This document shows, in pieces, positions 1 to 64,000 of a stretch of 64,000 bases of DNA. Below the pieces are notes generated by a model that did no database searches, was not told the origin of the DNA, and was given only the letters and a program-made list of their open reading frames with translations. The DNA comes from Chitinophagales bacterium (lineage in GTDB: Bacteria > Bacteroidota > Bacteroidia > Chitinophagales > LD1). The stretch covers positions 61,749 to 125,748 of the forward strand of contig JAXLUO010000007.1 in the NCBI GenBank assembly GCA_046329495.1, in the 5' to 3' direction. A program made the position numbers and the translations under genes. Position 1 is the stretch's first letter, and each line of letters begins with the position of its first letter.

Positions 1-1947
1 GCCGAAGAAGGTAATCTGGACCCAATTGTAGGTCGCGAAAATGAGATTGAGCGTGTTTCGCAGATCCTTTCGCGCCGTAAAAAGAACAACCCCATCCTGA
101 TAGGTGAGCCCGGTGTAGGTAAAACGGCTATTGTTGAAGGCCTGGCTTTACGTATTGTGCAGAAGCGTGTTTCGCGCGTGTTGTTCAACAAGCGTATTGT
201 TATGCTTGACCTTGCTGCATTAGTGGCCGGTACCAAATACCGCGGCCAGTTTGAGGAGCGCATGAAGGCTATTATGAATGAGTTGGAGAAGAACCGTGAT
301 GTGATCCTGTTCATCGATGAGATTCATACCATCGTTGGTGCAGGTGGTGCTACCGGCTCGCTGGATGCCAGCAATATTTTTAAACCGGCATTGGCCCGTG
401 GCGAACTGCAATGTATTGGCGCCAGCACGCTGGATGAATACCGCCAGTATATAGAGAAGGATGGCGCTTTGGCCCGTCGTTTCCAACAGGTAATCGTTGA
501 TCCGCCAAGCCCTGAAGAAACCGTTCAGATATTATCAAATATCAAGAACAAATACGAAGACTACCATAGTGTTGACTACTCGAAAGAAGCAGTAGAAGCT
601 TGTGTGAAACTTTCAACCCGCTACATCACCGACCGCTTTTTACCAGATAAAGCGATTGACGTAATGGATGAAGTAGGCGCCCGCGTGCATCTCAAAAACA
701 TACACGTGCCTAAAAACATTGTGGAGTTAGAGAAGCAGGTAGAGGATATCAAGAGCCAGAAGAACCATGTAGTAAAGAGCCAGAAATACGAAGAGGCTGC
801 TAAACTGCGTGATACTGAAAAACGTTTGCTGGAAGAACTGGATAAAGCCAAAAACCAGTGGGACGAGGAAAGCAAAACCAAACACTATCCTGTTACTGAA
901 GAGGATATTGCCGAAGTAGTGGCCATGATGACCGGTATACCGGTAAACAAAATAGCCCAAAGCGAAAGCAATAAACTGGTGAACATGACCGGCGAAATAC
1001 AAGGCGCCGTTATTGGCCAGGATGAGGCTGTGAAAAAAGTGGTAAAAGCTATACAGCGTAACCGCGTAGGTTTAAAGGATCCGAAGAAACCAATTGGCAC
1101 CTTCATATTCTTAGGGCCAACCGGTGTAGGTAAAACAGAATTAGCCAAGGCTATTGCCCGTTACATGTTCGATAGTGAAGATGCGTTGATACGGATTGAC
1201 ATGAGCGAATACATGGAGAAATTCAGCATCAGCCGTTTGGTGGGTGCGCCTCCGGGATATGTGGGTTACGAAGAAGGCGGACAGCTTACCGAAAAAGTAC
1301 GCCGCAAGCCATACAGCGTAGTGTTGCTGGATGAAATTGAAAAAGCGCACCCTGATGTATTTAACCTGCTGTTACAGGTGTTCGATGATGGTATATTAAC
1401 TGATAGCTTAGGTCGCCGTGTTGATTTTAAAAACACGCTGATCATTATGACTTCGAACATCGGTGCCCGCGATTTGAAAGATTTCGGACAAGGTGTAGGT
1501 TTTGCTACCAGTGCCAAGTCGTCGCAAAGCGATGAATACTCGAAGAACGTAATTTCGAAAGCGCTGAAGCGCACCTTCAGCCCTGAATTCCTGAACCGTA
1601 TTGATGATGTGATCATCTTCAATTCGCTGGAGAAGGAATCTATCTTCAAGATCATCGACATTGCCCTGCGCGATGTAACCAAGCGTTTGTTAGACCTGGG
1701 TTACGAAATCAAACTAAGCGACGAAGCCAAGGACTTTTTAGCTGAGCGTGGTTACGATCCGCAGTTTGGTGCCCGTCCGTTACACCGTGCCATACAGAAA
1801 TATGTGGAAGACCCGCTGGCAGAAGAAATTCTACGTGCAAACGCCAAGCCTGGCGATGCCTTCCTGATAGAACTGGAAAAAGGCGCGGAAGAATTGAAGA
1901 TTACACATAAGGCAGCTAAGAAAAAGGCCGAAGCCTCCGAAGAATAA
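1..1947 (+). CDS. clpC: AAA+ Clp/Hsp100 ATPase, ClpC-type (5' end lies outside the window)
   Basis: Frame 1 is open from base 1 ([19 protein letters not shown]...). Two Walker A loops are present, GEPGVGKT and GPTGVGKT, with the typical D1/D2 layout. The track ORF 157..1947 starts only at the first internal Met. Confidence 0.9.
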
Positions 1948-1953
1948 GCACAA

Positions 1954-1986
1954 AGCCCCGGAAATTTCCGGGGCTTTTTATTTTTA
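1954..1986 (+). terminator. Rho-independent terminator after clpC
   Basis: GC hairpin AGCCCCGG-aaatt-TCCGGGGCT followed by TTTTTATTTTT. Confidence 0.8.
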
Positions 1987-1990
1987 ACCC

Positions 1991-2581
1991 ATGCAGGTGT
2001 ATCCCGTTAAAGTAACACGCAATTATCCGCTGGTGGCCAGTATGGTGATCGTACCGTTATTAGGCCTGGCGCCGGGTATTTATATTATGGCACGTTACCT
2101 GCCTAACCTGGGCGAAACCGCAGCTTTCTCCTTCATCTTCGGCATGATGGTCCTGGTATTGGGTTTAACTTTTTACCTGGTAAAGCAATGTATAACTGCC
2201 GGTAGCTTAACCATAGCTAATAACAAATTACAATTTCAGTTTGCAGACAAGGGTATGTTGTCTCTTAAATCTTTTGAATTAGATGCTTCGCAAATACGCA
2301 GTTATAACATTGGCGGCCGTGGCGATAAGTTATACATCATGCTGGGTTTAACGCGCGCTCCTTATAGCATTGGTATAGAAGCTGCCGAAAAGAATGAGGC
2401 GGCAGAAACACAATTTCGCGAAGCCCTGGTGGAGATGGTTGAACTGATTAAAAACCACAACGAGCTAAGCACTGCACCTATTGCCTACAAAAACTTTTAT
2501 AACACCTGGTGGATGAAACTGCTGCTGCTGATAGTGTTGCTGCTGACTGTAGTAAAAATTGTAGCCGATATCTTTGGGTAA
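1991..2581 (+). CDS. Hypothetical membrane protein
   Basis: 196-aa ORF with hydrophobic segments near the N-terminus and at the C-terminus (WWMKLLLLIVLLLTVV). No recognisable catalytic motif. Confidence 0.55.
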   Translation: MQVYPVKVTRNYPLVASMVIVPLLGLAPGIYIMARYLPNLGETAAFSFIFGMMVLVLGLTFYLVKQCITAGSLTIANNKLQFQFADKGMLSLKSFELDASQIRSYNIGGRGDKLYIMLGLTRAPYSIGIEAAEKNEAAETQFREALVEMVELIKNHNELSTAPIAYKNFYNTWWMKLLLLIVLLLTVVKIVADIFG

Positions 2582-2589
2582 TACCTGCG

Positions 2590-3648
2590 CTATTTTTTTA
2601 GCTGAAAGGTGATCGGCATTTCGAAGTTCAGAAAATACATAGGGTGCAGCACTACTTGCCCTAACGTATTAAACTCTAAGGCAGGCATCGGTATTTTTAC
2701 AATGTTCAATATACCCAGTATTGCTTTGCCTACCCTGTTGCGGGTCTTAATTTTGGTAAGGTCGGCATCCACCGAAATAAAGAAACGGCGATAGCGCTTA
2801 ATATCCGTACGATCATGCAACACGCCATTTTTATCAGTCCATTTGTTTTCGAACCCGCCATACATATTGCCGGCAGCATAACCAAAGGCCAGGTTTAACC
2901 ACTTAGGTTTAATGTTATGGTTAAACGAGTACAGGTTAAACGACAACCACATGGTAATACCGTTGTAATCCTTTAGCAGTTTTTCGCCGAATCCTTTTCC
3001 GTACAGTTCGTTTGCGCGGTCGCGCAGTTCGCCTTGCGGGTAGTTAACGATGTGAAAAGAATACTTGCAATGTATGCGTTGCTCCTTCCAAAGCAAATAC
3101 TGTGTAGTAGCCAAAGCAGCACCTCCAAAGTTAAAGAGCAGGTCGCTCCAACTGGCGCCGTACTTGTTGCTGAAACCATCAGGTATTTCAATGGCCGATA
3201 AACTTAAAAAACCGAAAGCTCCGGCAGTAAGGGCCGCCGGTGTATTCTTCATGCCGCCCCAACGCAGCATGTTGTAGCTCCAGCAGGTAACAAAATACGG
3301 TACATAAAAATGCCCGGTTTTATCTATCTGTTGCCACTCACGGGCATCGTTAAACCAATGAAACTTACCCAGCGATTGTTTGCCATACCACTCAAAGCCT
3401 ACACCGGTCATAATAGCAGCATAGGTGCCTACGGTGCCAACTGATAATGCAGTTAGCCTGGCCACATTGGGCTTCGGGCTCCACTGCATCCAATGCGGAC
3501 TGCAATAATTTTTAACCTGTTCCTTATTAAACGGCGGGCAGTATACCGTATCGGTTGGTGGTAATTGTAAACTATCCTGCGCAACAATCGGCATGCCCAT
3601 ACAGCTAACAAAAACAATAAGCAGAAAAGTAAGCAATGGTTGCTTCAT
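2590..3648 (-). CDS. Envelope lipoprotein/outer-membrane protein, DUF2279-like
   Basis: Signal peptide with Cys (LLIVFVSCMG). The DKTGHF motif and Gly/aromatic-rich pattern resemble DUF2279 periplasmic lipoproteins. Confidence 0.55.
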   Translation of the reverse strand: MKQPLLTFLLIVFVSCMGMPIVAQDSLQLPPTDTVYCPPFNKEQVKNYCSPHWMQWSPKPNVARLTALSVGTVGTYAAIMTGVGFEWYGKQSLGKFHWFNDAREWQQIDKTGHFYVPYFVTCWSYNMLRWGGMKNTPAALTAGAFGFLSLSAIEIPDGFSNKYGASWSDLLFNFGGAALATTQYLLWKEQRIHCKYSFHIVNYPQGELRDRANELYGKGFGEKLLKDYNGITMWLSFNLYSFNHNIKPKWLNLAFGYAAGNMYGGFENKWTDKNGVLHDRTDIKRYRRFFISVDADLTKIKTRNRVGKAILGILNIVKIPMPALEFNTLGQVVLHPMYFLNFEMPITFQLKK

Positions 3649-3723
3649 GCGGTGGCGAACCGTTTATGCGGCAATTTAAACAATCAATAAATAATTATTG
3701 AAGGCTGCTTCATTTAGCTTAAA

Positions 3724-3748
3724 TAAAAAAGGGCCTTTCGGCCCTTCT
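3724..3748 (-). terminator. Rho-independent terminator after the phosphohexomutase gene
   Basis: On the minus strand: GGGCC-gaaa-GGCCC followed by TTTTTTATTT. Confidence 0.75.
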
Positions 3749-3768
3749 AACTTTATAGTAAGCTTATA

Positions 3769-5187
3769 TTAATGTGCTGCCGCTGCGCCTAATAAAGTAG
3801 TGCGCACTTTTTCCATCAACACATTTACACGGCCTTCGCTGCTGGCTTCCACATACACACGCAATAAGGGCTCGGTGCCGCTGGCACGTATCATTACTGT
3901 CTCTTCTTCTTCCAGGTAAAACTTGTAACCATCCAGGTCTTCTACTTTGCTGATAGCTACACCACCAAAGTCCTTATAAAAACCATTCTTACAATTTTCG
4001 ATAATGGCCAGTTTTTGTTCTTCTTTTAAATGCAGGTCTAAACGGTTATAAGAGAAAGCTCCTACCACTGCATACACTTCATCAATAAGTTCCTGCAGTT
4101 TTTGGCCGTTTTGTATCAGGTGCTGCACAATTACCAAACCATCCCAAATGCCATCGCGCTCAGGTATATGGCCTTTAACGGCAATGCCACCGCTCTCTTC
4201 GCCACCAACCAGCACGTCTTCGTTCTGCATAATCTCGCAGATATACTTAAAGCCAATCTTGGTTACTTCAATAGGCAAGCCGTATTGTTCGCACATCTTC
4301 TTCACCTTATTACTTACCGAAAAGGCAACCACCACCTTTCCATCCATGCCCTGGTATTTGTGCAGAATGTGGATCAACAACAGAATAATATGGTGCGCAT
4401 CTACAAAACGTGCACCGCTGTTGTATAAACCTATGCGGTCAGCATCGCCATCCGTAGCAATGGCCATATCCACGTGTTTCATTTCACGCAGGTAATGTTC
4501 CAGGTCTTTCAGGTTTTTTGAGATAGGCTCCGGTGCCTGACCGTAAAAGCTCGGGTTGTATTCGCAATGCAGGAAATCGGCATGCGGCATAATGCGCGGG
4601 AAAATACTTTGGCCGGCGCCATACATGGCATCGTAAGCAACTACCAGGTCAGAACTGTCATTTAGTGCTTCCAGGTCAAAGTGTTCCTGCACATGTTCAA
4701 AATACATGGTCTCAAGGTCTACTAATTCCAGTAACCCTTTTGCTTCCCATTCTTTTAAACTTAACTCCTCGCACGAAACCTGTTCGGGGATTATGTTCTC
4801 TATTTCGGTAATGTATTTCTGAATCAGTGGTCCACCGTGTTTCGACTTTAACTTATAACCGTTATAGCTTGGCGGGTTGTGGCTGGCGGTAAAAATTACA
4901 CCCAGTTCACACTCCAGTTTAAATGCCCCCAGCGATATCATAGGGGTCGAAACAAAGTGTTCATCGAAATACACCTTAATGCCTTCCGAGCACAACACAT
5001 TGATAGCGGTTTGCGCAAACAGGTGGCCACCAAAGCGGCAATCGTATCCTACTACAATTTTAGCATTGGCATCGCGCTGCTTTGCCCAATCGGCAGTTGC
5101 TTTAGCTACGCGCTTTACGTTTTCGGTAGTAAAGTCTTTAGCAATAATGCCTCTCCAACCATCGGTTCCGAACTTGATTTTATCCAT
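3769..5187 (-). CDS. Phosphohexomutase (phosphoglucomutase/phosphomannomutase family)
   Basis: Active-site loop TASHNPPSYNGYK, metal loop TDGDADR, sugar loop GEESGG, and N-terminal FGTDGWRG. Confidence 0.9.
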   Translation of the reverse strand: MDKIKFGTDGWRGIIAKDFTTENVKRVAKATADWAKQRDANAKIVVGYDCRFGGHLFAQTAINVLCSEGIKVYFDEHFVSTPMISLGAFKLECELGVIFTASHNPPSYNGYKLKSKHGGPLIQKYITEIENIIPEQVSCEELSLKEWEAKGLLELVDLETMYFEHVQEHFDLEALNDSSDLVVAYDAMYGAGQSIFPRIMPHADFLHCEYNPSFYGQAPEPISKNLKDLEHYLREMKHVDMAIATDGDADRIGLYNSGARFVDAHHIILLLIHILHKYQGMDGKVVVAFSVSNKVKKMCEQYGLPIEVTKIGFKYICEIMQNEDVLVGGEESGGIAVKGHIPERDGIWDGLVIVQHLIQNGQKLQELIDEVYAVVGAFSYNRLDLHLKEEQKLAIIENCKNGFYKDFGGVAISKVEDLDGYKFYLEEEETVMIRASGTEPLLRVYVEASSEGRVNVLMEKVRTTLLGAAAAH

Positions 5188-5338
5188 TCATCACAATTTT
5201 TGAAGCGGTAAATGTAAAAAACCGCCGTTAAGGAGGCATTGGCCGATAGTCAATTTAGTACACACGGGGATTGTTTTCCCCTTTTGGTGTTGGAAAGCAA
5301 GCCCTATTTTATGGGTATCTTTGTATTGCTTTACGCCA

Positions 5339-6007
5339 ATGGTAATGGAACGTGTAGATACATATCGCCACAAGGGTTTACGGAAAGAACTGGCCGTTAA
5401 ACTGCGCGACAAGGGAATAAGAGACCAAAATGTGTTAGGCGCAATTGAACGGGTGCCCCGGCATTTGTTTTTCGGGCCCGATTCCATTTTTTACGAAACG
5501 CATGCCTACGAGGATAAGGCCTTCCCGATAGGAGAGGGGCAAACCATTTCGCAACCCTATACCGTTGCTTACCAGTCGGAGTTGTTAAAGGTTAGCCCAG
5601 GCATGAAGGTGTTGGAAATTGGCACCGGCAGTGGTTATCAGGCCGCTGTGTTAGCCGAGTTAGGCGTTAAGGTTTATACCATCGAACGCCATCGCAAATT
5701 AAACGAACGCACCCGCCCGTTGCTGGAAGAATTGGGTTACCGTGGAATAAAATGCTTTTTTGGTGATGGTTTTGAGGGCCTTGTTGCTTTCGCTCCATTT
5801 GAACGGATCATCATAACTGCGGCCGTTCCTGAACTGCCTAAGAAACTTCTTTCGCAATTATCCGTAGGAGGTATATTGGTGATGCCCTTTGGAACCGAAA
5901 CCGATTGCGATATGATCCGTATCACCAAGCAGGCCGAAGGGCAATATACCGAAGAAGTATTCGGTAAATTTTCGTTTGTGCCAATGCTGAAGGGCAAAGT
6001 ATTTTAA
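5339..6007 (+). CDS. pcm: Protein-L-isoaspartate O-methyltransferase
   Basis: SAM motif VLEIGTGSGYQAAVLA, plus GEGQTISQPYTVA and C-terminal FVPM. I prefer the ATG at 5339 over the track's TTG at 5321. Confidence 0.9.
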   Translation: MVMERVDTYRHKGLRKELAVKLRDKGIRDQNVLGAIERVPRHLFFGPDSIFYETHAYEDKAFPIGEGQTISQPYTVAYQSELLKVSPGMKVLEIGTGSGYQAAVLAELGVKVYTIERHRKLNERTRPLLEELGYRGIKCFFGDGFEGLVAFAPFERIIITAAVPELPKKLLSQLSVGGILVMPFGTETDCDMIRITKQAEGQYTEEVFGKFSFVPMLKGKVF

Positions 6008-6019
6008 AGTAAGGTATGT

Positions 6020-6718
6020 ATGCGTAGTATAGCGCTGTTTATTCTTTTTACCACTTGTTTAGGTCTGCAGGCTGCGGATACAAAGATTATTGCCCTTAAA
6101 ATAATGGACAAGCGTAACCGCGAGCCTATTGTAAATGCCGAGATAAAGATTGAAGACCTTGTTGCCAACCAGGTGAGCGCCGCATTTAGTAATGATAGTG
6201 GCCTGGTGTTATTCCCTGTAAATAAAACGTCGCGCTACCGCATCAGCGTTAGTAAGGATTCAAAAGGTTCAAGCGTAGGTTACCTGCAATACTCCTTTGT
6301 AATTACCGAACGCGATTTTGCCGGTAACCGGCCTATTGATGTGGAACTTGAGAAGGTTAAACGGAGCGACTACTCCTTCCTCCCCAATTTGTACTTTAAC
6401 TACAAAAGCGCACAGGTAAGTACCGAGGACACAGCTACACTGAACAATATTGCCACCATGCAAAAGCAATATCCTACGCTGCAATTAGAAATAAGTGTGC
6501 ATGCGGATTGTTCAGAGCCTTTAGATGTTTGCATGAAACGTATGGATGCCATTAACCAATACCTGATGGTGCACAATGCCGATTTAAAAAGGGTAATTGT
6601 AAAAAGTTATGGCAACGAGCGTCCGGCCAATGGTTGCAGCTGCAAAAGCAGCACCCCCTGCAACAGCGAGCAGTTAAGCGAAAACCGCCGGGCAGAGTTT
6701 AAGTTGCTCAGTTTCTAA
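6020..6718 (+). CDS. OmpA-family envelope protein with N-terminal CarboxypepD_reg-like domain
   Basis: Signal peptide, and a C-terminal OmpA-like motif (LEISVHAD...NRRAEFKL). Confidence 0.75.
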   Translation: MRSIALFILFTTCLGLQAADTKIIALKIMDKRNREPIVNAEIKIEDLVANQVSAAFSNDSGLVLFPVNKTSRYRISVSKDSKGSSVGYLQYSFVITERDFAGNRPIDVELEKVKRSDYSFLPNLYFNYKSAQVSTEDTATLNNIATMQKQYPTLQLEISVHADCSEPLDVCMKRMDAINQYLMVHNADLKRVIVKSYGNERPANGCSCKSSTPCNSEQLSENRRAEFKLLSF

Positions 6719-7176
6719 CGGTATTTCTTCATTACGCGGTCTATTTCGCGTTTGGTATCCTTCTCCTTCAGCGATTCGCGTTTATCGAATTTCTTTTTGC
6801 CGCGTCCTAAACCTATTTCAAGTTTAGCAAAGCCACGTTTGCCGATAAACAACCGCACCGGCACCAGCGAAAAACCGCGCTCTTTAATTTTGGCTTCTAT
6901 CTTATCAATCTCGCGCTTCTTTAATAAAAGTTTGCGTTGCCGCATGGGTTCGTGGTTGGCGTAGGCGCCATGGCTATACTCGGGTATGTTCATGTTTTTT
7001 ACATACACCTCGCCGTCGCGCAAAAAGCAATACGCTTCGCTGATACTGCCCCCGCCTTCGCGGATGGCTTTTATCTCGCTGCCGGTAAGCAATATGCCGG
7101 CTTCAAACTTCTCCAGTATCTCAAACTCGAAGCCTGCCTTTTTGTTCTGAACATTAATTTTATCTGCACTGATCAT
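6715..7176 (-). CDS. smpB: SsrA-binding protein
   Basis: NKKAGFEFEILEKFEAGILLTGSEIKAIREG and a basic C-terminal tail. 153 aa. Confidence 0.95.
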   Translation of the reverse strand: MISADKINVQNKKAGFEFEILEKFEAGILLTGSEIKAIREGGGSISEAYCFLRDGEVYVKNMNIPEYSHGAYANHEPMRQRKLLLKKREIDKIEAKIKERGFSLVPVRLFIGKRGFAKLEIGLGRGKKKFDKRESLKEKDTKREIDRVMKKYR

Positions 7177-7194
7177 TACACATCATTATTGCTG

Positions 7195-7587
7195 TTATTG
7201 CAAACTGCTAAACAGCCTTTCAATTTTTTCTTTCGGCAATATTTTTTGACCGGTACGGCCGCTGGCAATCAGCCTTTCGCCTACACGGGCAGTAAATGCA
7301 CAATTTACTTCATTGCCCTTTAACTCCTCAATTACCGCTTCAAAAATAACCTGCTGCCCCACAAACGCCGGTGAAAGATGTTTTACTTCCACAAACGTAC
7401 CTATACCTTCTTCGGTAGCTTCTTTCATATCCAGCACAAACAGGCGGCTGCTCCATTCGGCATCGCGGGTTAGGGCAAAGGTGGCATATACGGGATGTAC
7501 GGCGCCACTTTCAAAGGCTGCGGTATCCTCCGCACGCACCAGGCGCACAAACGTCTTTTTATCCCCTATGCGGTAAATGCTTTTCAC
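7195..7587 (-). CDS. Hotdog-fold thioesterase (FlK/COG5496-like)
   Basis: The 130-aa length and sequence pattern (HPVYATFALTRDAEW...GTFVEVKHLSPAFVG) are typical of small hotdog thioesterases. Confidence 0.65.
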   Translation of the reverse strand: MKSIYRIGDKKTFVRLVRAEDTAAFESGAVHPVYATFALTRDAEWSSRLFVLDMKEATEEGIGTFVEVKHLSPAFVGQQVIFEAVIEELKGNEVNCAFTARVGERLIASGRTGQKILPKEKIERLFSSLQ

Positions 7588-7627
7588 GGGGCGAAGGTGC
7601 TAAAAAATGTGCAATGTGAGCGGCGAG

Positions 7628-7855
7628 CTAATTCAAGCGCTTTTCAAAATATTCTTTTACTTCTTCCAGCGTCTTGCCCTTAGTTGGATCTTTGCGGTAT
7701 TCTTCCAACCGTTCTTCCAGCATAGTTATTTCTTCCGATGTAAATTCATCGTCTTCCCATGCAACAAGTTCGGCCTTAAAGTTAGCCTCCCTTAGCAGGC
7801 GCTTCAGCTGTTCAGCATCTTTCTCACTTTGTACCGTTATGGTGAAGGTTTTCAT
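7628..7855 (-). CDS. Small acidic hypothetical protein; C-terminal half resembles 'putative addiction module component' proteins
   Basis: 75-aa ORF. The pattern EEITMLEERLEEYRKDPTKGKTLEEVKEYF resembles that small-protein family. No partner toxin gene is adjacent. Confidence 0.4.
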   Translation of the reverse strand: MKTFTITVQSEKDAEQLKRLLREANFKAELVAWEDDEFTSEEITMLEERLEEYRKDPTKGKTLEEVKEYFEKRLN

Positions 7856-7900
7856 TGTTGCGCTTTTAAGTAAAGGTAACCAATATTAAAACGCTGAAAC

Positions 7901-10183
7901 CTACTTTTTCTTCTCCGGTGCCGTTAACATAGTCCAACGCATGCCTATAAAACCTTTTACACCCTGTATGGGTGCATAGTTATAGGACGGGTCGAACGTA
8001 TACCCATAGGGGTTATCGGTGGTAACGTGTTTGTCAAACGGATCGAACGGACGCAGGATAGGATTCTGTGGTATAAAATTCAGGATATTCTTTACCCCCA
8101 TATAAATCTCGAAGTTCTCCGGCAGGCGCTTGGTTACCTGCACATTCAACAAACAATAAGTGGGCGATTTTTCAGGTCTGAAATCGTTGGGCACTACCGG
8201 CAAATGCATAGGGCCGGTTACCTTTCCTGTAACATCAAAGGTTAGCCCCACTTTCGAAAAGTTGTAACTGGCGGTAAAGTTGGCAGTAACAACCGGGGCA
8301 AACAATTGAGCGCTGCGCTTGCTGTTTCCCACACTGTCCTTCTGCACACGGTATACTTCTAACCAGGTAGCACCGGCCGAAATAGTTAAGCCATTGGTAA
8401 ACGAGAAATTAAAGTTACCCGAGATACCTGCTGATATGGCATGGCCCTTCAGGTTATTGTAAATTATCTTGTTGGGGTCACTCAAAAAATCGCCGGTAAT
8501 CTGGTTGGTAAAGTAGGTATAAAAGCCGCTTACATCTACTTCAACAAATCCTGCTTTATGATTAAAGAAACCATTGTAATTCAAATTGCCGTTCCAGCTT
8601 TGCTCAGGCTTTAACGCTTCAGCAATTACTACTTGTCGGGCACCGGTTAGGGCTGCATGGTCTTCGGTAAACAAGTTTACTACACGGTAGCCACTGCCAC
8701 CCGTTAAGCGAATGGTGTGGTTGGCATTGGGTGAATAGCGTAAACTTAACCGCGGTGTAAAAATGTTGCCGTGCGTTGTGTTGTAATCGTAGCGCAAACC
8801 TGCCAGCACGGTAAATTGTGTAACCGGTTTGTACTCCACCTGTGTAAATACACCGGGCAAATACGTGTAGGCGGGTTTGTTGGCTGGGTGTACACTATCG
8901 CCGTTACCGGTAGCTACCGAGTTATCATCATAATACACAAAGCGGAAAGGCACACCGGCCAATAAATTCACCTTCTGCCAATGCTTATCGTATACCAATT
9001 GCGCAAAGGCTGTATGTTGCTCAGCCTTATACTTTACACGTCCATAGTAACTATCCTGAAAATGATAATTATAGCTATAGTCAATACGCAGCTGTTCATG
9101 TGCAATTGGCAATGCATACACGCCAAACATTTCGGCGCGTTGCGTTAACACGCTTTCGCCATAAATGCTGTCGGTACCACGCCAGCGTTTGGTCCAGTTC
9201 ATTTCACCGCCCCAGCGATTTTCGTACACATACCTAAAGGCAATAGACGCCGGTCTGCCATCTTTTCGCTCAAAGTCCCACTTATTAAAAACTGATACAC
9301 GGTTTTGCAACGTAACATCCGTAAAGTTGTCGTGGTTAACATCGCGCGGTATCCAGTAGTTAAAGTAGTTGGCGCCTAATAGCGAGTGCGCCTTTTTAAT
9401 CTTCCATTTAGCGCTTACATCTGCATTAAACTCACCGGCTGTAGTGCCCGATATATCAACTTTCAAAAGTGGAGCGCTGATGGCATCGCGGGTAATCACA
9501 TTTATTAATCCGGCTACGGCTTCGCTACCGTACAAGGTGCTTGCCGGGCCTTTCACAACTTCTATTCGCTTTACCAGTGCCGACGGAATACCATGCAAAC
9601 CATACACCGCCGATAGCGACGAAACAATCGGCATGCCGTCAATCAATATCATGGTATAGGGTCCTTCCAGTCCGTTGATGTGAATATCACCTGTATTACA
9701 AACGTTGCAGTTAAGCTGAGGCTGCACCCCATTTACCATGTTCAGCGATTCGAAGAGTGATGGAGCAGGGTTCTTTTTAAATAGCGCAGGCGTATACACC
9801 TCAACCGGTATAGGCGACTCTAACTTGGTAACGCTGCGCATGGTGCCGGAAACCACTACTTCATTAATATGGCCACCGCTCGGTTCAAGCAATACTGCTT
9901 TAGTGCGTTGGAACTCCGCAATGCTTAGGGTATCGCTCAGGTAGCCCAGCGATTGAAAGGTGAGTGTTGCTTGCTTTTCACCCTCAGGTATCTGCAGCTT
10001 AAACTTTCCTGCATCATCGGTGGTAGTGCCTATGTTGGAGCCTGTAATTACAACTGCAGCAAAAGGGATTGGCTCGCCGGTATGCTGGTCCTTTACATGG
10101 CCGCTTAGCTCCATATCCTGTGCTGCTGCACCAAGCAGTACACCATTCAACAGTATATGTAGTAGCCATTTCATGTTATACAA
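7901..10183 (-). CDS. TonB-dependent outer-membrane receptor with CarboxypepD_reg N-domain
   Basis: Signal peptide, CarboxypepD_reg-like start, plug motif (CNVCNTGDIHINGLEGPYTMILIDGMPIVS), a long beta-barrel, and a C-terminal aromatic-rich strand. The start could instead be the Met at 10174. Confidence 0.9.
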   Translation of the reverse strand: MYNMKWLLHILLNGVLLGAAAQDMELSGHVKDQHTGEPIPFAAVVITGSNIGTTTDDAGKFKLQIPEGEKQATLTFQSLGYLSDTLSIAEFQRTKAVLLEPSGGHINEVVVSGTMRSVTKLESPIPVEVYTPALFKKNPAPSLFESLNMVNGVQPQLNCNVCNTGDIHINGLEGPYTMILIDGMPIVSSLSAVYGLHGIPSALVKRIEVVKGPASTLYGSEAVAGLINVITRDAISAPLLKVDISGTTAGEFNADVSAKWKIKKAHSLLGANYFNYWIPRDVNHDNFTDVTLQNRVSVFNKWDFERKDGRPASIAFRYVYENRWGGEMNWTKRWRGTDSIYGESVLTQRAEMFGVYALPIAHEQLRIDYSYNYHFQDSYYGRVKYKAEQHTAFAQLVYDKHWQKVNLLAGVPFRFVYYDDNSVATGNGDSVHPANKPAYTYLPGVFTQVEYKPVTQFTVLAGLRYDYNTTHGNIFTPRLSLRYSPNANHTIRLTGGSGYRVVNLFTEDHAALTGARQVVIAEALKPEQSWNGNLNYNGFFNHKAGFVEVDVSGFYTYFTNQITGDFLSDPNKIIYNNLKGHAISAGISGNFNFSFTNGLTISAGATWLEVYRVQKDSVGNSKRSAQLFAPVVTANFTASYNFSKVGLTFDVTGKVTGPMHLPVVPNDFRPEKSPTYCLLNVQVTKRLPENFEIYMGVKNILNFIPQNPILRPFDPFDKHVTTDNPYGYTFDPSYNYAPIQGVKGFIGMRWTMLTAPEKKK

Positions 10184-12047
10184 TTAAAACCGGGCATTTT
10201 ACATTATGCCTTACTTCAGCAATCGTTTCACCCAGTATAATGTCCATAATTCCACGGTGGCCGTGTTGCGCAATCACCAGCAGATCTACTTCGCTTTTTT
10301 GCACTAATGCAGGTAACTGTTTTTTAGGGTCGCCAAAGCCCAATACCTCAATAGTATCGTAACCCTGCTCTTTTAACTTGGCTGCGTAGGCCTTTAATTC
10401 AATCCAGTCCTGGTTGGTTTCGTAATCCTTAATATCAGCGCCATAGGAACGTGCGCCGGCTGTTTCTACTACGTGTAGCAGGTAGTATTCGGTATCAGCC
10501 GTGCCCATACCAACTCCTTCGGTAATAGCCCGCACATCATTACCCGAAAAGTCGACACAAATACCAATACGCTTGTAGGTACGGGGCTTAATCAGGGTCA
10601 GCATCTCAGCTTTGCCGTGCGGTACACTGCTTTCGCGTATTGCTTTTTTGTTGGTAATAGCATAGTACAGTATGTAGAGCAGAAACAATCCTACCAGCGA
10701 AACTATAGGCACAATTACCAGGTTAAATACCCATTCACTTCCTTTTAATGCTTCGTGCCACTCGTTAAGGGTATCGTAGGTTAGTTTAATGTTGAGTGCC
10801 AGGATGACCACCGCAGAAAGCCATGCGGCTATTTTTAACTTGGTACCGATAGCAAACTGACCCATCCGCTCCTTATCACTCACAAATTGTATAAGCGGAA
10901 TTACTGCAAAACCCAGTTGTAAGCTCAATATCACCTGCGATAACAGCAACATGTTATCTACTTCCTGTTCGCCCAGGTAATAAATTACCAGGGCTGCAGG
11001 CACCACTGCAATTAAGCGGGTAATTAAGCGGCGCAGCCATGGGGCAATACGCAGGTCAAGGTAGCCTTCCATTACAATCTGCCCCGCGAGGGTGCCGGTG
11101 ATGGTGGAACTTTGCCCTGCAGCAATTAAGGCAATGGCAAACAGTAGTGGGGCCAGTTGTTTACCCAATAAAGGTTCTAACATGCTATGCGCGCTGGCTA
11201 TGCTTCGTACCTCGTGGTGGCCGCTGGTAAAGAATACGGCGGCGGAAAGAATAAGGATACTGGCATTTACAAACAAAGCCAGATTCAACGCAATGGCCGA
11301 ATCGAAGAAGTTGTAACGGATGGCTTCCCAAAGTCCGGGCTCGTCGCGCTTTACGTGCCGCGTTTGCACGAGTGCCGAATGCAGATACAAATTATGTGGC
11401 ATTACGGTAGCCCCAATAATGCCTATGGCAATATACAAGGCATCGTGCGAAAGAGCAGAGGGCACCAGCCCCCTTACAATTTCGCCACCTGCAGGGTGAG
11501 CAAAAAACAGCTCAATAAAAAACGAAGCGCCTATTATGGAAACCAACGCAAAAATGAACGCCTCCATATAGCGCATTCCCCGGCTCTGCAGAAACAGTAT
11601 AATAAAGGTATCCAGCACAGCCAGCGAAACACCGATTAATAAGGGTAAGCCGAACAATAAGTTCAAACCGATTGCCATACCCAGCACTTCGGCCAAATCG
11701 CAGGCGGCAATGGCAATTTCGGCCAATAACCAAAGCGGTATATTAATAATAGAAGGATAGGTTTCGCGCGAGGCTTGTGCCAGGTCCTTTCCTGCTACCA
11801 CTCCCAAACGGGCGCTTAGCGATTGCAGCAGCAGCGCGATTACATTACTCATCAATAGTACCCATAATAGCTGATAGCCAAAACGGCTACCGCCTGCTAT
11901 GTCGGTGGCCCAGTTGCCGGGGTCCATATACCCCACCGCCACCAAAAAAGCAGGACCTATAAACAGCATAAAGCGTTTCCAGGGGCTGCTGGTGCGGGTG
12001 GTATCTATACTGGCGTGTACGTCCGACAGGGACTTGTGTTCTTCCAC
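10176..12047 (-). CDS. mntH: Nramp-family divalent-metal (Mn2+/Fe2+) transporter fused to a C-terminal universal-stress-protein domain
   Basis: DPGNWATDIAGGS Nramp signature and about 11 TM segments. The C-terminal ~140 aa has USP features (YYLLHVVE...LLVIAQHGHRG...KCPVLIV). GTG start. Confidence 0.9.
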   Translation of the reverse strand: MEEHKSLSDVHASIDTTRTSSPWKRFMLFIGPAFLVAVGYMDPGNWATDIAGGSRFGYQLLWVLLMSNVIALLLQSLSARLGVVAGKDLAQASRETYPSIINIPLWLLAEIAIAACDLAEVLGMAIGLNLLFGLPLLIGVSLAVLDTFIILFLQSRGMRYMEAFIFALVSIIGASFFIELFFAHPAGGEIVRGLVPSALSHDALYIAIGIIGATVMPHNLYLHSALVQTRHVKRDEPGLWEAIRYNFFDSAIALNLALFVNASILILSAAVFFTSGHHEVRSIASAHSMLEPLLGKQLAPLLFAIALIAAGQSSTITGTLAGQIVMEGYLDLRIAPWLRRLITRLIAVVPAALVIYYLGEQEVDNMLLLSQVILSLQLGFAVIPLIQFVSDKERMGQFAIGTKLKIAAWLSAVVILALNIKLTYDTLNEWHEALKGSEWVFNLVIVPIVSLVGLFLLYILYYAITNKKAIRESSVPHGKAEMLTLIKPRTYKRIGICVDFSGNDVRAITEGVGMGTADTEYYLLHVVETAGARSYGADIKDYETNQDWIELKAYAAKLKEQGYDTIEVLGFGDPKKQLPALVQKSEVDLLVIAQHGHRGIMDIILGETIAEVRHNVKCPVLIV

Positions 12048-12056
12048 GGGTTTAAA

Positions 12057-12074
12057 TTTTAGACAAATCTAAAA
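12057..12074. promoter_or_regulatory. Candidate operator: 7-bp perfect inverted repeat TTTTAGA-caaa-TCTAAAA directly upstream of mntH
   Basis: The palindrome lies 10-27 nt upstream of the GTG start, on the transcribed side. The regulator is unknown. Confidence 0.25.
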
Positions 12075-12475
12075 ATTTATTTCGTGAAAGCTAAAAATAA
12101 ATTTTTGGGGCATATTGTATTAAAAGTTGAAACATACATTTAAATGAATTTATTAGAAAGTTGTTAGAGGATTGACTTTTGGTATTGTGCTTGCTATATT
12201 TAAGCGACAGGAACAGTAAATAAGTGTAACGATAGCGTAACCCTCCTCGGGTTACAGTGGGCAGATACAGTGAATTGGACTAATCGTTACCTAAACAGGA
12301 ACGGGCGAAGTAGTAATTAAGTGTTGTGACATATAAAAATTGTATATGTTTTAAGACAAAAAACGTCTTTATAACTATACAAGAATCGAACGACTTTTTT
12401 TCCGAGAGGAGAAGTAATTGCTGCGCCGATGAAAATTTATTTGCCACACACCTGTAAGTTTTAAATACCCACTGA

Positions 12476-13267
12476 ATGAAACAACTGTACTCCCTGACCC
12501 TGGTACTGGCGTTCTCGGCTTCGGCTATGGCCCAAAATGTTGGTGTAGGAACCAACAACCCCGCATCTAAATTAGATGTAAAAGGAAACTTAACCATTGG
12601 TAACACCTATTCCGGCAATGCGGCACCGGCTAATGGTGCCATCATTCAAGGCCCTGTAGGTATAGGCACTTCCTCCCCCGATGGAAACGCGTTGCTGGAC
12701 CTTACCGCCACCGACAAAGGTTTGCTGTTACCGCGTGTGGCGCTGGTAAGCACCTCTAACCCAATAAGCGGTACCAAGCCCGATGGTTTAATGGTTTACA
12801 ATACCAGTACAACCGGCACTTACTCCACACCGGGGGTATATACATGGAGCACAACTGCTAACGATTGGGTACGCATTATAACCAATACTACGCTTAGCGG
12901 TTCCTTACAGCCATTAACCAACAGCGCTGGTGGCGGTTTAGGCACGTTTAGTTACAATGGCAGCACCGCTACCCAAATAGGTATTGCCAACCAGGGTGTA
13001 GTAACGGGTATGATAGCCAACGATGCGGTAACTACCTCGCAAATAGCCCCTAATACAATTACCAGCGCCGATATGGGCCCTAACTCGGTTGACCTCAGCA
13101 GCGGTGTGGTAACCAACGTGCTGCCCATTAACCGTGGCGGCACCAACACCAACAGTTTAGGCAGTGGTGGTAGTATTGCTTACAGCAACGGCACTTCGTA
13201 TAGCTTTTCGCCGGTTGGTACCGGTGGCCAAGTTTTAATAAGCGGGGGCACAGGCCAACCTACCTGG
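12476..13267 (+). repeat. 792-nt conserved 5' module, copy 1, shared by the two tail-fibre-like genes
   Basis: Colinear with 16267..17058 with no indels. Outside the signal peptide I count about a dozen amino-acid substitutions by eye. The two proteins diverge immediately after GTGQPTW. Confidence 0.9.
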
Positions 13268-16222
13268 ACCTCAGTATCTTCTCTAAATGCCGACTTAACC
13301 CCCGGCACAGGCTTAACAGGTAGCGCCTACGATGGCTCCTCGCCCCAAACGTTTGGGGTAGCTTATGGCACAACCGCAGGAACTGCCGTACAAGGCAACC
13401 AAACAGCAACTATCAGCGCCGGAGCCGGATTAACAGGTGGCGTTACCGCCGATGCTTTGGGCGATGGTGTAACTGCAACTGTAAATGTAGGTGCAGGCAC
13501 CGGTATAAGCGTTAATGCCGATGATATTGCGGTTAAAGTGGATGGTAGTACCATCGATGCCGGCGGAGCAGGGGGCTCGCTGCGCGTTATTAGTATTCCG
13601 GGCGGCAATACAGGGTATATACAAAATACTACCAGCCAGCAAACACCGGCCAATTTTAATATAAGTGGTAACGGTATCCTCGCCGGGGCCACTCCTTTAA
13701 CCTTTACCTCTATCGGTACCGGCAACTATAATAAAACCGTGCTTTACCACGATGCCACACCAAACGGTTTTTATTTGGACCTGGCCCGTACCACCGATGC
13801 TGCCGGCGGTACGCCTATCGACTTCCGGATTGATGCACGTGGTGGAGGGGCAAACTTTTTTAGTATTAAAGGCGCTACAGGCAATGTAGGCATAGGCACG
13901 GCTGCACCCAATGTAAGGTTAGAGGTAAACGGTGCAACCCGCACTTCTTCGCTACAACTCACCAATACCAATACCGTACTTACGCAAGGCAGCGGAAACT
14001 CCATGCGCACTACCACCAACTACGGTTATACCGAAATTGGTCCGCAGAACACGGGATGGAGCCATTTTAATACTGATAGGCCGGCCTTCTGGTTCAATAA
14101 TCCTGTTTATGTAAATGGCGGTCAGTTCAGCAGCTACAATACCAGCGATCTGTTATTGCAAACCAATGGCACCACCCGTATAACTGCGCTTAGCACCAAT
14201 GGTAACGTGGGTATTGGCGTTAGCCCTTCGGCCCGCCTGCATGTTAGTGGTGGCGGTTTGTTGCTGGGCACTAACGGTACTTCATCCAACACACGTACTC
14301 TTACTATTTTAGAAGACGGCGATGCACAAACCAATTTCGGTTCGTATCCCGGTGCATGGACCAGCGCCCTGCAAATTCAGGATAATACCAGCGCTAACCG
14401 TTTTGTTTGGTTATCGCCGCTGGATGCCGGTTCAAGTGCAAATACCCGCCTGGTAAGTGCAGGTAGTGGCTTCGATCTGTATGTAAACGGAAATTCAGGA
14501 AGTTCCGGTTCCCTGGCTATGTCGGTGGCAGCAGGTACTTCCGTAACCCTGCCTTCGCTTAGTGCAGGCGGTTTGGTAAAGTCTTCAGGCGGCACTCTTC
14601 AAATTGCCGGTGGCGGCGATTTACCCGGCGGCAGCGGTAACTATATTCAAAACGGTACAGGTTCACAATCCGCTAATTTTAATATTACCGGTTTTGGTTA
14701 TGCAGGCAACTACTTTCAAACGCCTACCATGTATGTAAGCAACTACCGCCATACAGCCAGCACATACGAAAATGTTTATGCGGATAATAACAGTTCAGGT
14801 GGTTTCAGATTACTGCGTAACGATGGTAATAGCTGGGGCTATTTTTATGCAGATAACGGTGGTATCGGTATTTTGAAAGACGGCAGTTGGGCCATACGCG
14901 CTTCGGGCAGTACCAATGGAACTAACTCCGACGTTAGCTTTTATACCGACGGTGGAAACCGCCGGGCCTATATCAGTAGCGGCGGCTTGTATTTCGATGC
15001 GGCTAATCCATATATTAACGCATCTTCTTATTTCATTTCTCCGGGCGGTGCTTACTTTAACAGCGGCACAGTTTATTTCGAAGCAGCAACACAACACCGC
15101 GGCGGTATACAAAACGATGGTGGCAACTATAATGGCTGGGTGCGTATACACGACGACCTTTGGAGCGCCGGCTGGCTGCGCAGCGATGGCGGTGCAGGCT
15201 GGTATAGCCAAAGTTATGGTGGCGGATGGAACATGGTGGATGGCTCTTATGTTCGCTGCTATGGCGATAAAGCACTTACCTATGGGTTAGGAGCTTACAA
15301 CACCGCTTCAGTTTATGGCGGCTATGCATACGGCAATAGTACCAGCGATGGTCACCGCCAGTTACCCAATCCTAATGCGCCGGGCTCAACCGGATGGGGT
15401 TACCTGGGCCAAAGCAATACCGACTGGTACTATGTTTACACGGATAATCTTGCCAACACTTCTGCCCGCGAAAAGAAACGCGACATTACCCCGCTCGACG
15501 ATGCCATGATGGGCTATGTAATGAGCGATATCGAAAAAATTAAACCGTCATTCTATAAGTATAAAGGCGAATCGGATGAAATGGTTCCCGGATTCGAAAC
15601 CCGCTACCGTCCAAATATGCACCTTGGTGTTATTTTGGATGAAACCCCCGATTACCTGCAGGACAATGCCTTTAGCGGTGTAGACGTTTATGCCATGGGC
15701 GTGTTTGCCCTTACCGGTGTTAAATACCAGCAGAAACAAATTAAAGAGTTACAACAACAGGTAAGCAACAACATGACAGTTGGCACCGGCACAATTACCG
15801 GCACATCCGTAACGGTACAGTTACCCGCAGGTTTTTGTGCAACGGGCGAAACCCCTGTAATCAATATTACACCAACCAGCGCTAATACCGGTTTTTATGT
15901 AAGTGCAGCCGATAGCCGGTCATTCACCGTGGCAGCTAATGGCCCCATGACTTTTAACTGGCAGGCCGTAAAAGTTAGTTCTTCTCCGGCACCAGTAGCC
16001 GATGGTAAAACCAATGTTGATCCTGCCTTAGCAGGTCAGTTAGTGGTTGATCCTTCTATTAAAGATAAGGTGCATGATTACTGGAAAAAATCGAAAGAAC
16101 AGTTGCAGGCCGAATACAAAGTGTATCTGGATGGCGTAAAGCAAAACAATCCGCAGTTATACGAGAAACTATTGCGCGAAAACAAAAGTGCTGAAGACTT
16201 TGTAAAGGCACACAGCGAATAA
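12476..16222 (+). CDS. Secreted tail-fibre-like giant protein with S74-type intramolecular-chaperone (autoproteolytic) domain
   Basis: Signal peptide and Gly/Thr/Asn-rich beta-repeats with a recurring GNVGIGTxxPxxxLxV motif. An S74-like segment starts at about 15461 (TSAREKKRDITPLDD...IKPSFYKYK), followed by a coiled coil (QQKQIKELQQQ) and a further ~155-aa tail. Confidence 0.85.
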   Translation: MKQLYSLTLVLAFSASAMAQNVGVGTNNPASKLDVKGNLTIGNTYSGNAAPANGAIIQGPVGIGTSSPDGNALLDLTATDKGLLLPRVALVSTSNPISGTKPDGLMVYNTSTTGTYSTPGVYTWSTTANDWVRIITNTTLSGSLQPLTNSAGGGLGTFSYNGSTATQIGIANQGVVTGMIANDAVTTSQIAPNTITSADMGPNSVDLSSGVVTNVLPINRGGTNTNSLGSGGSIAYSNGTSYSFSPVGTGGQVLISGGTGQPTWTSVSSLNADLTPGTGLTGSAYDGSSPQTFGVAYGTTAGTAVQGNQTATISAGAGLTGGVTADALGDGVTATVNVGAGTGISVNADDIAVKVDGSTIDAGGAGGSLRVISIPGGNTGYIQNTTSQQTPANFNISGNGILAGATPLTFTSIGTGNYNKTVLYHDATPNGFYLDLARTTDAAGGTPIDFRIDARGGGANFFSIKGATGNVGIGTAAPNVRLEVNGATRTSSLQLTNTNTVLTQGSGNSMRTTTNYGYTEIGPQNTGWSHFNTDRPAFWFNNPVYVNGGQFSSYNTSDLLLQTNGTTRITALSTNGNVGIGVSPSARLHVSGGGLLLGTNGTSSNTRTLTILEDGDAQTNFGSYPGAWTSALQIQDNTSANRFVWLSPLDAGSSANTRLVSAGSGFDLYVNGNSGSSGSLAMSVAAGTSVTLPSLSAGGLVKSSGGTLQIAGGGDLPGGSGNYIQNGTGSQSANFNITGFGYAGNYFQTPTMYVSNYRHTASTYENVYADNNSSGGFRLLRNDGNSWGYFYADNGGIGILKDGSWAIRASGSTNGTNSDVSFYTDGGNRRAYISSGGLYFDAANPYINASSYFISPGGAYFNSGTVYFEAATQHRGGIQNDGGNYNGWVRIHDDLWSAGWLRSDGGAGWYSQSYGGGWNMVDGSYVRCYGDKALTYGLGAYNTASVYGGYAYGNSTSDGHRQLPNPNAPGSTGWGYLGQSNTDWYYVYTDNLANTSAREKKRDITPLDDAMMGYVMSDIEKIKPSFYKYKGESDEMVPGFETRYRPNMHLGVILDETPDYLQDNAFSGVDVYAMGVFALTGVKYQQKQIKELQQQVSNNMTVGTGTITGTSVTVQLPAGFCATGETPVINITPTSANTGFYVSAADSRSFTVAANGPMTFNWQAVKVSSSPAPVADGKTNVDPALAGQLVVDPSIKDKVHDYWKKSKEQLQAEYKVYLDGVKQNNPQLYEKLLRENKSAEDFVKAHSE

Positions 16223-16266
16223 CAGTATACGTAAATCAATCATAACATCAATTAATAGATGAGTTC

Positions 16267-17058
16267 ATGAAACAGTTCTGCTCCCTCACATTGGTTTTGC
16301 TACTTGTTGGAATGGCAAATGCCCAAAATGTTGGTGTAGGAACCAACACCCCTGCGTCTAAATTAGATGTAAAAGGAAACTTAACCATTGGTAATACCTA
16401 CTCCGGCAATGCGGCACCTTCCAATGGTGCCATCATTCAAGGCCCTGTAGGTATAGGTACGCCTTCGCCCGATGGCAATGCCTTGCTGGACCTTACCGCC
16501 ACCGATAAAGGTTTGCTGTTACCGCGTGTGGCGCTGGTAAGTAATTCTAACCCTATTAGCGGTACCAAACCCGATGGTTTAATGGTTTACAATACCAGCA
16601 CTACCGGTACGTATTCCACACCGGGCGTTTATACCTGGAGCACTGCTGCCAACGATTGGGTACGCATTATCACAAACACCACCCTTAGCGGTTCCTTACA
16701 GCCATTAACCAATAGTGCAGGGGGCGGGTTGGCTACCTTTAGTTACAACGGCAGTGCCGCTACACAAATAGGTATTGCCAACCAGGGTGTGGTAACGGGT
16801 ATGATCGCCAACGATGCGGTTACTACTTCACAAATTGCCCCTAATACAATCACCAGTGCCGATATGGGCCCTAACTCGGTTGACCTTAGCAGCGGCGTGG
16901 TAACAAACGTGTTGCCTATCAACCGCGGTGGCACCAACACCAACAGCTTAGGCAGCGGTGGTAGCGTAGCTTACAGTAACGGCACCTCTTATGCATTTTC
17001 TCCGGTAGGCACTTCAGGCCAGGTATTGGTAAGTGGTGGCACCGGTCAGCCTACGTGG
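16267..17058 (+). repeat. 792-nt conserved 5' module, copy 2
   Basis: See copy 1. Synonymous differences are scattered through the module, so this is not a very recent duplication or an assembly artefact. Confidence 0.9.
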
Positions 17059-19914
17059 AGCAATGCCAACACCACGCTTACCAAAAATGATATTACCAGC
17101 AGCACTACAGGTGTTTCTATTACCAACGGCACAGGGCAGGTAGTAGGTGGCAGCAACGTAAGTGTAAATGTAGCCACCAACAGTGCCGCCTCACAGGGTT
17201 TGGTTCCGGCAGGCACCGGTAACAACAACAAAGTATGGGGTACCGATGGTGCCGGCAATCCTTCGTGGAGCAACGTAAGCAATGCGCAGTTGGCTAACAG
17301 CAGCATAACCGTAAACACTACCGGTGGTATTACCGGTGGCGGCACGGTAGCATTAGGCGGTAGCATCACTATTACCGGTAGTGGCGGCACCATTACAGGT
17401 AGCGGCACTACTAACTATGTACCTAAGTGGACACCCAGCGGAACGGTATTGGGCAACAGTCAGATATTTGATAACGGTACCAGTATCGGCGTAGGAACCA
17501 ACGCTCCGGCCGCTCCCTTTCATATATATGGCGATAGGTATACGTATTATGGTCCTAACAGCAGTTGGGGCGAATACCTGCAGGTGGGTGGCAACGGCCG
17601 TGTAACAACAGGAGCTTCGGTGGCAGCAACCAACGGTAACCTGCACCTCGATGCCAAAAACGGAACCTTTGCAACGTATCTTAACTGGTATAGTCAAAAC
17701 AATTTATACTTAGTTGGACAGGGAGGCAACATTGGTGTGGGCACGGCGGTAACCAATAACATGCTGCAACTCCGCTCCGATAATTCCGCACAGGGTATGC
17801 AATGGAACACCAGCAGCTACATTGGTGCCAATCAATGGGGTACCCGTTTGTATAAAACCGATGTGGGCGGCGGTATTCCCCTGCGTATCGAAACGCAAAG
17901 CCTGAATACCTGGTATACCGCTATGGATATCGACCACGGGCAGGACAATGCGCACCCTTCGTTAAAAACTTATTACAATACACAGTTGGCCGTTTCGGGT
18001 GGCAATGTGGGTGTTGGCACCACGGCACCAACCACCAAGTTGCATGTTAATGCAGGCGCTTTGCGTGTAGGCACCAGCAGCACCGATCCCGGTGCTACCG
18101 ATGGTGTTCTTTCTATCGGTAACCAATCGGTTAACTATAACCCTACTACCGGTAACTGGACCACCACGGGCACCACCATGGTGCTTAGTGCATTAGATTA
18201 TTCTACCATAGGTTTTCATGATGCCGGAAGCCGGGTTGATTTCATCCGCACCGGCGGTGGGGTAATGCAACTGGGTTATAATGGCGGATGGGGTGCGGCA
18301 GCCGTGCAGGTGCCTGCTTTGGCCGGCGCCGGTACACGCATGGTAACAGCCGATGTAAACGGCACTTTAGGCGTACAAAGTTTACCCGGTGGTGTATTGC
18401 CATCAGGCACACTGGGGCAAACACTTTATAATAACGGCAGCACATGGGTTAACACAAGCAACTTATATAACGATGGCGCGCAAATTAACCTGGGCAGTTT
18501 TACGACAGCCGATGCCGACGAATGGCCTAAAGTTACCTGGCTGCGCAACACAGGCCTTGGTTGGGACGAAGGCCTTATTAAAGGCAGCAGTGCCCGCGGT
18601 GCATTTGGCCGCACAGGTTTTGGTGTTCACATGGATGCAAGCAGACACTTTGGTTTCTTCTCTTCTGGTTGGAACCCTCTGCTGGATATAGAAGCAGGTA
18701 CCGGCCGCGTGTATGTGCGCGGTAGTATGGAAATAGGCGATGCAGGTTTTGCTTATGCTGTACCGAATACCTGTGGCGGCAACTGGGTAAGCAATGCCGA
18801 TATGGCCATTTATGTACGCGACAATACCGGCGGTTGTGGCGACGAAGCTTACATTGCACACTATGCCCGCAGCGGCGAATCAACTACGCTGGAAATTGGT
18901 AATAAGAATGATGCCGATGATCATATTGCCCTTATGCCTTCGGGTAACGTAGGTATTGGCACTACCGCTCCTGAATGGAGAACCCATATCGAAGGGGTAA
19001 ATACACCAAGCTTATTGATGCGCCAAAACGGTACGCATTCCTACGGTATTATGCTGGGTTTAGAAACCTACGATAACGGTGCTCAATCGCAGGACGGTCC
19101 GCGCATCGGCTTCCATAAACGCGGTGCTAAAACCTGGGCCACAGGTATACAAAACGGTGCGGGCGCCCACGGCTATATGGTTTGGGAAGATGGTTACAAT
19201 GGCGGCTGGGGTACTACCCGTTTCGAAATCGGTACAGGAAATAACCGGGCGGTATTTTATAAAGGCCGTGCCAGCGGCGATTGGCCCGAAGCTGATTTGG
19301 TTTTGCAACGCAATGGCGCGCTAACCTATTTCCCAAGCGTTAGCTTCCATAATCCTGGTCAAACAGCGCCGCAGTGGTTAGGTGCATACAGCCCCGAACG
19401 TTTAAATGCCGGTACCTGTTGTGGCGGTGCGTGGGCTAACGTGGCAGCTTTAGGTTTCCAAACCATCAGCGATGTAAGCATGAAAAAGGATATTAAGCCT
19501 CTGGGCGAAGAGGATTACAGTACATCGCTGGCCAATATCCGCCAAATTAACTCTATCCGTTATTTGTATAATAGCGAAATACCAACCGATCCTGAGCCAT
19601 ATAGTGGTATGATTAAGCGCACCAAACCGCACTTAGGCTTTACCGCCCAAAGCTTACCTTCAGAAGTGGTAGTAGAAGACCTTACCAAAAGTTCCTCTAC
19701 TAATCAGGATGGTTATATTCTGGGTTACAGTTTAAATGATATGGATGGGTTATTGGTAGCCGGTGTAAAAGCTCTGGATGCCAACCAGGTGAAGCAGAAC
19801 AGCGAACTGGAAGCCCTGAAAGAAACTGTAGCTAAACAACAACAGCAGATAGAAACTCTTACTAAACTGTTAGAACAACAACTACAACAGCAAAAAGATA
19901 TACAACCGCGGTAA
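16267..19914 (+). CDS. Secreted tail-fibre-like giant protein, paralog of 12476..16222, with C-terminal S74-type chaperone domain
   Basis: Same N-terminal ~264 aa as the upstream gene, then a divergent body. An S74-like segment starts at about 19468 (SDVSMKKDIKPLGEED...INSIRYLYN), followed by a terminal coiled coil (LEALKETVAKQQQQIETLTKLLEQQLQQQ). Confidence 0.85.
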   Translation: MKQFCSLTLVLLLVGMANAQNVGVGTNTPASKLDVKGNLTIGNTYSGNAAPSNGAIIQGPVGIGTPSPDGNALLDLTATDKGLLLPRVALVSNSNPISGTKPDGLMVYNTSTTGTYSTPGVYTWSTAANDWVRIITNTTLSGSLQPLTNSAGGGLATFSYNGSAATQIGIANQGVVTGMIANDAVTTSQIAPNTITSADMGPNSVDLSSGVVTNVLPINRGGTNTNSLGSGGSVAYSNGTSYAFSPVGTSGQVLVSGGTGQPTWSNANTTLTKNDITSSTTGVSITNGTGQVVGGSNVSVNVATNSAASQGLVPAGTGNNNKVWGTDGAGNPSWSNVSNAQLANSSITVNTTGGITGGGTVALGGSITITGSGGTITGSGTTNYVPKWTPSGTVLGNSQIFDNGTSIGVGTNAPAAPFHIYGDRYTYYGPNSSWGEYLQVGGNGRVTTGASVAATNGNLHLDAKNGTFATYLNWYSQNNLYLVGQGGNIGVGTAVTNNMLQLRSDNSAQGMQWNTSSYIGANQWGTRLYKTDVGGGIPLRIETQSLNTWYTAMDIDHGQDNAHPSLKTYYNTQLAVSGGNVGVGTTAPTTKLHVNAGALRVGTSSTDPGATDGVLSIGNQSVNYNPTTGNWTTTGTTMVLSALDYSTIGFHDAGSRVDFIRTGGGVMQLGYNGGWGAAAVQVPALAGAGTRMVTADVNGTLGVQSLPGGVLPSGTLGQTLYNNGSTWVNTSNLYNDGAQINLGSFTTADADEWPKVTWLRNTGLGWDEGLIKGSSARGAFGRTGFGVHMDASRHFGFFSSGWNPLLDIEAGTGRVYVRGSMEIGDAGFAYAVPNTCGGNWVSNADMAIYVRDNTGGCGDEAYIAHYARSGESTTLEIGNKNDADDHIALMPSGNVGIGTTAPEWRTHIEGVNTPSLLMRQNGTHSYGIMLGLETYDNGAQSQDGPRIGFHKRGAKTWATGIQNGAGAHGYMVWEDGYNGGWGTTRFEIGTGNNRAVFYKGRASGDWPEADLVLQRNGALTYFPSVSFHNPGQTAPQWLGAYSPERLNAGTCCGGAWANVAALGFQTISDVSMKKDIKPLGEEDYSTSLANIRQINSIRYLYNSEIPTDPEPYSGMIKRTKPHLGFTAQSLPSEVVVEDLTKSSSTNQDGYILGYSLNDMDGLLVAGVKALDANQVKQNSELEALKETVAKQQQQIETLTKLLEQQLQQQKDIQPR

Positions 19915-19940
19915 GCGTTTAGTTTTCCGCTATCCTGAAT

Positions 19941-19970
19941 CGGCATGGGTGTAAACTCGTGCCGTTTTTA
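19941..19970 (+). terminator. Rho-independent terminator after the second tail-fibre-like gene
   Basis: A 9-bp stem (CGGCATGGG...CTCGTGCCG, including G-U pairs) followed by TTTTT. Confidence 0.65.
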
Positions 19971-20131
19971 TGTACAAAGGGTAATACGTGCGTGGCTAAG
20001 GTTCCGGCACCTGCTCTCAGACGGCGCTATTCTAAAATCTTTTTACAATCATAACAATCCGTGTTCATCCGCGTTCCATTTGTAGTATGAGTTCTGTAAT
20101 CTCTCTCTGCTTTTCACTAATTTGCAATTCT

Positions 20132-20758
20132 ATGAGTATCTATAACTACACCCTGCTGTGCCTGGGCGATTCATATACCATCGGCGAATCGGTAGAAGAG
20201 AAGGAACGCTTCCCCGAACAGGCGGTGGCTATGTTGCAGGCCAAAGGACTAAGCTTTGCCAAACCCGAAATTATTGCCAAAACCGGTTGGACTACCGATG
20301 AACTGCAAGCTGCTATAAAAGAAAAGAATCTGACAGGCACGTACGATTTTGTAACCCTGTTGATTGGCGTAAACAACCAATACCGCGGCCGCGACCTGCA
20401 GAACTATCGCACCGAATTTGCTGCTTTGTTACAAACAGCCTTGCAATACGCCAACGGACGAACAGAACGTGTAGTGGTAATATCTATACCCGATTGGGGT
20501 GTAACACCTTTTGTTAGTAAGGATGCCAAACAGCGCAGTGCAGGAACTATAGCACATGAGATTGATGCCTTTAATGCCGTTAACCACGGCGAAGCCAACA
20601 AAGCCGGTGTACACTATTTAGAGATAACCTACCATTCCCGCCTCGCTGCCACCGACTCTACTCTCATTGCAAACGATGGTTTGCACCCCTCGGGTAAAAT
20701 GTATGCCAATTGGGCCTTTAAACTGGCCGAGTATATAGCAGGCACCTTACAGCCATAG
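20132..20758 (+). CDS. SGNH/GDSL hydrolase
   Basis: Block I LLCLGDSYTIGE, block III LLIGVNNQY and block V DGLHPS. I prefer the ATG at 20132 over the track start at 20087. Confidence 0.85.
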   Translation: MSIYNYTLLCLGDSYTIGESVEEKERFPEQAVAMLQAKGLSFAKPEIIAKTGWTTDELQAAIKEKNLTGTYDFVTLLIGVNNQYRGRDLQNYRTEFAALLQTALQYANGRTERVVVISIPDWGVTPFVSKDAKQRSAGTIAHEIDAFNAVNHGEANKAGVHYLEITYHSRLAATDSTLIANDGLHPSGKMYANWAFKLAEYIAGTLQP

Positions 20759-20765
20759 GAATATA

Positions 20766-21098
20766 CTGTCGCGCGTTTGCAACGCGAATCCTCCTTTTAA
20801 ATAAATGACTATCCAATTGCATTCAGCCCTCGCTAATCTTGTCTGCTTTCTGATCTCTGATTTCTATTTTCTCTTTTTTAATCATAACCATCCGTGTTAA
20901 TCAGCGTTCTATGCTGTCCTTACCTGTCGCGCGTTTGCAACGCGTGACGACTAAGCTCCGCGTTTGCAACGCGAATCCTCCTTCTAAGTAAATGACTATC
21001 CAATTGAATTCAGTCCTCGCTAATCTTGTCTGCTTTCTGATCTTTGTTCTCTGCTATCTCTTTTTAATCATAACCATCCGTGTTAATCAGCGTTCTAT
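20766..21098 (+). repeat. Tandem duplication (about 158 + 175 bp) of a composite intergenic unit
   Basis: Each unit contains CTGTCGCGCGTTTGCAACGCG (hairpin), AATCCTCCTT..AAATGACTATCCAATTG, CTCGCTAATCTTGTCTGCTTTCTGATCT and AATCATAACCATCCGTGTTAATCAGCGTTCTAT. The second unit carries an extra CGCGTTTGCAACGCG hairpin. Confidence 0.9.
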
Positions 21099-21765
21099 AA
21101 AAGAAAAGGGCCCTGCTTTCGCAACGCCCTTCTATAGCCATTTGCCTAACTAAAACCGCTTTGCAACCTGCCGGTCCCCCCGGATGACAGGTTAAGCAAA
21201 GCACCGGAAAAAGTAAAACCTCTCCCGGGCTGCAAACATGCTCTCCTGTATCGAATGGCACTGATTCCACTTCACCAATGGTCCCTTTCAGTTTATAAAT
21301 GGTAAAAATTGCCGGAGGCCTTATAGCTGTGCTTTTCTTTTTCTGCCTTCCGCTTTAAGCTTAACCATTAAGGTAACAGCCGTAGTTATTAGACGGATTT
21401 ATATACTATCAAATTTAATTTGTAACCCGTAGTGTAACCCATGCCCAAAAATAGCTATTGAAAATCAATTAGTTACAATGGGTATCACGCAACTTTGTAA
21501 CCCCACCCATTTGTTAAAGATATTTTGCTACCCATCCTTGTTTCGTCTTTAGTTTCCACCATAGTCCGCCGGTCATGTTCTATCTATCATGAGCTTTATT
21601 CCATGCTCCATCTACTATTTACTATGGTCTATTACCACCGCCTCCATTCAGGGTACTTCTTTTATATTTACCCATGCAATTGCCGTGTACATTAAGGTAC
21701 ACAACCACCGGCCGGAATTTTTAACCCCTTTTCCGCGCTTTGCCCTAAAAATTATTCAATTAGGG

Positions 21766-21796
21766 TTTGTAACTCTCCGCAAGAAGATTACTTTTG
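21766..21796 (+). promoter_or_regulatory. Candidate Bacteroidota sigma-A promoter for the ribosomal-protein block
   Basis: TTTG at 21766-21769, a 19-nt spacer, then TACTTTTG at 21789-21796, which matches TAnnTTTG. It lies about 65 nt upstream of the rpsC ATG, and two small hairpins follow in the leader. Confidence 0.45.
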
Positions 21797-21860
21797 CAGT
21801 CCCTTTTTAGGAAGGGATGGCTTTTTATGCCATTTTTTAAACGTTAAAAATTCAACCTGA

Positions 21861-22592
21861 ATGGGTCAAAAAACGAGTCCTGTAGCAAATCGCCTCGGTA
21901 TTGTAAGAGGCTGGGACAGCAACTGGTACGGCGGTAAAGATGCTGCTGCGAAACTGATCGAAGACGAAAAGATACGTCAGTACCTGAAGGCACGTATCAA
22001 CAAAGGTGGTATGTCGCGCATTGTAATCGAAAGAACAATGAAGCGTGTAACTGTTACCATCCATACTTCACGTCCGGGTATTATCATCGGCCGTGGCGGT
22101 AACGAGGTTGACCGTATTAAAGAAGAATTGAAGAAACTGACCGGTAAAGACGTTCAGATTAATATAGTAGAGATTCGCCGCCCCGAAATGGAGGCTGCAA
22201 TCGTAGGCGAAACTATTGCCAAGCAGTTAGAGGCGCGTATCAACTACCGCCGCGCTGTTAAAATGGCTATCGCTTCTGCCATGCGCATGGGTGCCGAAGG
22301 TATCAAGGTGCGTATCGGTGGCCGTATCGGTGGTGCCGATATCGCTCGTAGCGAAGAATACAAGCAAGGTCGTACCCCACTCCACACCTGGAGAGCGGAT
22401 ATCGACTACGCTATCACCGAAGCGCAAACCATCTACGGTAAACTGGGCATCAAAGTATGGATCTGCCGTGGAGAAGTTTACGGTAAGAAAGACTTAACCG
22501 GTGCTTTCGCAGGTGAAGAAAAACAAGAAACACGTCGTCCGAAAGGCCGCGTAGGTGGCGGTGCTCCTCGTGGTGGCGACAGAAAGAAATAA
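21861..22592 (+). CDS. rpsC: 30S ribosomal protein S3
   Basis: KH domain and the S3 C-terminal domain ([41 protein letters not shown]). Codon use is CGT/GGT-rich. The C-terminal tail is basic and Gly-rich. Confidence 0.95.
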
Positions 22593-22633
22593 GCATTAAG
22601 TAGATTATAGTATCAAGATAAACACAGGAAATC

Positions 22634-23056
22634 ATGTTATTACCTAAACGGACAAAATGGAGAAAGACCCAGAAGGGCAGAGTAGCAGAAGTTACCCAGC
22701 GTGGTCATGAAATCGCCTTTGGTACGTATGCACTCAAGTCGCTGGAGAGCGGTAAAATAAGCAACAAGCAAATTGAAGCTGCCCGTGTAGCCTTCACCCG
22801 TTTTATGAAGCGTGAAGGTAAAGTATGGATCCGCATATTCCCCGACAAGCCAATTACCCGCAAGCCTTTAGAGGTACGTATGGGTAAAGGTAAAGGTAAC
22901 CCCGAAGGTTGGGAAGCACCTATCCAGGCCGGTCGTATCCTGTTCGAAGTGGACGGTGTGCCTCGCACTATTGCCTTAGAAGCAATGACCCTGGCTGCCC
23001 ACAAACTGTCGGTAAAAACAAAATTCATCACCCGCCGCGATGCTGTTGAAGCATAG
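22634..23056 (+). CDS. rplP: 50S ribosomal protein L16
   Basis: [11 protein letters not shown]...[28 protein letters not shown]. Confidence 0.95.
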
Positions 23057-23106
23057 TTGTAACCGGGATAAGAACTGAATACCTAAACGAATAAAATCAC
23101 CAAATC

Positions 23107-23325
23107 ATGGGTGTAAATAAAAAACTGAATCACGAAGATATCCGCCAGTATGTGGCTGATGATCTGTTGGCTACTATTAAGAGCGAAAAAGCTGAACTGA
23201 AGAAACTGAAGTTCCAGCACAGCGTATCTACCGTAGAAAATTCTGCCGGTATTACTGCCAAAAGAAGGAATATTGCCCGCCTGTTAACCGAGGCAAACCG
23301 TCGTAAAAAAGAAAACAAAGCATAA
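23107..23325 (+). CDS. rpmC: 50S ribosomal protein L29
   Basis: Call rests on position between rplP and rpsQ, the 72-aa length and a helical pattern (ELKKLKFQHS...IARLLTE). Confidence 0.8.
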   Translation: MGVNKKLNHEDIRQYVADDLLATIKSEKAELKKLKFQHSVSTVENSAGITAKRRNIARLLTEANRRKKENKA

Positions 23326-23366
23326 GCTAACGGCTGCTGCTTAATAAAGATCAATTAATAAGAGTC

Positions 23367-23621
23367 ATGGAAAGAAAGCTCAGAAAGGAAAGAACAGGGT
23401 TGGTTACCAGCGATAAAATGGATAAAACCATCACCGTTAAAATCGAAAGAAAGGTGAAGCACCCTATTTACGGTAAGTTCGTAAAGCAAACCAAAAGCTT
23501 TAAGGCGCACGACGAGAAGAATGAAGCAAAATCGGGCGATACCGTAAAAATTGCTGAAACCCGTCCGTTGAGCAAAACCAAGCGTTGGAGACTGGTTGAA
23601 ATTATTGAAAGAGCCAAGTAA
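23367..23621 (+). CDS. rpsQ: 30S ribosomal protein S17
   Basis: [34 protein letters not shown]...[18 protein letters not shown]. Confidence 0.95.
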
Positions 23622-23689
23622 TTTTAGAAGTGTGATTGGTGACTGGGGCTGTTCCCCGGTAGGATATCTAAAAGCAAAATTTAAAAGAG

Positions 23690-24058
23690 ATGTTACAGCA
23701 GGAATCAAGAGCAAACGTAGCCGATAACTCAGGTGCGAAAGAAGTACTGGTTATTCGTGTACTGGGCGGTTCAAAAAGACGTTATGCCCGCATCGGCGAT
23801 AAAGTGATTGTTACCGTTAAAAAAGCATTACCTACCGGTGGTGTTAAAAAAGGTGCAGTTTCAACAGCCGTAGTAGTGCGCACTACCCGTTCGGTTCGCC
23901 GTAAGGATGGCTCTTACATCCGTTTCGACGACAACGCCGTTGTGTTGCTCAATGCCCAGGACGAACCACGTGGTACCCGTATCTTCGGACCGGTTGCCCG
24001 CGAACTGCGCGATAAGCAATTTATGAAAATTGTTTCCCTGGCCCCTGAGGTGCTGTAA
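23690..24058 (+). CDS. rplN: 50S ribosomal protein L14
   Basis: [18 protein letters not shown]...[10 protein letters not shown]...[13 protein letters not shown]. Confidence 0.95.
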
Positions 24059-24088
24059 TTTTATCAAAAGCAAAACATTAGTTAGGTT

Positions 24089-24397
24089 ATGAAATTCCAT
24101 ATCAAAAAGAACGACGACGTAATCATCCTGAGTGGCGATGACAAAGGCAAAAAAGGCCGCGTGATTGACGTTGACTATAAGCACAGCCGCGTATTTGTGG
24201 ACGGTGTTAACTTAAACAGCAAGCACAGCAAGCCAAGCCCTAAGAATCCTCAAGGTGGTATCGTTAAAACTCCCGGTGGAATTCATATTTCTAACGTGGC
24301 TCTGTTAAGCGATGGCAAGGCTACCCGCGTAGGTCGTAAAGAAGAAAAAGGTAAGACCGTACGTTTCTCTAAGAAAACCGGCAAGAACCTGGACTAA
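24089..24397 (+). CDS. rplX: 50S ribosomal protein L24
   Basis: KOW motif (IKKNDDVIILSGDDKGKKGRV) and NPQGGIVKTPGGIHISNV. Confidence 0.95.
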   Translation: MKFHIKKNDDVIILSGDDKGKKGRVIDVDYKHSRVFVDGVNLNSKHSKPSPKNPQGGIVKTPGGIHISNVALLSDGKATRVGRKEEKGKTVRFSKKTGKNLD

Positions 24398-24425
24398 TCT
24401 CCCGGATCTATCCACTATATTTTAA

Positions 24426-24453
24426 AAGCCCTGCATTTGCGGGGCTTTTTTAT
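24426..24453 (+). terminator. Rho-independent terminator directly after rplX
   Basis: AGCCCTGC-attt-GCGGGGCT stem followed by TTTTTTATT. Confidence 0.8.
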
Positions 24454-24482
24454 TGGTACCTCTAAATACAATTACTCCTGCA

Positions 24483-25973
24483 TTAAAACTGGAAGTAGAT
24501 GAACGGCTGAATGTCGGAGCTTTTAACCTGCATTACCACTACAATAACCGCTACTAACACGGCCACCTTAGCAGCTAACGGAATATCCGAAACCCATTGT
24601 TGCGATTTGATTTCGAAACTGCGCGGAATGAAGTGCAGCAAGTACCCCAGCAACATTACCAATAACACATTGCGGTAACCGGCAACAAAGTTAAAGAAGA
24701 TGCCCGGTGTAAAATGGCCGGCTATCTGCGATATTACCTCCCACGATTTACTCATGTCCTCGGCACGGAAGAAGATCCAGCAGAAGCACACAAAGTGGAA
24801 GGTAAGCAGCACACCACCAATCTTTACCCATTTGGTATCGGGTATTTTTACAATGCTCTTTACATATTTATCAATACCTAAGGCTACACCGTGCAAGGCT
24901 CCCCAAAGTATAAAGCGGAAAGCCGCCCAATAAGATAGCCCACCTATTACGTGCCATAAGCCGCCTAACAACATGGTAAGAAACTGGTTAAGGTACGTGC
25001 GGAACTGCCCCTTGCGGTTACCGCCTAAGCTGATGTAGAGGTAATCGCGTAGCCAGGTGCTAAGCGATATATGCCAGCGCCGCCAGAACTCCGTAATACT
25101 ACTCGATTGGTAAGGCGAATCGAAGTTGATGTTAAAGTGGAAACCCATTAGCAAAGCAATGCCTATCGCCATATCGCTGTAACCGCTAAAGTCGCAGTAT
25201 ATCTGCATGGCATAGCCGTAAACGCCAAACAGGTTTTCCAGTCCGGTGTATAGCGTAGGGTTCTCAAAAATGCGGTCAACAAAATTGCTGCTGATGTAAT
25301 CCGATATCACTGCCTTTTTAAACAAGCCCGACGCAATCAGAAATACAGCCCTGCCTAAATCTTCCTTCGAAACAAAGGTTGGCTTATAGATCTGCGGAAT
25401 GAAATCTTTGGCGCGTACAATAGGACCTGCCACCAACTGCGGGAAGAAGGATACGAAGAAGGCATAGTCCAGGATGTTATCAATAGGCTTTATCTCCTTG
25501 CGGTAAATATCAATGGTATAACTAAGCGATTGGAAGGTGAAGAACGATACACCCACCGGTATAAAGATGTGGAAGGGGTTAAAGGGCTGTGCGGCTAAAT
25601 CGCACCACATGCTGTAGAAGAAATTGGTGTATTTAAAGAAACCCAATAAACCCAGGTTCAGCACTAAGCTTAACACTAACCAGGCCTTCTTTCGTGCCTC
25701 ACTTTCCGATTTATAAATAAGATTGGCGAGCGTATAATCTACTACGGTGGAGATAAGCAGCAATACAAAATAGCCGCCGCTGCTTTTATAATAAAAGAAG
25801 AGCGAGAACAGCGTTACATAGGTTAGCTTGGCTCTGAAAGATTTATGCAGCAGGTAGTAAATGCTGATAAACGCCATAAACACGAACAGGAAAAGACCCG
25901 AGCTGAAGATCATCGGCTCCCTTTCGTGATATACGAACTGTTCCAGCAGTTTACTTAGATCGGGTTGAAGCAT
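24483..25973 (-). CDS. MBOAT-family membrane O-acyltransferase (AlgI/DltB/PatA-like)
   Basis: Multi-TM protein with MBOAT signatures (FWRRWHISLSTWLRDYLYISLGGNR, GLWHV). I prefer the ATG at 25973 (MLQPDLSK...) because the track start at 26054 runs deep into the upstream gene. Confidence 0.9.
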   Translation of the reverse strand: MLQPDLSKLLEQFVYHEREPMIFSSGLFLFVFMAFISIYYLLHKSFRAKLTYVTLFSLFFYYKSSGGYFVLLLISTVVDYTLANLIYKSESEARKKAWLVLSLVLNLGLLGFFKYTNFFYSMWCDLAAQPFNPFHIFIPVGVSFFTFQSLSYTIDIYRKEIKPIDNILDYAFFVSFFPQLVAGPIVRAKDFIPQIYKPTFVSKEDLGRAVFLIASGLFKKAVISDYISSNFVDRIFENPTLYTGLENLFGVYGYAMQIYCDFSGYSDMAIGIALLMGFHFNINFDSPYQSSSITEFWRRWHISLSTWLRDYLYISLGGNRKGQFRTYLNQFLTMLLGGLWHVIGGLSYWAAFRFILWGALHGVALGIDKYVKSIVKIPDTKWVKIGGVLLTFHFVCFCWIFFRAEDMSKSWEVISQIAGHFTPGIFFNFVAGYRNVLLVMLLGYLLHFIPRSFEIKSQQWVSDIPLAAKVAVLVAVIVVVMQVKSSDIQPFIYFQF

Positions 25974-27234
25974 ACTGATTATAAGCTTGAATAAATGCGT
26001 TGTATAACAAATTACCCTGGTACTGGTAGCCGGCACGTGTAAAGTGCACACCATCGCGCTGCATTAATCCATATTTCTTCCAACTGTAACAACTCTTGTA
26101 ACCACCACCTATCGAGTACAAATCCCAAACAGCCAGGTTGTTTTCTTTAGCATAGTTTACAATCACTGTGTGCATGGTGCCCACCGATGTATTATAATAT
26201 TTACGTCGGTAATACGAATCGGGCGGCGTGGTGAGCAGGAACACAGCGTTCGGGTTATAGAGCTTTATAGCCTTTACCAATGAATCAAGCCTTGCCTTCG
26301 TTATGTTGGCATCCAGCGGACGGCGTTGTGCTTCATTGGTTCCTAACGAAATAATTACCAGATCGGGGTTTACAACGGCCGTTTGTTCTGCAAAATACCT
26401 GGCCCGCACGTAATGATACGCCTCCGCACCATTGGCACCAACCGTATTATAAACAACACCCGAACTGTCGTTCTCTAAACTTAAACCAAAGATAGTTGCC
26501 TGGTTCTGGCTTTCGCTGCTGCGCTCGGCTTTGATAATTATATCGCTGGTAAGCGATGGCAGGGTAGTAGAAGAGATGTTAGGGAAGCTTTCCAGAGAAG
26601 TGCTGCTTAGGATACCTAATTGATTGCCCGTAGTATCCGTAATTCGGAAATCAAAGGAAGTAGAGTCCTTAAGGTAGAACAGTGTTACTTTATTAAACGA
26701 GTAGTTCAAAGGCGGATAATCGAAGGCGCTCAGGTGAAAGTAGATACCCGGGGTATCGGTTTGTATGGTTACACCGCCTATACCAATAGGCATAGGGTTG
26801 TTTACAAAAATGCAGCGCTTGCTGTTGCAGGCCACGTTGCTGGTTATTTTATAATTAAAGGGCTCGTTACTTCCTGCTACGCGTAAAGGCACTACCACAC
26901 CACGGCCGCCGTTGCCAAAGTCCTTCTGCATATTGGTGCGCATGGTCGAACTCAAAAAATCGGCCTGTATGTGCGAATCGCCGATATGCAATACACGCAG
27001 GCGGCTGTTATTGGCCGTACGTTGCTGAAAAAGCTTTTCGAAAAATGAATTTAAACTGCCGGCATTTACCAATTCGTTACGTTCAGGGTGAATGAACGAA
27101 TACTTCTTTAAAGGTGCCGTTTTTACTTCTGCGCTTTGGGCGTACACACCTGTGGCTAAGCAGCAAAACGCAAACAGCATAAGCACTGCTTTGCAACAGG
27201 TAATTTTATTACAGGCTCTTTTTCTTCCGGTCAT
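25951..27234 (-). CDS. SGNH/GDSL-like hydrolase domain protein (putative O-acetyl transfer/esterase partner of the MBOAT)
   Basis: Signal peptide and an SGNH layout: LHIGDSHIQADF, ISLGTNEA, DGVHFTRAGY. An alternative start lies at 27180. Confidence 0.75.
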   Translation of the reverse strand: MTGRKRACNKITCCKAVLMLFAFCCLATGVYAQSAEVKTAPLKKYSFIHPERNELVNAGSLNSFFEKLFQQRTANNSRLRVLHIGDSHIQADFLSSTMRTNMQKDFGNGGRGVVVPLRVAGSNEPFNYKITSNVACNSKRCIFVNNPMPIGIGGVTIQTDTPGIYFHLSAFDYPPLNYSFNKVTLFYLKDSTSFDFRITDTTGNQLGILSSTSLESFPNISSTTLPSLTSDIIIKAERSSESQNQATIFGLSLENDSSGVVYNTVGANGAEAYHYVRARYFAEQTAVVNPDLVIISLGTNEAQRRPLDANITKARLDSLVKAIKLYNPNAVFLLTTPPDSYYRRKYYNTSVGTMHTVIVNYAKENNLAVWDLYSIGGGYKSCYSWKKYGLMQRDGVHFTRAGYQYQGNLLYNAFIQAYNQYASTRSK

Positions 27235-28528
27235 ACTTCTCCTTTTCGTATAGCAACGTTCCCATTAATATCTCAGCCACCTTCTTACCGCCATAGTAAG
27301 TAGGGTGGGTATAGTCAGTATTGGCAAGGCGTGGTTTCATGCCGGCCCAGCGTACCATGGTGCTGTCGCCGCCCATGGCTTCAAACATGTCCCAAAAGCA
27401 AACCTGGTTATCGGCCGCCATTTTGCGTTGCGAGGCAATCAGCTCCTTAATACCGGGCATGGTTTTAATCTCCCCGTCTACCTTGGCACCGCGGTCGCTG
27501 CAACCCACCATCAGTATGCTCGAGTGCGGAAAGGCTTTCTTCATCGTTTCCAGCACCTTGTTCATGCCGCGTATATACCAATCGTAGTTCTTAGCTTTTT
27601 CATTAGCCACGTTCAACCCATAATCTAATACCACCAGGTCGTAATGGTGTTGAGCTTCAAAAGCAGCATACATTTGTTCGCTAACAAACCCCAAACCCAT
27701 GCCCGAGTTGCCGCGTACTGAGAAATTATCGACTGTGATACCGCTTGTACTTTCAAACGACATACCGTACAGATCCGCATCGCCCTGCACGCTCAGTTTC
27801 AAGGATTGAAGGTTATCGCCCAACTTAATTTTTCGCAGGCCTTCCGAAGCCGGTAAGTCTACCGTCTGTGTTTCGTTTAATTGTATAGTTGCACCGGTAG
27901 CGCTGCTGTAATACAAAATGGCGGTAGGAAAGGAGTTCAGCCTGGCGCGTTTAACGGCGCTATAGGTAACACGGTTGCCGGCTTGCGGCACAAACACATG
28001 CCCGGCAGGGCCTATAGGGTGTTGCGGGCTGCGTTCGCCTATAATGCTGTAATCGGTAAAGCCTTCATAGGTATGGTTTATAGTTTGGCGGAACCCTGCC
28101 ACCTCGCTGGTAATTGGCACAAAGCCAACTCCGCTGCCGCCAAACACGGCTTGCATGGTATCGCGCAAAGGATCCAGCATAATGTCACCTTCCACATACG
28201 AATCGGCAAAATAAGCTATGCGAACAGAACGGAACTTTGCTGAGTCAAGCGCAGCCAAAAAGATGCGCATGCCGCTGGTGTCCTTCGTATAATCCTCTAC
28301 GCAGGTAACGCCTGTTTTACAGGTATCGGCAAATACCGGTTTAACCAATAGCGATTTATCAATAGCCGTGGTATCGCTTTTATCCTGCTTCATTATATCG
28401 GCCAGGATGTTGATGCGTTTAAAGTGGAAACCGCCGAGATCGAACTCCGGAATGGCATACAACACCAGCAGGCTTGTAATAACAAGCGCTGTGCCCAGCA
28501 CGGAATATTTCAGATAATTAACTGGCAT
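27209..28528 (-). CDS. Membrane-anchored SGNH-like protein (second MBOAT partner)
   Basis: N-terminal TM anchor and degenerate SGNH blocks (AYFADSYVEGD, LDYGLNVA, DYTHPTYYG). The start is taken at MPVNYLKY. Confidence 0.65.
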   Translation of the reverse strand: MPVNYLKYSVLGTALVITSLLVLYAIPEFDLGGFHFKRINILADIMKQDKSDTTAIDKSLLVKPVFADTCKTGVTCVEDYTKDTSGMRIFLAALDSAKFRSVRIAYFADSYVEGDIMLDPLRDTMQAVFGGSGVGFVPITSEVAGFRQTINHTYEGFTDYSIIGERSPQHPIGPAGHVFVPQAGNRVTYSAVKRARLNSFPTAILYYSSATGATIQLNETQTVDLPASEGLRKIKLGDNLQSLKLSVQGDADLYGMSFESTSGITVDNFSVRGNSGMGLGFVSEQMYAAFEAQHHYDLVVLDYGLNVANEKAKNYDWYIRGMNKVLETMKKAFPHSSILMVGCSDRGAKVDGEIKTMPGIKELIASQRKMAADNQVCFWDMFEAMGGDSTMVRWAGMKPRLANTDYTHPTYYGGKKVAEILMGTLLYEKEKYDRKKKSL

Positions 28529-28785
28529 AGGGTAAAGGGGCGGAACAAGGCAGGTAACGGAATGCAATAAAACTACCGCTCAAAATGCCTTCTCCTGCCT
28601 TCGTTGGGCACGAATGTAAAAGAAAGGCCCCGAGCGATACAATTAAACGATACCCCGTTTTCAATTATTGCAAACCTGTTGTGGAAAATTTTGAAGCACT
28701 TACAGGACAGTGCTTCCGCGCTTTTTTACCTCCTGTTTAACGTTTGCCTTTGCCCCTAATTAAAAAGTACGTTTATCTTCGTTAC

Positions 28786-30447
28786 ATGCTTCACAAGCTA
28801 TCCATACGCAATTATGCTATCATCGATAAACTGGATATCGAGTTCTGCGGCGCCTTGAATATTATAACAGGCGAAACCGGGGCCGGTAAGTCTATTTTAT
28901 TGGGGGCCTTAGGGCTGATACTGGGCGAACGGGCCGATAGCAAAGTGCTGTATAACCAGGAAGAGAAGTGTATTGTAGAGGCCGATTTCGACATCAGCGG
29001 CTATAACCTGCGCGACTTTTTTGCTGAGCAGGAGCTGGACTTTGAAGCCCATACTATTGTGCGCCGCGAGATCAACCAGAATGGGAAAAGCCGCGCCTTT
29101 GTAACCGATACCCCGGTTACATTAAATGTATTGCAAACACTGGGCGAAAAACTCGTTAACCTGCATAATCAGCACGAGACATTAGAGCTAACGCGTAGCG
29201 GGTTTCAATTAGCAGTAATTGATGCGCTGGCTAAAAACCAGGGGCCTTTGGCTTCGTATCGTACCTTGTTCCGCCAGTACAAAAAGGATTTTAAACGTTT
29301 GGAAGAGCTGGTTGAAAAGAATCGCGCTGCCACGGCCGAATTGGATTATGTGCAGTTTCAATATAAAGAACTGGCCGAGGCTGGCTTAGAAGCCGGTGAA
29401 CAGGAAAAACTGGAAACCGAGCAAGGCACCTTGAGCAATGTGGAGGAAATTAAAAATGCCCTGCAGGCGTGTATGCAATTACTGGATGGGGGAGAAGTGG
29501 CCGCACTTGACCAATTAGCCGAACTGCAAACCCAACTGAAGAACGTAAAGAATTACAACAAGGATATACTTGCCCTTAGCGAACGACTGCATACCGTGCA
29601 GGAAGAGTTAAAGGACATTGCCCGCGAAATGGACCAACTGCAGGAAAATGCCTCGTTGGATCCCGCCCGCCTGGAGGAGGTAAACAACCGACTGAACACA
29701 CTTTATAAATTGCAGAAAAAGCATCGGGTTAATTCGTTAGAAGAACTACTGGCCTTGCAAAGCAGTTTAGAAGCCCGATTGCAAGGCGTAGATGACAGCA
29801 ATGCAGAGTTGGAGCAATTAAAGAAACAACTGGATAAGCAGTGTAAAGAATTGCAGGCCATGGCCGATAACCTGCATGTGGCCCGCGAGAAGGTGTTGCG
29901 CGAGTTTCAGAATAATGTGGTTGTGCTGCTTACTAAAGTAGGTATGCCGAATGCTTCGTTTAAAGTAGATATACGTAAAGCCGAGCCGCAGCAATTAGGT
30001 GATGCCGGTTTAACGGAGGTGAAGTTTCTGTTCTCGGCCAATCGTGGTTTTGCGCCGCAGGAGATTAAGGACGTAGCCTCCGGTGGTGAACTTTCTCGTT
30101 TAATGCTTTGCATCAAATCGCTGATTGCCGATTCAGACCTGTTGCCTACCATGATCTTCGATGAGATTGATGCGGGCATATCGGGCGAAGTGGCCTTTAA
30201 AACAGGCGAGATTATGAAGCAACTCTCGCGCAATCACCAGTTAATTGCTATTACGCACTTACCGCAAATTGCCCGTGCTGCCGACGAGCACCTATACATC
30301 TACAAACAAAACACCGGCGAACGTACCGTAACCCGTATAAAAACACTAAACGACGAGGAGCGAATCACCGAACTGGCTAAAATGTTAGGTGGCGAAAAGC
30401 CAAGCGAAGCGGCCCTTGCCAATGCCCGCGAATTAATGGCGCTGTAA
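28786..30447 (+). CDS. recN: DNA repair protein RecN
   Basis: Walker A GETGAGKS, long coiled coils, a signature SGGELSRLML and Walker B MIFDEIDAGISG. The start is taken at MLHKLSIRNYAII. Confidence 0.95.
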   Translation: MLHKLSIRNYAIIDKLDIEFCGALNIITGETGAGKSILLGALGLILGERADSKVLYNQEEKCIVEADFDISGYNLRDFFAEQELDFEAHTIVRREINQNGKSRAFVTDTPVTLNVLQTLGEKLVNLHNQHETLELTRSGFQLAVIDALAKNQGPLASYRTLFRQYKKDFKRLEELVEKNRAATAELDYVQFQYKELAEAGLEAGEQEKLETEQGTLSNVEEIKNALQACMQLLDGGEVAALDQLAELQTQLKNVKNYNKDILALSERLHTVQEELKDIAREMDQLQENASLDPARLEEVNNRLNTLYKLQKKHRVNSLEELLALQSSLEARLQGVDDSNAELEQLKKQLDKQCKELQAMADNLHVAREKVLREFQNNVVVLLTKVGMPNASFKVDIRKAEPQQLGDAGLTEVKFLFSANRGFAPQEIKDVASGGELSRLMLCIKSLIADSDLLPTMIFDEIDAGISGEVAFKTGEIMKQLSRNHQLIAITHLPQIARAADEHLYIYKQNTGERTVTRIKTLNDEERITELAKMLGGEKPSEAALANARELMAL

Positions 30448-30451
30448 AAAA

Positions 30452-30490
30452 TAAAAAACCCGGAACAAAGTATTTGCTCCGGGTTTTCTG
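30452..30490. terminator. Bidirectional terminator between convergent recN and the prenyl-synthase fusion gene
   Basis: AACCCGGA...TCCGGGTT stem flanked by an A-run upstream and a T-run downstream. Confidence 0.7.
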
Positions 30491-30519
30491 TCTGATTTCG
30501 GATTTCTGTTTTCTATCGT

Positions 30520-32778
30520 CTAGTAAGTTCTCTCTAACACAAACCAACTAAAGGCACGCAGGTTCAGTTTTACCATGCTATCCAGTACCAGTGGATCTAA
30601 CCGCTGCCAGGCTTTCTCTAATATATTCTTGGCTTCGCGTTCGCAGCTTTCAATCGCTTTTACCTTATCCAGTAAAGCAACGGCTTCGCCAATACGTTCT
30701 ATATTATCGGTATGCGAGTTAACGATCTCCCACAAGCGCTTGCGGTCTTTCTTCTCCAGTAAACCTACGGCCTTGGCAACGGGGTAAGTAATTTTACCCG
30801 CAGTAATGTCTTCGCCTTTGGTTTTCAGGTGATCTTTAAAGCCTTTCAGGTTTAACGTATCGTCAATAATCTGGAACGCTACACCCAGCGCCTCAAAGTA
30901 ATTGCCCAACGCTTCTATTTGTTCGTTGCTGCCCGAGCCCAGCAAACCACCAATACGCGCCAGGTAAGCCGCAGGCGCAGCCGACTTTAAGCGGTGTGTA
31001 GCGGTAACATGCTTAATCAGGGAACGCGCAACCTTATCATCTTTAATAGCCGATGGCATCAGGTAGTTCAGCCCGTGTAAATCCATAGCCTGACCGCTGT
31101 GCGAGGCACGCATAGCTTCGAAATACCAGTTATAGATTTGCACTTTTTCTTTAAAGCCTTTATCAACCCGGTAAATACAAACCTGACCCAGGAAGTAAGC
31201 CGCTGTACCCGAGTTAATCGCCTTCGCTTCACCGAATAAAATATGCGCAGCAGGTCCACCACGGCGCACCAGCGATTTATCCTGCACATCATCTACCATC
31301 AACGAACCGGCGTGTAATAACTCCGGCAAAGCAAGCCAGTCAATGGCCACCTGCGAATCGCCGCCTACCACATCGCAACAGGCAATGGTAGCATACGAGC
31401 GCCACGATTTACCACCACGGTCGGTAATGGTGCGGATAGGTTTCAGGAACGCTTCAATGTATGCTTCTTTATCCAGTCCCTCGGTAAAGTGCTTATTGCC
31501 TTTTGCCGATACCAGTTCTTCAAACTTTTCCTGCCCGAATGCCAACGGCACAATTTGCTCCACCGACTTCAACGTAGTTTTAGAAACAGCCTTCAGAAAC
31601 TCCTTCATGTTGCTGCTATTCACAAAACCGTGACGTTCGATATACCCCGGTCCGCCTACCTTTTTGCCTTTCAGCGTGCCGCTAACATTTACACGTCCTT
31701 CCCAAAATGCCGGTTTCGAAATTACCGTAGCAAACTCCTGGTTAGGGAAGGCTGCTTCTGCAACAACTTTCAATCCAAACTCAGGTGCTTCTAAACTCCA
31801 GGTGTGGGGATACTCATTAAAAGTGCGGGTGCTGGTCCAGGGTTCGCCTTTTTGCGTAAGCTTAAACTTAGTGCTGTGGAGGCGCTTGCCGTTCTGGTCT
31901 ATCATAATAATAAACGAACCGCAATCTTCACCGGTCTTCAAATCAATCAGGTCGTAGGCGGTTAACTCGCAACCGTTATCCAACTGCATGGCAATCCAGT
32001 TCCACGATACATCCTTTTTCAGCTTGTCATTTTTCTTCTGCGGGTGGCAACCAAATTCATGGTCATACCAGCCTGTGGCTTTATCAATAGTAAAGCTCTC
32101 TTTACCAATGCTCAGTTTACCTGTTACCTCGCACTTAGGTATAAAGTAATAGAACATATCCTCTGCCGAAACACCACGCACCACACCATTGTTACCATGT
32201 CGGGTGGCAGGCTTCTGCGGTTTAAAGCGGATGTCAATATTCAGTTTCTGGCGCTTGTGTTGCAGGTGCAGCACATAACTGCCATCGGCTTGTTTGGTAA
32301 AGGTATTACCATCATAATCCAGAAACAGCTTTTCGTTGCTTAGCGTTGGTTCCTTCTTCAGCAACTCATCGGGCAAAGGAACTACGCCTTTCTTCAACAT
32401 CTCAATACCGGCACGGCGAATGAAAGGATCCTTCACCATTTCGCCTCTTTCCAAACGCTCCAAACCCAGTTTAGGCGCACGGCGGTCAACTAACGACACC
32501 GTGTAATATTTCTTTTTTTCAATATCGCTGATACCGAAAATTACCGAGTGCCCGTAAATCGGCTTTTTGCTTTCCTTGTCATAATCAATTACCGTTACAA
32601 AGAACGAGGCAAACAGCGAAAACTGCCGCCCGCCCTTAGCCTGTATATGGCTATGCATATACCACCATTCGGTAGTACTGCTGGCATGTGGCAGGTCATG
32701 TAGTTTCAAATCAATAGGGCCATCTTGTGGCCAATCGGCAGCAAAGAATGCAGGAGCGGGGGAGGATTTCTTCTTCAT
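30520..32778 (-). CDS. Fusion protein: N-terminal CrtC/AttH-like (lipocalin-type hydratase-like) domain plus C-terminal trans-polyprenyl diphosphate synthase domain
   Basis: The N-terminal ~400 aa has an AttH/CrtC-like start (LPHASSTTEWWYMHSHIQ...FSLFASFF). The C-terminal ~330 aa has a first Asp-rich motif LMVDDVQDKSLVRRG and a second motif FQIIDDTLNL (DDxxN rather than DDxxD). Confidence 0.75.
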   Translation of the reverse strand: MKKKSSPAPAFFAADWPQDGPIDLKLHDLPHASSTTEWWYMHSHIQAKGGRQFSLFASFFVTVIDYDKESKKPIYGHSVIFGISDIEKKKYYTVSLVDRRAPKLGLERLERGEMVKDPFIRRAGIEMLKKGVVPLPDELLKKEPTLSNEKLFLDYDGNTFTKQADGSYVLHLQHKRQKLNIDIRFKPQKPATRHGNNGVVRGVSAEDMFYYFIPKCEVTGKLSIGKESFTIDKATGWYDHEFGCHPQKKNDKLKKDVSWNWIAMQLDNGCELTAYDLIDLKTGEDCGSFIIMIDQNGKRLHSTKFKLTQKGEPWTSTRTFNEYPHTWSLEAPEFGLKVVAEAAFPNQEFATVISKPAFWEGRVNVSGTLKGKKVGGPGYIERHGFVNSSNMKEFLKAVSKTTLKSVEQIVPLAFGQEKFEELVSAKGNKHFTEGLDKEAYIEAFLKPIRTITDRGGKSWRSYATIACCDVVGGDSQVAIDWLALPELLHAGSLMVDDVQDKSLVRRGGPAAHILFGEAKAINSGTAAYFLGQVCIYRVDKGFKEKVQIYNWYFEAMRASHSGQAMDLHGLNYLMPSAIKDDKVARSLIKHVTATHRLKSAAPAAYLARIGGLLGSGSNEQIEALGNYFEALGVAFQIIDDTLNLKGFKDHLKTKGEDITAGKITYPVAKAVGLLEKKDRKRLWEIVNSHTDNIERIGEAVALLDKVKAIESCEREAKNILEKAWQRLDPLVLDSMVKLNLRAFSWFVLERTY

Positions 32779-33025
32779 TGAAGCGGTTAACGCATTTTAA
32801 TTTATCGGAATAGAAATTAGCCGGTTTCTCTTTGTTCAATTCAAATTATCGAACACGTTTACAGGTGCTTATAGGGTGTTGCGATAATAAGCAATTAAGC
32901 ACAGCAACGCCGATGATTTTGATGCCTCCAGCGGGTAATTTTATAGCCCGTGCGTATCCGGCTTTCAGATAGAAAGTAAATGTTAGGAAAGGGTTAGGGC
33001 ATAGCAAGCAGCCCTGCTATTAAGT

Positions 33026-34381
33026 CTAAATAATCTCCCAGTAACGCTTGGTTTCCCAGTCGGTAACCACCTTGCTGAACTGCCTCCATTCCCACTCACG
33101 TGTTTGGGTGAAGTGTTCTACAAACTGCGCCCCGAAAAGTTCCTTTGCCACCTTGCTTTCTTTCATGGCTTGGGTGGCTTCCCACAGGTTGCGCGGTAAG
33201 GTGCCGTGGCTGATATCGCGGTAGCCGCTGCCGTTGGTGGCGGGCTGTAATTTTAATTTGTTCTTTACGCCATATAAACCGGTGGCCATACATGCAGCTA
33301 AGGCCAGATAAGGGTTGCTATCGCTACCCACCACCCGTGTTTCTAAGCGGGTTGATTTGGATGAACCCGGCAAAGCACGCAATGCAACGGTACGGTTATC
33401 TATAGCCCAGGTAAGCGTAGTTGGCGCCCAGGCACCTTCCACCAAACGCTTGTAGCTGTTAATGGTGGGGGCAATCATGGGCAGTATAAACGGCAAACAA
33501 TACAACTGACCGGCCGTGTAACTCTTCATCACCTCGCTGATCTTATCCTTTGCCTTGTCGTCGAAAAATAGGTTTTTCTTGCCCGCCTTATCCCACAAAC
33601 TTTGGTGCACGTGTCCGCTGCAGCCCGGCAGGTTCTCGTTGGTTTTTGCCATAAAGGTGGCCATAATACCGTGGCGATAAGCTATCTCCTTCGTTCCGCT
33701 CTTAAACAGCACAGCACGGTCGGCGGCTTCTAAAGGTTCACCATAGGTAATAGCAGCTTCATATACCCCGGGTCCGGTCTCTGTATGCAAACCTTCCAAC
33801 GGTACATTAAAGTTTTGCATGTCCTCAAACAGGGCCGTAAAAAAGTCGTTGCGTAAGGTGCTGCGCAGAATAGAATAACCAAACATGCCCGGGGTTAATG
33901 GTGTTAGGTTGGTGTAATTCTTTTCTGCAGCGCTTTGTGGTGTCTCTGCAAAGTTAAACCACTCAAACTCCTGCGACATTACAATAGAATATCCGGCTTT
34001 ATCTACATCACCAATTACTTTGCGCAACAACTGGCGCGGACAAACATATAAGGGCTTTCCTTCATCGGTAATAAACTCGCCTAAAAAGAAAGGCACGTTA
34101 TTCTCCCAAGGTATTTTGCGGAAAGTGTTTAAATCAATACGCGCTTTTGCATCGGGGTAACCGCTGTGCCAGCCGGTGTAGTTAGTGTTGTCATAAGCCA
34201 CATCACTGCTGTCCCAGCCAAACACCACATCACAAAAACCCATGTTACCATCGGCAATGCTCAAAAACTTATCTACCGAAACATACTTGCCACGCAGCAC
34301 ACCATCAATATCCGTAATGGCCAGTTTAACTTTTTTAGAAGGATGGTTTTTAACGTAGTCGAGGATCTGTTTGGTGGTCAT
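33026..34381 (-). CDS. Glutamine synthetase family protein (type I-like; GlnA/PuuA-type ligase)
   Basis: 451 aa, with motifs GCSGHVHQSLW, NSYKRLVEGAWAP and RLETRVVGSDSNPYLA. Confidence 0.85.
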   Translation of the reverse strand: MTTKQILDYVKNHPSKKVKLAITDIDGVLRGKYVSVDKFLSIADGNMGFCDVVFGWDSSDVAYDNTNYTGWHSGYPDAKARIDLNTFRKIPWENNVPFFLGEFITDEGKPLYVCPRQLLRKVIGDVDKAGYSIVMSQEFEWFNFAETPQSAAEKNYTNLTPLTPGMFGYSILRSTLRNDFFTALFEDMQNFNVPLEGLHTETGPGVYEAAITYGEPLEAADRAVLFKSGTKEIAYRHGIMATFMAKTNENLPGCSGHVHQSLWDKAGKKNLFFDDKAKDKISEVMKSYTAGQLYCLPFILPMIAPTINSYKRLVEGAWAPTTLTWAIDNRTVALRALPGSSKSTRLETRVVGSDSNPYLALAACMATGLYGVKNKLKLQPATNGSGYRDISHGTLPRNLWEATQAMKESKVAKELFGAQFVEHFTQTREWEWRQFSKVVTDWETKRYWEII

Positions 34382-34469
34382 TTTAGTAGTGGTTTACCCG
34401 GCTTGAAAATACAATTAGCAGCGAAAGAGGCAAAGGGATTTTTGGGTTTGTTATTAGTTCTCCAGAGGG

Positions 34470-34545
34470 CGGGTCCACCCTGGGCTATGCTTCCCACTAA
34501 CTCCCTAAAGGGAGAACCGCCACCCAGGGCCTCCCATAGCCCTAC
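34470..34545 (-). repeat. Hairpin-core repeat (family R1), reverse orientation
   Basis: TCCCACTAACTCCCTAAAGGGAGAACCGC (34492-34520) is the reverse complement, 28 of 29 nt, of 35118-35146. The flanking CTGGGCTATGC / CCCAGGGC segments also match the family. Confidence 0.9.
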
Positions 34546-34569
34546 TCATGGCTGAGTCATTAAACGCGT

Positions 34570-34983
34570 TTATGTCTCATTATTACCGTTAACACTATTC
34601 TTCAATGTCTTCATCGTCTGTTTTATTTTTTCCAAAACAATATCCGGCTCATTAAACACTTCGCCATTTGTAAAGCGCAGAACATGAATGCCTAATCGCC
34701 GCATATCCTCATCCCAAAAATCATCGTAATCCTTAACACTTTTCTGCAGGTGATTGCCGCCGTCAATTTCTATTACCAGCCGAACTTTATGGCAATAAAA
34801 GTCTGCAATGAATGTGGCAATCGGATGCTGCCTTCTTAGGTTAAAACCCTGTAGCGGGTCTTCACTCCATTTCTGCCAGATAATCCCCTCTTCCACCGTA
34901 GCATGATTTCGCATTTGGTGCGCATACGCCATCAACTTAGGCGAAGCACCATAATACATCCCTTGCATGCCATTACTATTCAT
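34570..34983 (-). CDS. DUF559 (Vsr/restriction-endonuclease-like fold) domain protein
   Basis: Pattern typical of DUF559: ...HATVEEGIIWQKW...LRRQHPIATFIADFYCHKVRLVIEIDGGNH...DEDMRRLGIHVLRFTNGEV. The track start at 35064 reads through a degenerate repeat copy, so I start at MNSNGMQG (34983). Confidence 0.8.
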   Translation of the reverse strand: MNSNGMQGMYYGASPKLMAYAHQMRNHATVEEGIIWQKWSEDPLQGFNLRRQHPIATFIADFYCHKVRLVIEIDGGNHLQKSVKDYDDFWDEDMRRLGIHVLRFTNGEVFNEPDIVLEKIKQTMKTLKNSVNGNNET

Positions 34984-35012
34984 TCCTGTAAGATATGCTA
35001 TTAACTGGATTT

Positions 35013-35390
35013 CTGCCACTGCCTGGCCGTTCTCCCTCCAGGAATTAGTGGAATGCGAGACCAATGGAATCCGTACGCTTTTAATTTAGGCTCATTGGGT
35101 CCTTTGCCCACTGCATAGCGGTTCTCCCTTCAGGGAGTTAGTGGGATGCGCGGCCCATGGCCTGTTCGTCCAATCCGTCCATTGGTTCAATTACCAATCT
35201 ACCAATCACTGATCAACTATTCCACCGTATCATTCCCATCATAACCATCCGCGTTCTATTCCCCACTAGCCCACTGCATAGCGGTTCTCCCTTTAGGGAG
35301 TCAGTGGGATGCGTTGCCAATGGCTAACTTGTATTGTCTAAGCGCAGCGGTTATCCCATCAGCGAGTCAGTGGCATAAGAGGCCAATTGA
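35013..35390 (+). repeat. Cluster of four forward-orientation R1 hairpin-core repeats with stutter modules
   Basis: Copies lie at about 35013-35066 (degenerate), 35105-35160, 35269-35323 and 35340-35385 (degenerate). They are interleaved with GTCCAAT/CCAATC stutters and the ATAACCATCCGCGTTC module. Confidence 0.85.
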
Positions 35391-35405
35391 ATGCTTAACC
35401 CGCAC

Positions 35406-37160
35406 CTACCTCACCACCACCCTCTTCACCACCTCATTCCCTTCCATCCGGTAGCGCAGCAAATAAACGCCTGCGGCTAAGCCCTCGGTATTTAAAAAGG
35501 CATGGTTTTCTCCTGGCTTGCTAAGACCATTATAAACGTTCATCACCTGCTCACCCAGTAGGTTCAGGCAATCAACGCTTACATGCACTGCAGCTTTGGT
35601 GGTAAAAGGCAAACAGGTTATGCCCTTCGATGGATTCGGAAATACCTCACCAACGGCAATGGCATCAGCACCTAAAGCTGCAACGCCGGTTTCAGTGCCC
35701 AATACATGAAAATTATAGAAACCCTCCGGTGCCACAATAGGCCGCACCTGCTGCTTACCGCTAGCGGCTTGCGCGTGGATGTAATAAAACACCTCCGTGC
35801 CTGCCGGCTGTGCAGGTATGCTGGCTTGCCAATCATTACCGCCTGTATTGTTCATAGTAACCGATTGATAAGCCTGGGTGGTATCAGTAGTATAATACAG
35901 CGTGGCACTTTGTATACCACTGCGGTGGCGGATGCCGGCGGTAACAGTATAAGCCGTTGAAGTATTATAGGTATCGCGTAGGCGCATATGGTTAATCAAC
36001 AGCGGATCGCTAACCCCAATCTCGTGCGTAATACAATGCAGCGCCCCGCTGGAGGGTATGCTGCTGGTACTATTTATACCCACTACCCGGTAGCCGGGGC
36101 AAGCCTCGCGCCAAATGCGCAGCGCGGTGGTGTCCATCGTTTTGTTGTAAGTGGGTACGATGATAGTTTTATTGATGAACGAAGCATTGGTATAGGTATA
36201 ATACGTGCCGCCATTGTTAGGGTAAATACCGCCGTCACTCGGCACGGGCATACGCACTACCCGGTAATCGGTGCCGTAAACGGTTTTGTAATTGGCCAGT
36301 ATCCACTGCATGTTGGCTTCAATCTGCGGACCATCAGCTACACCTTGCGGATACTCACTCACCAGCAGCGTTTCTTCATCCAGCAACTTCATGTGCATGT
36401 CTATATGGTGTATGCCGTCATAAGGCAATGTTTGCATTTTTATATAGCGCTCAATACCCATAAAGTTTTTCATAATGGTATCAATCTCCGCCTCGGTATG
36501 GTTTACACCGAAGCCGCCTGCAGTGCTGTTATCGGTTAATATCAATTTGCTGGCAAAGGCGGTGCCCATACCATCACTCATATAATTACCGCCGGTATTT
36601 ACCAAAGCATAAGGTGCCTGCGTAGTGTGATAAACAGGTATGCCCATATTGCGGGCCAGGCCCTCAGGTATCGTATCATCCTTCGGCCGCGGACGGTTAT
36701 ATATCCAATCCACCAACACCAGCGAATCAACCCCGTTCAGGTAAACCGGGTTCTGTCCATAATCTCTTGCCCAAACCGTGTTGTAGGGAATAGTAAGGAA
36801 AGTAATATTCGAAGTATCAATCCCATTACTTTGCAAATCGCTAATAACTGATGAAGCGCTGCTACACACAATATACATGCGGCACTCCTGCTTACCATAG
36901 CGCACAATCTCGCGCAGCATACTGCTGTAACTGGTCCAGGTAATCAAATATCCCTGCGATTCCTCCCACTCAGCCATAGCGCGCACCGGCCCCTGCGGCG
37001 GACTGAAAAACGGCGAATAACTCCGCTCGCTGAAATCCGTCAACGGCGGCTGATACGTTTTCAGCATCTCCACCTCACCGGCGGTCAATCCGTTTGGTAA
37101 ATCCTGTGCTATGGCACCCAAACCAAGCAACACAAAAAACAACAGTAAAAAACAGCGCAT
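35406..37160 (-). CDS. Agmatine deiminase / peptidyl-arginine deiminase (PAD_porph) family enzyme with T9SS C-terminal sorting domain
   Basis: Signal peptide and guanidino-modifying motifs (VWARDYGQNP, NTGGNYMSDGMG, GIHHIDMHMKL, catalytic GALHCITHEI). The C-terminal ~80 aa matches a T9SS CTD (VFPNPSKGITCL...AGVYLLRY...KRVVVR). Confidence 0.85.
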   Translation of the reverse strand: MRCFLLLFFVLLGLGAIAQDLPNGLTAGEVEMLKTYQPPLTDFSERSYSPFFSPPQGPVRAMAEWEESQGYLITWTSYSSMLREIVRYGKQECRMYIVCSSASSVISDLQSNGIDTSNITFLTIPYNTVWARDYGQNPVYLNGVDSLVLVDWIYNRPRPKDDTIPEGLARNMGIPVYHTTQAPYALVNTGGNYMSDGMGTAFASKLILTDNSTAGGFGVNHTEAEIDTIMKNFMGIERYIKMQTLPYDGIHHIDMHMKLLDEETLLVSEYPQGVADGPQIEANMQWILANYKTVYGTDYRVVRMPVPSDGGIYPNNGGTYYTYTNASFINKTIIVPTYNKTMDTTALRIWREACPGYRVVGINSTSSIPSSGALHCITHEIGVSDPLLINHMRLRDTYNTSTAYTVTAGIRHRSGIQSATLYYTTDTTQAYQSVTMNNTGGNDWQASIPAQPAGTEVFYYIHAQAASGKQQVRPIVAPEGFYNFHVLGTETGVAALGADAIAVGEVFPNPSKGITCLPFTTKAAVHVSVDCLNLLGEQVMNVYNGLSKPGENHAFLNTEGLAAGVYLLRYRMEGNEVVKRVVVR

Positions 37161-37214
37161 GCAAAAGCGTTTAGCTAATTGAAAATAGCACCTTTTACCA
37201 ATCCGTCACCTTTA

Positions 37215-37965
37215 GCCCCTGCGCAGCGGTTCTCCCTTTAGGGAGTCAGTGGGATGCGAGGCCGTCAACCAATCCCCCCTATCATTCCCATCATAACCAT
37301 CCGCGTTCATCAGCGTTCTATTTTCCCTTGCCCCTGCGCAGCGGTCCTCCCTTTAGGGAGCCAGTGGGTAGCGAAGCCATTCGTCCAATTTGTCCAATCC
37401 GCCCAATTACCCATTTCATCATACTCAATCATAACCATCCGCGTCCATCAGCGTTCCATTCCCCACTAGCCCCTGCGCAGCGGTCCTCCCTTTAGGGAGT
37501 TAGTGGGTAGCGCAGCCCATGGCCATTCGTCCAATTTGTCCAATCCGTCCAATTACCCATTCATCATCCTCAATCATAACCATCCGCGTTCATCAGCGTT
37601 CTATTTTCCCTTGCCCCTGCGTAGCGGTTCTCCCTTTAGGGAGTCAGTGGGATGCGAGGCCGCTCACCAATCTACCCTATCATGCCCATCATAACCATCC
37701 GCGTTCATCCGCGTTCCATTTCCCATGCCCACTGCGTAGCGGTTCTCCCTTTAGGGAGTCAGTGGGATGCGAGGCCGTCAACCAATCCCCCCTATCATCC
37801 TCAATCATAACCATCCGCGTTCATCAGCGTTCTATTTTCCCTTGCCCCTGCGCAGCGGTCCTCCCTTTAGGGAGCCAGTGGGTAGCGAAGCCATTCGTCC
37901 AATTGGTTCAATCCGTCCAATTCGTTCAATTACCAATCACCCATCTACCAATCACCAATCCACTT
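37215..37965 (+). repeat. Six-unit tandem array of composite R1 repeats (units of about 114-144 bp, two subtypes)
   Basis: Units start at 37215, 37330, 37469, 37613, 37727 and 37844. Each has GCCCCTGCGCAGCGGTyCTCCCTTTAGGGAGyyAGTGGG, then variable CCAAT stutters, then CATCATAACCATCCGCGTTCATCAGCGTTCTATTTTCCC. The subtype order is A-B-B-A-A-B. Confidence 0.95.
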
Positions 37966-38014
37966 GCATTTCCCACCCCTTCTTCCTTATTTAGTCTACC
38001 CAAACCCCCAAACT

Positions 38015-38350
38015 ATGTCCCAATTTATCCTGTTTATCCGCGAGGATTTAACCCGCTACCCCATTCCCAAAGAGGAACTCAACAAACTCATAGAAGCCCA
38101 CCGCAACTGGGCAAAAGAACTGGCCGCCAAAGGCATTTTCAAAGGCGGCAACGGTATTGATAGCGATGGCCGCCTGATTGAAATGATCAACGGCGAACTC
38201 ATCGTGCAGCCCCTCCGCAACCCCGAGGAAGGCATCGGCGGCTACTATATTATCGAAGCCGACCACCTGCAGCATGCCGTGGAAATTGCTAAGGAGTGCC
38301 CTTCGTATAAGGATGGCGACCTGGTAGAAGTGCGGCCCCTGGGCGTGTAA
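38015..38350 (+). CDS. YciI-family (YCII/DGPF domain) protein
   Basis: 111 aa: MSQFILFIRED...GGYYIIEADHLQHAVEIAKECP...VEVRPL. The track start at 37964 lies inside the repeat array. Confidence 0.75.
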   Translation: MSQFILFIREDLTRYPIPKEELNKLIEAHRNWAKELAAKGIFKGGNGIDSDGRLIEMINGELIVQPLRNPEEGIGGYYIIEADHLQHAVEIAKECPSYKDGDLVEVRPLGV

Positions 38351-38389
38351 CCATAGCCACTAATTGCGGCTATTCCTTTACTTTGCCCC

Positions 38390-39793
38390 GTGCTCAATAC
38401 TGATACCATCGTGGCGCTGGCTACCCCGCAGGGGGTAGGGGCTATTGGCGTAATCCGTTTATCGGGGCCGCAGGCTATTGCCATTACCAACAGTGTGTTT
38501 AAAGGCAAAAACCTGCTGCAGCAACCTTCGCATACCATCCATTACGGACATATCACCGAAGGCGATAAAACCCTCGACGAGGTAATGGTAAGTCTCTTCC
38601 GCGCGCCCAAAAGCTTTACTACCGAAGATGTGGTAGAGATCAGTTGCCACGGCTCGCCCTACATTGCCGAACAAATCATTCGTCTGTTGATAGACAAAGG
38701 TGCCCGCGCCGCCAAACCCGGCGAGTTTACCCTGCGTGCCTTTATGCACGGCCGTATCGACTTATCGCAAGCCGAAGCAGTGGCCGATTTAATTGCCTCC
38801 AATTCCTCTGCCTCGGCGCAATTGGCGCTTACCCAAATGCGCGGCGGCTTCTCTACGCAGATAAAGGACCTCCGCCAAAGGCTGGTAAACTTTACCTCGC
38901 TCATTGAACTGGAACTGGACTTTGCCGAAGAAGATGTAGAGTTCGCCAACCGCCAGCAACTGCTGGACCTCATTGCCGAAATACAGCACCTGCTTGCTCC
39001 CCTGGCCGAATCGTTTAAACTGGGCAACGTGATAAAGAACGGCGTTAACACCGTTATCATCGGCAAGCCCAACAGCGGCAAAAGCACCTTGCTGAACACC
39101 CTGCTGAACGAAGAACGCGCCATTGTAAGCGATATACCCGGCACCACGCGCGATACTATTGAAGAAGTGATAAACGTGCACGGCGTATTGTTCCGCTTTA
39201 TTGATACCGCGGGCATACGCAGCACTACCGATGTAATTGAACAGGCAGGGGTGGAGAAGGCCCTGGAAAAGCTAAAGCAATCCTCGGTGTACATCTATCT
39301 GTTCGATGTAAACACCACCACGCCCGAAGAACTACTGCACGATGTAAAGGAACTGCAGCTCACCAACTTTAAAGGCATTTTGGTAGGCAACAAAATTGAT
39401 AGCGCCCATTGGCAGGATACCGCCCCTTTTTACTGGATACTGAAAAACAACCCCGCTACCAACGCCATTAACCTGCACGAGCATTTGCTGTTTGTATCTG
39501 CCGCGCAGAAGAAAGGCATTGATGTAATGAAAGAAAAACTCTACCGCCTGAACGTACACCAAAGCGTGCTGACGGAAAACACCATCATCAGCAACCTGCG
39601 CCACTACGAAGCACTTATAAAAGCCGACGAAACCCTTAGCGATGTAAAAGCCATTGTGCAGGCCGGTACCACAGGCGAACTCATCAGCCTGGAGCTAAAA
39701 CGCGCCCTCCAATACCTCGGCGAAATCTCCGGCGAAGTAACCAACGACGAGATACTGGGAAATATCTTTAGTAAGTTTTGTATAGGGAAGTAG
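38390..39793 (+). CDS. mnmE: tRNA modification GTPase MnmE
   Basis: TIVALATPQGVGAIGVIRLSG, G1 GKPNSGKSTLLN, G3 DTAGIR, and the C-terminal CIGK. Confidence 0.95.
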   Translation: MLNTDTIVALATPQGVGAIGVIRLSGPQAIAITNSVFKGKNLLQQPSHTIHYGHITEGDKTLDEVMVSLFRAPKSFTTEDVVEISCHGSPYIAEQIIRLLIDKGARAAKPGEFTLRAFMHGRIDLSQAEAVADLIASNSSASAQLALTQMRGGFSTQIKDLRQRLVNFTSLIELELDFAEEDVEFANRQQLLDLIAEIQHLLAPLAESFKLGNVIKNGVNTVIIGKPNSGKSTLLNTLLNEERAIVSDIPGTTRDTIEEVINVHGVLFRFIDTAGIRSTTDVIEQAGVEKALEKLKQSSVYIYLFDVNTTTPEELLHDVKELQLTNFKGILVGNKIDSAHWQDTAPFYWILKNNPATNAINLHEHLLFVSAAQKKGIDVMKEKLYRLNVHQSVLTENTIISNLRHYEALIKADETLSDVKAIVQAGTTGELISLELKRALQYLGEISGEVTNDEILGNIFSKFCIGK

Positions 39794-39856
39794 GTTGTTA
39801 ACGGCTTCACAAAAGTGTGAATTTTGTATTAAAAACGGCAGGTGGGAAGCAGGTTA

Positions 39857-39875
39857 TTTTACGTTTTTCGTAAAA
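39857..39875. promoter_or_regulatory. Candidate operator: inverted repeat TTTTACG-ttttt-CGTAAAA, flanked by a direct repeat TTATTTTAC
   Basis: It sits about 40-55 nt upstream of the ATG at 39914 in a very AT-rich spacer. Confidence 0.3.
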
Positions 39876-39913
39876 TTATTTTACAAAAACAATAAAATGT
39901 ATTAAATTTACTC

Positions 39914-40381
39914 ATGCTCATCGTCCATAGAGTTTCAGGGGAAAAGCACGTGGTAGTTATTGAGCCCGTAACGACCGCGGACTATAAGACAATCAAAAGG
40001 GATAAGCGATTTCCGAATTTTGATTGGGGCAAGGAAAAAAAGAATGAAGTGTATAAACTACGCAGGAAAGATTCAGAGGAGATTTTGGGATTGATGTCGA
40101 TAACAGATTTTAAAAACGAACGCTGGATAAAAATTAACCTTTTAGAAACTTCCAACGAGAACGTGGGTAGCAGTAAACAATATGACAATATTGCAGGTTG
40201 TCTTATAGCTTACACCTGTCGAATGGCTTTTTTAAAAGGATATGACGGCGTGGTTGCTCTACACCCCAAAACTGAGTTGGTGCGACATTATATAGACTAT
40301 TACGGATTCATAAAAGCTGGAACACATTTATATACGGAGCTTAAAAATTCGGAAGCATTAATTAAAAAGTATTTATCATGA
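39914..40381 (+). CDS. Hypothetical protein, possibly GNAT-fold acyltransferase-like
   Basis: 155 aa. The segment ILGLMSI...IKINLLETS...YDNIAGCLIAYTCRMAFLKGYDGVVALHPKTELVRHYIDYYGF resembles the beta4-alpha3 to alpha4 region of GNATs. Its stop overlaps the next gene's start (ATGA). Confidence 0.45.
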   Translation: MLIVHRVSGEKHVVVIEPVTTADYKTIKRDKRFPNFDWGKEKKNEVYKLRRKDSEEILGLMSITDFKNERWIKINLLETSNENVGSSKQYDNIAGCLIAYTCRMAFLKGYDGVVALHPKTELVRHYIDYYGFIKAGTHLYTELKNSEALIKKYLS

Positions 40382-40887
40382 AAAAGAAAATTAAGGATCC
40401 GGCCCGCGAAATTGCGGAGGCGCATATTATACCAGCCACGATAAATGCCAAAGAGAAAGGCAAGGCCGATAAGGCTTTTTCAAACTTTCTCCGAACCCGC
40501 AGAACTTCTATGTCGGCAGCCGATAAATTATACTCTCAACTGTTGCAGATTAAATACCAAATGGAAGACTATGTTAACAGCGGAGAGTATAATGAGGCCA
40601 ATACATTCGGGTATTACCTGAATGAATACATACATGCTTTACACATGGGCAAAACTGACTTTTCGAAGGAAATTAGTTTGGACAATACAAAGTTAAGCCG
40701 GTTGTTGCATGGCCGTGACGAGCCCAACGAAACGGTGTATGTGCGTTTAGAGATTCATTCTAAAAAAATTATTCCCGCAGTAACATGGTGCCGTGTGCAT
40801 CAAAAATTCCGCGTATTAAATCTGCTTCGTGATAAGCAGTTGCACAGCGAAGAGAAGAAGCACGTAAAGGCTACTGTCAATGTTTAA
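40378..40887 (+). CDS. XRE/HigA-like helix-turn-helix protein
   Basis: Central HTH-like segment FGYYLNEYIHALHMGKTDFSKEISLDNTKLSRLLHGRDEPN. Translationally coupled to the upstream gene. Confidence 0.5.
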   Translation: MKKKIKDPAREIAEAHIIPATINAKEKGKADKAFSNFLRTRRTSMSAADKLYSQLLQIKYQMEDYVNSGEYNEANTFGYYLNEYIHALHMGKTDFSKEISLDNTKLSRLLHGRDEPNETVYVRLEIHSKKIIPAVTWCRVHQKFRVLNLLRDKQLHSEEKKHVKATVNV

Positions 40888-41260
40888 ATTTATCCTAAAA
40901 ATACCCTCTTGGCGAAGCGTCCCCCCTTCGCCTTAATTATGCCTATAGCTTTCAACTACATACCACCCATAACTTACAGCCTCCATAGGCAATAATCTTC
41001 CCCGGCTGTTTAATCCTACAATCCATTAATCCTAAAAATCCTAGTTCAGACAAAAGGCACCACCAACAACCAACAAACCCCAACCCCCAAACAATTTTTT
41101 ATTTAATCCGTTTTCATCCGTGTCATCCATAGCAATTTTAGCCTTGTTAAGCCAATGTCATTTTTCTGTCATATTATATCCTAAGCATCTGTATATTCAA
41201 TCCCTTCCCTAAGTTTAAGCTGCAATAGCGCTGAACCCGCTATTGCCCTAAACCCGGCTT

Positions 41261-42247
41261 ATGAAAACACCTCTACTAAAAGTAGCGGCGCTGGTACTGC
41301 TATGCGCTGTAGTTTACCTCAACTCCTGTAAAGAGGAACCCACCATGAACCCGCTGGATGAACTCCCCGACGAACAATTGCTGAACGTCCCCACCTACGA
41401 TGGCTCCGGACAATGTGTGCATCCCGACATACTGTTTATGGAACCGCGCTCAAACGGTTACCGCTATGTAATGGCCTTTACGCCCTATCCGTATTTCGAT
41501 GATAAGCTGGAGAACCCCTCGTTGGTGCATAGTAACAACGGGGTAGACTTCACCGAAGTTATGAGCGGCATGAACCCCCTCGCCAAAGCACCGCAATACG
41601 ACCACAACGATGACCCCGACCTGCGCTATGATCCTGTAACCGGTAAGTATTACCTCTATTACCTGGAAACCATGCGCCCCGATTCGCAGAACGTAATTGT
41701 GTTGGAAAGCACCGATGGGCTAACCTTTACCAAACATACGGCCGTGCATTTCGACCTAACGGCCGGCGATCCCTTCATACTCTCCCCGGCCGTTATCCGC
41801 CAGCCCGATGGACATGGCTACCGCATGTATTTTGTATATCCCGTTAATCCGTACCGGGTGCAATATATCTACAGCGCCGATGGCGAGCATTGGGATAAGC
41901 ACGCTATTAAGGACATTGAAACCGATTTACAATCGCCCTATCATCCCTGGCACATGGATGTAATTCATTCACCCAAGGGTTATGCTATGCTTTGCAATTG
42001 TATAGGTTCGCCCATTCAACCCTTCAATCAGGTACTAATGCTGGGCACCAGTACCGACGGCGACCACTGGCATTTTCAGGAACAACCTTTAATGGTCAGC
42101 GACCCGCACTTCCACGGTTGCCGCTACGTGTACCGCAGCACGGGGCTCTGGTTCCAAAACAAACTCGCCGTCTGGTATTCCATGGTCGACACCAACAGCC
42201 GTTGGATGATCGGCATCAAAAAATTCGACACCGATACTATTCTCTAA
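41261..42247 (+). CDS. Lipoprotein, putative beta-propeller glycoside-hydrolase-like protein
   Basis: Lipobox (VYLNSC). The pattern HPDILF...YVMAFTPYPYFDDKLENPSLVHSNNGVDF and repeated blade-like segments recall GH43/GH130-like propellers. The family assignment is uncertain. Confidence 0.6.
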   Translation: MKTPLLKVAALVLLCAVVYLNSCKEEPTMNPLDELPDEQLLNVPTYDGSGQCVHPDILFMEPRSNGYRYVMAFTPYPYFDDKLENPSLVHSNNGVDFTEVMSGMNPLAKAPQYDHNDDPDLRYDPVTGKYYLYYLETMRPDSQNVIVLESTDGLTFTKHTAVHFDLTAGDPFILSPAVIRQPDGHGYRMYFVYPVNPYRVQYIYSADGEHWDKHAIKDIETDLQSPYHPWHMDVIHSPKGYAMLCNCIGSPIQPFNQVLMLGTSTDGDHWHFQEQPLMVSDPHFHGCRYVYRSTGLWFQNKLAVWYSMVDTNSRWMIGIKKFDTDTIL

Positions 42248-42258
42248 CGCAGGGTATA

Positions 42259-42505
42259 ATAAAACAGACTGTCATAGCGAGGGATATTCAATAACAAACA
42301 ATTAGCGAAATCATCCCGTGGCTATCTTCTGCTTTGTGCCCCACAACACATCCCCTACCAGGCCGACGTAATGCTGCCCCGAGACATCGGGATTGTTTCA
42401 GCATCTGTCTGTTGGTACACACTTGCCCACAACTGCAACATCAAACAACAAACCCCAAACAACAAACAATTTTCAATCCGTGTTCATCCGTGTAATCCGT
42501 GGCAA
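42259..42505 (+). repeat. Mosaic intergenic repeat R3, copy 1
   Basis: ATAAAACAGACTGTCATAGCGAGGGATATTCAATAACA...CTTGCCCACAACTGCAAC...AACCCCAAAC... is shared with 43230-43428. It ends with the AATCCGTGTTCATCCGTGTAATCCGTGGCAA module. Confidence 0.9.
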
Positions 42506-42527
42506 TTGATTTAATTTGCCCTTACCC

Positions 42528-43208
42528 ATGAAATCCATCTTCCATACAACACTGCCCTTCCTGTTGCTGCTGCCGGCCATGCTCTGCGCCCAGCACAAAA
42601 CCGATAGCCTCTTCAGCACGCCTAAATGGAACAAGAAGGTACTTGTATTCCCCATCATACCTACCCCGGCCCTGGTTACCTTCTCTCAATCGTTTTACAT
42701 GCAAACCATTACCACGGGTTGCGAGCTGATTATCAAAGGTCGCCACTCCGTACGCATACCTGTAGGCTATTTTATACCCAACATAGTTGCAGTAGGTGCT
42801 ATGATTGTTAAAGGGATTGATGTGCCCAGCGTCAACCACGGGCCCCACCTGGGTGTGCGGTATGCCTACTTCCCGCTCAGCAAACCTTACAAAGGTCCGC
42901 GCGGCTTTTACCTGGGCCCCTATGTAGAAGCATCGTATGTAATGACAAACAAAATGCGCGACGCGTTTGTATACTATAACCTGCCATATAAACTAACCCA
43001 AGTGCTGGTCAGCGCAGGTTTAGAACTCGGCTACCATATACCTGTAGATGCCGTCTTAATAGATCTTAACCTCAGCGGCGGCTACAAATACGCCCGCGCC
43101 TACCGGCTCCGCGAACACCACTTCGAATCCACCGCCCCTGTCTTCCAGCAGGATATGTTCTACAAATGGCCATTTACACTGGCCGCAGGCTTAGGCGTTT
43201 TATTTTGA
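42528..43208 (+). CDS. Putative outer-membrane beta-barrel protein
   Basis: Signal peptide (LLLLPAMLCAQ), alternating amphipathic strands, and a C-terminal ...GLGVLF ending in an aromatic residue. The start is taken at MKSIFHTT. Confidence 0.6.
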   Translation: MKSIFHTTLPFLLLLPAMLCAQHKTDSLFSTPKWNKKVLVFPIIPTPALVTFSQSFYMQTITTGCELIIKGRHSVRIPVGYFIPNIVAVGAMIVKGIDVPSVNHGPHLGVRYAYFPLSKPYKGPRGFYLGPYVEASYVMTNKMRDAFVYYNLPYKLTQVLVSAGLELGYHIPVDAVLIDLNLSGGYKYARAYRLREHHFESTAPVFQQDMFYKWPFTLAAGLGVLF

Positions 43209-43229
43209 GTAGTTCCAGAACGAAATCCA

Positions 43230-43466
43230 TAAAACCGATTGTCATAGCGAGGGATATTCAATAACAATCAATTAGCGAAATCATCCCGTGGCTATCTTCC
43301 GCTTTGTGCCCCCACAACACACCCCTACCAGGTCGACGTCATGCTGAACTTGTTTCAGCATCTGTCTGTTGGTACACACTTGCCCACAACTGCAACGACA
43401 AACAACCAACCCCAAACCACAAACGATTTTTGTATTCAACTTTTTATCCTTCGTGTCTTCGTGGCA
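43230..43466 (+). repeat. Mosaic intergenic repeat R3, copy 2
   Basis: About 200 bp colinear with copy 1, with a 17-nt indel inside the ATGCTG...CAGCAT hairpin. It ends with a different terminal module (TTGTATTCAACTTTTTATCCTTCGTGTCTTCGTGGCA). Confidence 0.9.
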
Positions 43467-43590
43467 TAAATATTAATCGCAACCGCGTTCTTCACTTCTC
43501 AGCGAGAGATAAATTATGGTTACATGGGTTTCCCCAACAAAATATTCTTTAACGTATTTTCGTTTGCATACCACACATTAAATAATCTAC

Positions 43591-44724
43591 TTGAAACATC
43601 TTGCACTTATTCCCCTGGCATTATTGGCATCGGTTTTAGCCGGCGCCCAAAATACACCGGCATTTTTAGCCCGTATTGATAGCGTAATAAACGCCTCTAT
43701 GGCGGCCAATAAAATGCCGGCAATTTCATTGGGTATTGTAAAGGACGGCCATATTTTTTACCTGAAAGGTTACGGTACAAAGGCTGTAGGGGAAGATAGC
43801 CCGGTGGATAGTGCCACCAATTTTTTAACCTGTTCTGTTTCAAAATTGTTTACTGCCACGGCTGTTATGCAGTTAGTGGAGCAGGGTAAAATCGACATCC
43901 ACAAAAGGCTAACGGACTACTTACCTGACTTTTATATGAAGGACGAGCGCTATAAGGAAATTACCATTGAGCAGATGCTGACGCATACCTCGGGCCTGCC
44001 CAATATATACAATAGGCACTTTATTAAGCCTGGTGCTGATAGCCTCGAACTGACCCTCTTTGCCCGGAAGCTAAAAAGCAAAAGGTTGAGCTACCCGCCC
44101 GGGGTGCAATTAAGCGCACATACCTATTCTAACACAGCCTATAATATACTGGGCCTGGTAATTGAGCGCGTAACCGGGCAATCCTATAGCGACTATGTGG
44201 AACAGCATGTGCTTAAGCCTGTGGGTATGAACTATAGTAGCTTTCGTTACAGGCAAATACCCGAAAGTCGCCGTAGCAGGCCCCATATCAAAGGTGCACT
44301 TGGTAAGCCTGTGGTGTCAAACTATTACCCCGATATACCGCAGGATAAACCCTGTGGTAATTTAAATTCGTGTTCGTACGATTTGAGTTTATGGATGCTG
44401 CATAACCTGGGCATATATAACAACACCGACACCGGCGGCGTTATAAAGAACACCACACTTACAACCATGTGGACCACACAAAAGCCTATTCCTACATTCA
44501 GTACCTCTATGGGTTTGGGTTGGTGGGTGGTAGACTCAAAGAAATACGGTAAGTATGTTTTTCACGATGGCAACGACCCCGGTTATTCGGCAGCACTGGT
44601 AGTCTCTCCGGGTAACAACTTTGGTATAGTGGTGTTGTGTAATGCCATGTACCCACAGGAAATAGTTTGGAATGAACTACCCTTTAGAGTAATAGACCTG
44701 TTTGAAAAAGAATGGAAGAAGTAA
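43591..44724 (+). CDS. Serine hydrolase, beta-lactamase/transpeptidase-like (class C/esterase family)
   Basis: Signal peptide, SxxK motif CSVSKLFTATAV, YSN motif (HTYSNTAYNILG), and a C-terminal HDGNDPG. TTG start. Confidence 0.85.
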   Translation: MKHLALIPLALLASVLAGAQNTPAFLARIDSVINASMAANKMPAISLGIVKDGHIFYLKGYGTKAVGEDSPVDSATNFLTCSVSKLFTATAVMQLVEQGKIDIHKRLTDYLPDFYMKDERYKEITIEQMLTHTSGLPNIYNRHFIKPGADSLELTLFARKLKSKRLSYPPGVQLSAHTYSNTAYNILGLVIERVTGQSYSDYVEQHVLKPVGMNYSSFRYRQIPESRRSRPHIKGALGKPVVSNYYPDIPQDKPCGNLNSCSYDLSLWMLHNLGIYNNTDTGGVIKNTTLTTMWTTQKPIPTFSTSMGLGWWVVDSKKYGKYVFHDGNDPGYSAALVVSPGNNFGIVVLCNAMYPQEIVWNELPFRVIDLFEKEWKK

Positions 44725-44764
44725 TACACTACAGGTAAGGTTTGTTTTAGCTATTTTTATTTTA

Positions 44765-45061
44765 ATGCCTGCCCCCAAAACCTTACGCACTTGCCCCAAA
44801 GGCCACCGCTACGTTAAGAGCAGTAGCTGTCCTACTTGCCCTGTTTGCGAGGCTGCAGAAAAGCCGGTCGATGGTTTTATGACATTACTTGCCGCACCAG
44901 CACGCCGGGCGCTGCAAGCTGCGGGAATAACCACGCTTAAACAGTTGGCTTTTTATACGGAAGAGGAGATTTTGCAACTGCATGGTATGGGCAAAACCTC
45001 AATACCCAAATTAAAACAAGCGTTGAAGGTGGAAGGATTGAGATTTAAGAAGTATTCTTAA
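44765..45061 (+). CDS. Small zinc-ribbon plus helix-hairpin-helix protein (RpoA C-terminal-domain-like)
   Basis: CPKGH...CPTCPVC zinc ribbon followed by an HhH-like segment (ARRALQAAGITTLKQLAFYTEEEILQLHGMGKTSIPKL). The start is taken at MPAPK. Confidence 0.55.
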   Translation: MPAPKTLRTCPKGHRYVKSSSCPTCPVCEAAEKPVDGFMTLLAAPARRALQAAGITTLKQLAFYTEEEILQLHGMGKTSIPKLKQALKVEGLRFKKYS

Positions 45062-45223
45062 AAGCAAGCTCTTTGTATTAATCTTTTCCCTCGCCCGGCA
45101 CTCTTATCTGTAGCACTAACTTAGCAAGTATCCCGGCGCAGTGAGGCGCTAACTTCTCCTACGCACCCACCTTAATTCCCTTTTAACCTTGCATCCGTTC
45201 CATTGAATTATCAATTCAAGCCA

Positions 45224-45637
45224 TCAATACGAAGCGGTGCTTAGAAAGGAAGGTTTATCGAACAGCACCACACGCCAACCATCAGGGTCTTCGATAGTAA
45301 TGCCATTGGTTAACCAGTAAGGATTCTCCGGTTCTACAATCAAATAGCCCATGGCTGTTAATCGGGCTACATAGGTATCGCGCGCCTCGGTGCCGTCGTA
45401 ATACAGCACCAGCAAATTATCTTTAGTGGGTGCAGGGCATGCACTGCCCGAAACATGCTCCGTAAATTCCAGATGAATATGCGCATCCGGTATGCCCAGC
45501 ATAACTCCGTTATAACCTGCATGCTCCTTAAAGGAGCCAATGATTGGAAAATCAAGCCCGTGGTGATAGAACCGGACCAGTTGTTCAAATTTATCGGTTG
45601 GTCGCGCAATGCGCACCTGTGCAATGGGTAGTTTCAT
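45224..45637 (-). CDS. VOC (glyoxalase/bleomycin-resistance) family protein
   Basis: 137 aa: MKLPIAQVRIARPTDKFEQLVRFYHHGLDFP...HLEFTEH...GITIEDPDGWRVVL. The track's longer start has no support. Confidence 0.7.
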   Translation of the reverse strand: MKLPIAQVRIARPTDKFEQLVRFYHHGLDFPIIGSFKEHAGYNGVMLGIPDAHIHLEFTEHVSGSACPAPTKDNLLVLYYDGTEARDTYVARLTAMGYLIVEPENPYWLTNGITIEDPDGWRVVLFDKPSFLSTASY

Positions 45638-45871
45638 GTATCGCTGATTAAGTAAGGCAAATATGCAGCTTCCTACAGCGCTGCGCATTAACAAAGGATA
45701 ATATTTCTTCTGCCCGGAAATCAACGCCCCGTCAGTGTCCCCACTGACGGAGATGAGGTAACTAAGGTCCAACACACCCTATCGTACCATAAAACCTTTC
45801 CGACCTTCGTAGAAGCATCCTACACCCCTCTTTGCGCCAGCAGAGAGGTGATGGGGTTGAGTCCAGACAAA

Positions 45872-46000
45872 CCTGCCCACAACTGCAACGACAAACAACT
45901 AACCCCAAACAACAAACGATTTTTGTATTCAATCCGTGTTCATCCGTGTAATCTGTGGCAACCTTTGTATTCAACTTTTATCCTTCGTGCCTTCGTGGCA
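45872..46000 (+). repeat. Partial mosaic repeat (R3 3' part plus both terminal modules)
   Basis: CCTGCCCACAACTGCAACGACAAACAACTAACCCCAAAC...GATTTTTGTATTCAATCCGTGTTCATCCGTGTAATCTGTGGCAA...TTGTATTCAACTTTTATCCTTCGTGCCTTCGTGGCA. Confidence 0.85.
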
Positions 46001-46217
46001 AAAACTATTTTGTTAAAAAAGGGAATTATAATGGTAAATAGTTTCAAAATACATTACCTTAGCAGTACAATAAAGAATGCCCCGGCTAAAGGCCTACCTA
46101 TGCCTTTAGCCGCTCACCACTAAAACACTAAAAGATGAACACCATTTTAAGCGCCAACCCTGCCGCCACCCTGCGTAACCACGCCCAACCCGACACACAT
46201 TATAATTTTGGCAATTT

Positions 46218-46407
46218 GTGCACTTGCAAATCAACTGCACAAATGTGCACAAATGCAATAATCGCTAATTCGTTAAAAGGCCTGTTTTCATCGCATTTAA
46301 CACAAAAATTCATCACATGAAAATTTCTGTAACTTGTGCACAAGCTGAAAAGTGCACAAGCATGCACAAGCAGTGTGGATAACCTTCCGGCAATGCCAAT
46401 GCACTTG
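46218..46407. repeat. Cluster of seven (G)TGCAC(A/T)(A/T)G motifs, including a perfect 12-bp palindrome CTTGTGCACAAG
   Basis: Motifs lie at about 46218, 46236, 46245, 46333-46344 (the palindrome), 46352, 46363 and 46400, inside a region of about 960 bp with no convincing gene. Confidence 0.8.
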
Positions 46408-46596
46408 GCTGCGCTCCCCCTTTTAGGGTTGGGGCTTTGTCTGTTTTCTGATCTCTGATTTCTGCTCTCTAAATAGAAAAAGTGTAAAGGAGTGTAAAGT
46501 TAGCATCGGCCTTCGGCCAATTTTAAACTCGAAACTTTAAATTTTAAACTAAACTCAACTGTAAACAGAAAACCGTAAACAGAAAACTTAAAGAAG

Positions 46597-47502
46597 CTAC
46601 TTTCCCAGCAACTGCTTTCTCAACGTCCTTGCCCGTTGGTCGGGTCCGTTATGGCTCCAGCCCGGCGGCATAAAAATGTATTTCAGCTTGTTCATCAAGC
46701 CCGGAGCGTTCTTTACATCCTGCCATAAGTCGTAATACTCGTGGCCGGCAATCTTAAACAGGTTATACGTATGTATATTCTTGGTAATACCGTAAACAGG
46801 CTTCTCATCATCCCGCTCCTCGGCAAAGGTGCCGAACAAGCGGTCCCATACAATAAGGATGCCGCCATGGTTCTGGTCCAGGTAGCGGATGTTCGAAGCG
46901 TGATGCACCCGGTGGTGCGAAGGCGTGTTAAAGATAAACTCGAACCAGCGCGGCATGCGGCGTATCAGTTCGGTATGTGGCCAGTATTGGTAAATCAGCG
47001 AAATGCTCATCATCATCAACATCATCAGCGGATCAAAACCAAGCAAGGGCATCCACATCCACCAGATGAACTTATAGAACTGCTCGCCCCAGCTTTGGCG
47101 CAGCGCCGTAGCAAAGTTCATATGTTGGGAGCTGTGGTGGTTAACATGCGCGGCCCAAAACACCCGCACCTCATGACTCAACCTATGATGCCAGTAAAAA
47201 GTAAAATCATCGCCGATAAAGATCAGCAGCCAGCTCCACCAATGCCAGCCGATGGTAAACAGGCGGTATTGATAAAGCAGGGTATACGTACCAAACGCCA
47301 GCGACTTCATCAGCAAGTCCACCACCAGCGAACCCAGGCCCATACCTATCGAGGCCAGCGCATCCTTGGTTTCGTACAAGTGCAAACGTTCTTTCCAGTT
47401 TACATAAAGCTCAATAGCTATCAGTATCAAAAACACGGGGATGGCGTAGGTAACAGGATCGTCCTGTGCCTCCATCATGCGGAAAATAGAGAGGAGCAAC
47501 AT
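46597..47502 (-). CDS. Fatty acid hydroxylase / sterol desaturase superfamily membrane protein
   Basis: His boxes HHRLSHE, HVNHHSSQH and HHRVHH, with 4-5 TM segments. Confidence 0.85.
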   Translation of the reverse strand: MLLLSIFRMMEAQDDPVTYAIPVFLILIAIELYVNWKERLHLYETKDALASIGMGLGSLVVDLLMKSLAFGTYTLLYQYRLFTIGWHWWSWLLIFIGDDFTFYWHHRLSHEVRVFWAAHVNHHSSQHMNFATALRQSWGEQFYKFIWWMWMPLLGFDPLMMLMMMSISLIYQYWPHTELIRRMPRWFEFIFNTPSHHRVHHASNIRYLDQNHGGILIVWDRLFGTFAEERDDEKPVYGITKNIHTYNLFKIAGHEYYDLWQDVKNAPGLMNKLKYIFMPPGWSHNGPDQRARTLRKQLLGK

Positions 47503-47511
47503 GCGGCAATA

Positions 47512-48789
47512 TTAAGGCACTTCAACGGTATTTTGAGCAGCAACAGGTGCAGTAGCAGTATCGGCAAACTCAGTACGGAAGGCCATGAACCAAAAAAGGC
47601 TTGCTACGCAATAGGCAGTAACGGCGGCAATAATGCTCAGCTCAGTAAAATGCTCCAGGCCGGTAACAGCGGCGGTTATCAAGACAATGCCGGCCAGCAG
47701 GCGCAGCGGCTCAAGCGGGAGGGCCCACTTACGCTTCTCAAAAATGGCCCCGAAGCTGGTAAGCGAAGCGATGATCCAGGTGCCGATGGCGGCCTTCAAA
47801 GCAAAGTGGTCGGTAACGGCTTTACCGCCCATCAATATCAAAAAGGCAGTGGTAGCCAGCAGCACTACCACAAACTGGGCAAACACATAATTGTTCAAGC
47901 CACTCGAAATTTCAGTATCGTATTTATGGAACGTCTTAACATTAACCGCAGGGTAGTCCAACATCCCGCCAAGTTCCTTCGGCTTCCAGCCCGGCATCTT
48001 GATATACATCTTAATAGCATCGCTTATCTTGCTAACCCGCAGCGAATCTTTAATCAGGTCAATCCAGTATTCAAAGTTCAGCCAGATGGGGTTCCAGCTT
48101 TTAGGCTGCGTGGTAATACCATACACCACTTCTTCCTGCTCGGGTTCAAAGGTGTTGAACAGGCGGTCCCAAATGATCATAGTGCCACCGTGGTTCTTAT
48201 CAATGTACTGCGGATTAACACCGTGGTGCACGCGGTGGTGCGAGGGTGTGTTGAACACATATTCAAACGGTCCCCACATTTTATCAATCATCTTGGTATG
48301 TATCCAAAACTGGTAAAGGGTATTGATGGACGCCATCAGGATAAACGATTCGGTGCTGAAACCAATAACCGCCAGCGGCAAATAAAACACCCAGCTAAAA
48401 GCCCCCTGCAGCCAGGCTTGGCGCAAGGCAACCGTAAGGTTGTATTCTTCGCTTTGGTGGTGCACCACATGGCTGCCCCACAACAACGAAATTTCATGTG
48501 CCAACCGGTGGAACCAGTAATAAAAGAAGTCGACACCAATAAACAGAAGCAGGAAGGTAAACGCATTGGTAGGTATGGTAAACAGCGCATAATGCTCAAA
48601 CAAATACTTGTACCCGAAAATGGTAGCCGTTTTAAGAAAGATACCCGCCACCTGCGAACCTATGCCGCAGCTAAGGTTGGTAATAGAGTCGTGGTAACGG
48701 TAATAGCTCAGTTGGCGCATTTTACCTATCAGCAACTCAAGGCCGATAAGCAGGAAAAACACCGGTATGGCAAAAACGATGAGGCTCAT
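47512..48789 (-). CDS. Fatty acid hydroxylase / sterol desaturase superfamily protein with an extra C-terminal multi-TM domain
   Basis: His boxes FHRLAHE, HVVHHQSEE and HHRVHH. The C-terminal ~150 aa is hydrophobic. The stop is 9 nt upstream of, and in frame with, the next hydroxylase gene. Confidence 0.85.
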   Translation of the reverse strand: MSLIVFAIPVFFLLIGLELLIGKMRQLSYYRYHDSITNLSCGIGSQVAGIFLKTATIFGYKYLFEHYALFTIPTNAFTFLLLFIGVDFFYYWFHRLAHEISLLWGSHVVHHQSEEYNLTVALRQAWLQGAFSWVFYLPLAVIGFSTESFILMASINTLYQFWIHTKMIDKMWGPFEYVFNTPSHHRVHHGVNPQYIDKNHGGTMIIWDRLFNTFEPEQEEVVYGITTQPKSWNPIWLNFEYWIDLIKDSLRVSKISDAIKMYIKMPGWKPKELGGMLDYPAVNVKTFHKYDTEISSGLNNYVFAQFVVVLLATTAFLILMGGKAVTDHFALKAAIGTWIIASLTSFGAIFEKRKWALPLEPLRLLAGIVLITAAVTGLEHFTELSIIAAVTAYCVASLFWFMAFRTEFADTATAPVAAQNTVEVP

Positions 48790-48923
48790 TTTTGTGGATT
48801 TATGGTTCTAAGGTAATCACTTTATATAGAAACAGGGCGGGCGTTAACGCCTCTTTGGTATTTCAAAAAGATGATTCTCCTCACCCAAACATTTTTAATT
48901 TCATTAACTAAACAATTGCCCCT

Positions 48924-49559
48924 TTGAAACCCTTCTACCGCGACCATCAGTTTTGGAGCTTGTTGGCCATCAACATTATCATTATCATCTATTACTTCTA
49001 CTACCATACCAGTTTTAAAACCCTGGTATGGGTGTACTGGAGCCAAAGCATAGTAATAGGCGTGTTTAACTTCCTGCACCTGGTAACAATCGAAAACATA
49101 GTTCCCGGCTCTATTGAAATGAATAAGGAAAAGGTGAAAACACCGGGACAGGTAATAGGTTGTATTGGCCCGTTTTTCGCCTTTCATTATGGGTTCTTTC
49201 ACCTGGTATATCTGGTATTCCTTTTTAGTATCACCGATGCAAACGAAAAATTGGATTATCACTTGCTGCAGGTAGCCGTAGGTACCCTGGTGCTCGATCA
49301 GTTGTGGAATTTTATCCGCCTGCGCGAATACGAGAAAACACACCCTGCTAATGTAGGGGTGCTGTTCTTTTTACCTTACCTGCGCGTGGTGCCAATGCAC
49401 CTTACAATCATATTGCCGGCATTTATTGGTATTTCCAGCATGGTGTTATTCCTTTTTCTTAAAACAGGTGCCGATTTGCTGGGCTATATTATAACACGGG
49501 CTATTTATGGCAAGGATTCCGACGTGTCAGTAACCGCCCCTGGTGATGTTATCTCCTGA
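48924..49559 (+). CDS. Hypothetical polytopic membrane protein
   Basis: 211-aa ORF with a TTG start and 5-6 hydrophobic helices. I prefer it over the overlapping minus-strand ORF 48822..49343, which has no membrane or domain logic. Confidence 0.5.
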   Translation: MKPFYRDHQFWSLLAINIIIIIYYFYYHTSFKTLVWVYWSQSIVIGVFNFLHLVTIENIVPGSIEMNKEKVKTPGQVIGCIGPFFAFHYGFFHLVYLVFLFSITDANEKLDYHLLQVAVGTLVLDQLWNFIRLREYEKTHPANVGVLFFLPYLRVVPMHLTIILPAFIGISSMVLFLFLKTGADLLGYIITRAIYGKDSDVSVTAPGDVIS

Positions 49560-49600
49560 AATTTGGAAGTTTAAACAGTATATCGTAATATTGCGATTAA

Positions 49601-49924
49601 ATGGGAGCAAGTAAAGCAGAGGAGTTTACCGTAAAGGACAACCGCATCGCCCGGTATGCCAAAGCATTGGCACATCCGGCAAGGGTGGCTATCCTGAAGC
49701 TGTTACTGCGTAAACAAAGTTGTATTTGCGGCGATATTGTAGACGAATTGCCGCTATCACAAAGCACTATATCGCAACATTTAAAGGAATTGAAAGCAGC
49801 GGGCTTAATTAAAGGTGATATTGAAGGCGCAAAGGTTTGCTATTGTATTGATGAAGAGGAATGGAATGCCGCCAAAGCCTGTGTAAATGAACTGTTGAGC
49901 ATGATGCCTGCAAAGTGCTGCTGA
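49601..49924 (+). CDS. arsR: ArsR/SmtB-family metalloregulator
   Basis: Winged HTH (LAHPARVAILKLL...CICGDIVDELPLSQSTISQHLKELKAAGLI) with a Cys-rich metal site and a C-terminal CC. Confidence 0.85.
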   Translation: MGASKAEEFTVKDNRIARYAKALAHPARVAILKLLLRKQSCICGDIVDELPLSQSTISQHLKELKAAGLIKGDIEGAKVCYCIDEEEWNAAKACVNELLSMMPAKCC

Positions 49925-49980
49925 TTTTTTTTGCCTGGATTAATCGTAATATACCGATAATAAAATTTAAATCATGTCTT

Positions 49981-50817
49981 ATGCAAACCGATAACGAATT
50001 AAAAGAGCTGGTAAAACAGAAATACAGTGAAATTGCTCTACAGGACAAAGCCACCAATCAATCTTCGTGTTGCGGCGCCGGTGGATGTTCTACCGAGGTG
50101 TACAACATTATGAGTGATAACTACGACCAACTGAAAGGCTATAACCCCGATGCCGACCTGGGCCTGGGTTGCGGCTTGCCTACGCAGTTTGCGCGTATTA
50201 AGGAAGGCGACACCGTAATTGATTTAGGCAGTGGTGCAGGCAACGATTGCTTTGTAGCCCGTGCCGAAACCGGTGCAAGCGGCAAGGTTATCGGTATTGA
50301 TTTTACGCCGGCCATGATTGAGAAGGCCCGTGCTAATGCCGAAAAGCTGGGCTTTAATAATGTGGAGTTTCGCCAGGGCGATATTGAGCATATGCCCGTA
50401 ACTGCTAATACTGCGAACGTGGTAGTAAGTAATTGCGTGTTGAACCTGGTACCAAATAAAGCCAATGTGTTTGCCGAAATTCATCGCGTTATGAAACCGG
50501 GCGGACATTTCAGCATTTCGGATGTAGTGCTGGTAGGTGAACTACCCGAAAGCCTGCGAAAGGATGCCGAGATGTATGCAGGTTGTGTGGCCGGTGCCAT
50601 TCAAAAGCAGGAATACCTGCGCCTGATAAAGGAGAATGGTTTCGTAAATGTACAGATTCAAAAAGAAAAGGCTATTGTAGTTCCCGATGATATATTAAGT
50701 AAGTATCTTAACCCACATCAACTGCAGGAGTTTAAAGCCGGTAATACAGGTATATTCAGTATTACGGTTTATGCTGAAAAACTTGCTCCTTGTTGCGGAC
50801 CCGATTGTTGCTCATGA
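49981..50817 (+). CDS. arsM: Arsenite S-adenosylmethionine methyltransferase
   Basis: VKQKYSEIA...SCCG, SAM motif VIDLGSGAGND, and conserved Cys residues including the C-terminal CCGPDCC. The start is taken at MQTDNELK. Confidence 0.8.
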   Translation: MQTDNELKELVKQKYSEIALQDKATNQSSCCGAGGCSTEVYNIMSDNYDQLKGYNPDADLGLGCGLPTQFARIKEGDTVIDLGSGAGNDCFVARAETGASGKVIGIDFTPAMIEKARANAEKLGFNNVEFRQGDIEHMPVTANTANVVVSNCVLNLVPNKANVFAEIHRVMKPGGHFSISDVVLVGELPESLRKDAEMYAGCVAGAIQKQEYLRLIKENGFVNVQIQKEKAIVVPDDILSKYLNPHQLQEFKAGNTGIFSITVYAEKLAPCCGPDCCS

Positions 50818-51209
50818 GAAAGAACGTAGTATTTGTTTGCATCGAAAACAGTAACCGCAGTCAAATGGCGCAGGCCTTTGCACGTATGTATGGGGCCGGT
50901 AAGGTAGAAGCATACAGTGCCGGTTCTCGTCCTTCGGGTAAAATAAACCCGAAGGCCGAGGCCGCCATGCAGGAACTCGGTTACGATCTTACTACACACG
51001 ATTCTAAAGGATTAGACCAACTACCCGATGTTACGTTTGAATATGCCATTACCATGGGCTGCGGCGATGAGTGTCCGTTTTTAAAAGCCGTCCACCGCGA
51101 AGATTGGGCCATCCCCGATCCCCGTAATATGGAACCGGAAGAGTTTAATGAAGTAAGAGATCAGATAAAGGAAAAGGTTTTGCAGTTGCTCAAGGGTATT
51201 GAGATTTAG
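50814..51209 (+). CDS. arsC: Arsenate reductase, LMW-PTPase type
   Basis: P-loop VVFVCIENSNRSQMA and downstream Cys residues (GCGDECP). ATGA start/stop overlap with arsM. Confidence 0.85.
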   Translation: MRKNVVFVCIENSNRSQMAQAFARMYGAGKVEAYSAGSRPSGKINPKAEAAMQELGYDLTTHDSKGLDQLPDVTFEYAITMGCGDECPFLKAVHREDWAIPDPRNMEPEEFNEVRDQIKEKVLQLLKGIEI

Positions 51210-51267
51210 AGCCAAATACCTATTTGATTTTTTTATAATCCTATTTTATCTGTGGCAATGTATTGTA

Positions 51268-52326
51268 CTATTGAAGTGTTGAATCAATTACCTGCCTCAG
51301 CCGTTGATAGTAGTAATAATGACCTTCATTATTCAAATGGCCATCTGGATAATCATTGAATAAAGCTTTATGATTATTCAGCATTAACCAGTAATCCTTT
51401 AGCGACGGATCGTTCAGCAGGTCGCTGTATTTATCGCGGTAGCTGTTGCCCTCTATATCGGCTTCTTTTACTTCTGGTATCAACAGCAATCGCAAGGGAA
51501 CATGGTTAGCGGCACAGGTTGCGGCAATAGCACGCAGGTGTTTTTTAGTTATGTCGGTGTGCTTGCGTAATCGTTCATAGTCTATCTTCTCCCGCACCCG
51601 GAAGGTAGCCGCATACAAGCGGGAGAGGAGGGCACTCTTGTTAATCACCCCTTGCCACCAGTGCGGAGGGTTAACCAGGTAGTAGCGTTCGTTCACTAAA
51701 TAGTTATAAGCAACCTGTGCCGTGTTGTAATGGTGTCCGTCCATATCGGCAAGTACGGCACCGGCATTGGTCCAGTAATAAAAGGCTTGATGTGGTGCTA
51801 CGGTTCGGTCTTCTTTCATCAGGTCGTTGCCCATAAAAAAGGCAACCACTACCATGTTGGGTTTCAATTGCGGAACATAGGTGGTAGCTATAGCCGCATA
51901 TTGCGCGGGGTCAGCCGCCGGTATGCCTGTATTGATGATTTCGTAGTTAGTGTTCTTCTGCAATAGATCGCAGAAGGAGCTATCAAAGAAGGGCTTGGCG
52001 CTCATGCCCCAGGTAAAGCTATCACCAATAAACAGTATCTTCTTTTTGTTACTGTCCAGTTGGTTTAGCGGCTTGCTGCGGAAGCCATCAGGATTAATAC
52101 AAAGCCCGTAAGCGTCCCAATAGGTGCTGTCGGCCACCAGTAAACCCTTGTCGTTTGTATAGAAGTCATTTATAACATAAAGTGAATCCACCGGCTGAAA
52201 GTGCAGCCAGTTAGGCCTTAGGTCGCCGGGCTTGTAGCCCATAAAGCGTAGCACCAGTTCAAGCAGTAAACAGGCCACCACCAAAAAGCTGAACTGAAAG
52301 AGGAGTCGCTTTTTGCCTTCGCTCAT
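51268..52326 (-). CDS. Membrane-anchored SGNH/GDSL-like hydrolase
   Basis: N-terminal TM anchor, block I ILFIGDSFTWGMS, block III FFMGNDL and block V DGHLNNEGH. The start is taken at MSEGKKRLL. Confidence 0.7.
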   Translation of the reverse strand: MSEGKKRLLFQFSFLVVACLLLELVLRFMGYKPGDLRPNWLHFQPVDSLYVINDFYTNDKGLLVADSTYWDAYGLCINPDGFRSKPLNQLDSNKKKILFIGDSFTWGMSAKPFFDSSFCDLLQKNTNYEIINTGIPAADPAQYAAIATTYVPQLKPNMVVVAFFMGNDLMKEDRTVAPHQAFYYWTNAGAVLADMDGHHYNTAQVAYNYLVNERYYLVNPPHWWQGVINKSALLSRLYAATFRVREKIDYERLRKHTDITKKHLRAIAATCAANHVPLRLLLIPEVKEADIEGNSYRDKYSDLLNDPSLKDYWLMLNNHKALFNDYPDGHLNNEGHYYYYQRLRQVIDSTLQ

Positions 52327-52328
52327 TG

Positions 52329-53516
52329 CTAAAAGGTGCTGCCTATTTTCTCTACATAATCCCAAATGTCCCAACCCTTCAATCCAAAGTTATGGTAGAT
52401 ATGTGCAAGCGCCGGTTTGGTTTTAGTGCGGAAGGCATCATCGCTGAAGTTCCCTTCAGTATCCATCATCAACCGGTTGTTGTTATAGTCGGCAATAAAG
52501 TTGAACTTCTTCGAGAGCGGTTGCTGCTGCTGCAAGCCAAACTCCCATACGGTGGCAATCAGCGTGCCCTGGTCGCGTGTCCGCCATTCAGGGTAGGTAA
52601 ATACCTTCATGGTCTTATCAAACCAGGCATCCAAAAAAGCATGACTGTCATCGCCAAACAAAAACACACCGCCATTCCAATGGTGGAAGTTCTTATCTGT
52701 AACCTTAATACCAAAACGGTTATTAATGTATTCTGGCAAATGATGGCACTCCAGGTCATAAACGTCCCTTCCATCCGGACCATACCAACGGCGCTTCAGG
52801 TAATTCCAACGCCATTTGCTGTGCTTCTCAATATCCTTCACCATGCTCTCGGCAGGTGTAATAATCACATTACCTTCTTTATCGTGCCACACCTTTTTCC
52901 AACGGTGGTAGTAGGTATCATCGTCCAGCTTAAATCGGTTAAGGGTGGTTAAAAAACGGAACGATATCCAGGCATATTGAAGTTTGTTCTTCTTCATCAG
53001 TTCAAACTTCTTTATCAGGTCTTTCTTCTTCTGCTCCATTACCGGCGATACGGCTTTGCGTCCGGGGTCGTATTGCGCCATCAGGCCTTCCAGTTCGGCA
53101 ATGTCCTTCTTGTTTTCTTCCAGGCAATTGCAACGCACCGCACTCGGGCTAAACTTGGGCATGCGGCAATGGTCGTGCGCAAAAGTGATAGGGCCGTGCT
53201 TGTGTTTAAAGATGTCGTCGCATTCGGTACTCAGTGCAACAACATCGGTATCCAGGTAACAATAGTTAAAGCCTTTGGGTAAAAACTTATGGATACCCAC
53301 CTTAAGGTAAATACTGGCCTGGTGGTTATCGAAGTGTTCAGGTGCTTTTACATCCACCACGTTATCGTGCTCTACTGCAATCTCGTTGCGGCTGCTATCG
53401 GTAATAACAACTATATCGTTCTTTGAAAAATGCTTTAGGTAGCGCAGACTATAATGCAGCGTATCCAGATGTTCGCGGGCACCGCAAACCACAAAAACAA
53501 ACTTATTGGCACTCAT
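52329..53516 (-). CDS. Putative GT-A-fold glycosyltransferase-like protein with a large Cys-containing, basic insertion
   Basis: Rossmann-like start (FVFVVCGAREH), DxD-like YLDTDVV, and a later HWNGGVFLF segment like the NxG(V/F) motif of GT8-type enzymes. The central ~130 aa is unrelated and highly charged. Confidence 0.5.
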   Translation of the reverse strand: MSANKFVFVVCGAREHLDTLHYSLRYLKHFSKNDIVVITDSSRNEIAVEHDNVVDVKAPEHFDNHQASIYLKVGIHKFLPKGFNYCYLDTDVVALSTECDDIFKHKHGPITFAHDHCRMPKFSPSAVRCNCLEENKKDIAELEGLMAQYDPGRKAVSPVMEQKKKDLIKKFELMKKNKLQYAWISFRFLTTLNRFKLDDDTYYHRWKKVWHDKEGNVIITPAESMVKDIEKHSKWRWNYLKRRWYGPDGRDVYDLECHHLPEYINNRFGIKVTDKNFHHWNGGVFLFGDDSHAFLDAWFDKTMKVFTYPEWRTRDQGTLIATVWEFGLQQQQPLSKKFNFIADYNNNRLMMDTEGNFSDDAFRTKTKPALAHIYHNFGLKGWDIWDYVEKIGSTF

Positions 53517-53573
53517 CAGCTAATTGGCAGTGGGTAATGTTAAGGCTTTTAGGCTATTGATAAAAGGGAACAA

Positions 53574-54989
53574 TTAAGTAATGTTATTACGGGCCATTAC
53601 CAATAGTACGCTCAGCGGCAGTTTTTCTAACTGAAAAGTTATCACATCCAGCAGAAATGGATTATCAAGGTCAAAGCGGTGGACGTTTTGTTTAAAGAAT
53701 TCTTCGCCTAAGGTGCCACGCAATTCACGCAGTTTGCCCACCACCTTCTCGCGGCGCTTGGCGCGCACCTCTTCTTTCGACGCCTTATCCTGTATAATGT
53801 GTTCCGAAATGATGTTTTCTAAATCCTCCCAGGTATCAATCTTTCGGCGACGCAGGTCTTTAAAGCTATCGTCGTGCCACTTCTTTATCTGGTTGTAAAT
53901 GCCCAGGTAGTGTTGCTTGTTCTTGCGTTGTAGTTCGGTTTCTTCCGGAAAGGTAAAACCGCCCAGGTAGTCTACTATCTCTTTAATGGCATCCTGTTCC
54001 AGGTTACGTATGCTGCATTGTGTAGGGAACAACACCGTATGGAAATAAACGGGGCACTCCATATCGTTGCAGAACTTAATGAAGTCGGGCAGCTCGCGCC
54101 AATTTTGCTGCATGGCACACATACTGATACCAAAGAAGGTGCCGCGCTGTTTGGTATATTCACGCAACCACTTAATGTTCTCCATGGTGCGTTCAAACAC
54201 AGCGTTCTTGCGTATCTCCTCATACGTCTCCTTCTGCAGCGAATCGAAGGAGATATTGATATGGAAGTTGGTATTCTCTAATATGCGCTTAACGCGGTTG
54301 TTTAAAGTAGTGGCATTGGTTTGCACAGATATGCGGACTGATGGATTCAACTCCATTATCTTTTCCCATATCTCATAGTAAATCTCAATCAGGAAAGGTT
54401 CGCCGCCATAGAATTTCACCTCTTCCAGGTAAGGGATAAACTCTTCCAACTGCTTTACAAACTCAGCGTCATAGGGTATTTCAAGCGGTGGCAGTTTCTC
54501 GCGCTTCGTGCGTATCAGCGAACTAAACTCGCCATTGCACATCTCGCATTCCAGGTTGCAGAGGTTGCTTAGCTCAAACTCCATAACGCTTGGGTAGCGG
54601 TTGGCGTTGGCTTTGTTCAAATCGTATTGCTTAGCCTTTACCCCATCAAAGTTGGCCGCTACCAGTTGTTGCTTGCAGCCCAGGCAACCCAGGCTAAAGT
54701 CGTCATGTTTAATATAGTCACGCAGTTTGTCAGCTTCTTCACCAAACCAAATCTCTTTAATGCTGCGTTTAGGATATTCGCCTAATATATAGGTACGGTT
54801 GTAGCAGCAGGTGTGGGCCCGGCCATGGTGGCCAAAGTACATACTGCGGAAGGGCGCATAGCATACCAGCGGCTGGGCCCCCATGGGCCGGCTGTTATTG
54901 TAAGCGCTAAGTATTTCGGGGTGAAGGGGGTTATAACTGTCCTTCTTAAACAGGTTTTTCAGCGAAAACATCGGGGCTAAGATAAGCAT
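53574..54989 (-). CDS. Radical SAM enzyme with an N-terminal SPASM/twitch-like Cys motif and a charged helical C-terminal extension
   Basis: CxxxCxxC at ELSNLCNLECEMCNGE, and a GGEPF SAM-binding motif. The N-terminal segment CYAPFRSMYFGHHGRAHTCCYN...IWFGEEADKLR...LGCLGC looks like a SPASM auxiliary-cluster motif placed before the core. Confidence 0.8.
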   Translation of the reverse strand: MLILAPMFSLKNLFKKDSYNPLHPEILSAYNNSRPMGAQPLVCYAPFRSMYFGHHGRAHTCCYNRTYILGEYPKRSIKEIWFGEEADKLRDYIKHDDFSLGCLGCKQQLVAANFDGVKAKQYDLNKANANRYPSVMEFELSNLCNLECEMCNGEFSSLIRTKREKLPPLEIPYDAEFVKQLEEFIPYLEEVKFYGGEPFLIEIYYEIWEKIMELNPSVRISVQTNATTLNNRVKRILENTNFHINISFDSLQKETYEEIRKNAVFERTMENIKWLREYTKQRGTFFGISMCAMQQNWRELPDFIKFCNDMECPVYFHTVLFPTQCSIRNLEQDAIKEIVDYLGGFTFPEETELQRKNKQHYLGIYNQIKKWHDDSFKDLRRRKIDTWEDLENIISEHIIQDKASKEEVRAKRREKVVGKLRELRGTLGEEFFKQNVHRFDLDNPFLLDVITFQLEKLPLSVLLVMARNNIT

Positions 54990-55151
54990 TACCCTGTACT
55001 ATAGGCCATTTGGTAGGCAGGCAATCCGGCTTTTGGTCCGGGGAGGCCCAAACCGCCGCCGGGTACGGTTTTTCCCCAAAAATTAAGCGTTTTCACCTTT
55101 CCCTAATTGCCCATTTCTGTTATGTTTGCGGCCGATTTTGAAAAGGCTGCC

Positions 55152-56562
<1,411 letters not shown>

Positions 56563-56577
56563 GAAGCCGAAACTTTA

Positions 56578-56617
56578 AACAGGCAGCAAAAGCGGTTGGC
56601 TGCGCTGCCTGTTTTTC
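56578..56617 (+). terminator. Intra-operon stem-loop/attenuator after atpE
   Basis: Perfect 10-bp stem AACAGGCAGC...GCTGCCTGTT followed by TTTTT. It sits between atpE and atpF. Confidence 0.5.
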
Positions 56618-56677
56618 CCCTTAAAAGGGAATGATGTTGATTGAATTGATTAAAATAGAACCAGTAAATAAAGCAAT

Positions 56678-57172
56678 ATGCAATTAGTACAACCGGCGCT
56701 TGGTCTCCTCTTTTGGATGGTAATCGTTTTCGGCCTTTTGATGTTCATCCTCACAAAGTTTGCCTGGAAACCGATTTTAGGTATGATTCAGGAGCGCGAG
56801 AAAACTATTGAAGATAACCTGAACGAAGCCAACAAGGCCCGCCAGGAAATGAGTCAGTTAGTAGCTAAGAACGAAGAGTTACTGAACCAGGCTAAGGAAG
56901 AGCGCAACAAAATATTACACGAAGCCCGCGAAGCTGCCGAGAAAGTGAAGAACGATATCGTGGAGCGCGCCAACAAGGAAGCGGAAGAAAAATTGAAGCA
57001 AGCCCTTCGCGAAATCGAAAACCAAAAGATGGCTGCTATTACTGAAGTGAAGAACTCAGTGGGCAAAATGGCTTTGGATATCGCTGAAAAAGTGATCCGT
57101 CGCGACCTGAATACCAGTGCCGAACATACCGAGTATGTAAACAAGCTGGCTAAAGAAACCAACCTGAATTAA
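56678..57172 (+). CDS. atpF: F0F1 ATP synthase subunit b
   Basis: N-terminal TM helix followed by a long charged helix (KPILGMIQEREKTIEDNLNEA...). Confidence 0.9.
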   Translation: MQLVQPALGLLFWMVIVFGLLMFILTKFAWKPILGMIQEREKTIEDNLNEANKARQEMSQLVAKNEELLNQAKEERNKILHEAREAAEKVKNDIVERANKEAEEKLKQALREIENQKMAAITEVKNSVGKMALDIAEKVIRRDLNTSAEHTEYVNKLAKETNLN

Positions 57173-57194
57173 TAAGCAGTAATCTGTTATAAAG

Positions 57195-57755
57195 ATGAGT
57201 TCATACCGTTTAGCACACCGATACGCAAAGTCGTTACTGACGCTGGCCCAGGAAAAAGGCAAGTTGAACGACGTAAATGCCGATTTCCGCCTGGTGGACG
57301 CCGCCCTGGAAAGCAGCAGCGAACTGCGTGCTTTTTTCAAGAGCCCTATCATTGCTTCTGATAAGAAGTTGATTGTGGCCAAGAAGTTGTTTGAAGGCAA
57401 AACCAGTGAAATAGTTTACAACTTCCTGGTGCTGCTTATCAAAAAGGGCCGCGAAGCTTTCATTCACGATATTGCCAACTCGTTCATCGAACAATACAAC
57501 ACCGTTTCAGGAATTACACCGGTAACCTTTACCAGTGCTGTTAAACTGGATGCTGCACAAGTATCACAGATCATCAACTCGCTGAAGGCTAAGGAAAACC
57601 TGAAGACAATCGAATTAACCGAAGTTATCGAACCTGCTTTGATAGGTGGTTTCGTATTGCAATACGGTGATAAGATGATTGACGCCAGCATCAAAAATCA
57701 ATTACACGGCTTCCGTAAGATCGTTGAAGATGATTCTTATATCAAGAAATACTAG
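57195..57755 (+). CDS. atpH: F0F1 ATP synthase subunit delta (OSCP)
   Basis: RLAHRYAKSLLTLAQEKGKL... and the C-terminal GGFVLQYGDKMIDASIKNQL. Confidence 0.9.
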   Translation: MSSYRLAHRYAKSLLTLAQEKGKLNDVNADFRLVDAALESSSELRAFFKSPIIASDKKLIVAKKLFEGKTSEIVYNFLVLLIKKGREAFIHDIANSFIEQYNTVSGITPVTFTSAVKLDAAQVSQIINSLKAKENLKTIELTEVIEPALIGGFVLQYGDKMIDASIKNQLHGFRKIVEDDSYIKKY

Positions 57756-57775
57756 AGAGCTACTACTCCAAATTT

Positions 57776-57806
57776 TAAAAAGCCCGCTATGCGGGCTTTA
57801 TTTTTT
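57776..57806. terminator. Bidirectional terminator after atpH, overlapping the stop of the convergent gene
   Basis: AAAAAGCCCGC-tat-GCGGGCTTTATTTTTT. Confidence 0.8.
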
Positions 57807-58655
57807 GCGTGGCTTATTGAAATAATCTTGCGAATGCCTTTTGCGGAAAAGTAGCAGTAGTTTAGAACGTTTCCTTTTAACGTGCGGATCTTCCACTACC
57901 TGCGCTACCATACCCAGAACAGTAGTGATTGTTTGTGTTACTCTGGTCGATACTATTTCTGCTGCCGGCAATAAGTTGGTAGTATCTCTATAAATACTGA
58001 TAGGTCCTGCAAAAGCCAATCTATCAATATGCATAGTAGTATCTATAATACGCGCCCCTTCAGTATTGTCCTTCGTTTTTTGCGCTTCTGTTGGGCTAAT
58101 ATTAACTTCTCTTTCTAACCAGGATGCAGGAAGTAAAAATTCAAACTCCCCTTTTTCGTTTGTCATACAGGTAAAATCGGTATCGCTAATACAAATAGTC
58201 GCTCCTGCAACCGGCGTGTTACTTCCCCGGTCATAAACCGCTCCCTGAATGGCGATAGTGCTATCAGCCTTTGGAGTGGAGTGATTGGTACTATCACTTT
58301 TAGTTCCGGTAACAACAATTTGGGTATCGCTTGGTTTGGAAGCGCTTAGCTGGTTCCATGCGGTAGAAAAGAACAAGAATGCTGCGGCTGCTTTTTCAAA
58401 AAGCAAAGAACGCTTTGGTCTACTTGTTTCAGGAAGTATGGATCTGTCTAACTGATTTTTGCGGAAGCGACCGCAATGTAGGCTGCCGGCTTGCATAAGG
58501 GCGATTAACTCCGTATCGGTTAGGCTGGTGTAGTCTTGTATCACTCGGTTGCACATAGCGCAATGGCGTCCTTGCGCTTCGGGAGTCATCTGCTCCCAAT
58601 CCTGGGTACAGGGCTCAGGAATACTTAATAAATAGTGTTTTTGCCGGTTATGCAT
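57798..58655 (-). CDS. Cys-rich N-terminal motif plus CarboxypepD_reg-like domain protein
   Basis: IPEPCTQDWEQM...GRHCAMCNRVIQDYT...LHCGRF, then IQGAVYDRGSNTPVAGATICI...TNEKGEFEF. Confidence 0.65.
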   Translation of the reverse strand: MHNRQKHYLLSIPEPCTQDWEQMTPEAQGRHCAMCNRVIQDYTSLTDTELIALMQAGSLHCGRFRKNQLDRSILPETSRPKRSLLFEKAAAAFLFFSTAWNQLSASKPSDTQIVVTGTKSDSTNHSTPKADSTIAIQGAVYDRGSNTPVAGATICISDTDFTCMTNEKGEFEFLLPASWLEREVNISPTEAQKTKDNTEGARIIDTTMHIDRLAFAGPISIYRDTTNLLPAAEIVSTRVTQTITTVLGMVAQVVEDPHVKRKRSKLLLLFRKRHSQDYFNKPRKK

Positions 58656-58716
58656 AAAACTAATTTAAACATTAAGGGATTACCTTCTTTCTATCTGAGC
58701 CTTTTGTTACAAAACG

Positions 58717-59685
58717 ATGACAATGGCAGGGGTTTTTAATGGTCGCTTAAACTGCCCGGAAATTGATTTAATTTGGAACGTGAACCATTTCTGCACCATT
58801 ACAACGGCCAGTCACCTATATAAAGTATATGCATTGGCTGAGTCGTTGCAACAATTTGGTGAATGCACCCTGCATGTATTGGTAGTGGATGCCGGGCAGC
58901 AACCTGCTTTTAACGGATGCCGGTTTTATGGCTTGCAGGAAATTGCCGGAACCCCGGTGGCCCAAACCATCATTGCTAAATACAAAGGCAACAGCAACAA
59001 ACTGCGCTGGAGTTTAAAGCCCGTGATGTTGCAATGGTTGCTGAAGCAAAAAGCTATTGACCGGGTTATTTACCTCGATAATGACCTCTTCTTTTATTCG
59101 GCCTGGCAGTTTATGTTCGAGTTGCTTCAAACACATTCACTACTGCTAACTCCCCATTATTACAAGCACGACCCTACGCGTGAACAGAACTGGTTTGAAG
59201 CCAACTTCCGTGTAGGTTTATATAATGCAGGTTTTGTAGGTGCCAGTCGCCAGGCAACCGGTACATTACAGTGGTGGGCCGAAAGTTGCGCTTATCGTTG
59301 CGAAAAGAACGCCTGGCGCGGTTTGTTCGACGACCAAAAATATCTGGACCTGGTGCCGGTTATGGAGGAAAAGGCCCATGTGCTTCGCCATAAGGGTTGT
59401 AATGTGGCGGGCTGGAATCAGGAACTTTGCCCACGCATTAAAAGTGGAAACGACGTGCTCATTGATGGCAAGTTCCCGGTGGTATTTATTCACTTTAACA
59501 ACTACACAATAAGCGAATTACTGAATGGTACCGATAGCTTGCTGGTACCCCATTATGAAAGGTACGAGGCTGTGCTTAAAAAGCACAAACCGGCATTACA
59601 ACGCAGCGAGTTGTTCTCGCCACAACCTTTCAGCGATAAGCTTAAATTCACCCTTTGGAAAATTGCCACTGACCTGGGATTGTAA
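58717..59685 (+). CDS. Putative GT-A-fold nucleotide-sugar glycosyltransferase
   Basis: FCTITTASHLYKVYAL, DxD-like VIYLDNDLFFY, LYNAGFVGA, and DQKYLDL...GCNVAGWN. There is a 3-nt gap to the next gene. Confidence 0.55.
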   Translation: MTMAGVFNGRLNCPEIDLIWNVNHFCTITTASHLYKVYALAESLQQFGECTLHVLVVDAGQQPAFNGCRFYGLQEIAGTPVAQTIIAKYKGNSNKLRWSLKPVMLQWLLKQKAIDRVIYLDNDLFFYSAWQFMFELLQTHSLLLTPHYYKHDPTREQNWFEANFRVGLYNAGFVGASRQATGTLQWWAESCAYRCEKNAWRGLFDDQKYLDLVPVMEEKAHVLRHKGCNVAGWNQELCPRIKSGNDVLIDGKFPVVFIHFNNYTISELLNGTDSLLVPHYERYEAVLKKHKPALQRSELFSPQPFSDKLKFTLWKIATDLGL

Positions 59686-59688
59686 ACT

Positions 59689-62580
59689 ATGGCCAAACAG
59701 AAGATAGAAAAGCAGGTTGCGCCTGCAAAGCCAAAGGCTGTTGTAGAAAAGAAGGATATACGCCGGTTCTTTCCTTTAATTGTGTTTGGTTTTAGCACGC
59801 TCATCTATTTTAACTCCATACTGAATAATTACAGCATGGACGATGAGCTGGTTACACAAAATCACCGATTAACCAGTAAAGGTATTAGCGCCATCCCTGA
59901 AATTTTCCGCTCGCCGTATTATGAGGACCGCGCCGGTTACAAATACGAGTATCGTCCTCTGGTATTAGTAACCTTTGCTATTGAGCACAGCATATTTGGC
60001 GATAACCCCCATGTAAGTCACTTTATAAATGTTTTGTTGTATGGCTTGCTGTGTTTGGTATTGTTCAATCTGCTGAAACTGTTATTCGCTTCCTACGATG
60101 TAACTTTTGCTTTGCTTGTTACCCTGGTATTTGCGGCGCACCCTACTCATACCGAAGTGGTAGCCAGCATAAAAAACCGTGATGAAATCTTGGCGCTCTT
60201 GTTTGGTTTATTCAGCTTGAGCTATGCCTGGCAATTTGCAAAGGATGGTGCGTGGTGGAAGCTATTGCTCGTGCCTGTCATGCTGCTGCTGGGTATTCTG
60301 GCTAAATCAACCACCATCACCTTTGCAATTTTAATTCCACTTACGGTAATTCTACTGGGCCAGGTAACTGCGTTGCGTTTATTTTTAATAACGCTGGTAC
60401 TGGTGCTTCCTTCGGTATTCTACTCCCGCTTGTATTCGGTAACACAACAGCTATTGTTTGTAGCAGCCATTTTTGTCGCTGTGTTTGTTCTATATCTGTT
60501 ACGCCATGGGTTTAATTGGCAAGCAGTTAAACAGGCTGCAGGTAATGCCGGTAACAGCGGGCAGAAGGATGTAGCCGAGCAAAAGCTTGACTTCTCTTTA
60601 TTAAAGAGTCCCTTAGTGGCTGTATCCTTCTTTGTAAGCGTAGTAGTTGTGCTGGCCGTTGCATTAACAGGGCTTTCCATGGGCAATATGTGGTTGGCGG
60701 TAATACCGGCATTTGTATTAGTGGCTACCTTTGTTGCAGCAAAAACCGAATTACGGTTCTTTCTCATTTTGCCAATAACCATTGTGGTAAGCTATATGGC
60801 GGTGCGCTTTCAGGCTAATACAATGGCGGTTGAAGCAATGTTGATTGCTTTTCTAATGGCACAATACCTGCAAGGCAACAAACAACTAAAAACTATGGCT
60901 ATCGGCAGCTATCTGTTTTACACGCTGATGGTAGTTGTGCTGAAACATTCTTTTTTTCCTGCCGCTGTACTGCTGTTTGCAATGTTTATTAACCGGCGCC
61001 TATGGCCATTAACTGCAGCCCTATCGGTAGCAGCCCTTGGTTTTTTAGCGATTAAGATCCTGGCAATTGCTAAAGGTTCACAAGTAATCAATATTAGTTT
61101 GGCCTCAACGCCGGTATTGTTATTGAGTATTCTTCTATTGTGGAAAGCAAAGTCATCCATACAAACATTGGCAACCGTAATTGCATTACCCGTTCTGTTG
61201 CTGGTATACTTTATGGTGGCCCCTCCCTCGTTTAATAATGATGTGGTTTCGGGTGTTCAACGCACCTACTATCAATTAAACACCACCAAAGCAGCAGATC
61301 TTAATCCTGTTAAATCGGTTCGCCCTCTTTATTATATCGAAAACCCGGTTACATCTTCCGACCCCTTGCGCCTGCGTATAGGCATTGCAATGGTAGCGCT
61401 CGGTCAGTATCTGAAAATGATGCTGGTGCCGTATCCAATGAGTTTCTACTACGGCTATGCTTACTTTAAACCAACCGATGTGTTGCAGGCTGGACCGTTA
61501 ATCGTACTGTTCATACATATAATGCTGTTTTTGGCGGCATTTGTGCTCATCCGGCGGTTACCCTTAATTAGCTATTGTATCTTCTTTTATCTGGCTTCCA
61601 TTTTTGTTTTTAGTAACCTTATCATTCCGGTTCCGGGTGTTTTTGGCGATCGTTTTCTATTAATTCCTTCTATAGCCTTTGCAATAGCTTTGGTATATGG
61701 GGCTTACAAATTATTTAAGCACCCGTTAGAACAGCCTGTTGTATTCAAGGGTAATTATGCGCGTCCGTTACAAGTAAGCATAGAAGTACTGCTGGCAGCC
61801 TATATGTTGCTTACAGTTTCACGTAACAGCGATTGGAAGGATCATCTTACACTTTTCAGGCACGATATTGAAGTGGTGGGCAATTCAGCCCAGGCACAAA
61901 ACCTGTTGGCCGTGCACTTATTTAAAAATGCTACCGAGAGCACCGATATCAATGTTAAGTTCGATCTGCTGAATCAGGCCAGCGAACATTTTAAACGGGC
62001 TATAGAGATTTATCCGCAATTCCTGAATGCTAATTATGACCTTGGCCGTAGTTATTATGCCATAGCCAGTTTGTATAGCTATCAAAAGAATACCACGAAG
62101 GCCTCGCAATTTGCCGATATGGCTTATACGCAATATGCAAAGACCTTACAGATAGATTCCACTTTTGTCGTTCCCAGCTTCGAGATGGGCGTTATTATGG
62201 ATAATAAGGGCAACCTGCAACAAGCCATCGCGGACTATGAACGTTTTCTGAGTAAGATCAAAACCCAAAAAGAAGCCTACGCAAATCTTAGTTATGTGTA
62301 TTTCCGTTTAGGAGATTACGAAAACGCAATCCGAACAAACCAGCGTTTATTGCTGGTAATGCCTAACACGTACGAGCCTACCGTGAACATTGCCAAAACA
62401 TACGTTAAAGCCGGGATCAGAGATAGCGCCATCATCTATTTCGAAAAGGCTTATGTGATCAATCAGAACGACCTGAATGTATTAAAAACACTCTACCAAC
62501 TTGCTGTTGAAGCAGGCGATTCCTATCGCGCTGGTCAGTACTTTATGAAGTTAAAGGAAAGAGGGATAAACGTTAAATAG
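59689..62580 (+). CDS. TMTC/PMT-like GT-C membrane glycosyltransferase with C-terminal TPR repeats
   Basis: More than 15 TM helices. The first loop carries an acidic motif (NYSMDDELV), followed by EYRPLVLVTFAIE and AHPTHTEVVASIKNRDEIL as in TMTC/DUF1736-type proteins. The C-terminal ~280 aa is TPR-like. Confidence 0.75.
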   Translation: MAKQKIEKQVAPAKPKAVVEKKDIRRFFPLIVFGFSTLIYFNSILNNYSMDDELVTQNHRLTSKGISAIPEIFRSPYYEDRAGYKYEYRPLVLVTFAIEHSIFGDNPHVSHFINVLLYGLLCLVLFNLLKLLFASYDVTFALLVTLVFAAHPTHTEVVASIKNRDEILALLFGLFSLSYAWQFAKDGAWWKLLLVPVMLLLGILAKSTTITFAILIPLTVILLGQVTALRLFLITLVLVLPSVFYSRLYSVTQQLLFVAAIFVAVFVLYLLRHGFNWQAVKQAAGNAGNSGQKDVAEQKLDFSLLKSPLVAVSFFVSVVVVLAVALTGLSMGNMWLAVIPAFVLVATFVAAKTELRFFLILPITIVVSYMAVRFQANTMAVEAMLIAFLMAQYLQGNKQLKTMAIGSYLFYTLMVVVLKHSFFPAAVLLFAMFINRRLWPLTAALSVAALGFLAIKILAIAKGSQVINISLASTPVLLLSILLLWKAKSSIQTLATVIALPVLLLVYFMVAPPSFNNDVVSGVQRTYYQLNTTKAADLNPVKSVRPLYYIENPVTSSDPLRLRIGIAMVALGQYLKMMLVPYPMSFYYGYAYFKPTDVLQAGPLIVLFIHIMLFLAAFVLIRRLPLISYCIFFYLASIFVFSNLIIPVPGVFGDRFLLIPSIAFAIALVYGAYKLFKHPLEQPVVFKGNYARPLQVSIEVLLAAYMLLTVSRNSDWKDHLTLFRHDIEVVGNSAQAQNLLAVHLFKNATESTDINVKFDLLNQASEHFKRAIEIYPQFLNANYDLGRSYYAIASLYSYQKNTTKASQFADMAYTQYAKTLQIDSTFVVPSFEMGVIMDNKGNLQQAIADYERFLSKIKTQKEAYANLSYVYFRLGDYENAIRTNQRLLLVMPNTYEPTVNIAKTYVKAGIRDSAIIYFEKAYVINQNDLNVLKTLYQLAVEAGDSYRAGQYFMKLKERGINVK

Positions 62581-63093
62581 TTTTTTGCCAATTTCTAATT
62601 AGAGTTTTAATTAAATATTATAATTATTGAAGCTCTAACTATTATTTAATCGACAAAAAAATACAGCTCCTGTATTGTAATTAGTTCGCTTAAAAGCCTG
62701 TTTGTTTCTTTTTTAGTAATATTTTTATCGCTTAAGCGATGAAATAGGCATTTAATGATGTTTTCGCATTATGGCATGTGCCTTGCTGCTTAATTGATAG
62801 TTGACAAGGAACCTTTGTTCAATTATTATTAAAGGAACTATTAAGATTAACTGCCGTTGAACCGACAGTTGAATCTATGAAAACCTGAACTGCAGATTGG
62901 AACCGTAACTGCAGGTAATTTAGAACATATAGCTAATACAGACGTTGGCATTTCCTGAATTAAATAGGGAATGAAGGCAAATGGCTGATTTCTTTTATTC
63001 CTGCGTAAAGGAATTGTTGGAGTTGGCATGCTCGTTAGTGAAAATTAAAGTAGTTTAATTAAAAACAATAATTAAAAAAACATTAAAAAGCAG

Positions 63094-63641
63094 ATGAAGA
63101 AGATCTTTACGCCACTTGTCTTTAAAGCAACTTTGCTGAGCCTGTTCGCTGCTTTTATTTCGCTTAGCACGTTTAGTCAGTGCCCGGGCTATTTTTCGGT
63201 AGCCACGGTTACTCCTCCCTGTGGTAGTTATGCTACCCGCACCTTTAATCCGGGGGGGTATTTGCTAACAAACGTAGTTACCGGTGCGTTAGTGCCATAC
63301 TTACCGGCGATGTAACGTTCGAAGTGTTGGACTTTGTTCCGAACCCTACTGCCAACCTAACCAATCTGCTTATTACCTCAAACGTTTCGCAGGAAGTGCG
63401 TGTAGAACTGTATAATCTGATTGGTGAGCGAATGCTGGATCGCAACGTCCTGTTAAACAAGGGCGGAAACAACGTGCCGTTTAATTTAAATGCTTTGGCA
63501 TCGGGCACGTATACAGCACTGGTGCATACCGGCAACGAAGTTCATACCCGAAAAGTTCTTGTACAAAGTAACCCTCCTTGTTCCCTATTAGCGAAGGCCG
63601 CATTGTATGCGGCCTTTTTTATGTTTTATTGGGCTTGTTAA
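63094..63641 (+). pseudogene. Frameshifted small T9SS cargo gene (signal peptide in frame 1, T9SS C-terminal domain in frame 3)
   Basis: ORF 63094..63315 encodes a signal peptide and a short Cys-containing segment, then stops. ORF 63324..63641 encodes a T9SS CTD-like sequence (FVPNPTANLTNLLITS...VELYNLIGERM...SGTYTALVHTGNEVHTRKVLVQ). One extra base anywhere in 63249-63315 joins them. The ORF also reads through its own terminator hairpin. Confidence 0.55.
63594..63621 (+). terminator. Rho-independent terminator
   Basis: AAGGCCGCA-ttgt-ATGCGGCCTT followed by TTTTTT. Confidence 0.75.
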
Positions 63642-63708
63642 GGGCTGTAAAGGCACTACGAACAACCAAAAATTCTATTAGGTTTGCCACTCCTCAAAAT
63701 CGGACCAC

Positions 63709-64000
63709 GTGAAGCTTTCGGTAATAATGCCGGTTTACAATGAAAAAAAGACCATCCGCGAGATAATTGCGAAGGTAATGGCTGTGCCTATTGAAATTGA
63801 ACTGGTTATTGTAGATGATGGTTCAACCGATGGTACACGCGATATTTTAAAGGAATACGAAGGCAAGCCTAATATTAAGGTGGTTTATCACCAGCAAAAC
63901 AAGGGCAAAACCGGTGCCATTAAAACCGGCATACCTTATACCACCGGCGAAATTATCAGCATTCAGGATGGTGATTTAGAAACCGACCCGAATGATTTTG
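63709..64000 (+). CDS. Family 2 glycosyltransferase (3' end outside the window)
   Basis: GTG start, then KLSVIMPVYNEKKTIREII...LVIVDDGSTDGT...SIQDGDLE. The frame is open to the window end, so it is absent from the ORF track. Confidence 0.85.
   Translation, partial: MKLSVIMPVYNEKKTIREIIAKVMAVPIEIELVIVDDGSTDGTRDILKEYEGKPNIKVVYHQQNKGKTGAIKTGIPYTTGEIISIQDGDLETDPNDF

Follow-up and report, generated by a model that had tools for sequence, protein, structure and literature searches.

The S10/spc cluster of ribosomal protein genes is usually treated as nearly invariant, and it serves as a synteny anchor and as a phylogenetic marker block. In the 64,000-nucleotide stretch of Chitinophagales DNA analysed here (the window), six genes of this cluster stand on their own. 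The original prediction left two possibilities: either the cluster has been fragmented at two points, or these six core ribosomal proteins are encoded here in a second, paralogous copy. We conclude with high confidence that it is a self-contained operon, most likely the sole source of uS3, uL16, uL29, uS17, uL14 and uL24 in this organism, and that it represents a fragment of a str-S10-spc-alpha supercluster which was dismantled stepwise.

The identities of all six genes are established by whole-protein scores well above the NCBIfam equivalog cut-offs. The block occupies positions 21861-24397 on the forward strand in the order rpsC-rplP-rpmC-rpsQ-rplN-rplX. Its first gene, rpsC (uS3, 21861-22592, 243 aa), scores 272.3 bits with TIGR01009 (cut-off 114.5) over model positions 1-211 of 212, and the Pfam domains KH_2 and Ribosomal_S3_C are on record for its product. 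It is followed by rplP (uL16, 22634-23056, 140 aa; 175.4 bits with TIGR01164, cut-off 76.9), rpmC (uL29, 23107-23325, 72 aa; 43.3 bits with TIGR00012, cut-off 22.6), rpsQ (uS17, 23367-23621, 84 aa; families NF004123/TIGR03635, 124.1 bits with NF004123, cut-off 74), rplN (uL14, 23690-24058, 122 aa; 185.7 bits with TIGR01067, cut-off 111.1) and rplX (uL24, 24089-24397, 102 aa; 98.4 bits with TIGR01079, cut-off 53.7).

The isolation of the block is equally clear. When 21 reference proteins (L3 to SecY) from a canonical Chitinophaga cluster were used as tblastn queries against the 64-kb window, no S10/spc genes besides these six were matched. The gene upstream of rpsC encodes a GDSL lipase instead of L22 (rplV), and no L22 was found in the window; rplE-rpsN-rpsH is likewise missing 3' of rplX, with no L5, S14 or S8 anywhere in the 64 kb. 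Rare codons for Arg, Gly, Ile and Leu are nearly missing from the block compared with 18 other genes of the window, so that the biased codon use, earlier read as a sign of high expression, is real.

A non-coding spacer (20759-21765) separates the GDSL-lipase gene from the predicted operon promoter. It contains a local duplication: a unit of ~187 bp is found at 20772-20878 and again at 20959-21065. The spacer also has the hairpin motif CGCGTTTGCAACGCG in three copies, and an additional TTTGTAACCC motif at each of positions 21419 and 21494. No L22 pseudogene or other ribosomal protein remnant was detected in the 1.1 kb between 20759 and 21860, even at E=50, which agrees with the earlier description of a repeat-rich spacer without an L22 frame. 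The spacer is conserved only in parts in a congener (L087), which has just one copy of the repeat unit.

The promoter-like motif TTTG-N19-TACTTTTG is present exactly where it had been claimed, at 21766-21796 on the forward strand. With TTTG at -33 and TACTTTTG at -7, separated by 19 nt, it has the make-up of a Bacteroidota sigma-A promoter (-33 TTTG and -7 TAnnTTTG, ~19 nt apart), and we regard it as a predicted promoter of this type. The motif has the same spacing and position in the congener. TTTG-N19-TAnnTTTG is also found 5' of S3 in two more distant relatives (L001 and L002) and the motif is conserved in L293 too, while 'TAnnTTTGCAG.CC.TTT' is invariant in all seven aligned S3-first loci. 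The predicted 5' UTR (21797-21860, forward strand) is A/T-rich and holds small hairpins at 21799-21818 and 21819-21831, then a U-run; its folding energy is -14.8 kcal/mol (MFE, z = -2.0). It shows no conservation outside the genus, and only the window and L087 have an insertion of ~22 nt within it. No Rfam family was matched in the window or in the leaders of seven related loci, and a tRNA scan of the 64 kb found nothing.

At the other end, a predicted intrinsic terminator follows rplX at 24424-24455 (forward strand), with an 11-bp stem including six G-C pairs, a 4-nt loop and a T-run; the tail reads TTATTGG, with TTTT before it. Beyond it lies a convergent MBOAT gene (24483-26054, reverse strand). 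Both features had been noted originally, and both are confirmed at the sequence level.

The arrangement is reproducible. The same isolated block occurs in at least six contigs from independent Logan and ENA assemblies with identical S3 (L081-L086), in the congeneric NCBI MAG GCA_044225825.1 (L087) on an 884-kb contig, and in the more distant MAGs L001 and L002 on contigs of 520 kb and 419 kb. Two PTL_trimer genes and the GDSL gene upstream of the block are common to the window and L087. Shared flanking synteny with L001, L002, L093 and L095, sought in order to date the breaks, was not found. Genes resembling glmM and a TonB receptor 5' of S3 in L095 proved to be a superficial likeness only, with an identity of 23% or absent.

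Comparison with the congener also shows how strongly the block is constrained. Together with 200 nt upstream it is 93% identical in nucleotides to L087, against 76-81% for the flanks, and its dN/dS is 0.076, which establishes purifying selection. Codon bias, dN/dS and the 93% identity indicate, at the sequence level, a highly expressed and constrained operon. The dS between window and L087 is 0.20 in the block and ~1.4 in neighbouring genes, about seven times lower in the block. This low dS is in line with codon selection, although recent recombination might account for it as well. It is therefore one of the points in favour of a mobile six-gene cassette, acquired or recently replaced through horizontal transfer or recombination; the other is that the flanks of window/L087, L001, L002, L093, L095 and L293 have no orthologues in common. 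We nonetheless regard such a cassette as very unlikely. Very highly expressed genes are expected to show low dS, and neither in the window nor in the relatives' gene tables does an integrase, transposase or tRNA adjoin the block. Moreover, the block phylogeny is coherent with one vertical clade, the promoter is homologous across lineages, and the upstream synteny has been kept in the congener.

The relatives also document how the cluster came apart. The S3 of the window falls in a large clade of environmental Chitinophagales. This clade comprises more than 120 S3 clusters, many of them from activated sludge and freshwater metagenomes, and the 119 closest S3 clusters form a single clade together with the S3 of the window. 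In all seven examined members of this 124-sequence clade rplV is absent 5' of rpsC, whereas all sequences examined outside it have the canonical arrangement. The arrangements can be placed in a graded series. It begins immediately outside the clade with a cluster that is canonical throughout (P0127/L091) and continues inside the clade with an upstream break only (P0132/L095, with S3 first and S3..L24-L5..L15 continuous), S3..L24 followed by rpsD (P0110/L093-L094), and S3..L24 alone, as in the window. Living relatives preserve at least four kinds of break, namely rplV/rpsC, rplX/rplE, rplO/secY or map/infA, and a moved rpsD or alpha operon. In the tree L095 nests between lineages with an isolated block, which means either that rplX/rplE was broken twice independently or that the branch is misplaced. 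As the trees are neighbour-joining trees of short proteins, the order and number of the break events are uncertain.

The spc cluster starts with rplE, with nothing ribosomal upstream, in the genomes of two relatives (the MAG JAXLUJ01, or STL-BAC27, and one Logan contig). In JAXLUJ01, the MAG of L002, rplE-rpsN-rpsH..secY-map opens a fragment (L100) on a contig other than that of the block, and no ribosomal protein genes occur in the 10 kb 5' of it; L097-L099 show the same pattern, and the spc fragment of the L001-type lineage is rplE-first too. The Logan contig SRR16642454_45 (98,857 bp) carries both parts: an isolated S3..L24 block, the S3 of which is 91% identical to that of the window, and rplE..rplQ at a distance of ~67 kb on the opposite strand, with a CHU_C gene before rplE. 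A 73-aa, truncated L24 in L002 was considered as a decaying redundant copy and rejected: it ends cleanly at a terminator, and the spc fragment of the same genome has no L24.

Two side observations concern the 5' ends of these fragments. Each new fragment has a similar, predicted strong promoter of the form TAnnTTTGC.GTCC, and the rplE-first fragment has a conserved leader hairpin (GACGGTYGGNAAYCGTC) with compensatory changes.

No second copy of the block genes was found in the relatives tested, which are JAXLUJ01 and SRR16642454_45, the latter with one block and one rplE-first fragment. Among the matches listed in the S3 scan there was also no second S3 from CAZIBY01 or JAXLUJ01, which is weak evidence. 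By extrapolation from relatives with an S3 79-97% identical, the genome of the window probably carries the six genes in single copy as well. The fragmented subclade was also searched for a fragment that ends in rplV, and none of its members yielded one. The 34 loci from a genome scan with the L22 of L091 (P0127), a canonical relative, all lie outside the clade; in a scan with L2 the best of the matches listed was 70% identical; and an L22 search of protein databases, a tree-guided choice among the candidates and four further look-ups led to canonical clusters of other lineages.

These results bear directly on the idea of a paralogous second copy, in which the six proteins would belong to an alternative ribosome and the canonical copy would reside in an intact S10/spc cluster elsewhere. 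Several observations could be taken that way. Protein identity to the Chitinophaga orthologues is just 64-77%, and for L24 and L29 no higher than 43-45%; the S3 N-terminus departs from the textbook motif; and the missing rplV-ending fragment could carry another copy. Segmental duplications of the cluster are known in other phyla (PMC8046335). However, the canonical slot is empty in the relatives, where rplE comes first in its fragment. Block-type S3 is found inside the continuous S3..L15 cluster of a clade member, and given that close outgroups are canonical, the block genes are orthologous to the canonical copy. All of the more than 120 S3 clusters share the divergence, which is consistent with a lineage of family rank; the block proteins branch at an ordinary Chitinophagales position and form no separate paralogue clade. 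The low dN/dS, the strong codon bias and the lack of a second S3 among the listed matches also argue against a redundant set. As to the S3 N-terminus, GQKTSP(I/V)ANRLGI is the common form throughout the clade, and Bacteroidota S3 in general reads GQKxNPIGNRLGI rather than the expected GQKVNPxGFRLG; what had been seen as a hint of a divergent copy is thus a clade-wide signature. Ordinary branching, a clade-wide N-terminus and strong purifying selection leave the second copy unsupported, and we consider it extremely improbable.

Known ribosomal protein paralogues are extra copies outside the main cluster, and were the model behind the second-copy idea. Zinc-independent paralogues are known for L31, L33, L36, S14 and S18. 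These are single small genes beside a cluster copy, whereas the window holds six large core proteins and the cluster slot is empty in the relatives. Duplicate copies of rpmJ and rpsN are a documented case (PMC8046335).

There is only a negligible probability that faulty assembly or binning created chimeric joins at 20760-21860 and 24400-24480: the sequence does come from a MAG, and repeats occur in the spacer, but both junctions recur in the independent Logan/ENA contigs with identical S3, in the 884-kb contig of the congener and in many other contigs of the clade, so that misassembly is ruled out.

Given the graded series and the rplE-first clusters of relatives, the block is best seen as a single-copy fragment of a disintegrated cluster and not as a paralogous set. 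Fragmentation at two points, the first of the possibilities raised, is supported by the intermediate stages and by spc clusters that begin at rplE with neither rplX nor rplN upstream. The same split is routine among relatives and concerns single-copy genes, which makes it an old, fixed rearrangement, the outcome that the original prediction had itself set against its reading.

We infer the following history. The ancestral str-S10-spc-alpha supercluster would have disintegrated step by step in a large lineage of Chitinophagales, most of them uncultured. The rplV/rpsC break probably occurred at the base of the clade or close to it, where the new 5' end would have gained a Bacteroidota sigma-A promoter. 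The rplX/rplE break would be later, possibly happening more than once, and would have left an intrinsic terminator after rplX. The genes rplE..secY-map and those of the alpha operon would then form a promoter-driven fragment of their own elsewhere on the chromosome. Transcription of the six genes would start at the promoter at 21766-21796 and end at 24424-24449, with a high translation rate. If the block is transcribed separately, coordination with the other ribosomal protein fragments must act in trans, presumably through a shared promoter type and growth-rate control and not through co-transcription. It seems unlikely that fragment-specific leaders replaced co-transcriptional and autogenous control, with the hairpin and U-run of the rpsC leader in the window acting as an attenuator.

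In its genes, their internal order and tight spacing the block matches the canonical S10 and spc operons (rpsJ..rpsQ and rplN..rpmJ in E. coli), and the products are orthologous. Within the Bacteroidota, a contiguous str-S10-spc-alpha cluster is seen in L091 and Chitinophaga L017. Compared to the E. coli operons, however, the block is cut within the S10 operon (rplV/rpsC) and within the spc operon (rplX/rplE), not between operons; it spans the S10/spc boundary with its own predicted promoter and terminator. Neither is it co-transcribed with the genes of L4 or S8, the proteins by which the S10 and spc operons are autoregulated in E. coli. The regulatory RNAs involved are reported to be mostly restricted to Gammaproteobacteria (PMC3616713).

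The disrupted clusters reported in 2019 (PMC6735719) likewise concern a normally ultra-stable cluster broken in particular lineages. Those cases are mainly separations between concatenated operons ('invasion-separation') and single-gene deletions, whereas the Chitinophagales breaks lie within operons, in another phylum, and in several successive stages of one clade. Duplication followed by loss, or transposon-directed inversion, was proposed there as the mechanism of relocation, and by analogy either is a plausible route to the block of the window. Other internal breaks occur sporadically in Bacteroidota, at S3/L16 in Bacteroidales/'Egerieisoma' (L071, L074, L077 and L079, with L16-first fragments in L108, L141 and L167), at L16/L29 (L030), at S19/L22 (L259, L174) and at S14/S8 (Hymenobacter L018, L055). 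These are single breaks at other points, and none produces the six-gene S3..L24 unit.

Overall, the finding mainly concerns housekeeping and genome evolution, and no new ribosome type or mechanism is indicated. For annotation and the quality control of MAGs it means that isolated rpsC..rplX blocks are genuine in these Chitinophagales, and neither contamination nor duplication. For research on the stability of operon clusters the clade supplies several preserved intermediates, a natural experiment in stepwise dismantling of bacteria's most conserved gene cluster. The S10/spc cluster can be cut inside its operons, and a successful environmental lineage can nonetheless maintain it in this form over a long time.

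The window holds six closely spaced open reading frames, all on the plus strand and all scoring well above the NCBIfam equivalog cut-offs: rpsC (uS3, 21861-22592), rplP (uL16, 22634-23056), rpmC (uL29, 23107-23325), rpsQ (uS17, 23367-23621), rplN (uL14, 23690-24058) and rplX (uL24, 24089-24397). The original prediction that this block is isolated from its S10/spc context is confirmed: a tblastn search of the 64-kb window with 21 proteins, L3 to SecY, from the canonical cluster of Chitinophaga arvensicola (L017) matched no cluster protein other than these six. A non-coding spacer of 1.1 kb separates rpsC from the upstream GDSL-type lipase gene (20087-20758). It was expected to lack an L22-like frame, and indeed no remnants of L22 or other cluster proteins were found in it, even at E = 50. 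The spacer contains a unit of ~187 bp in two copies (20772-20878 and 20959-21065, 91% identical; a local duplication in region 20766-21098), which is single in the congener GCA_044225825.1 (L087), and three copies of a small hairpin motif, CGCGTTTGCAACGCG, that is absent from the rest of the window. Beyond rplX follow, again as foreseen, a terminator-like 11-pair hairpin ending in a T-run (24424-24449) and a convergent MBOAT gene. No Rfam family or tRNA was matched in the window.

Some observations concern the neighbouring genes. The MBOAT gene is DltB/AlgI-like (under the equivalog cut-off) and is followed by two overlapping SGNH/GDSL-like genes (24483-28567, minus strand); the arrangement, which resembles a module for polysaccharide O-acyl transfer, is kept in Logan contigs. 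The GDSL gene upstream of the block is immediately preceded by genes for two adjacent paralogous secreted proteins of ~1,200 aa (12476-16222 and 16267-19914, plus strand); the congener annotation gives these a PTL_trimer domain and, weakly, a Peptidase_S74 (tail-fibre chaperone-like) domain. Their DNA is 78-80% conserved in the congener.

A scan that took one genome from each GTDB species found canonical L3-to-SecY order in at least 64 Bacteroidota loci for which enough sequence was available. Among the matches listed, two MAGs share the isolated six-gene block, CAZIBY01 (L001, 520-kb contig) and JAXLUJ01 (L002, 419-kb contig), both in wholly unrelated flanks. Neighbour-joining on the six concatenated proteins groups them with the window as a single clade within Chitinophagales, whose branch lengths resemble those of other family-level lineages. 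A protein-database search with the window S3 yielded 119 further clusters (73-97% identity); since all of these fall in the same clade of the tree, the lineage is a large, mostly uncultured one.

Fragmentation of the S10/spc cluster, one of the two explanations originally offered, proves correct and can be followed through its stages in relatives. The locus of S3 cluster P0127 (L091) is fully canonical: S12-S7-EF-G-S10-L3...L22-S3...L24-L5...SecY-Map-IF1-L36-S13-S11-S4-RpoA. In P0132 (L095, L096) S3 comes first, behind an unrelated gene of divergent orientation, and the order is S3..L24-L5-S14-S8-L6-L18-S5-L30-L15, then GlnS where SecY is expected. One sublineage, P0110 (L093; L094 from GCA_035444825.1), has rpsD (uS4) directly after S3..L24 as a seventh block gene, 25 nt past rplX (L093:12463-13068). 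The usual place of rpsD is the alpha operon. Finally, S3..L24 stands alone in the window, L087, L293, L001 and L002. In a second S3 tree, seven members of a 124-sequence clade were examined and none has rplV upstream of rpsC; the examined sequences outside the clade (L091, L295, L297, L210, L211 and the reference loci) are all canonical, a distribution that fits a single ancestral break between rplV and rpsC. L095 nests between isolated-block lineages in the S3 tree; either rplX and rplE were separated more than once or this single-protein tree misplaces L095. The clade also shows more breaks: glnS instead of secY follows rplO (L095:15439-17635), the spc fragment stops after map in L098-L100, and the L001-type lineage (L299/L300) has its alpha-operon genes, infA..rplQ, ~5.7 kb ahead of rplE.

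The other explanation, a divergent paralogous second copy of the six genes, is very unlikely. It drew on the S3 N-terminus, where GQKVNPxGFRLG had been expected. Bacteroidota outside the clade, however, have GQKxNPIGNRLGI, and the window form (found in 4 of the listed clusters) is a variant of the dominant form of the clade, GQKTSPIANRLGI, present in 49 listed clusters. Moreover, the place for a canonical second copy is empty in relatives, as seen with the L5 protein of L095 as clade-specific probe for the spc fragment. MAG STL-BAC27, whose contig JAXLUJ010000002.1 carries the L002 block, also contains L100 (JAXLUJ010000010.1), where a fragment begins at rplE (rplE-rpsN-rpsH-rplF-rplR-rpsE-rpmD-rplO-secY-map) and the 10 kb upstream match none of 31 reference cluster proteins. 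Among the matches listed, three more clade MAGs (L097, L098, L099) show this rplE-first pattern, whereas rplX immediately precedes rplE in all non-clade matches. Logan contig SRR16642454_45 (98,857 bp) carries both fragments: S3 P0032, 91% identical to the window S3, in an isolated S3..L24 block at ~20.9-23.3 kb, and, on the other strand, L5 P0286 in a run rplE..secY-map-infA-rpsM-rpsK-rpsD-rpoA-rplQ that descends from ~91.0 to 80.4 kb and has a CHU_C gene ahead of it. The L001-type L5 protein (P0377) is on a 520,325-bp contig, the same size as that of L001; two other contigs with an identical L5 are rplE-first with alpha-operon genes ~5.7 kb upstream. The block genes are orthologues of the canonical cluster genes. 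Extrapolating from the relatives we strongly infer, rather than observe, that they are single-copy in the window's own genome. Among the matches listed by genome scans, protein-database search and locus look-ups, no fragment ending in rplV was found for the fragmented subclade.

A side observation concerns the sole rplX seen in MAG STL-BAC27 (L002:12188-12409). It encodes a 73-aa L24 ending just past the KOW domain (…GGIHISNVALA, then stop), 29 C-terminal residues short of the window and L001 versions, and the gene is followed by a clean terminator; the product may be a naturally shortened uL24.

Comparison with the congener gives dN = 0.015, dS = 0.20 and dN/dS = 0.076 for the six genes. DNA identity is 93% over the block together with ~200 nt of upstream sequence and 76-81% in neighbouring genes. 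Codon use in the block is biased as originally noted: CGA/CGG/AGG account for 2% of Arg codons (16% elsewhere), GGA/GGG for 5% of Gly (17%), ATA for 7% of Ile (28%) and CTT/CTA for 0% of Leu (17%). Together these values fit a primary copy that is strongly constrained and expressed at a high level. The GDSL and PTL genes next to the block have a dS of ~1.4, about 7 times the block's own; its reduction exceeds the usual expression-linked one, and recent recombination between congeners could account for it.

An assembly artefact at the junctions, which the original prediction had allowed for, is ruled out as the cause of the isolation, since the arrangement recurs in independent assemblies and in the congener. 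The exact window S3 protein (MFN8299269.1, from an NCBI MAG labelled Chitinophagales bacterium, 170,539-bp contig) is encoded on 17 contigs of independent Logan and ENA assemblies, and the longer of these repeat the identical block, its terminator side (MBOAT, two GDSL-like genes, RecN) and its upstream side. The congener carries the block on an 884-kb contig; the upstream neighbours are common (two PTL_trimer proteins, GDSL, a ~1-kb gap) and the downstream genes differ.

Upstream of rpsC, the predicted promoter-like motif TTTG-N19-TACTTTTG is indeed present at 21766-21796, and at the equal position in the congener. TTTG-N19-TAnnTTTG also precedes S3 in L001 and L002. The invariance of TAnnTTTGCAG.CC.TTT across seven aligned S3-first loci suggests a single promoter, acquired at the break and passed on since. 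Most lineages have a short, A/T-rich predicted rpsC leader. In the window (21797-21860; MFE -14.8 kcal/mol, z = -2.0) and the congener an insertion of ~22 nt, conserved within the genus only and absent from other S3-first lineages, gives rise to another small hairpin with a U-run behind it, terminator- or attenuator-like by appearance. Separately, the window has four copies of the 10-mer TTTGTAACYC (20348-20357, 21419-21428, 21494-21503, 21766-21775), where 0.38 are expected. Three copies lie on one strand within 350 bp upstream of rpsC, the last being the promoter's -33 element, and conservation in the congener across 21418-21519 is 76%. These copies may serve as sites for a regulator or be left over from a duplication of the promoter.

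The rplE-first fragments each have their own TTTG-N19-TAnnTTTG promoter at -81. Their leaders share a conserved 8-bp hairpin (GCACGGTTGGTAATCGTGC, AGACGGTCGGAAATCGTCT or GGACGGTTGGGAACCGTCC) ~15-35 nt before the rplE start codon (L097:9968-9988, L098:9966-9986, L100:9966-9986, L291:7828-7848), with compensatory changes at two pairs among the four sequences compared. It matches no Rfam family and could be a new autoregulatory operator of the relocated spc fragment, e.g. for S8 or L5.

The genes of the block and their internal order are the same as in the S10 and spc operons. What differs is where the cuts fall, namely within the operons as E. coli defines them, and that the surviving unit bridges the S10/spc boundary. 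Studies of Gammaproteobacteria and Bacilli report a cluster that is stable over very long times, and name as routes of change between-operon separation, single-gene deletions, segmental duplications, and duplication then loss (PMC8046335; PMC6735719). For the Chitinophagales breaks, duplication followed by reciprocal loss would be a plausible route. Sporadic internal breaks are also present in other Bacteroidota loci fetched, including Bacteroidales/'Candidatus Egerieisoma', a Chitinophagales MAG and Hymenobacter: between S3 and L16 (L071, L074, L077, L079; L16-first fragments L108, L141, L167), L16 and L29 (L030), S19 and L22 (L259, L174), and S14 and S8 (L018, L055, L103). None of these loci contains runs of N. 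The window's clade is thus not the only one in which the cluster has fragmented.

Summarizing, the split is routine in relatives with single-copy genes, an outcome already envisaged in the original prediction, and the block is an old, fixed, lineage-wide rearrangement. As far as sequence can show it is of little functional consequence. Its interest is modest and lies in the clade, where the steps by which a usually invariant cluster falls apart are well preserved.

Follow-up and report, generated by a model that had tools for sequence, protein, structure and literature searches.

A DUF559 nuclease gene between inverted hairpin arms suggests that Bacteroidota carry a family of small selfish elements apparently not described before

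The DUF559 gene of the window (the whole 64-kb stretch of DNA that was analysed) was flanked on its two sides by a short hairpin repeat in opposite orientations; the copies are here called arms. The same arrangement is the usual one in a large clade of such genes from Bacteroidota, so that the inverted bracket is a property of this clade and not a one-off. These results suggest that Bacteroidota harbour small selfish DNA elements of a family that seems not to have been described; E. coli has a look-alike next to ycjD. The explanation preferred here, held with a confidence poised midway between belief and doubt, was that the gene and its flanking repeats make up one small selfish cassette bounded by inverted hairpin arms, and that the nuclease acts on these arms to spread or maintain the cassette. 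On this view, the window's remaining copies derive from the arm, have lost or never held the gene, and were amplified locally.

The gene (34570..34983, minus strand) encoded a Vsr-like PD-(D/E)xK protein of 137 aa from the ATG at 34983. By comparison with the ortholog, this ATG is probably the true start, rather than the TTG at 35064 where the mechanically called ORF begins. The Pfam PF04480 match scored 96.9 bits against a cut-off of 20.6 (E = 7.9e-28, model positions 3-108 of 109), and the only other Pfam match of the flanked ORF was a weak one to MTES_1575. D61, E72, D74, and H78 were invariant in 32 aligned homologs, the window protein included; the (I/V)DF ... E-x-D-G-x-x-H motifs held the catalytic acidic residues and the histidine, and the predicted Vsr-type set appeared intact. 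Profile matches to known structures were PDB 3HRL (E = 5e-28) and I-Bth0305I (3R3P, E = 0.002). The latter, a Vsr-like homing endonuclease, is the closest structural relative that has been characterised (PMC3239194, PMC2677866). The dN/dS value against the 85%-identical ortholog (locus L006) was 0.29. A defence system was rejected, PADLOC giving only faint matches to nuclease domains of large proteins, and NCBIfam had no specific model. Pfam analysis of 45 window ORFs revealed no transposase, integrase, HUH/Y1_Tnp enzyme or DNA methylase; the sole methyltransferase was ArsM-like and lay beside ArsR. Vsr very-short-patch repair was rejected, as no partner C5 DNA methyltransferase gene was present among these ORFs.

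The 29-nt core TCCCACTAACTCCCTAAAGGGAGAACCGC was located at 34492-34520 in plus orientation, left of the DUF559 gene, and its reverse complement at 35118-35146 with one mismatch (28/29), exactly as the original prediction had placed them. Five more minus-orientation matches with at most 3 mismatches started at 35281, 37226, 37480, 37624, and 37739; the chance expectation for such matches in the window was none. A profile of the 56-nt unit found 11 copies, all within a span of at most 3.5 kb, and none in the other 60 kb of the window. One copy (34479-34530) had the left orientation, and ten had the opposite one, four of them within 35015-35387 and six within 37215-37897, in agreement with the earlier count of about 4 and 6 right-hand copies. 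The inner palindrome CTCCCnnnnGGGAG occurred 9 times against 0.08 expected in the window.

The downstream arm (34479..34530, minus strand), the sole copy in its orientation, contained the core and lay 40-90 nt past the stop codon, inside a wider palindrome formed by GGGCTATG (34483-34490) and CATAGCCC (34536-34543). The proximal upstream arm (35015..35067, plus strand; nhmmer E = 3e-7) lay 32-84 nt before the ATG and was decayed, with a broken hairpin. Three further plus-strand copies followed: 35107..35160, which had originally been paired with the left copy; 35270..35323, found both by the core and by the 56-nt profile; and a degenerate copy at 35342..35387 (nhmmer E = 3e-6) adjoining the stop of the PAD/T9SS gene. 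Between them, spacer modules (35162..35269, plus strand; repeat families D5-D8) consisted of CCAAT-rich 9-mers and CATAACCATCCGCGTTC and were common to the second array. This second array (37215..37965, plus strand) occupied the next intergenic region, between the PAD gene and the YCII gene, 2 kb from the DUF559 gene. It comprised six arm-containing units with a period of 115-145 nt, whose arms (37215-37267, 37330-37383, 37469-37522, 37613-37665, 37728-37780, and 37844-37897; plus strand) were all oriented like the upstream arms. A CRISPR array was rejected since the 'spacers' of the 115-nt units were themselves conserved (88% matches; families D4-D7); the single CRISPR-DR match was sub-threshold and fell inside the DUF559 ORF.

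Comparison with the ortholog showed which copies belong together. In L006 the gene and the arms were kept, the downstream-arm core was 29/29 identical (L006:4554-4604), and window positions 35015-35067 were orthologous to an intact arm (L006:4016-4068) 32 nt upstream of the ATG. Given this orthology and the start at 34983, 35015-35067 was taken as the original partner of the downstream arm. The inverted bracket of the original prediction is real; the copy at 35118-35146 is the next unit out. The second array was missing from L006, where the spacer was about 80 nt, and from the relatives L094-L099; it was seen in this lineage only, a strain-variant contig (L091) carrying 4 of its units. The gene itself was present in the window and L006 and absent from L093-L099, where synteny also changed. 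The relatives without the gene had no repeats at the window's site and no arm in the empty loci, so that an intact repeat block without the gene, which the original prediction had named as a refuting observation, was not found there. Exact look-ups of the YCII and DUF559 proteins returned only contigs of 1.2 kb and 0.6 kb, which ended in repeats, and that of the window's GS protein returned no record. In a relative MAG, arm copies were present at 6 separate loci, 5 of them without DUF559 within several kb, and such solo copies occupied divergent, convergent, and co-directional spacers.

In the window, the DUF559 gene had a flank score of 56 and the next best ORF 27; among 44 ORFs it was the sole gene flanked by inverted copies, as first proposed. 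The original prediction had also asked whether other DUF559 genes are so flanked. A flank score of at least 30, with arms at most 250 nt from the gene, was obtained for 44 of 71 metagenomic homologs (62%; 37-52% identity), compared with 1 of 186 control ORFs from the same loci (0.5%) and with 9.5% when the upstream and downstream flanks were drawn from different loci. The bracketed share was still 62% after de-duplication to 65 clusters, and a first version of the test had given 29/66 homologs against 1/251 controls (Fisher p = 1e-21). Clear arms were missing in 38% of homologs. The closest relatives (P0004, P0008, and P0009) were all bracketed, and a second paralog on the same contig bore its own, different arms. 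Cassettes were patchy and sometimes multi-copy, with two on L023, two on L151, and three in tandem on L051; in L049 and L083 a full doublet stood on either side of the gene. Distant DUF559 genes on viral contigs were bracketed in 2 of 46 cases (4%); a phage origin was rejected, viral contigs carrying only such distant genes without arms. Chance co-location of a small accessory gene with unrelated junk repeats in a permissive intergenic region might have been suspected from the synteny break at the locus, where relatives carry LMWPc after PAD in place of DUF559 and GS. The enrichment and the conserved geometry over dozens of independent loci leave this reading virtually no credence, and it was rejected.

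A consensus architecture was derived from 113 arm instances. In gene orientation it read 5'-[C-run][3-5-nt linker][C-arm][TAAA-like loop][G-arm]AAC/ACTT, and in the cassette 20-100 nt separated this arm from the ATG, while the arm in reverse complement followed the stop codon after 0-90 nt. The hairpin had a 4-8-bp C/G stem and an A-rich loop, with an arm sequence that varied between loci. The outer run was distal in 59 versus 19 cases upstream and in 50 versus 15 downstream. For arms picked without a hairpin criterion, a stem of at least 5 bp was found in 66%, compared with 8% of shuffles. The GTAG tetranucleotide was not part of the family consensus. In the window it occurred in only some copies (CTGCGTAGCGG versus CTGCGCAGCGG or CTGCATAGCGG), placed within the outer stem; the GTAG/CGTC tags of REP superfamilies (PMC3733652) were therefore rejected as inconsistent among copies. 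The claim that the core folds as a hairpin stood as to the 5-bp stems; their stability was no better than that of shuffled sequences (z from -1.8 to +0.3, no significant excess). Hairpin thermodynamics were given no weight, as the DNA folds no better than shuffles.

The arms might instead be cis-acting expression elements of the DUF559 transcript, for instance hairpins at its 5' and 3' ends or a long-range stem joining the two, and serve to insulate or stabilise the mRNA or to process it; they would then travel with the gene, and gene-less copies would be relics of decayed cassettes. The fixed arm positions relative to start and stop agree with this, as does an E. coli gene-less doublet with a DUF559 3'-end remnant, and 5'-UTR hairpins are frequent in free-standing Vsr-like endonuclease genes (PMC2677866). 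Arm-versus-arm mismatches, however, showed no G-U-compatible bias in the sense strand (76 vs 85; 191 transversions), by which a long-range RNA stem joining both arms was rejected. The arms were not terminator-like: no arm was called as an intrinsic terminator (G+C-rich stem, then T run), and the number of sites did not exceed that in shuffles. Rfam 15 covariance models gave no relevant match in the window region at E<=1 and none at the gathering score across 19 related loci. Decay is also not expected to yield arrays of eight to nine intact arms that are 94% identical, and the solo copies lay in spacers of all three orientations. Such a role was considered improbable. Promoters were likewise rejected, consensus-scan sites being no more frequent than in shuffles and absent from the arms.

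Convergent arm pairs were bimodal: the gap was either 7-142 nt and gene-less, or 400-650 nt, and in the latter case it always held DUF559 and nothing else, in a sample chosen through DUF559. Gene-less doublets were found at many metagenome loci; the one in L042 had the same arms as a cassette 1.7 kb away. Arm-unit arrays lay at most 60 nt from the gene in L156 (8.5 x 60 nt), L007 (5.6 x 103 nt), L011, L072, and the window, so that no fewer than five lineages had tandem arrays next to the gene, and 6 of 9 long-period arrays fell in the 14% of sequence near DUF559 genes. In L007 the gene and one inverted arm sat in phase within a regular 103-nt array. The L014 cassette was inverted relative to its conserved flanks when compared with L013 and L015; the breakpoints lay inside the 28-nt arms, which were identical in L013-L015, while the genes were 82-86% identical. 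Inspection of L014, L015, and L042 revealed no direct repeats outside the arms that would indicate target-site duplications.

This inversion across the arms could also mean that the cassette is a passenger, with DUF559 as the commonest cargo and with arms that are recognised by an enzyme from another locus, for example a tyrosine recombinase, an HUH/Y1 transposase or an integron-like integrase. Ends on which IS200/IS605 and RAYT enzymes work combine a hairpin with a conserved run beside it. The arms resemble such ends, and some copies read CTGCGTAGCGG, which contains GTAG. DUF559 genes have moreover been listed as enriched among predicted programmed inversions (PMC9881135), in keeping with such a passenger. 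Against it, the 400-650-nt arm pairs never held another cargo, no transposase or recombinase was found in the 64-kb window or beside the cassettes examined, the attC R' consensus GTTRRRY was unmet, and GTAG was inconsistent and inside the outer stem. A passenger cassette was regarded as quite improbable.

Under the selfish-cassette explanation, the DUF559 protein would recognise the arm, in the form of a hairpin or of a palindromic duplex, and nick it; we infer this because DUF559 is the only protein encoded between the arms and its Vsr-type catalytic set is intact. If such nicks were mended by recombination or copying, the cassette would spread and be maintained in a manner akin to homing, and the same repair would give rise to local duplications, doublets, and inversions. 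We know of no strand-transfer activity in a Vsr-like nickase of 125-137 aa, and any movement of the cassette must thus use host recombination. The cassette would be a functional counterpart of RAYT/REPIN or transposon/MITE pairs built on a different kind of enzyme. Several observations speak against it, among them hairpin energies no better than those of shuffles, the lack of visible target-site duplications, the 38% of homologs without clear arms, and the copies that O157:H7-type E. coli keeps in the absence of ycjD. In addition, 5 of the 6 loci in the relative MAG had no nearby DUF559, and one arm sequence class could flank genes only about 70% identical, so that arms are more conserved than genes, which would fit a host-maintained repeat as well.

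The last two observations favour a reading in which the hairpins are a host-wide REP-like family with its own dynamics and function, and DUF559, as an independent invader of the homing type, inserts itself within or beside the repeats. The halves of the target would become the inverted flanks, and the gene would neither make nor move repeats. Free-standing genes for homing endonucleases of the Vsr-like kind are on record (PMC2677866, PMC3239194), solo copies occurred far from any DUF559 gene in E. coli as well as in the relative MAG, and O157:H7-type E. coli had 12-16 copies without ycjD. The in-phase position of the L007 gene looks like an insertion, and either orientation of the cassette at one site (L013-L015) fits a palindromic target. 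On the other hand, no pre-existing target was visible at the window's site in gene-less relatives, each paralog had its own arm class, and arm arrays recurred directly beside the gene in independent lineages, which a passive invader does not predict. An invader of this kind was judged unlikely, if still a serious competitor.

In E. coli, ycjD (DUF559) adjoined a dispersed repeat, TTTTCCCCTCACCCTAACCCTCTCCCCAGAGGGGCGAGGGGACC, at its 3' end, overlapping the stop codon. This repeat is probably 'Box C', first noted upstream of envM/fabI. It consisted of the C-run CCTCACCC, a TAA linker, and the CCCTCTCCCC / GGGGCGAGGG hairpin, and closely resembled the class of Bacteroidota arms found in L058, L074, and L088. 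About 20 copies were present per K-12 genome, mostly solo, e.g., between tusA and zntA. No upstream arm was found at ycjD; a remnant of a second DUF559 3' end lay within a gene-less doublet at the ycjD-adjacent repeats. The median copy number was 18 in 37 ycjD-positive and 5 in 23 ycjD-negative genomes, so for this analogous repeat the number followed DUF559 presence in the direction originally predicted; O157:H7-type genomes lacked ycjD, yet kept their 12-16 copies. The contrast follows phylogroups and therefore reflects few independent events (PMC12817139). At one E. coli site, ycjD and eefRABCD are alternatives, and at least two such replacements were independent (PMC12817139). A literature search revealed no published link between the E. 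coli repeat and ycjD.

A bolder reading joins both systems. The clade DUF559 would be the Vsr-type nickase engine of a new class of mobile or self-maintaining element in prokaryotes, recognising a short tripartite hairpin motif at both cassette ends; nick-induced copying would spread the cassette, doublets, solo arms, and arrays, and E. coli would harbour the same system in the long-orphan repeat adjoining ycjD (probably 'Box C'). This reading was advanced only tentatively and is more doubtful than the cassette itself. If true, it would give a function to a very large DUF and an origin to a classical enterobacterial repeat family.

DUF559 is a large unexplained bacterial protein family, with more than 3,700 clusters at 90% identity in one search of word-sharing candidates only, and a fixed DNA partner, the arm motif, opens a direct biochemical test. 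If the nuclease acts on the arms, the two would belong together much as REP and RAYT do, though with another catalytic fold, and could supply compact structure- or sequence-specific nickases. The arm family also accounts for intergenic repeats that break short-read Bacteroidota assemblies; contigs with the window's genes end in repeats. Through the E. coli parallel the idea can be tested in a model organism in which lineages with and without ycjD occur naturally and complete genomes number in the thousands.

A search of the literature on DUF559, the arm motif sequences, and ycjD found no description of a repeat association, and the cassettes were compared with known systems. The original prediction had likened the locus to REP/RAYT. 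That likeness held for a gene between inverted repeats and for the gene-less doublets, solo copies, and arrays seen in metagenome loci and the relative MAG; a REP/RAYT system proper was rejected, as neither the cassette nor the window contained an HUH/Y1 transposase and no GTAG tag was consistent. In REP/REPIN with RAYT (PMC2817692, PMC3116915, PMC3337134), one small nuclease-type gene likewise lies between inverted short palindromic repeats, and each gene copy has its own repeat class; the further solo copies, inverted doublets, and clusters of REPs appear to have their like in the gene-less arms. However, RAYT is an HUH/Y1 (IS200/IS605-type) transposase, whereas the cassette gene is a Vsr-like PD-(D/E)xK DUF559. 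The cassette stems are 4-8 bp, with an extra direct C-run where REP has its GTAG tag. RAYT is inherited vertically as one copy per genome, unlike the patchy and sometimes multi-copy cassettes, and the arm copies seen number tens, not hundreds.

Like MITEs and transposons with terminal inverted repeats, the cassettes have polarised inverted ends, the outer C-run being distal on both sides, and gene-bearing (400-650 nt) and gene-less (7-142 nt internal) forms share the same ends. They differ in that DUF559 is the sole ORF between the arms and no DDE transposase is present, that no target-site duplication was visible in L014, L015, and L042, and that gene-less arm forms readily build head-to-tail arrays. 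Enterobacterial BIMEs are likewise arrays of alternating, opposite hairpin modules with conserved linkers, and BIME-like arrays were seen in L007 (module A + module B, 103-nt unit), L010, and L004; here the motif sequences are different, and a DUF559 gene lies within or beside the array. Integron cassettes also place small ORFs between imperfect palindromes, as in L049, L083, and L051, but the DUF559 cassettes have a single cargo family and the window no integrase. Their arms read GTT followed by pyrimidines (GTTCTCCC) and not the attC R' core GTTRRRY, and each side of the gene carries a single unit, inverted relative to the other, where an integron has one attC for every cassette.

Vsr-like (EDxHD) homing endonucleases such as I-Bth0305I (PMC2677866, PMC3239194; PDB 3R3P) share the catalytic fold (profile E = 0.002). 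They too are small, stand-alone, selfish-looking genes in which a hairpin precedes the start codon, and like them the DUF559 gene may vary in its presence at a fixed site among relatives. The DUF559 cassette differs from them in not lying in an intron, intein or fractured gene, and its protein has no separate DNA-binding domain such as NUMOD; the gene is intergenic and sits between its own inverted arms, accompanied by an amplified repeat family.

The 29-nt core was located on the plus strand at 34492-34520, and its reverse complement, with one mismatch, at 35118-35146, on the two sides of the DUF559 ORF as the original prediction had described. Five further minus-orientation copies were present in the window with at most 3 mismatches each; the chance expectation for such matches was none. 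The inner palindrome CTCCCnnnnGGGAG occurred 9 times (0.08 expected), always within 34501-37874. With a profile of the 56-nt units, 11 arm copies were detected: a single one in left orientation at 34479-34530, four (two of them degenerate) at 35015-35387 and six at 37215-37897, which agreed with the block sizes of about 4 and 6 given in the original prediction; the other 60 kb of the window held no copy by this profile. The right-hand block was a tandem array with a period of 115-145 nt, in which the "spacers" between arm copies were also conserved. A 9-nt microsatellite (ATTCGTCCA and variants) lay within long-type units at 37525-37554, 37893-37931 and 35152-35191. The hairpin fold proposed for the core was found only as short stems (inner stem 5 bp; outer stem 6 bp in some units), and the predicted stability of the window arms was not above that of shuffled sequence.

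The ORF enclosed by copies of opposite orientation encoded a DUF559 protein (PF04480, E=8e-28). It was neighbored by glutamine synthetase (GS; 33026-34381, minus strand) and a Por-secreted peptidyl-arginine/agmatine deiminase (PAD; 35406-37160, minus strand), with a YCII protein and MnmE as further neighbors. Elsewhere in the window, the gene-free, AT-rich stretch 46200-46600 contained the tandem 10-mers TGCACAAATG (x2) and TGCACAAGCA (x2), the sole perfect DnaA box of the window (46374-46382) and the motif-like CCCCCTTTTAGGGTTGGGG (46411-46431); the cumulative GC skew minimum lay at about 46-50 kb, and this stretch may be a chromosomal replication origin.

When 185,579 species-representative genomes were scanned, the core was present in only five MAGs, all Chitinophagales/Bacteroidota. 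MAG_MBR_H125.33 carried a syntenic locus (L006) with MnmE, YCII, PAD, DUF559 and GS, and its DUF559 ortholog had the same ATG start and 85% protein identity across all 137 aa (by tblastn, 86%). An intact arm lay 32 nt 5' of this ATG, and an inverted arm, whose 29-nt core was that of the window, lay 40 nt past the stop. The decayed window copy at 35015-35067 was orthologous to the upstream arm of L006; therefore, the original bracket consisted of 35015-35067 and 34479-34530, and the partner initially chosen at 35118-35146 was the next unit out. In L006, YCII and PAD were separated by a spacer of about 80 nt that held no array, and a 1.2-kb strain-variant contig (L091) had four units where the window had six, a soft count from a short-read assembly. 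The repeat number thus increased in the lineage of the window. The L091 contig began (1-45) with a hairpin motif from a different class (CTCTCCTTCGGAGAGGGGTCGGGGGAGAGG), adjoining the array, where the window sequence differs; the two loci either differ genuinely in structure here or the contig was joined at repeats during assembly.

More distant relatives (L093-L099, PAD 65-75% identity) had the order MnmE-YCII-PAD followed by an LMW phosphatase, with neither DUF559 nor a repeat copy, so that no bare repeat block was seen in relatives lacking the gene. Since L006 keeps gene and arms and L093-L099 are without both, gene and repeats are co-present or co-absent at this site. In L093 (1848-2372, PAD 75% identity), the YCII-PAD spacer was 525 nt with the unrelated repeat CTTGATTTTTTGATTCTTTTTCATCAAGAAAAAAGAATAGGA at both ends, and a different small insertion therefore occupies the spot of the window's array. 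Between the window and L006, dN/dS was 0.29 for DUF559 and 0.02-0.07 for its neighbors; selection on DUF559 is relaxed relative to the neighbors, but not neutral. Values of dS along the locus (33026-39793) were uneven (DUF559 0.22, MnmE 0.22, YCII 0.51, GS 0.88, PAD 1.03), which suggests mosaic recombination or recent cassette exchange.

Metagenomes were scanned with a 32-homolog alignment, which yielded 80 loci whose DUF559 genes had 37-52% identity to the query. For each gene, 250 nt upstream were aligned to the reverse complement of 250 nt downstream. Scores of at least 30 were reached by 62% of the DUF559 homologs (n=71) and scores of at least 40 by 39% (median 37). The frequency at the threshold of 30 was 9.5% (median 19) when the upstream flank of one locus was paired with the downstream flank of another (284 pairs), 0.5% (median 18) for other ORFs of the same loci (n=186), and 4% (2/46; median 18) for distant DUF559 genes on viral contigs. 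An earlier, cruder flank test gave 29/66 vs 1/251 (Fisher p=1e-21), and 62% were still bracketed after de-duplication to 65 clusters. The three nearest relatives after the ortholog (P0004, P0008 and P0009) were all bracketed. These results showed that the inverted bracket, first noted around one gene, characterizes the clade to which the gene belongs. The contig L151 held a second DUF559 paralog (13380-14081), which was bracketed by its own, quite different 70-nt arms; thus, different paralogs carry different arm classes. The arms of this paralog held two palindromes, CTTCATTTTTC...GAAAAATGAAG and CCCCCGCTGGCGGGGG.

The common arm layout was CCCCY, an AAA-like linker, YCCCC, a TAAA-like loop, GGGG and then R-M-TTT; the window arm read CCCAC-TAA-CTCCC-TAAA-GGGAG-AACC. 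Stem sequences differed by locus (CCCC/GGGG, CTCCC/GGGAG, CCCTCTCC/GGAGAGGG, TTCCC/GGGAA), and both arms within one cassette matched each other. A perfect stem of at least 5 bp was present in 66% of arms, found without a hairpin criterion, vs 8% of shuffles, and the density of C/G hairpins within 200 nt of a DUF559 gene was about 13x that in the remainder of the loci. An extra C-run lay on the outer side (59 vs 19 upstream; 50 vs 15 downstream); being outermost on both flanks, it makes the arms polarised like transposon ends. A weaker explanation takes the arms as RNA-level expression elements; however, mismatches between paired arms had no bias toward G-U-compatible changes, which is evidence against a long-range RNA stem being under selection.

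Besides the cassette itself, in which inverted hairpin arms, polarised and specific to the locus, enclose DUF559, the same arms occurred as gene-less doublets, as solo copies and in arrays. Convergent arm pairs fell into two size classes: those with gaps of 7-142 nt were gene-less (about 30 cases), and those with gaps of 400-650 nt all contained DUF559, the few scored "False" being due to gene boundaries mis-set by ORF extension. In L042, a gene-less doublet 1.7 kb from the cassette carried the same arms, 26-27 nt long. Tandem arrays of arm units were found at most 60 nt from the gene in four other loci (L156, L007, L011 and L072). The L156 array had 8.5 units of 60 nt (94% matches), and L149 held two units at the same genomic site; the L007 array had 5.6 units of 103 nt, in which two modules of opposite orientation alternated, one being the core of the window, and the gene with one inverted arm lay in phase within it. 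L051 (1-1872) carried three tandem cassettes, repeating about every 575 nt and each enclosed by its own arms, of which the middle one was frameshifted.

The L014 cassette (2835-3360) was inverted against both conserved flanks in comparison with L013 and L015 (L015:4906-5432). The breakpoints were inside the 28-nt arms, which were identical in the three loci even though the DUF559 genes shared only 82-86% identity. An invertible switch is a weaker alternative reading of the cassette. A genome-wide study reported DUF559 genes enriched among predicted programmed inversions (PMC9881135), an enrichment that may reflect these inverted repeats. Between relatives, the element showed turnover in the number of copies, in orientation and in whether it was present. 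L013 also had an extra arm and spacer past the gene, and arm-like palindromes at L063 2833-2852 and 3617-3637, at the edges of or inside a kdtA-like coding region, are possibly intragenic motif insertions.

The E. coli model DUF559 gene ycjD was used as an outgroup (L157, K-12 NC_000913.3 1351190-1351760; locus coordinates 7190-7761). Its final codons and stop lay inside the hairpin element CACCCTCTCCC-TGAAAGAG-CGAGGGGG, and the inverted element CCCCTCACCC-TAA-CCCTCTCCCC-AGA-GGGGCGAGGG, about 150 nt further downstream, had the architecture of the Bacteroidota arms, near the class of L058, L074 and L088. Between them lay a second copy of the ycjD 3' end, 70 nt long, with a decayed arm; this is the remnant of a second cassette. 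The 61-nt element, probably the "Box C" repeat of older literature, was dispersed at 20 places in K-12, with a solo copy between tusA and zntA, and had a median of 18 copies per genome across 5,426 complete genomes. Together with its adjacent elements, ycjD was present in 62% of E. coli genomes; genomes lacking it had the eefRABCD efflux operon at the site. The gene has been assigned to phylogroups A, B1 and C, and independently also to ST69 and ST182 (PMC12817139). Among 60 genomes sampled at even spacing, ycjD-positive genomes (n=37) had 10-26 other repeat copies (median 18) and ycjD-negative genomes (n=23) had 1-16 (median 5; Mann-Whitney p=7e-10). Repeat number thus followed DUF559 presence in E. 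coli, in a contrast that follows phylogroups and so rests on few independent events. O157:H7-type genomes were without ycjD, yet had 12-16 copies.

The expected catalytic residues of the Vsr-like fold were invariant in the 32-homolog alignment. The nearest solved structure was the uncharacterised Neisseria DUF559 protein 3HRL (E=5e-28), followed by 3R3P, the catalytic domain of the homing endonuclease I-Bth0305I (E=0.002); no defence-system model and no specific NCBIfam model matched the protein. A Caulobacter DUF559 protein acts as a DNA-damaging Vsr-like endonuclease (PMC12907096), and 5' hairpins accompany free-standing Vsr-like homing endonucleases (PMC2677866, PMC3239194). The main rival explanation holds that a homing-type DUF559 gene invades a repeat family belonging to the host. 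Mobilisation by an enzyme encoded elsewhere is a weaker one, and the 45 ORFs of the window included no transposase, integrase, HUH enzyme or DNA methyltransferase. DUF559 was the only protein ever encoded between arms, in loci chosen through DUF559. With this, the intact catalytic set, dN/dS below 1 and the recurrent adjoining arrays, we infer a functional link between enzyme and repeat; in the simplest reading, DUF559 would nick the arm, and repair of the nick would spread and reshuffle the element.

A literature search found no publication on an association of DUF559 with repeats. For each of REP/RAYT, MITE/DDE, integron, CRISPR and any Rfam family, a defining feature was looked for and was absent, so the cassette is not a member of these classes. 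The REP/RAYT-like arrangement of the original prediction is thus kept as a likeness only: in its working mode, the DUF559 cassette is nearest to REP/RAYT or MITE/transposon pairs.

Follow-up and report, generated by a model that had tools for sequence, protein, structure and literature searches.

A twitch-first radical SAM gene, a GT8-like gene and an SGNH gene as a displaced piece of a conserved Bacteroidota locus, probably for a surface sugar polymer

What do a radical SAM enzyme, a glycosyltransferase-like protein and a membrane-anchored SGNH protein do when encoded side by side, and do they constitute a module in their own right? This question is raised by positions 51268-54989 of the window, i.e., the 64,000-nucleotide stretch of Chitinophagales DNA analyzed here. 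Our analysis confirms the observation behind the original prediction for this locus and supports its interpretation, with four corrections. ORF calls bear out that there are three tightly packed genes, all intact and all on the minus strand (53574-54989, 471 aa; 52329-53516, 395 aa; 51268-52374, with a TTG start), separated by gaps of 57 and 2 nt. When compared with the closest relative, the radical SAM, GT8-like, and SGNH genes show dN/dS values of 0.011, 0.048, and 0.084, respectively, with dS near saturation. Purifying selection on all three is strong, and they are kept well beyond chance expectation. In database searches, we retrieved 933 relatives of the radical SAM protein and 1013 of the GT8-like protein. 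The divergent intergenic region that the trio shares with atpB (54990-55106) is the presumed promoter of a three-gene operon; a sigma-70 scan of this region gave no signal above chance.

A radical SAM enzyme with its twitch domain ahead of the core

The first gene (53574-54989, minus strand) encodes an N-terminal-twitch radical SAM enzyme, as seen from its Pfam Radical_SAM and SPASM matches, its NF033640 score, and its AlphaFold2 (AF2) model (pLDDT 88.7). Since the orthologs begin at Met7, its real start is probably at 54971, which gives 465 aa instead of the 471 aa of the ORF. The protein is a member of the radical SAM superfamily. Its C144-x3-C148-x2-C151 motif, located where the original prediction had placed it (residues ~140-150), is invariant in 177/177 paralogs, PF04055 matches residues 140-306 (69.6 bits, cutoff 29.5), and Foldseek aligns the core of the model with those of viperin, MoaA, BlsE, DesII, and anSME. 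By Pfam, alignment, and Foldseek, this partial TIM-barrel core extends over residues 130-351 or so (53937-54602, minus strand), with a GGEP motif at 195-198. Cys291 is kept in 120/177 paralogs.

The Pfam SPASM match lies ahead of the core, at residues 43-105 (30.7 bits, cutoff 21.5), which upholds the permuted domain order that had been proposed. The underlying pattern, C43-YAPF...G56...C61-C62...I80-W81...C102-x2-C105, falls within a twitch domain (residues about 36-125; 54615-54884, minus strand) delineated by a BtrN profile alignment, conservation, and the model, in which C43, C61, C102, and C105 are candidate ligands of a single auxiliary [4Fe-4S] cluster. The Cys residues of the C43...G56x4C61...C102x2C105 arrangement are kept in 175-177 of the 177 paralogs, and the AF2 model displays a β-hairpin (49-59) followed by helices. 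The sole PDB match of the family profile is BtrN, a 2-deoxy-scyllo-inosamine dehydrogenase (PDB 4M7T/4M7S) and the archetypal twitch radical SAM enzyme, whose C-terminal twitch domain aligns with residues 35-106 (E=1e-6), four Cys to four Cys. In BtrN, which oxidizes a carba-sugar by two electrons, the cluster is ligated by four Cys (PMC9012708). In contrast to BtrN, the twitch domain is N-terminal in the window protein, and the two cores match weakly (8 bits). Although the BtrN substrate is carbohydrate-like, the likeness between the two proteins concerns the twitch domain and does not imply similar substrates. Judging by the alignment, the four-Cys region is a genuine auxiliary-cluster domain homologous to the BtrN C-terminal twitch, with cluster binding predicted. 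The original prediction had thus recognized the right type of domain, SPASM/twitch, but it is a one-cluster twitch rather than a two-cluster SPASM. The latter (7-8 Cys, CX2CX5CX3C plus a distal Cys) was rejected, the region having five N-terminal Cys, four of them universal, and no CX5CX3C continuation.

This domain order was already known: it defines the curated family NF033640 (N_Twi_rSAM, "twitch domain-containing radical SAM protein"), in which the twitch likewise precedes the CxxxCxxC core. Residues 42-393 of the window protein cover model positions 4-382 of 398 (E=5e-47) with a score of 160.9 bits, which is below the curated whole-protein cutoff of 170 bits and explains why NCBI names it just "radical SAM protein." Paralogs from related loci score 82-176 bits, two of them passing. 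Our literature search found no published work on this family, to which no function is assigned. The window protein differs from NF033640 by an additional helical tail of about 120 aa (residues 352-471; 53577-53936, minus strand), apparent from the model and composition. As had been anticipated, this tail is both helical and highly charged, with five predicted helices and 37% charged residues vs 25% in the remainder of the protein. It is present in orthologs, but its sequence is poorly kept, and it is absent or different in distant paralogs. Pfam and NCBIfam searches detected no RRE/PqqD-like peptide-recognition domain in the protein.

A GT8-like fold with an extra domain, and an anchored SGNH protein

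The product of the second gene (52329-53516, minus strand; 395 aa) has no Pfam or NCBIfam match, PF01501 included, and its family lies outside the coverage of both databases; 4/30 relatives match PF01501, with a best E-value of 2.2e-5. Its AF2 model (pLDDT 90.4) adopts the GT8 version of the GT-A fold, with the metal- and donor-binding signature complete, which predicts a retaining glycosyltransferase activity, the GT8 assignment being based on fold and motifs. Foldseek matched the model to glycogenin, LARGE1, WbbM, UGGT, XXYLT1, and GlyE, with modest E-values (3e-5 to 6e-4), and no solved GT8 is detectably matched at the sequence level. Metal and donor binding in GT8 enzymes involves the DxD, NxGV, and HxxGxxKPW motifs. 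Their counterparts in the window protein are D89-T-D91, N281-GGVFLF, and H375xxG378xK380xW382 (H375-N-F-G378-L-K-G-W382), in which D89xD91, N281GGVF, G378, and W382 are invariant in the family and H375 is found in at least 90% of the sequences. The GT-A fold, DxD, NxGV, and HxxGxxKxW are thus common to this protein and to GT8 enzymes such as glycogenin, LgtC, the GT8 domain of WbbM, and the xylosyltransferase domain of LARGE1. Bifunctional O-antigen polymerases have a second GT domain, like the fusions seen in some GT8-like relatives.

In contrast to these GT8 enzymes, the window protein has an insert with an invariant CxC...CxH between the DxD and NGGVF strands. D89-T-D91 and N281-GGVFLF are ~190 residues apart, ~160 of which (residues about 117-275; 52692-53168, minus strand) form an extra domain of three helices and a small β domain, defined by the model, invariant columns, and composition. 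While the GT-A-like nature of the protein and its DTD and NGGVFLF hallmarks had been correctly called, the insert is therefore nearer 160 aa than the 130 aa originally estimated. It contains 21% Lys/Arg, is basic and amphipathic-looking, and harbors Cys117, Cys129, Cys131, and Cys257. Across the family, C129xC131 and C257xH259 are invariant, likely forming a putative zinc site.

As for the third gene, an ATG at 52326 yields a 352-aa protein (51268-52326, minus strand), and the ortholog in L001 begins at the same place. The family profile and conserved residues indicate that it is a transmembrane-anchored SGNH/GDSL-type esterase or acyltransferase, as had been predicted, with a conserved Ser and His; catalysis is predicted. 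Hydropathy places the N-terminal anchor at residues 8-28 (52243-52305, minus strand), where Kyte-Doolittle hydropathy, averaged over 19 residues, is 2.52 at residue 8. All family members have such an N-terminal hydrophobic segment, and its flanking charges are compatible with either membrane orientation of the SGNH domain. The motifs are G101-D-S103 (GDSF), G134, G166-N-D, and D328-G-H330, with G101, S103, and H330 invariant in 28 family members. The protein retains the block I GDS Ser, block II Gly, block III GND, and C-terminal His of SGNH/GDSL esterases and O-acetyltransferases such as PatB1 and AlgX. It differs from them by the long insert that separates block III from block V, by a block V that reads DxH (D328-G-H330) rather than DxxH, with an acid position varying between D and N across the family, and by a Lipase_GDSL_2 (PF13472) score of 25.5 bits that is under the 32.9 cutoff, one paralog passing at 34.9. 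The family profile finds both solved GDSL esterases (2e-11) and PatB1 (4e-5). No MBOAT or AT3 partner is encoded in the locus.

The trio belongs to a larger conserved block

In relatives, the three genes are part of a block ordered as GT32-like, AsnB amidotransferase, epimerase, radical SAM, (transglutaminase-like), GT8-like, SGNH, GT-A-like, and GT-C/TPR; the closest relative has a fourth gene inside the trio. The last two genes of the block are found in the window 3.8 kb from the trio, past atpBEFH, which splits the block both in this genome and in the closest relative. One of them (58780-59685, plus strand) encodes a 301-aa GT-A-like protein that the gene-order map places directly after the SGNH gene in relatives; its family has invariant DND, NAGF, and DDQxYLD motifs and no Pfam or NCBIfam match. 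The other (59689-62580, plus strand), which closes the block in relatives, encodes a 963-aa membrane protein that is GT-C-like (PMT_2), has TPR repeats at its C terminus, and is named "tetratricopeptide repeat protein" by NCBI. It was assigned from gene order, from its TPR matches, and from a weak PMT_2 match (E=0.0028, 18.3 bits, cutoff 26.1).

Co-localization in other genomes had been set beforehand as a test of the original prediction, which survives it: many other genomes have the three families together, repeatedly and with up to eight radical SAM paralogs per locus. An N-twitch radical SAM gene is immediately adjacent to 34/106 GT8-like genes. Among 79 GT8-anchored loci, 26 contain the radical SAM gene, 43 the SGNH gene, and 18 all three, and many genomes repeat the order radical SAM, GT8-like, SGNH, the junctions being short or overlapping. 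The closest GT8-like and SGNH orthologs (77-79% identity) have no radical SAM gene within 8 kb. As a module, the trio is neither obligate nor self-contained: the association between the families holds, but as part of a larger locus.

The context in many related loci includes a Wzm/Wzt-like ABC-2 exporter (a Wzm/Wzt-type exporter is encoded in 29/140 of these loci), methyl-, sulfo-, and carbamoyl-transferases, and PhyH. This is reminiscent of Wzm/Wzt-type O-antigen, teichoic-acid, and S-layer-glycan loci, to which the related loci can be likened by their ABC-2 permease, Wzt/TagH-like ATPase with a C-terminal extension, multi-domain glycosyltransferases, methyltransferase, AsnB-type amidotransferase, and GalE/TviC-like epimerase. 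The window differs from such loci in having no initiating transferase, ligase, or exporter. To our knowledge, arrays of radical SAM and PhyH tailoring genes are not a feature of characterized ABC-transporter-dependent glycan loci. Fusions and neighborhoods elsewhere include an 853-aa N-twitch radical SAM-GT4 fusion amid GT2/GT4/deacetylase genes (Planctomycetota MAG), N-twitch radical SAM genes adjoining CBM-GDSL fusions (Acidobacteriota MAG), and GT8-like/GT32-like fusions among relatives.

Probable surface-glycan assembly and tailoring, and other explanations

We think it rather probable that the three genes form a jointly transcribed sub-cluster within a pathway that assembles and tailors an O-antigen/exopolysaccharide-like glycan of the cell surface. 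Since none of the three families has a characterized member, the donor, acceptor, and radical chemistry are those we infer. Using Mn2+, the cytoplasmic GT8-like enzyme would transfer an α-linked hexose from a UDP-sugar onto a lipid-linked glycan, while its insert, basic, rich in Trp, and clasped by Zn, would grip either the membrane or the acceptor. In the precursor or growing glycan, the radical SAM enzyme would abstract a hydrogen from one of the sugar carbons, whereupon an electron might pass to the four-Cys twitch cluster to give a keto-sugar, as in BtrN, or Cys291 might give a hydrogen back to yield an epimer, as in NeoN. The SGNH enzyme, anchored in the membrane, would act after export, putting on or taking off an O-acyl group, and the downstream GT-A-like and GT-C/TPR proteins would complete or attach the glycan. 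Counting against a glycan role are the lack of exporter, initiating transferase, and nucleotide-sugar genes in the 64-kb window, the non-obligate nature of the trio, the partial retention of Cys291 (120/177), and the modest Foldseek E-values of the GT8-like model.

A variant of this explanation, rather than an exclusive alternative, is dedicated protein O-glycosylation, which we consider unlikely. The TPR-bearing GT-C protein would move a glycan built by the block onto periplasmic or surface proteins, with the trio making and trimming that glycan. This would fit the GT-C (PMT_2) and TPR architecture kept at the end of the block, which resembles eukaryotic TMTC/PMT O-mannosyltransferases, the attachment of ABC-exporter-dependent glycans to S-layer proteins in Firmicutes, and the recurrence in related loci of Ser/Thr-rich and transglutaminase-like lipoproteins. 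However, the PMT_2 match is under cutoff, and the loci have no target protein in common, the Ser/Thr-rich family being found in only nine. Quite unlikely is a role in glycolipid or membrane-lipid tailoring, where the GT8-like protein would glycosylate a lipid via its basic, amphipathic-looking insert, the radical SAM enzyme would alter the chain, and the SGNH protein would acylate or deacylate it. While GDGT-MAS and HpnH are among the weak radical SAM matches and genes for KAS (II/III), PPTase, and P450, which would also suit a lipid product, are found in some related loci, such lipid genes occur sporadically. Conservation among the partners is instead seen for nucleotide-sugar enzymes, several glycosyltransferases, and a Wzt/TagH-like exporter, and relatives of the SGNH and radical SAM proteins are fused to carbohydrate-binding modules and GT4, respectively.

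Maturation of a ribosomal peptide, which the twitch enzyme would cross-link or epimerize before its glycosylation and export, appears very unlikely. Many SPASM/twitch radical SAM enzymes are peptide maturases, to several of which the window protein is weakly matched by NCBIfam, and related loci encode transglutaminase-like and Asn-synthase-like proteins, as do lasso-peptide clusters. However, that Asn synthase passes as AsnB by its model score and has kept its glutamine-amidotransferase Cys1, the exporter belongs to the polysaccharide class, and the Pfam and NCBIfam searches revealed no RRE/PqqD domain in the radical SAM enzyme. Moreover, the window has no space for a precursor, and neither it nor 14 related radical SAM-array loci showed conserved small ORFs. 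Of the original preference for glycan or lipid tailoring over RiPP maturation, it is the glycan that is upheld, the neighbors being glycan enzymes and a polysaccharide-type ABC exporter; it is the co-localization of the families, the radical SAM arrays, and the radical SAM-GT4 fusion that argue for glycan assembly/tailoring. The slimmest chance of all goes to fortuitous juxtaposition of unrelated genes, left behind by the rearrangement that separated the trio from the rest of the locus. The splitting of the block by atpBEFH and the fact that the trio is not universal would agree with it, but it is already disfavored by the recurrent gene order with short or overlapping junctions and by purifying selection on all three genes.

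Together, these findings show that the trio, whose members would act in glycan assembly and tailoring, has been displaced from a larger and uncharacterized Bacteroidota locus that is widely conserved and probably serves a surface sugar polymer.

Domain architecture of the three proteins

The first gene of the trio, an intact minus-strand ORF at 53574-54989, encodes a radical SAM protein of 471 aa. Its true start is probably at 54971, since its orthologs begin at what is here Met7. Pfam places a SPASM domain at residues 43-105 ahead of the Radical_SAM domain at 140-306, each exceeding its cutoff, and among NCBIfam models NF033640 (N_Twi_rSAM, twitch domain-containing radical SAM protein) scores best, matching near end to end with 160.9 bits where the cutoff is 170. 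When the profile of the family was compared to the PDB, the sole protein matched was BtrN (E=1e-6), with N-terminal residues 35-106 aligning to the C-terminal twitch domain of that enzyme and C43, C61, C102, and C105 coinciding with its four Cys. In BtrN, four Cys coordinate the auxiliary cluster and the reaction catalysed is the two-electron oxidation of a carba-sugar; the same source describes twitch/SPASM domains as extensions at the C terminus (PMC9012708). The four Cys are shared, but the twitch is C-terminal in BtrN and N-terminal in our protein. Together, the Pfam order, the NF033640 match, and the agreement of the Cys with BtrN show that the permuted order in the original prediction, with an auxiliary-cluster domain preceding the core, is real. 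The homology to auxiliary-cluster domains therefore holds, while the SPASM type does not, the sequence pointing instead to a one-cluster twitch. By its score, the protein is a near-threshold relative of a family in which the N-terminal twitch is already curated but to which no function is assigned. Literature searches found no publication on the NF033640-type family and nothing on N-terminal twitch/SPASM domains or on SPASM with polysaccharide biosynthesis, while "twitch domain-containing radical SAM" returned general twitch papers only.

In an alignment of 32 sequences, C43, C61, C62, C102, C105, C144, C148, C151, and C291 are invariant. Among 177 distinct paralogs from ~100 loci, C43, C61, C102, C105, and the three core Cys are kept in 175-177, while C62 (123/177) and C291 (120/177) are less conserved. 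We therefore rejected Cys291 as a universal hydrogen-atom donor across the family. The AF2 model (pLDDT 88.7, pTM 0.82) consists of an N-terminal β-hairpin with helices, a barrel, and a five-helix tail (352-468). With this model, Foldseek retrieved generic radical SAM cores (SkfB, viperin, SuiB, MoaA, BlsE, DesII, and anSME).

As for the middle gene (52329-53516, minus strand; intact, 395 aa), its product matched no Pfam or NCBIfam family. A weak SIS match at its N terminus, below the Pfam cutoff, was discarded as generic Rossmann-like similarity. Its AF2 model (pLDDT 90.4) is similar to glycogenin, LARGE1, WbbM, UGGT, XXYLT1, and GlyE in Foldseek (E 3e-5 to 6e-4). D89xD91 and N281-GGVF are invariant in the family, and H375-N-F-G378-L-K-G-W382 reproduces HxxGxxKPW; the motifs that define GT8 are DxD, NxGV, and HxxGxxKPW. 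Since D89xD91 and the H375 to W382 motif are present, all three GT8 metal-ligand positions are retained. The protein is thus an interrupted GT-A protein as predicted, with a GT8 fold in which DxD and NGGVF are split by an insert. The insert is ~160 aa in the model, rather than the ~130 aa first estimated, and forms an extra domain of three helices and a small sheet between strands 110-114 and 280-287. It is Trp-rich, with 21% Lys/Arg, and carries invariant C129xC131 and C257xH259 motifs, one at each end, from which we infer a putative structural zinc site. The 301-aa GT-A-like protein encoded downstream, considered as an uninterrupted paralog that could bound the insert, showed no detectable homology to the middle protein by BLASTP or profile-profile comparison and is therefore unsuitable for this purpose.

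A database search gave 1013 relatives of the middle protein (~1000 sequence clusters), almost none of which has a name. PF01501 (GT8) is present in a few and was reached by 4 of 30 relatives tested (best E 2.2e-5), and several 685-aa forms are joined to PF04488. Among species-representative genomes there are 341 loci with such a gene, nearly all labelled Bacteroidota. The protein is a new form of GT8, outside the coverage of domain libraries. Searching the PDB with each of the three single sequences gave nothing useful, and with the profile of the GT8-like family the matches, to ACP and factor XIII, were all spurious. Some relatives are 670-1080 aa long and joined to a Gly_transf_sug (GT32-like) domain (proteins P0039, P0041, P0044, and others; loci L071:7935-10001 and L049:6738-9977), fusions that resemble bifunctional O-antigen polymerases.

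The third gene (51268-52374, minus strand) is intact and was called from a TTG. Its product is 352 aa if the ATG at 52326 is used, which is where the ortholog begins in L001, the closest related locus, from another Chitinophagales MAG; counted from this ATG, the gaps within the trio are 57 nt and 2 nt. Lipase_GDSL_2 scores 25.5, below its cutoff of 32.9, which one paralog exceeds. Against solved structures, the family profile matched GDSL esterases (to 2e-11), PatB1 (4e-5), and AlgX (0.036). All 28 diverse members compared keep G101, S103 (GDS), and H330, and each has an N-terminal hydrophobic anchor. The protein is a divergent, membrane-anchored member of the SGNH superfamily in which block V reads DxH instead of DxxH. 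The charges beside the anchor are ambiguous for orientation.

A larger conserved locus, split in the window

In this Chitinophagales MAG, the NCBI names for the three genes in order are "radical SAM protein," "hypothetical protein," and "hypothetical protein." G+C content is unremarkable. Compared to L001, which has the same synteny, dN/dS is 0.011, 0.048, and 0.084 for the three genes and 0.062 for the adjoining atpB; despite the roughness of these values, with dS near saturation, all three genes are clearly under constraint. Unrelated genes flank the trio on both sides, with arsR-arsM-arsC (49601-51209, plus strand) converging on it from the left and atpB-E-F-H (55107-57755, plus strand) diverging from it on the right. 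The ars operon encodes ArsR, an ArsM-like arsenite methyltransferase with Cys-rich ends, and an ArsC of the low-molecular-weight-phosphatase type, and converges on the SGNH gene in L001 as well. A promoter/terminator scan of 50900-55300 gave no signal beyond shuffled expectation, and Rfam found nothing over 48000-64000.

We then mapped gene families across 157 loci (140 non-overlapping) anchored on the GT8-like protein or on the radical SAM enzyme, which revealed a common order: a GT32-like (Gly_transf_sug) gene, an AsnB-type glutamine amidotransferase, an NAD-dependent epimerase, optionally the N-twitch radical SAM enzyme and a transglutaminase-like lipoprotein, and then the GT8-like, SGNH, 301-aa GT-A-like, and ~950-aa GT-C-like (PMT_2)+TPR membrane proteins. 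Often found upstream are an ABC-2 permease, a Wzt/TagH-like ATPase, and a methyltransferase, as well as a carbamoyltransferase, sulfotransferases, P450s, and PhyH dioxygenases, whose arrays reach 8 members. The window does contain the two genes that close the block, GT-A-like (58780-59685; 301 aa) and GT-C/TPR (59689-62580; 963 aa). They lie on the plus strand, opposite to the trio, with atpBEFH and a 285-aa ORF in between, and none of the upstream genes appears in the 64-kb gene map. L001 shares this split and additionally carries a 428-aa transglutaminase-like lipoprotein (PF01841; L001:9428-10714) between the radical SAM and GT8-like genes. The trio is thus an inverted, displaced sub-cluster of a larger locus, rather than the three-gene module originally proposed. 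A repeat search around the trio gave no IS-like element or long inverted repeat to account for the rearrangement, and our literature search found no description of this locus type, whose core families have no characterised member.

Several features of the split locus deserve mention. Where L001 carries the transglutaminase-like gene, the window has just 57 nt (53517-53573), and this gene comes and goes among other orthologous loci. The atpB-atpE-atpF-atpH genes that interrupt the otherwise contiguous block, here and in L001, are not followed by atpA/G/D/C. Between atpH and the GT-A-like gene, the 285-aa ORF (57798-58655, minus strand) is Cys-rich near its N terminus and contains a CarboxypepD_reg-like domain; in L001 this interval is only 188 nt, and no ORF of 100 aa or more was called there. 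In 35 of 140 loci the block closes with the GT-C/TPR gene. Downstream of this gene, at the window edge, 63712-63975 (plus strand) weakly matches F29, a GT2 family of related loci, and the glycan locus may extend beyond the window end.

Co-localisation, tandem arrays, and fusions

Co-localisation in other genomes had been set beforehand as a test of the trio. The 79 GT8-anchored loci contain the N-twitch radical SAM gene in 26 cases, an SGNH relative in 43, and all three genes in 18, while 60 further loci anchored on the radical SAM gene contain the GT8-like gene in 21 and an SGNH gene in 19. Of 106 GT8-like genes, 34 directly adjoin a radical SAM gene. We therefore reject the possibility that the three families do not co-localise. 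Orthologs with at least 62% identity all retain the GT8-like and SGNH genes, and about half also the radical SAM gene.

The radical SAM gene is also amplified, with up to 8 copies end to end per locus in Bacteroidales MAGs; NF033640 is the best model for 10/10 paralogs tested (82-176 bits). Arrays of 5-8 tandem paralogs occur in Bacteroidales/Bacteroidota MAGs (L136:3761-16579, L146, L149, L150, and L133). Within an array the stop of one gene overlaps the start of the next; ahead of it lie GT2, AsnB, and transglutaminase-like genes, and it ends beside a single GT8-like gene. Two tandem copies of the orthologous enzyme also occur (L016:4880-7987; P0127), one of 551 aa with its helical tail duplicated. 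Loci of this kind can likewise carry PhyH (Fe/2-oxoglutarate dioxygenase) genes in arrays of 4-8 (e.g., L153, L082, L119, and L122). PhyH is absent where there are at least five radical SAM copies (e.g., L136, L149, and L146), and PhyH-rich loci have one or two, which hints that the two arrays are oxygen-dependent and oxygen-independent alternatives; since both occur together in 24 loci, this mutual avoidance is a trend only.

Two loci extend the picture to other phyla. In a Planctomycetota MAG (L142:7998-10556), a single 853-aa ORF combines N_Twi_rSAM (175.6 bits, above the cutoff) with an EpsE-like GT4, surrounded by GT2/GT4/deacetylase genes. Just upstream are a 288-aa radical SAM ORF and then a separate 245-aa SPASM-only ORF. 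In an Acidobacteriota MAG (L125:1849-7713 and 7998-16425), three N-twitch radical SAM genes adjoin three large CBM_4_9-GDSL/SGNH fusions; the radical SAM-SGNH link therefore reaches past Bacteroidota.

Proposed function and implications

Co-localisation, fusion, and cross-phylum data favour a carbohydrate over a peptide as substrate. The GT8-like protein would add an α-linked sugar from a UDP-donor, with Mn2+, onto a lipid-linked glycan in the cytoplasm, and the radical SAM enzyme would take a hydrogen from a sugar. The radical could then be resolved by passing an electron to the four-Cys twitch cluster, yielding a keto-sugar as in BtrN, or by hydrogen return from Cys291, yielding an epimer as in NeoN. 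After export, the SGNH enzyme would O-acylate or de-acylate the glycan, which the GT-A-like and GT-C/TPR proteins would finish or attach.

This scheme has to be weighed against other explanations. The trio genes might be juxtaposed by chance, a very unlikely view, since their order recurs in many genomes and all three are under constraint. RiPP maturation, also very unlikely, would require precursor peptides, and a search for small ORFs in 14 radical SAM-array loci found no family common to them. Tailoring of a glycolipid is a further, unlikely alternative. Protein O-glycosylation via the TPR GT-C protein, though less likely than our main reading, is compatible with it. The 963-aa protein starts with a membrane region that weakly matches PMT_2 (GT-C) and carries TPR repeats at its C terminus, an architecture reminiscent of eukaryotic TMTC/PMT protein O-mannosyltransferases; a literature search on TPR O-oligosaccharyltransferases in Bacteroidetes found nothing directly applicable. 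Gene order, the GT4 fusion, and the cross-phylum association tie the N-terminal-twitch family to glycan biosynthesis and not to peptide maturation. A joint reading goes further and is tentative, in our view rather doubtful as a whole: N-twitch radical SAM enzymes might be a large, unstudied glycan-tailoring class, performing BtrN-/NeoN-like sugar oxidation or epimerisation in surface polysaccharides, diversified through tandem duplication to as many as 8 paralogs beside one GT8-like gene, and acting as oxygen-independent counterparts of the PhyH arrays, with the GT8-like family and its Zn-clasped insert as dedicated partner glycosyltransferase.

What stands out most is that N-twitch radical SAM genes are linked to glycan genes across phyla and occur in tandem arrays of up to 8 paralogs, and this glycan-gene setting offers a concrete place to seek the substrate of these enzymes. 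The middle gene marks a glycosyltransferase family of considerable size that is absent from current domain libraries and that annotators call "hypothetical." The trio and the conserved genes that flank it mark a surface-glycan pathway, uncharacterised and highly decorated, that is common among Bacteroidota from the environment, above all Chitinophagales, Flavobacteriales, and Bacteroidales, in which surface glycans influence phage susceptibility, grazing resistance, and aggregation.
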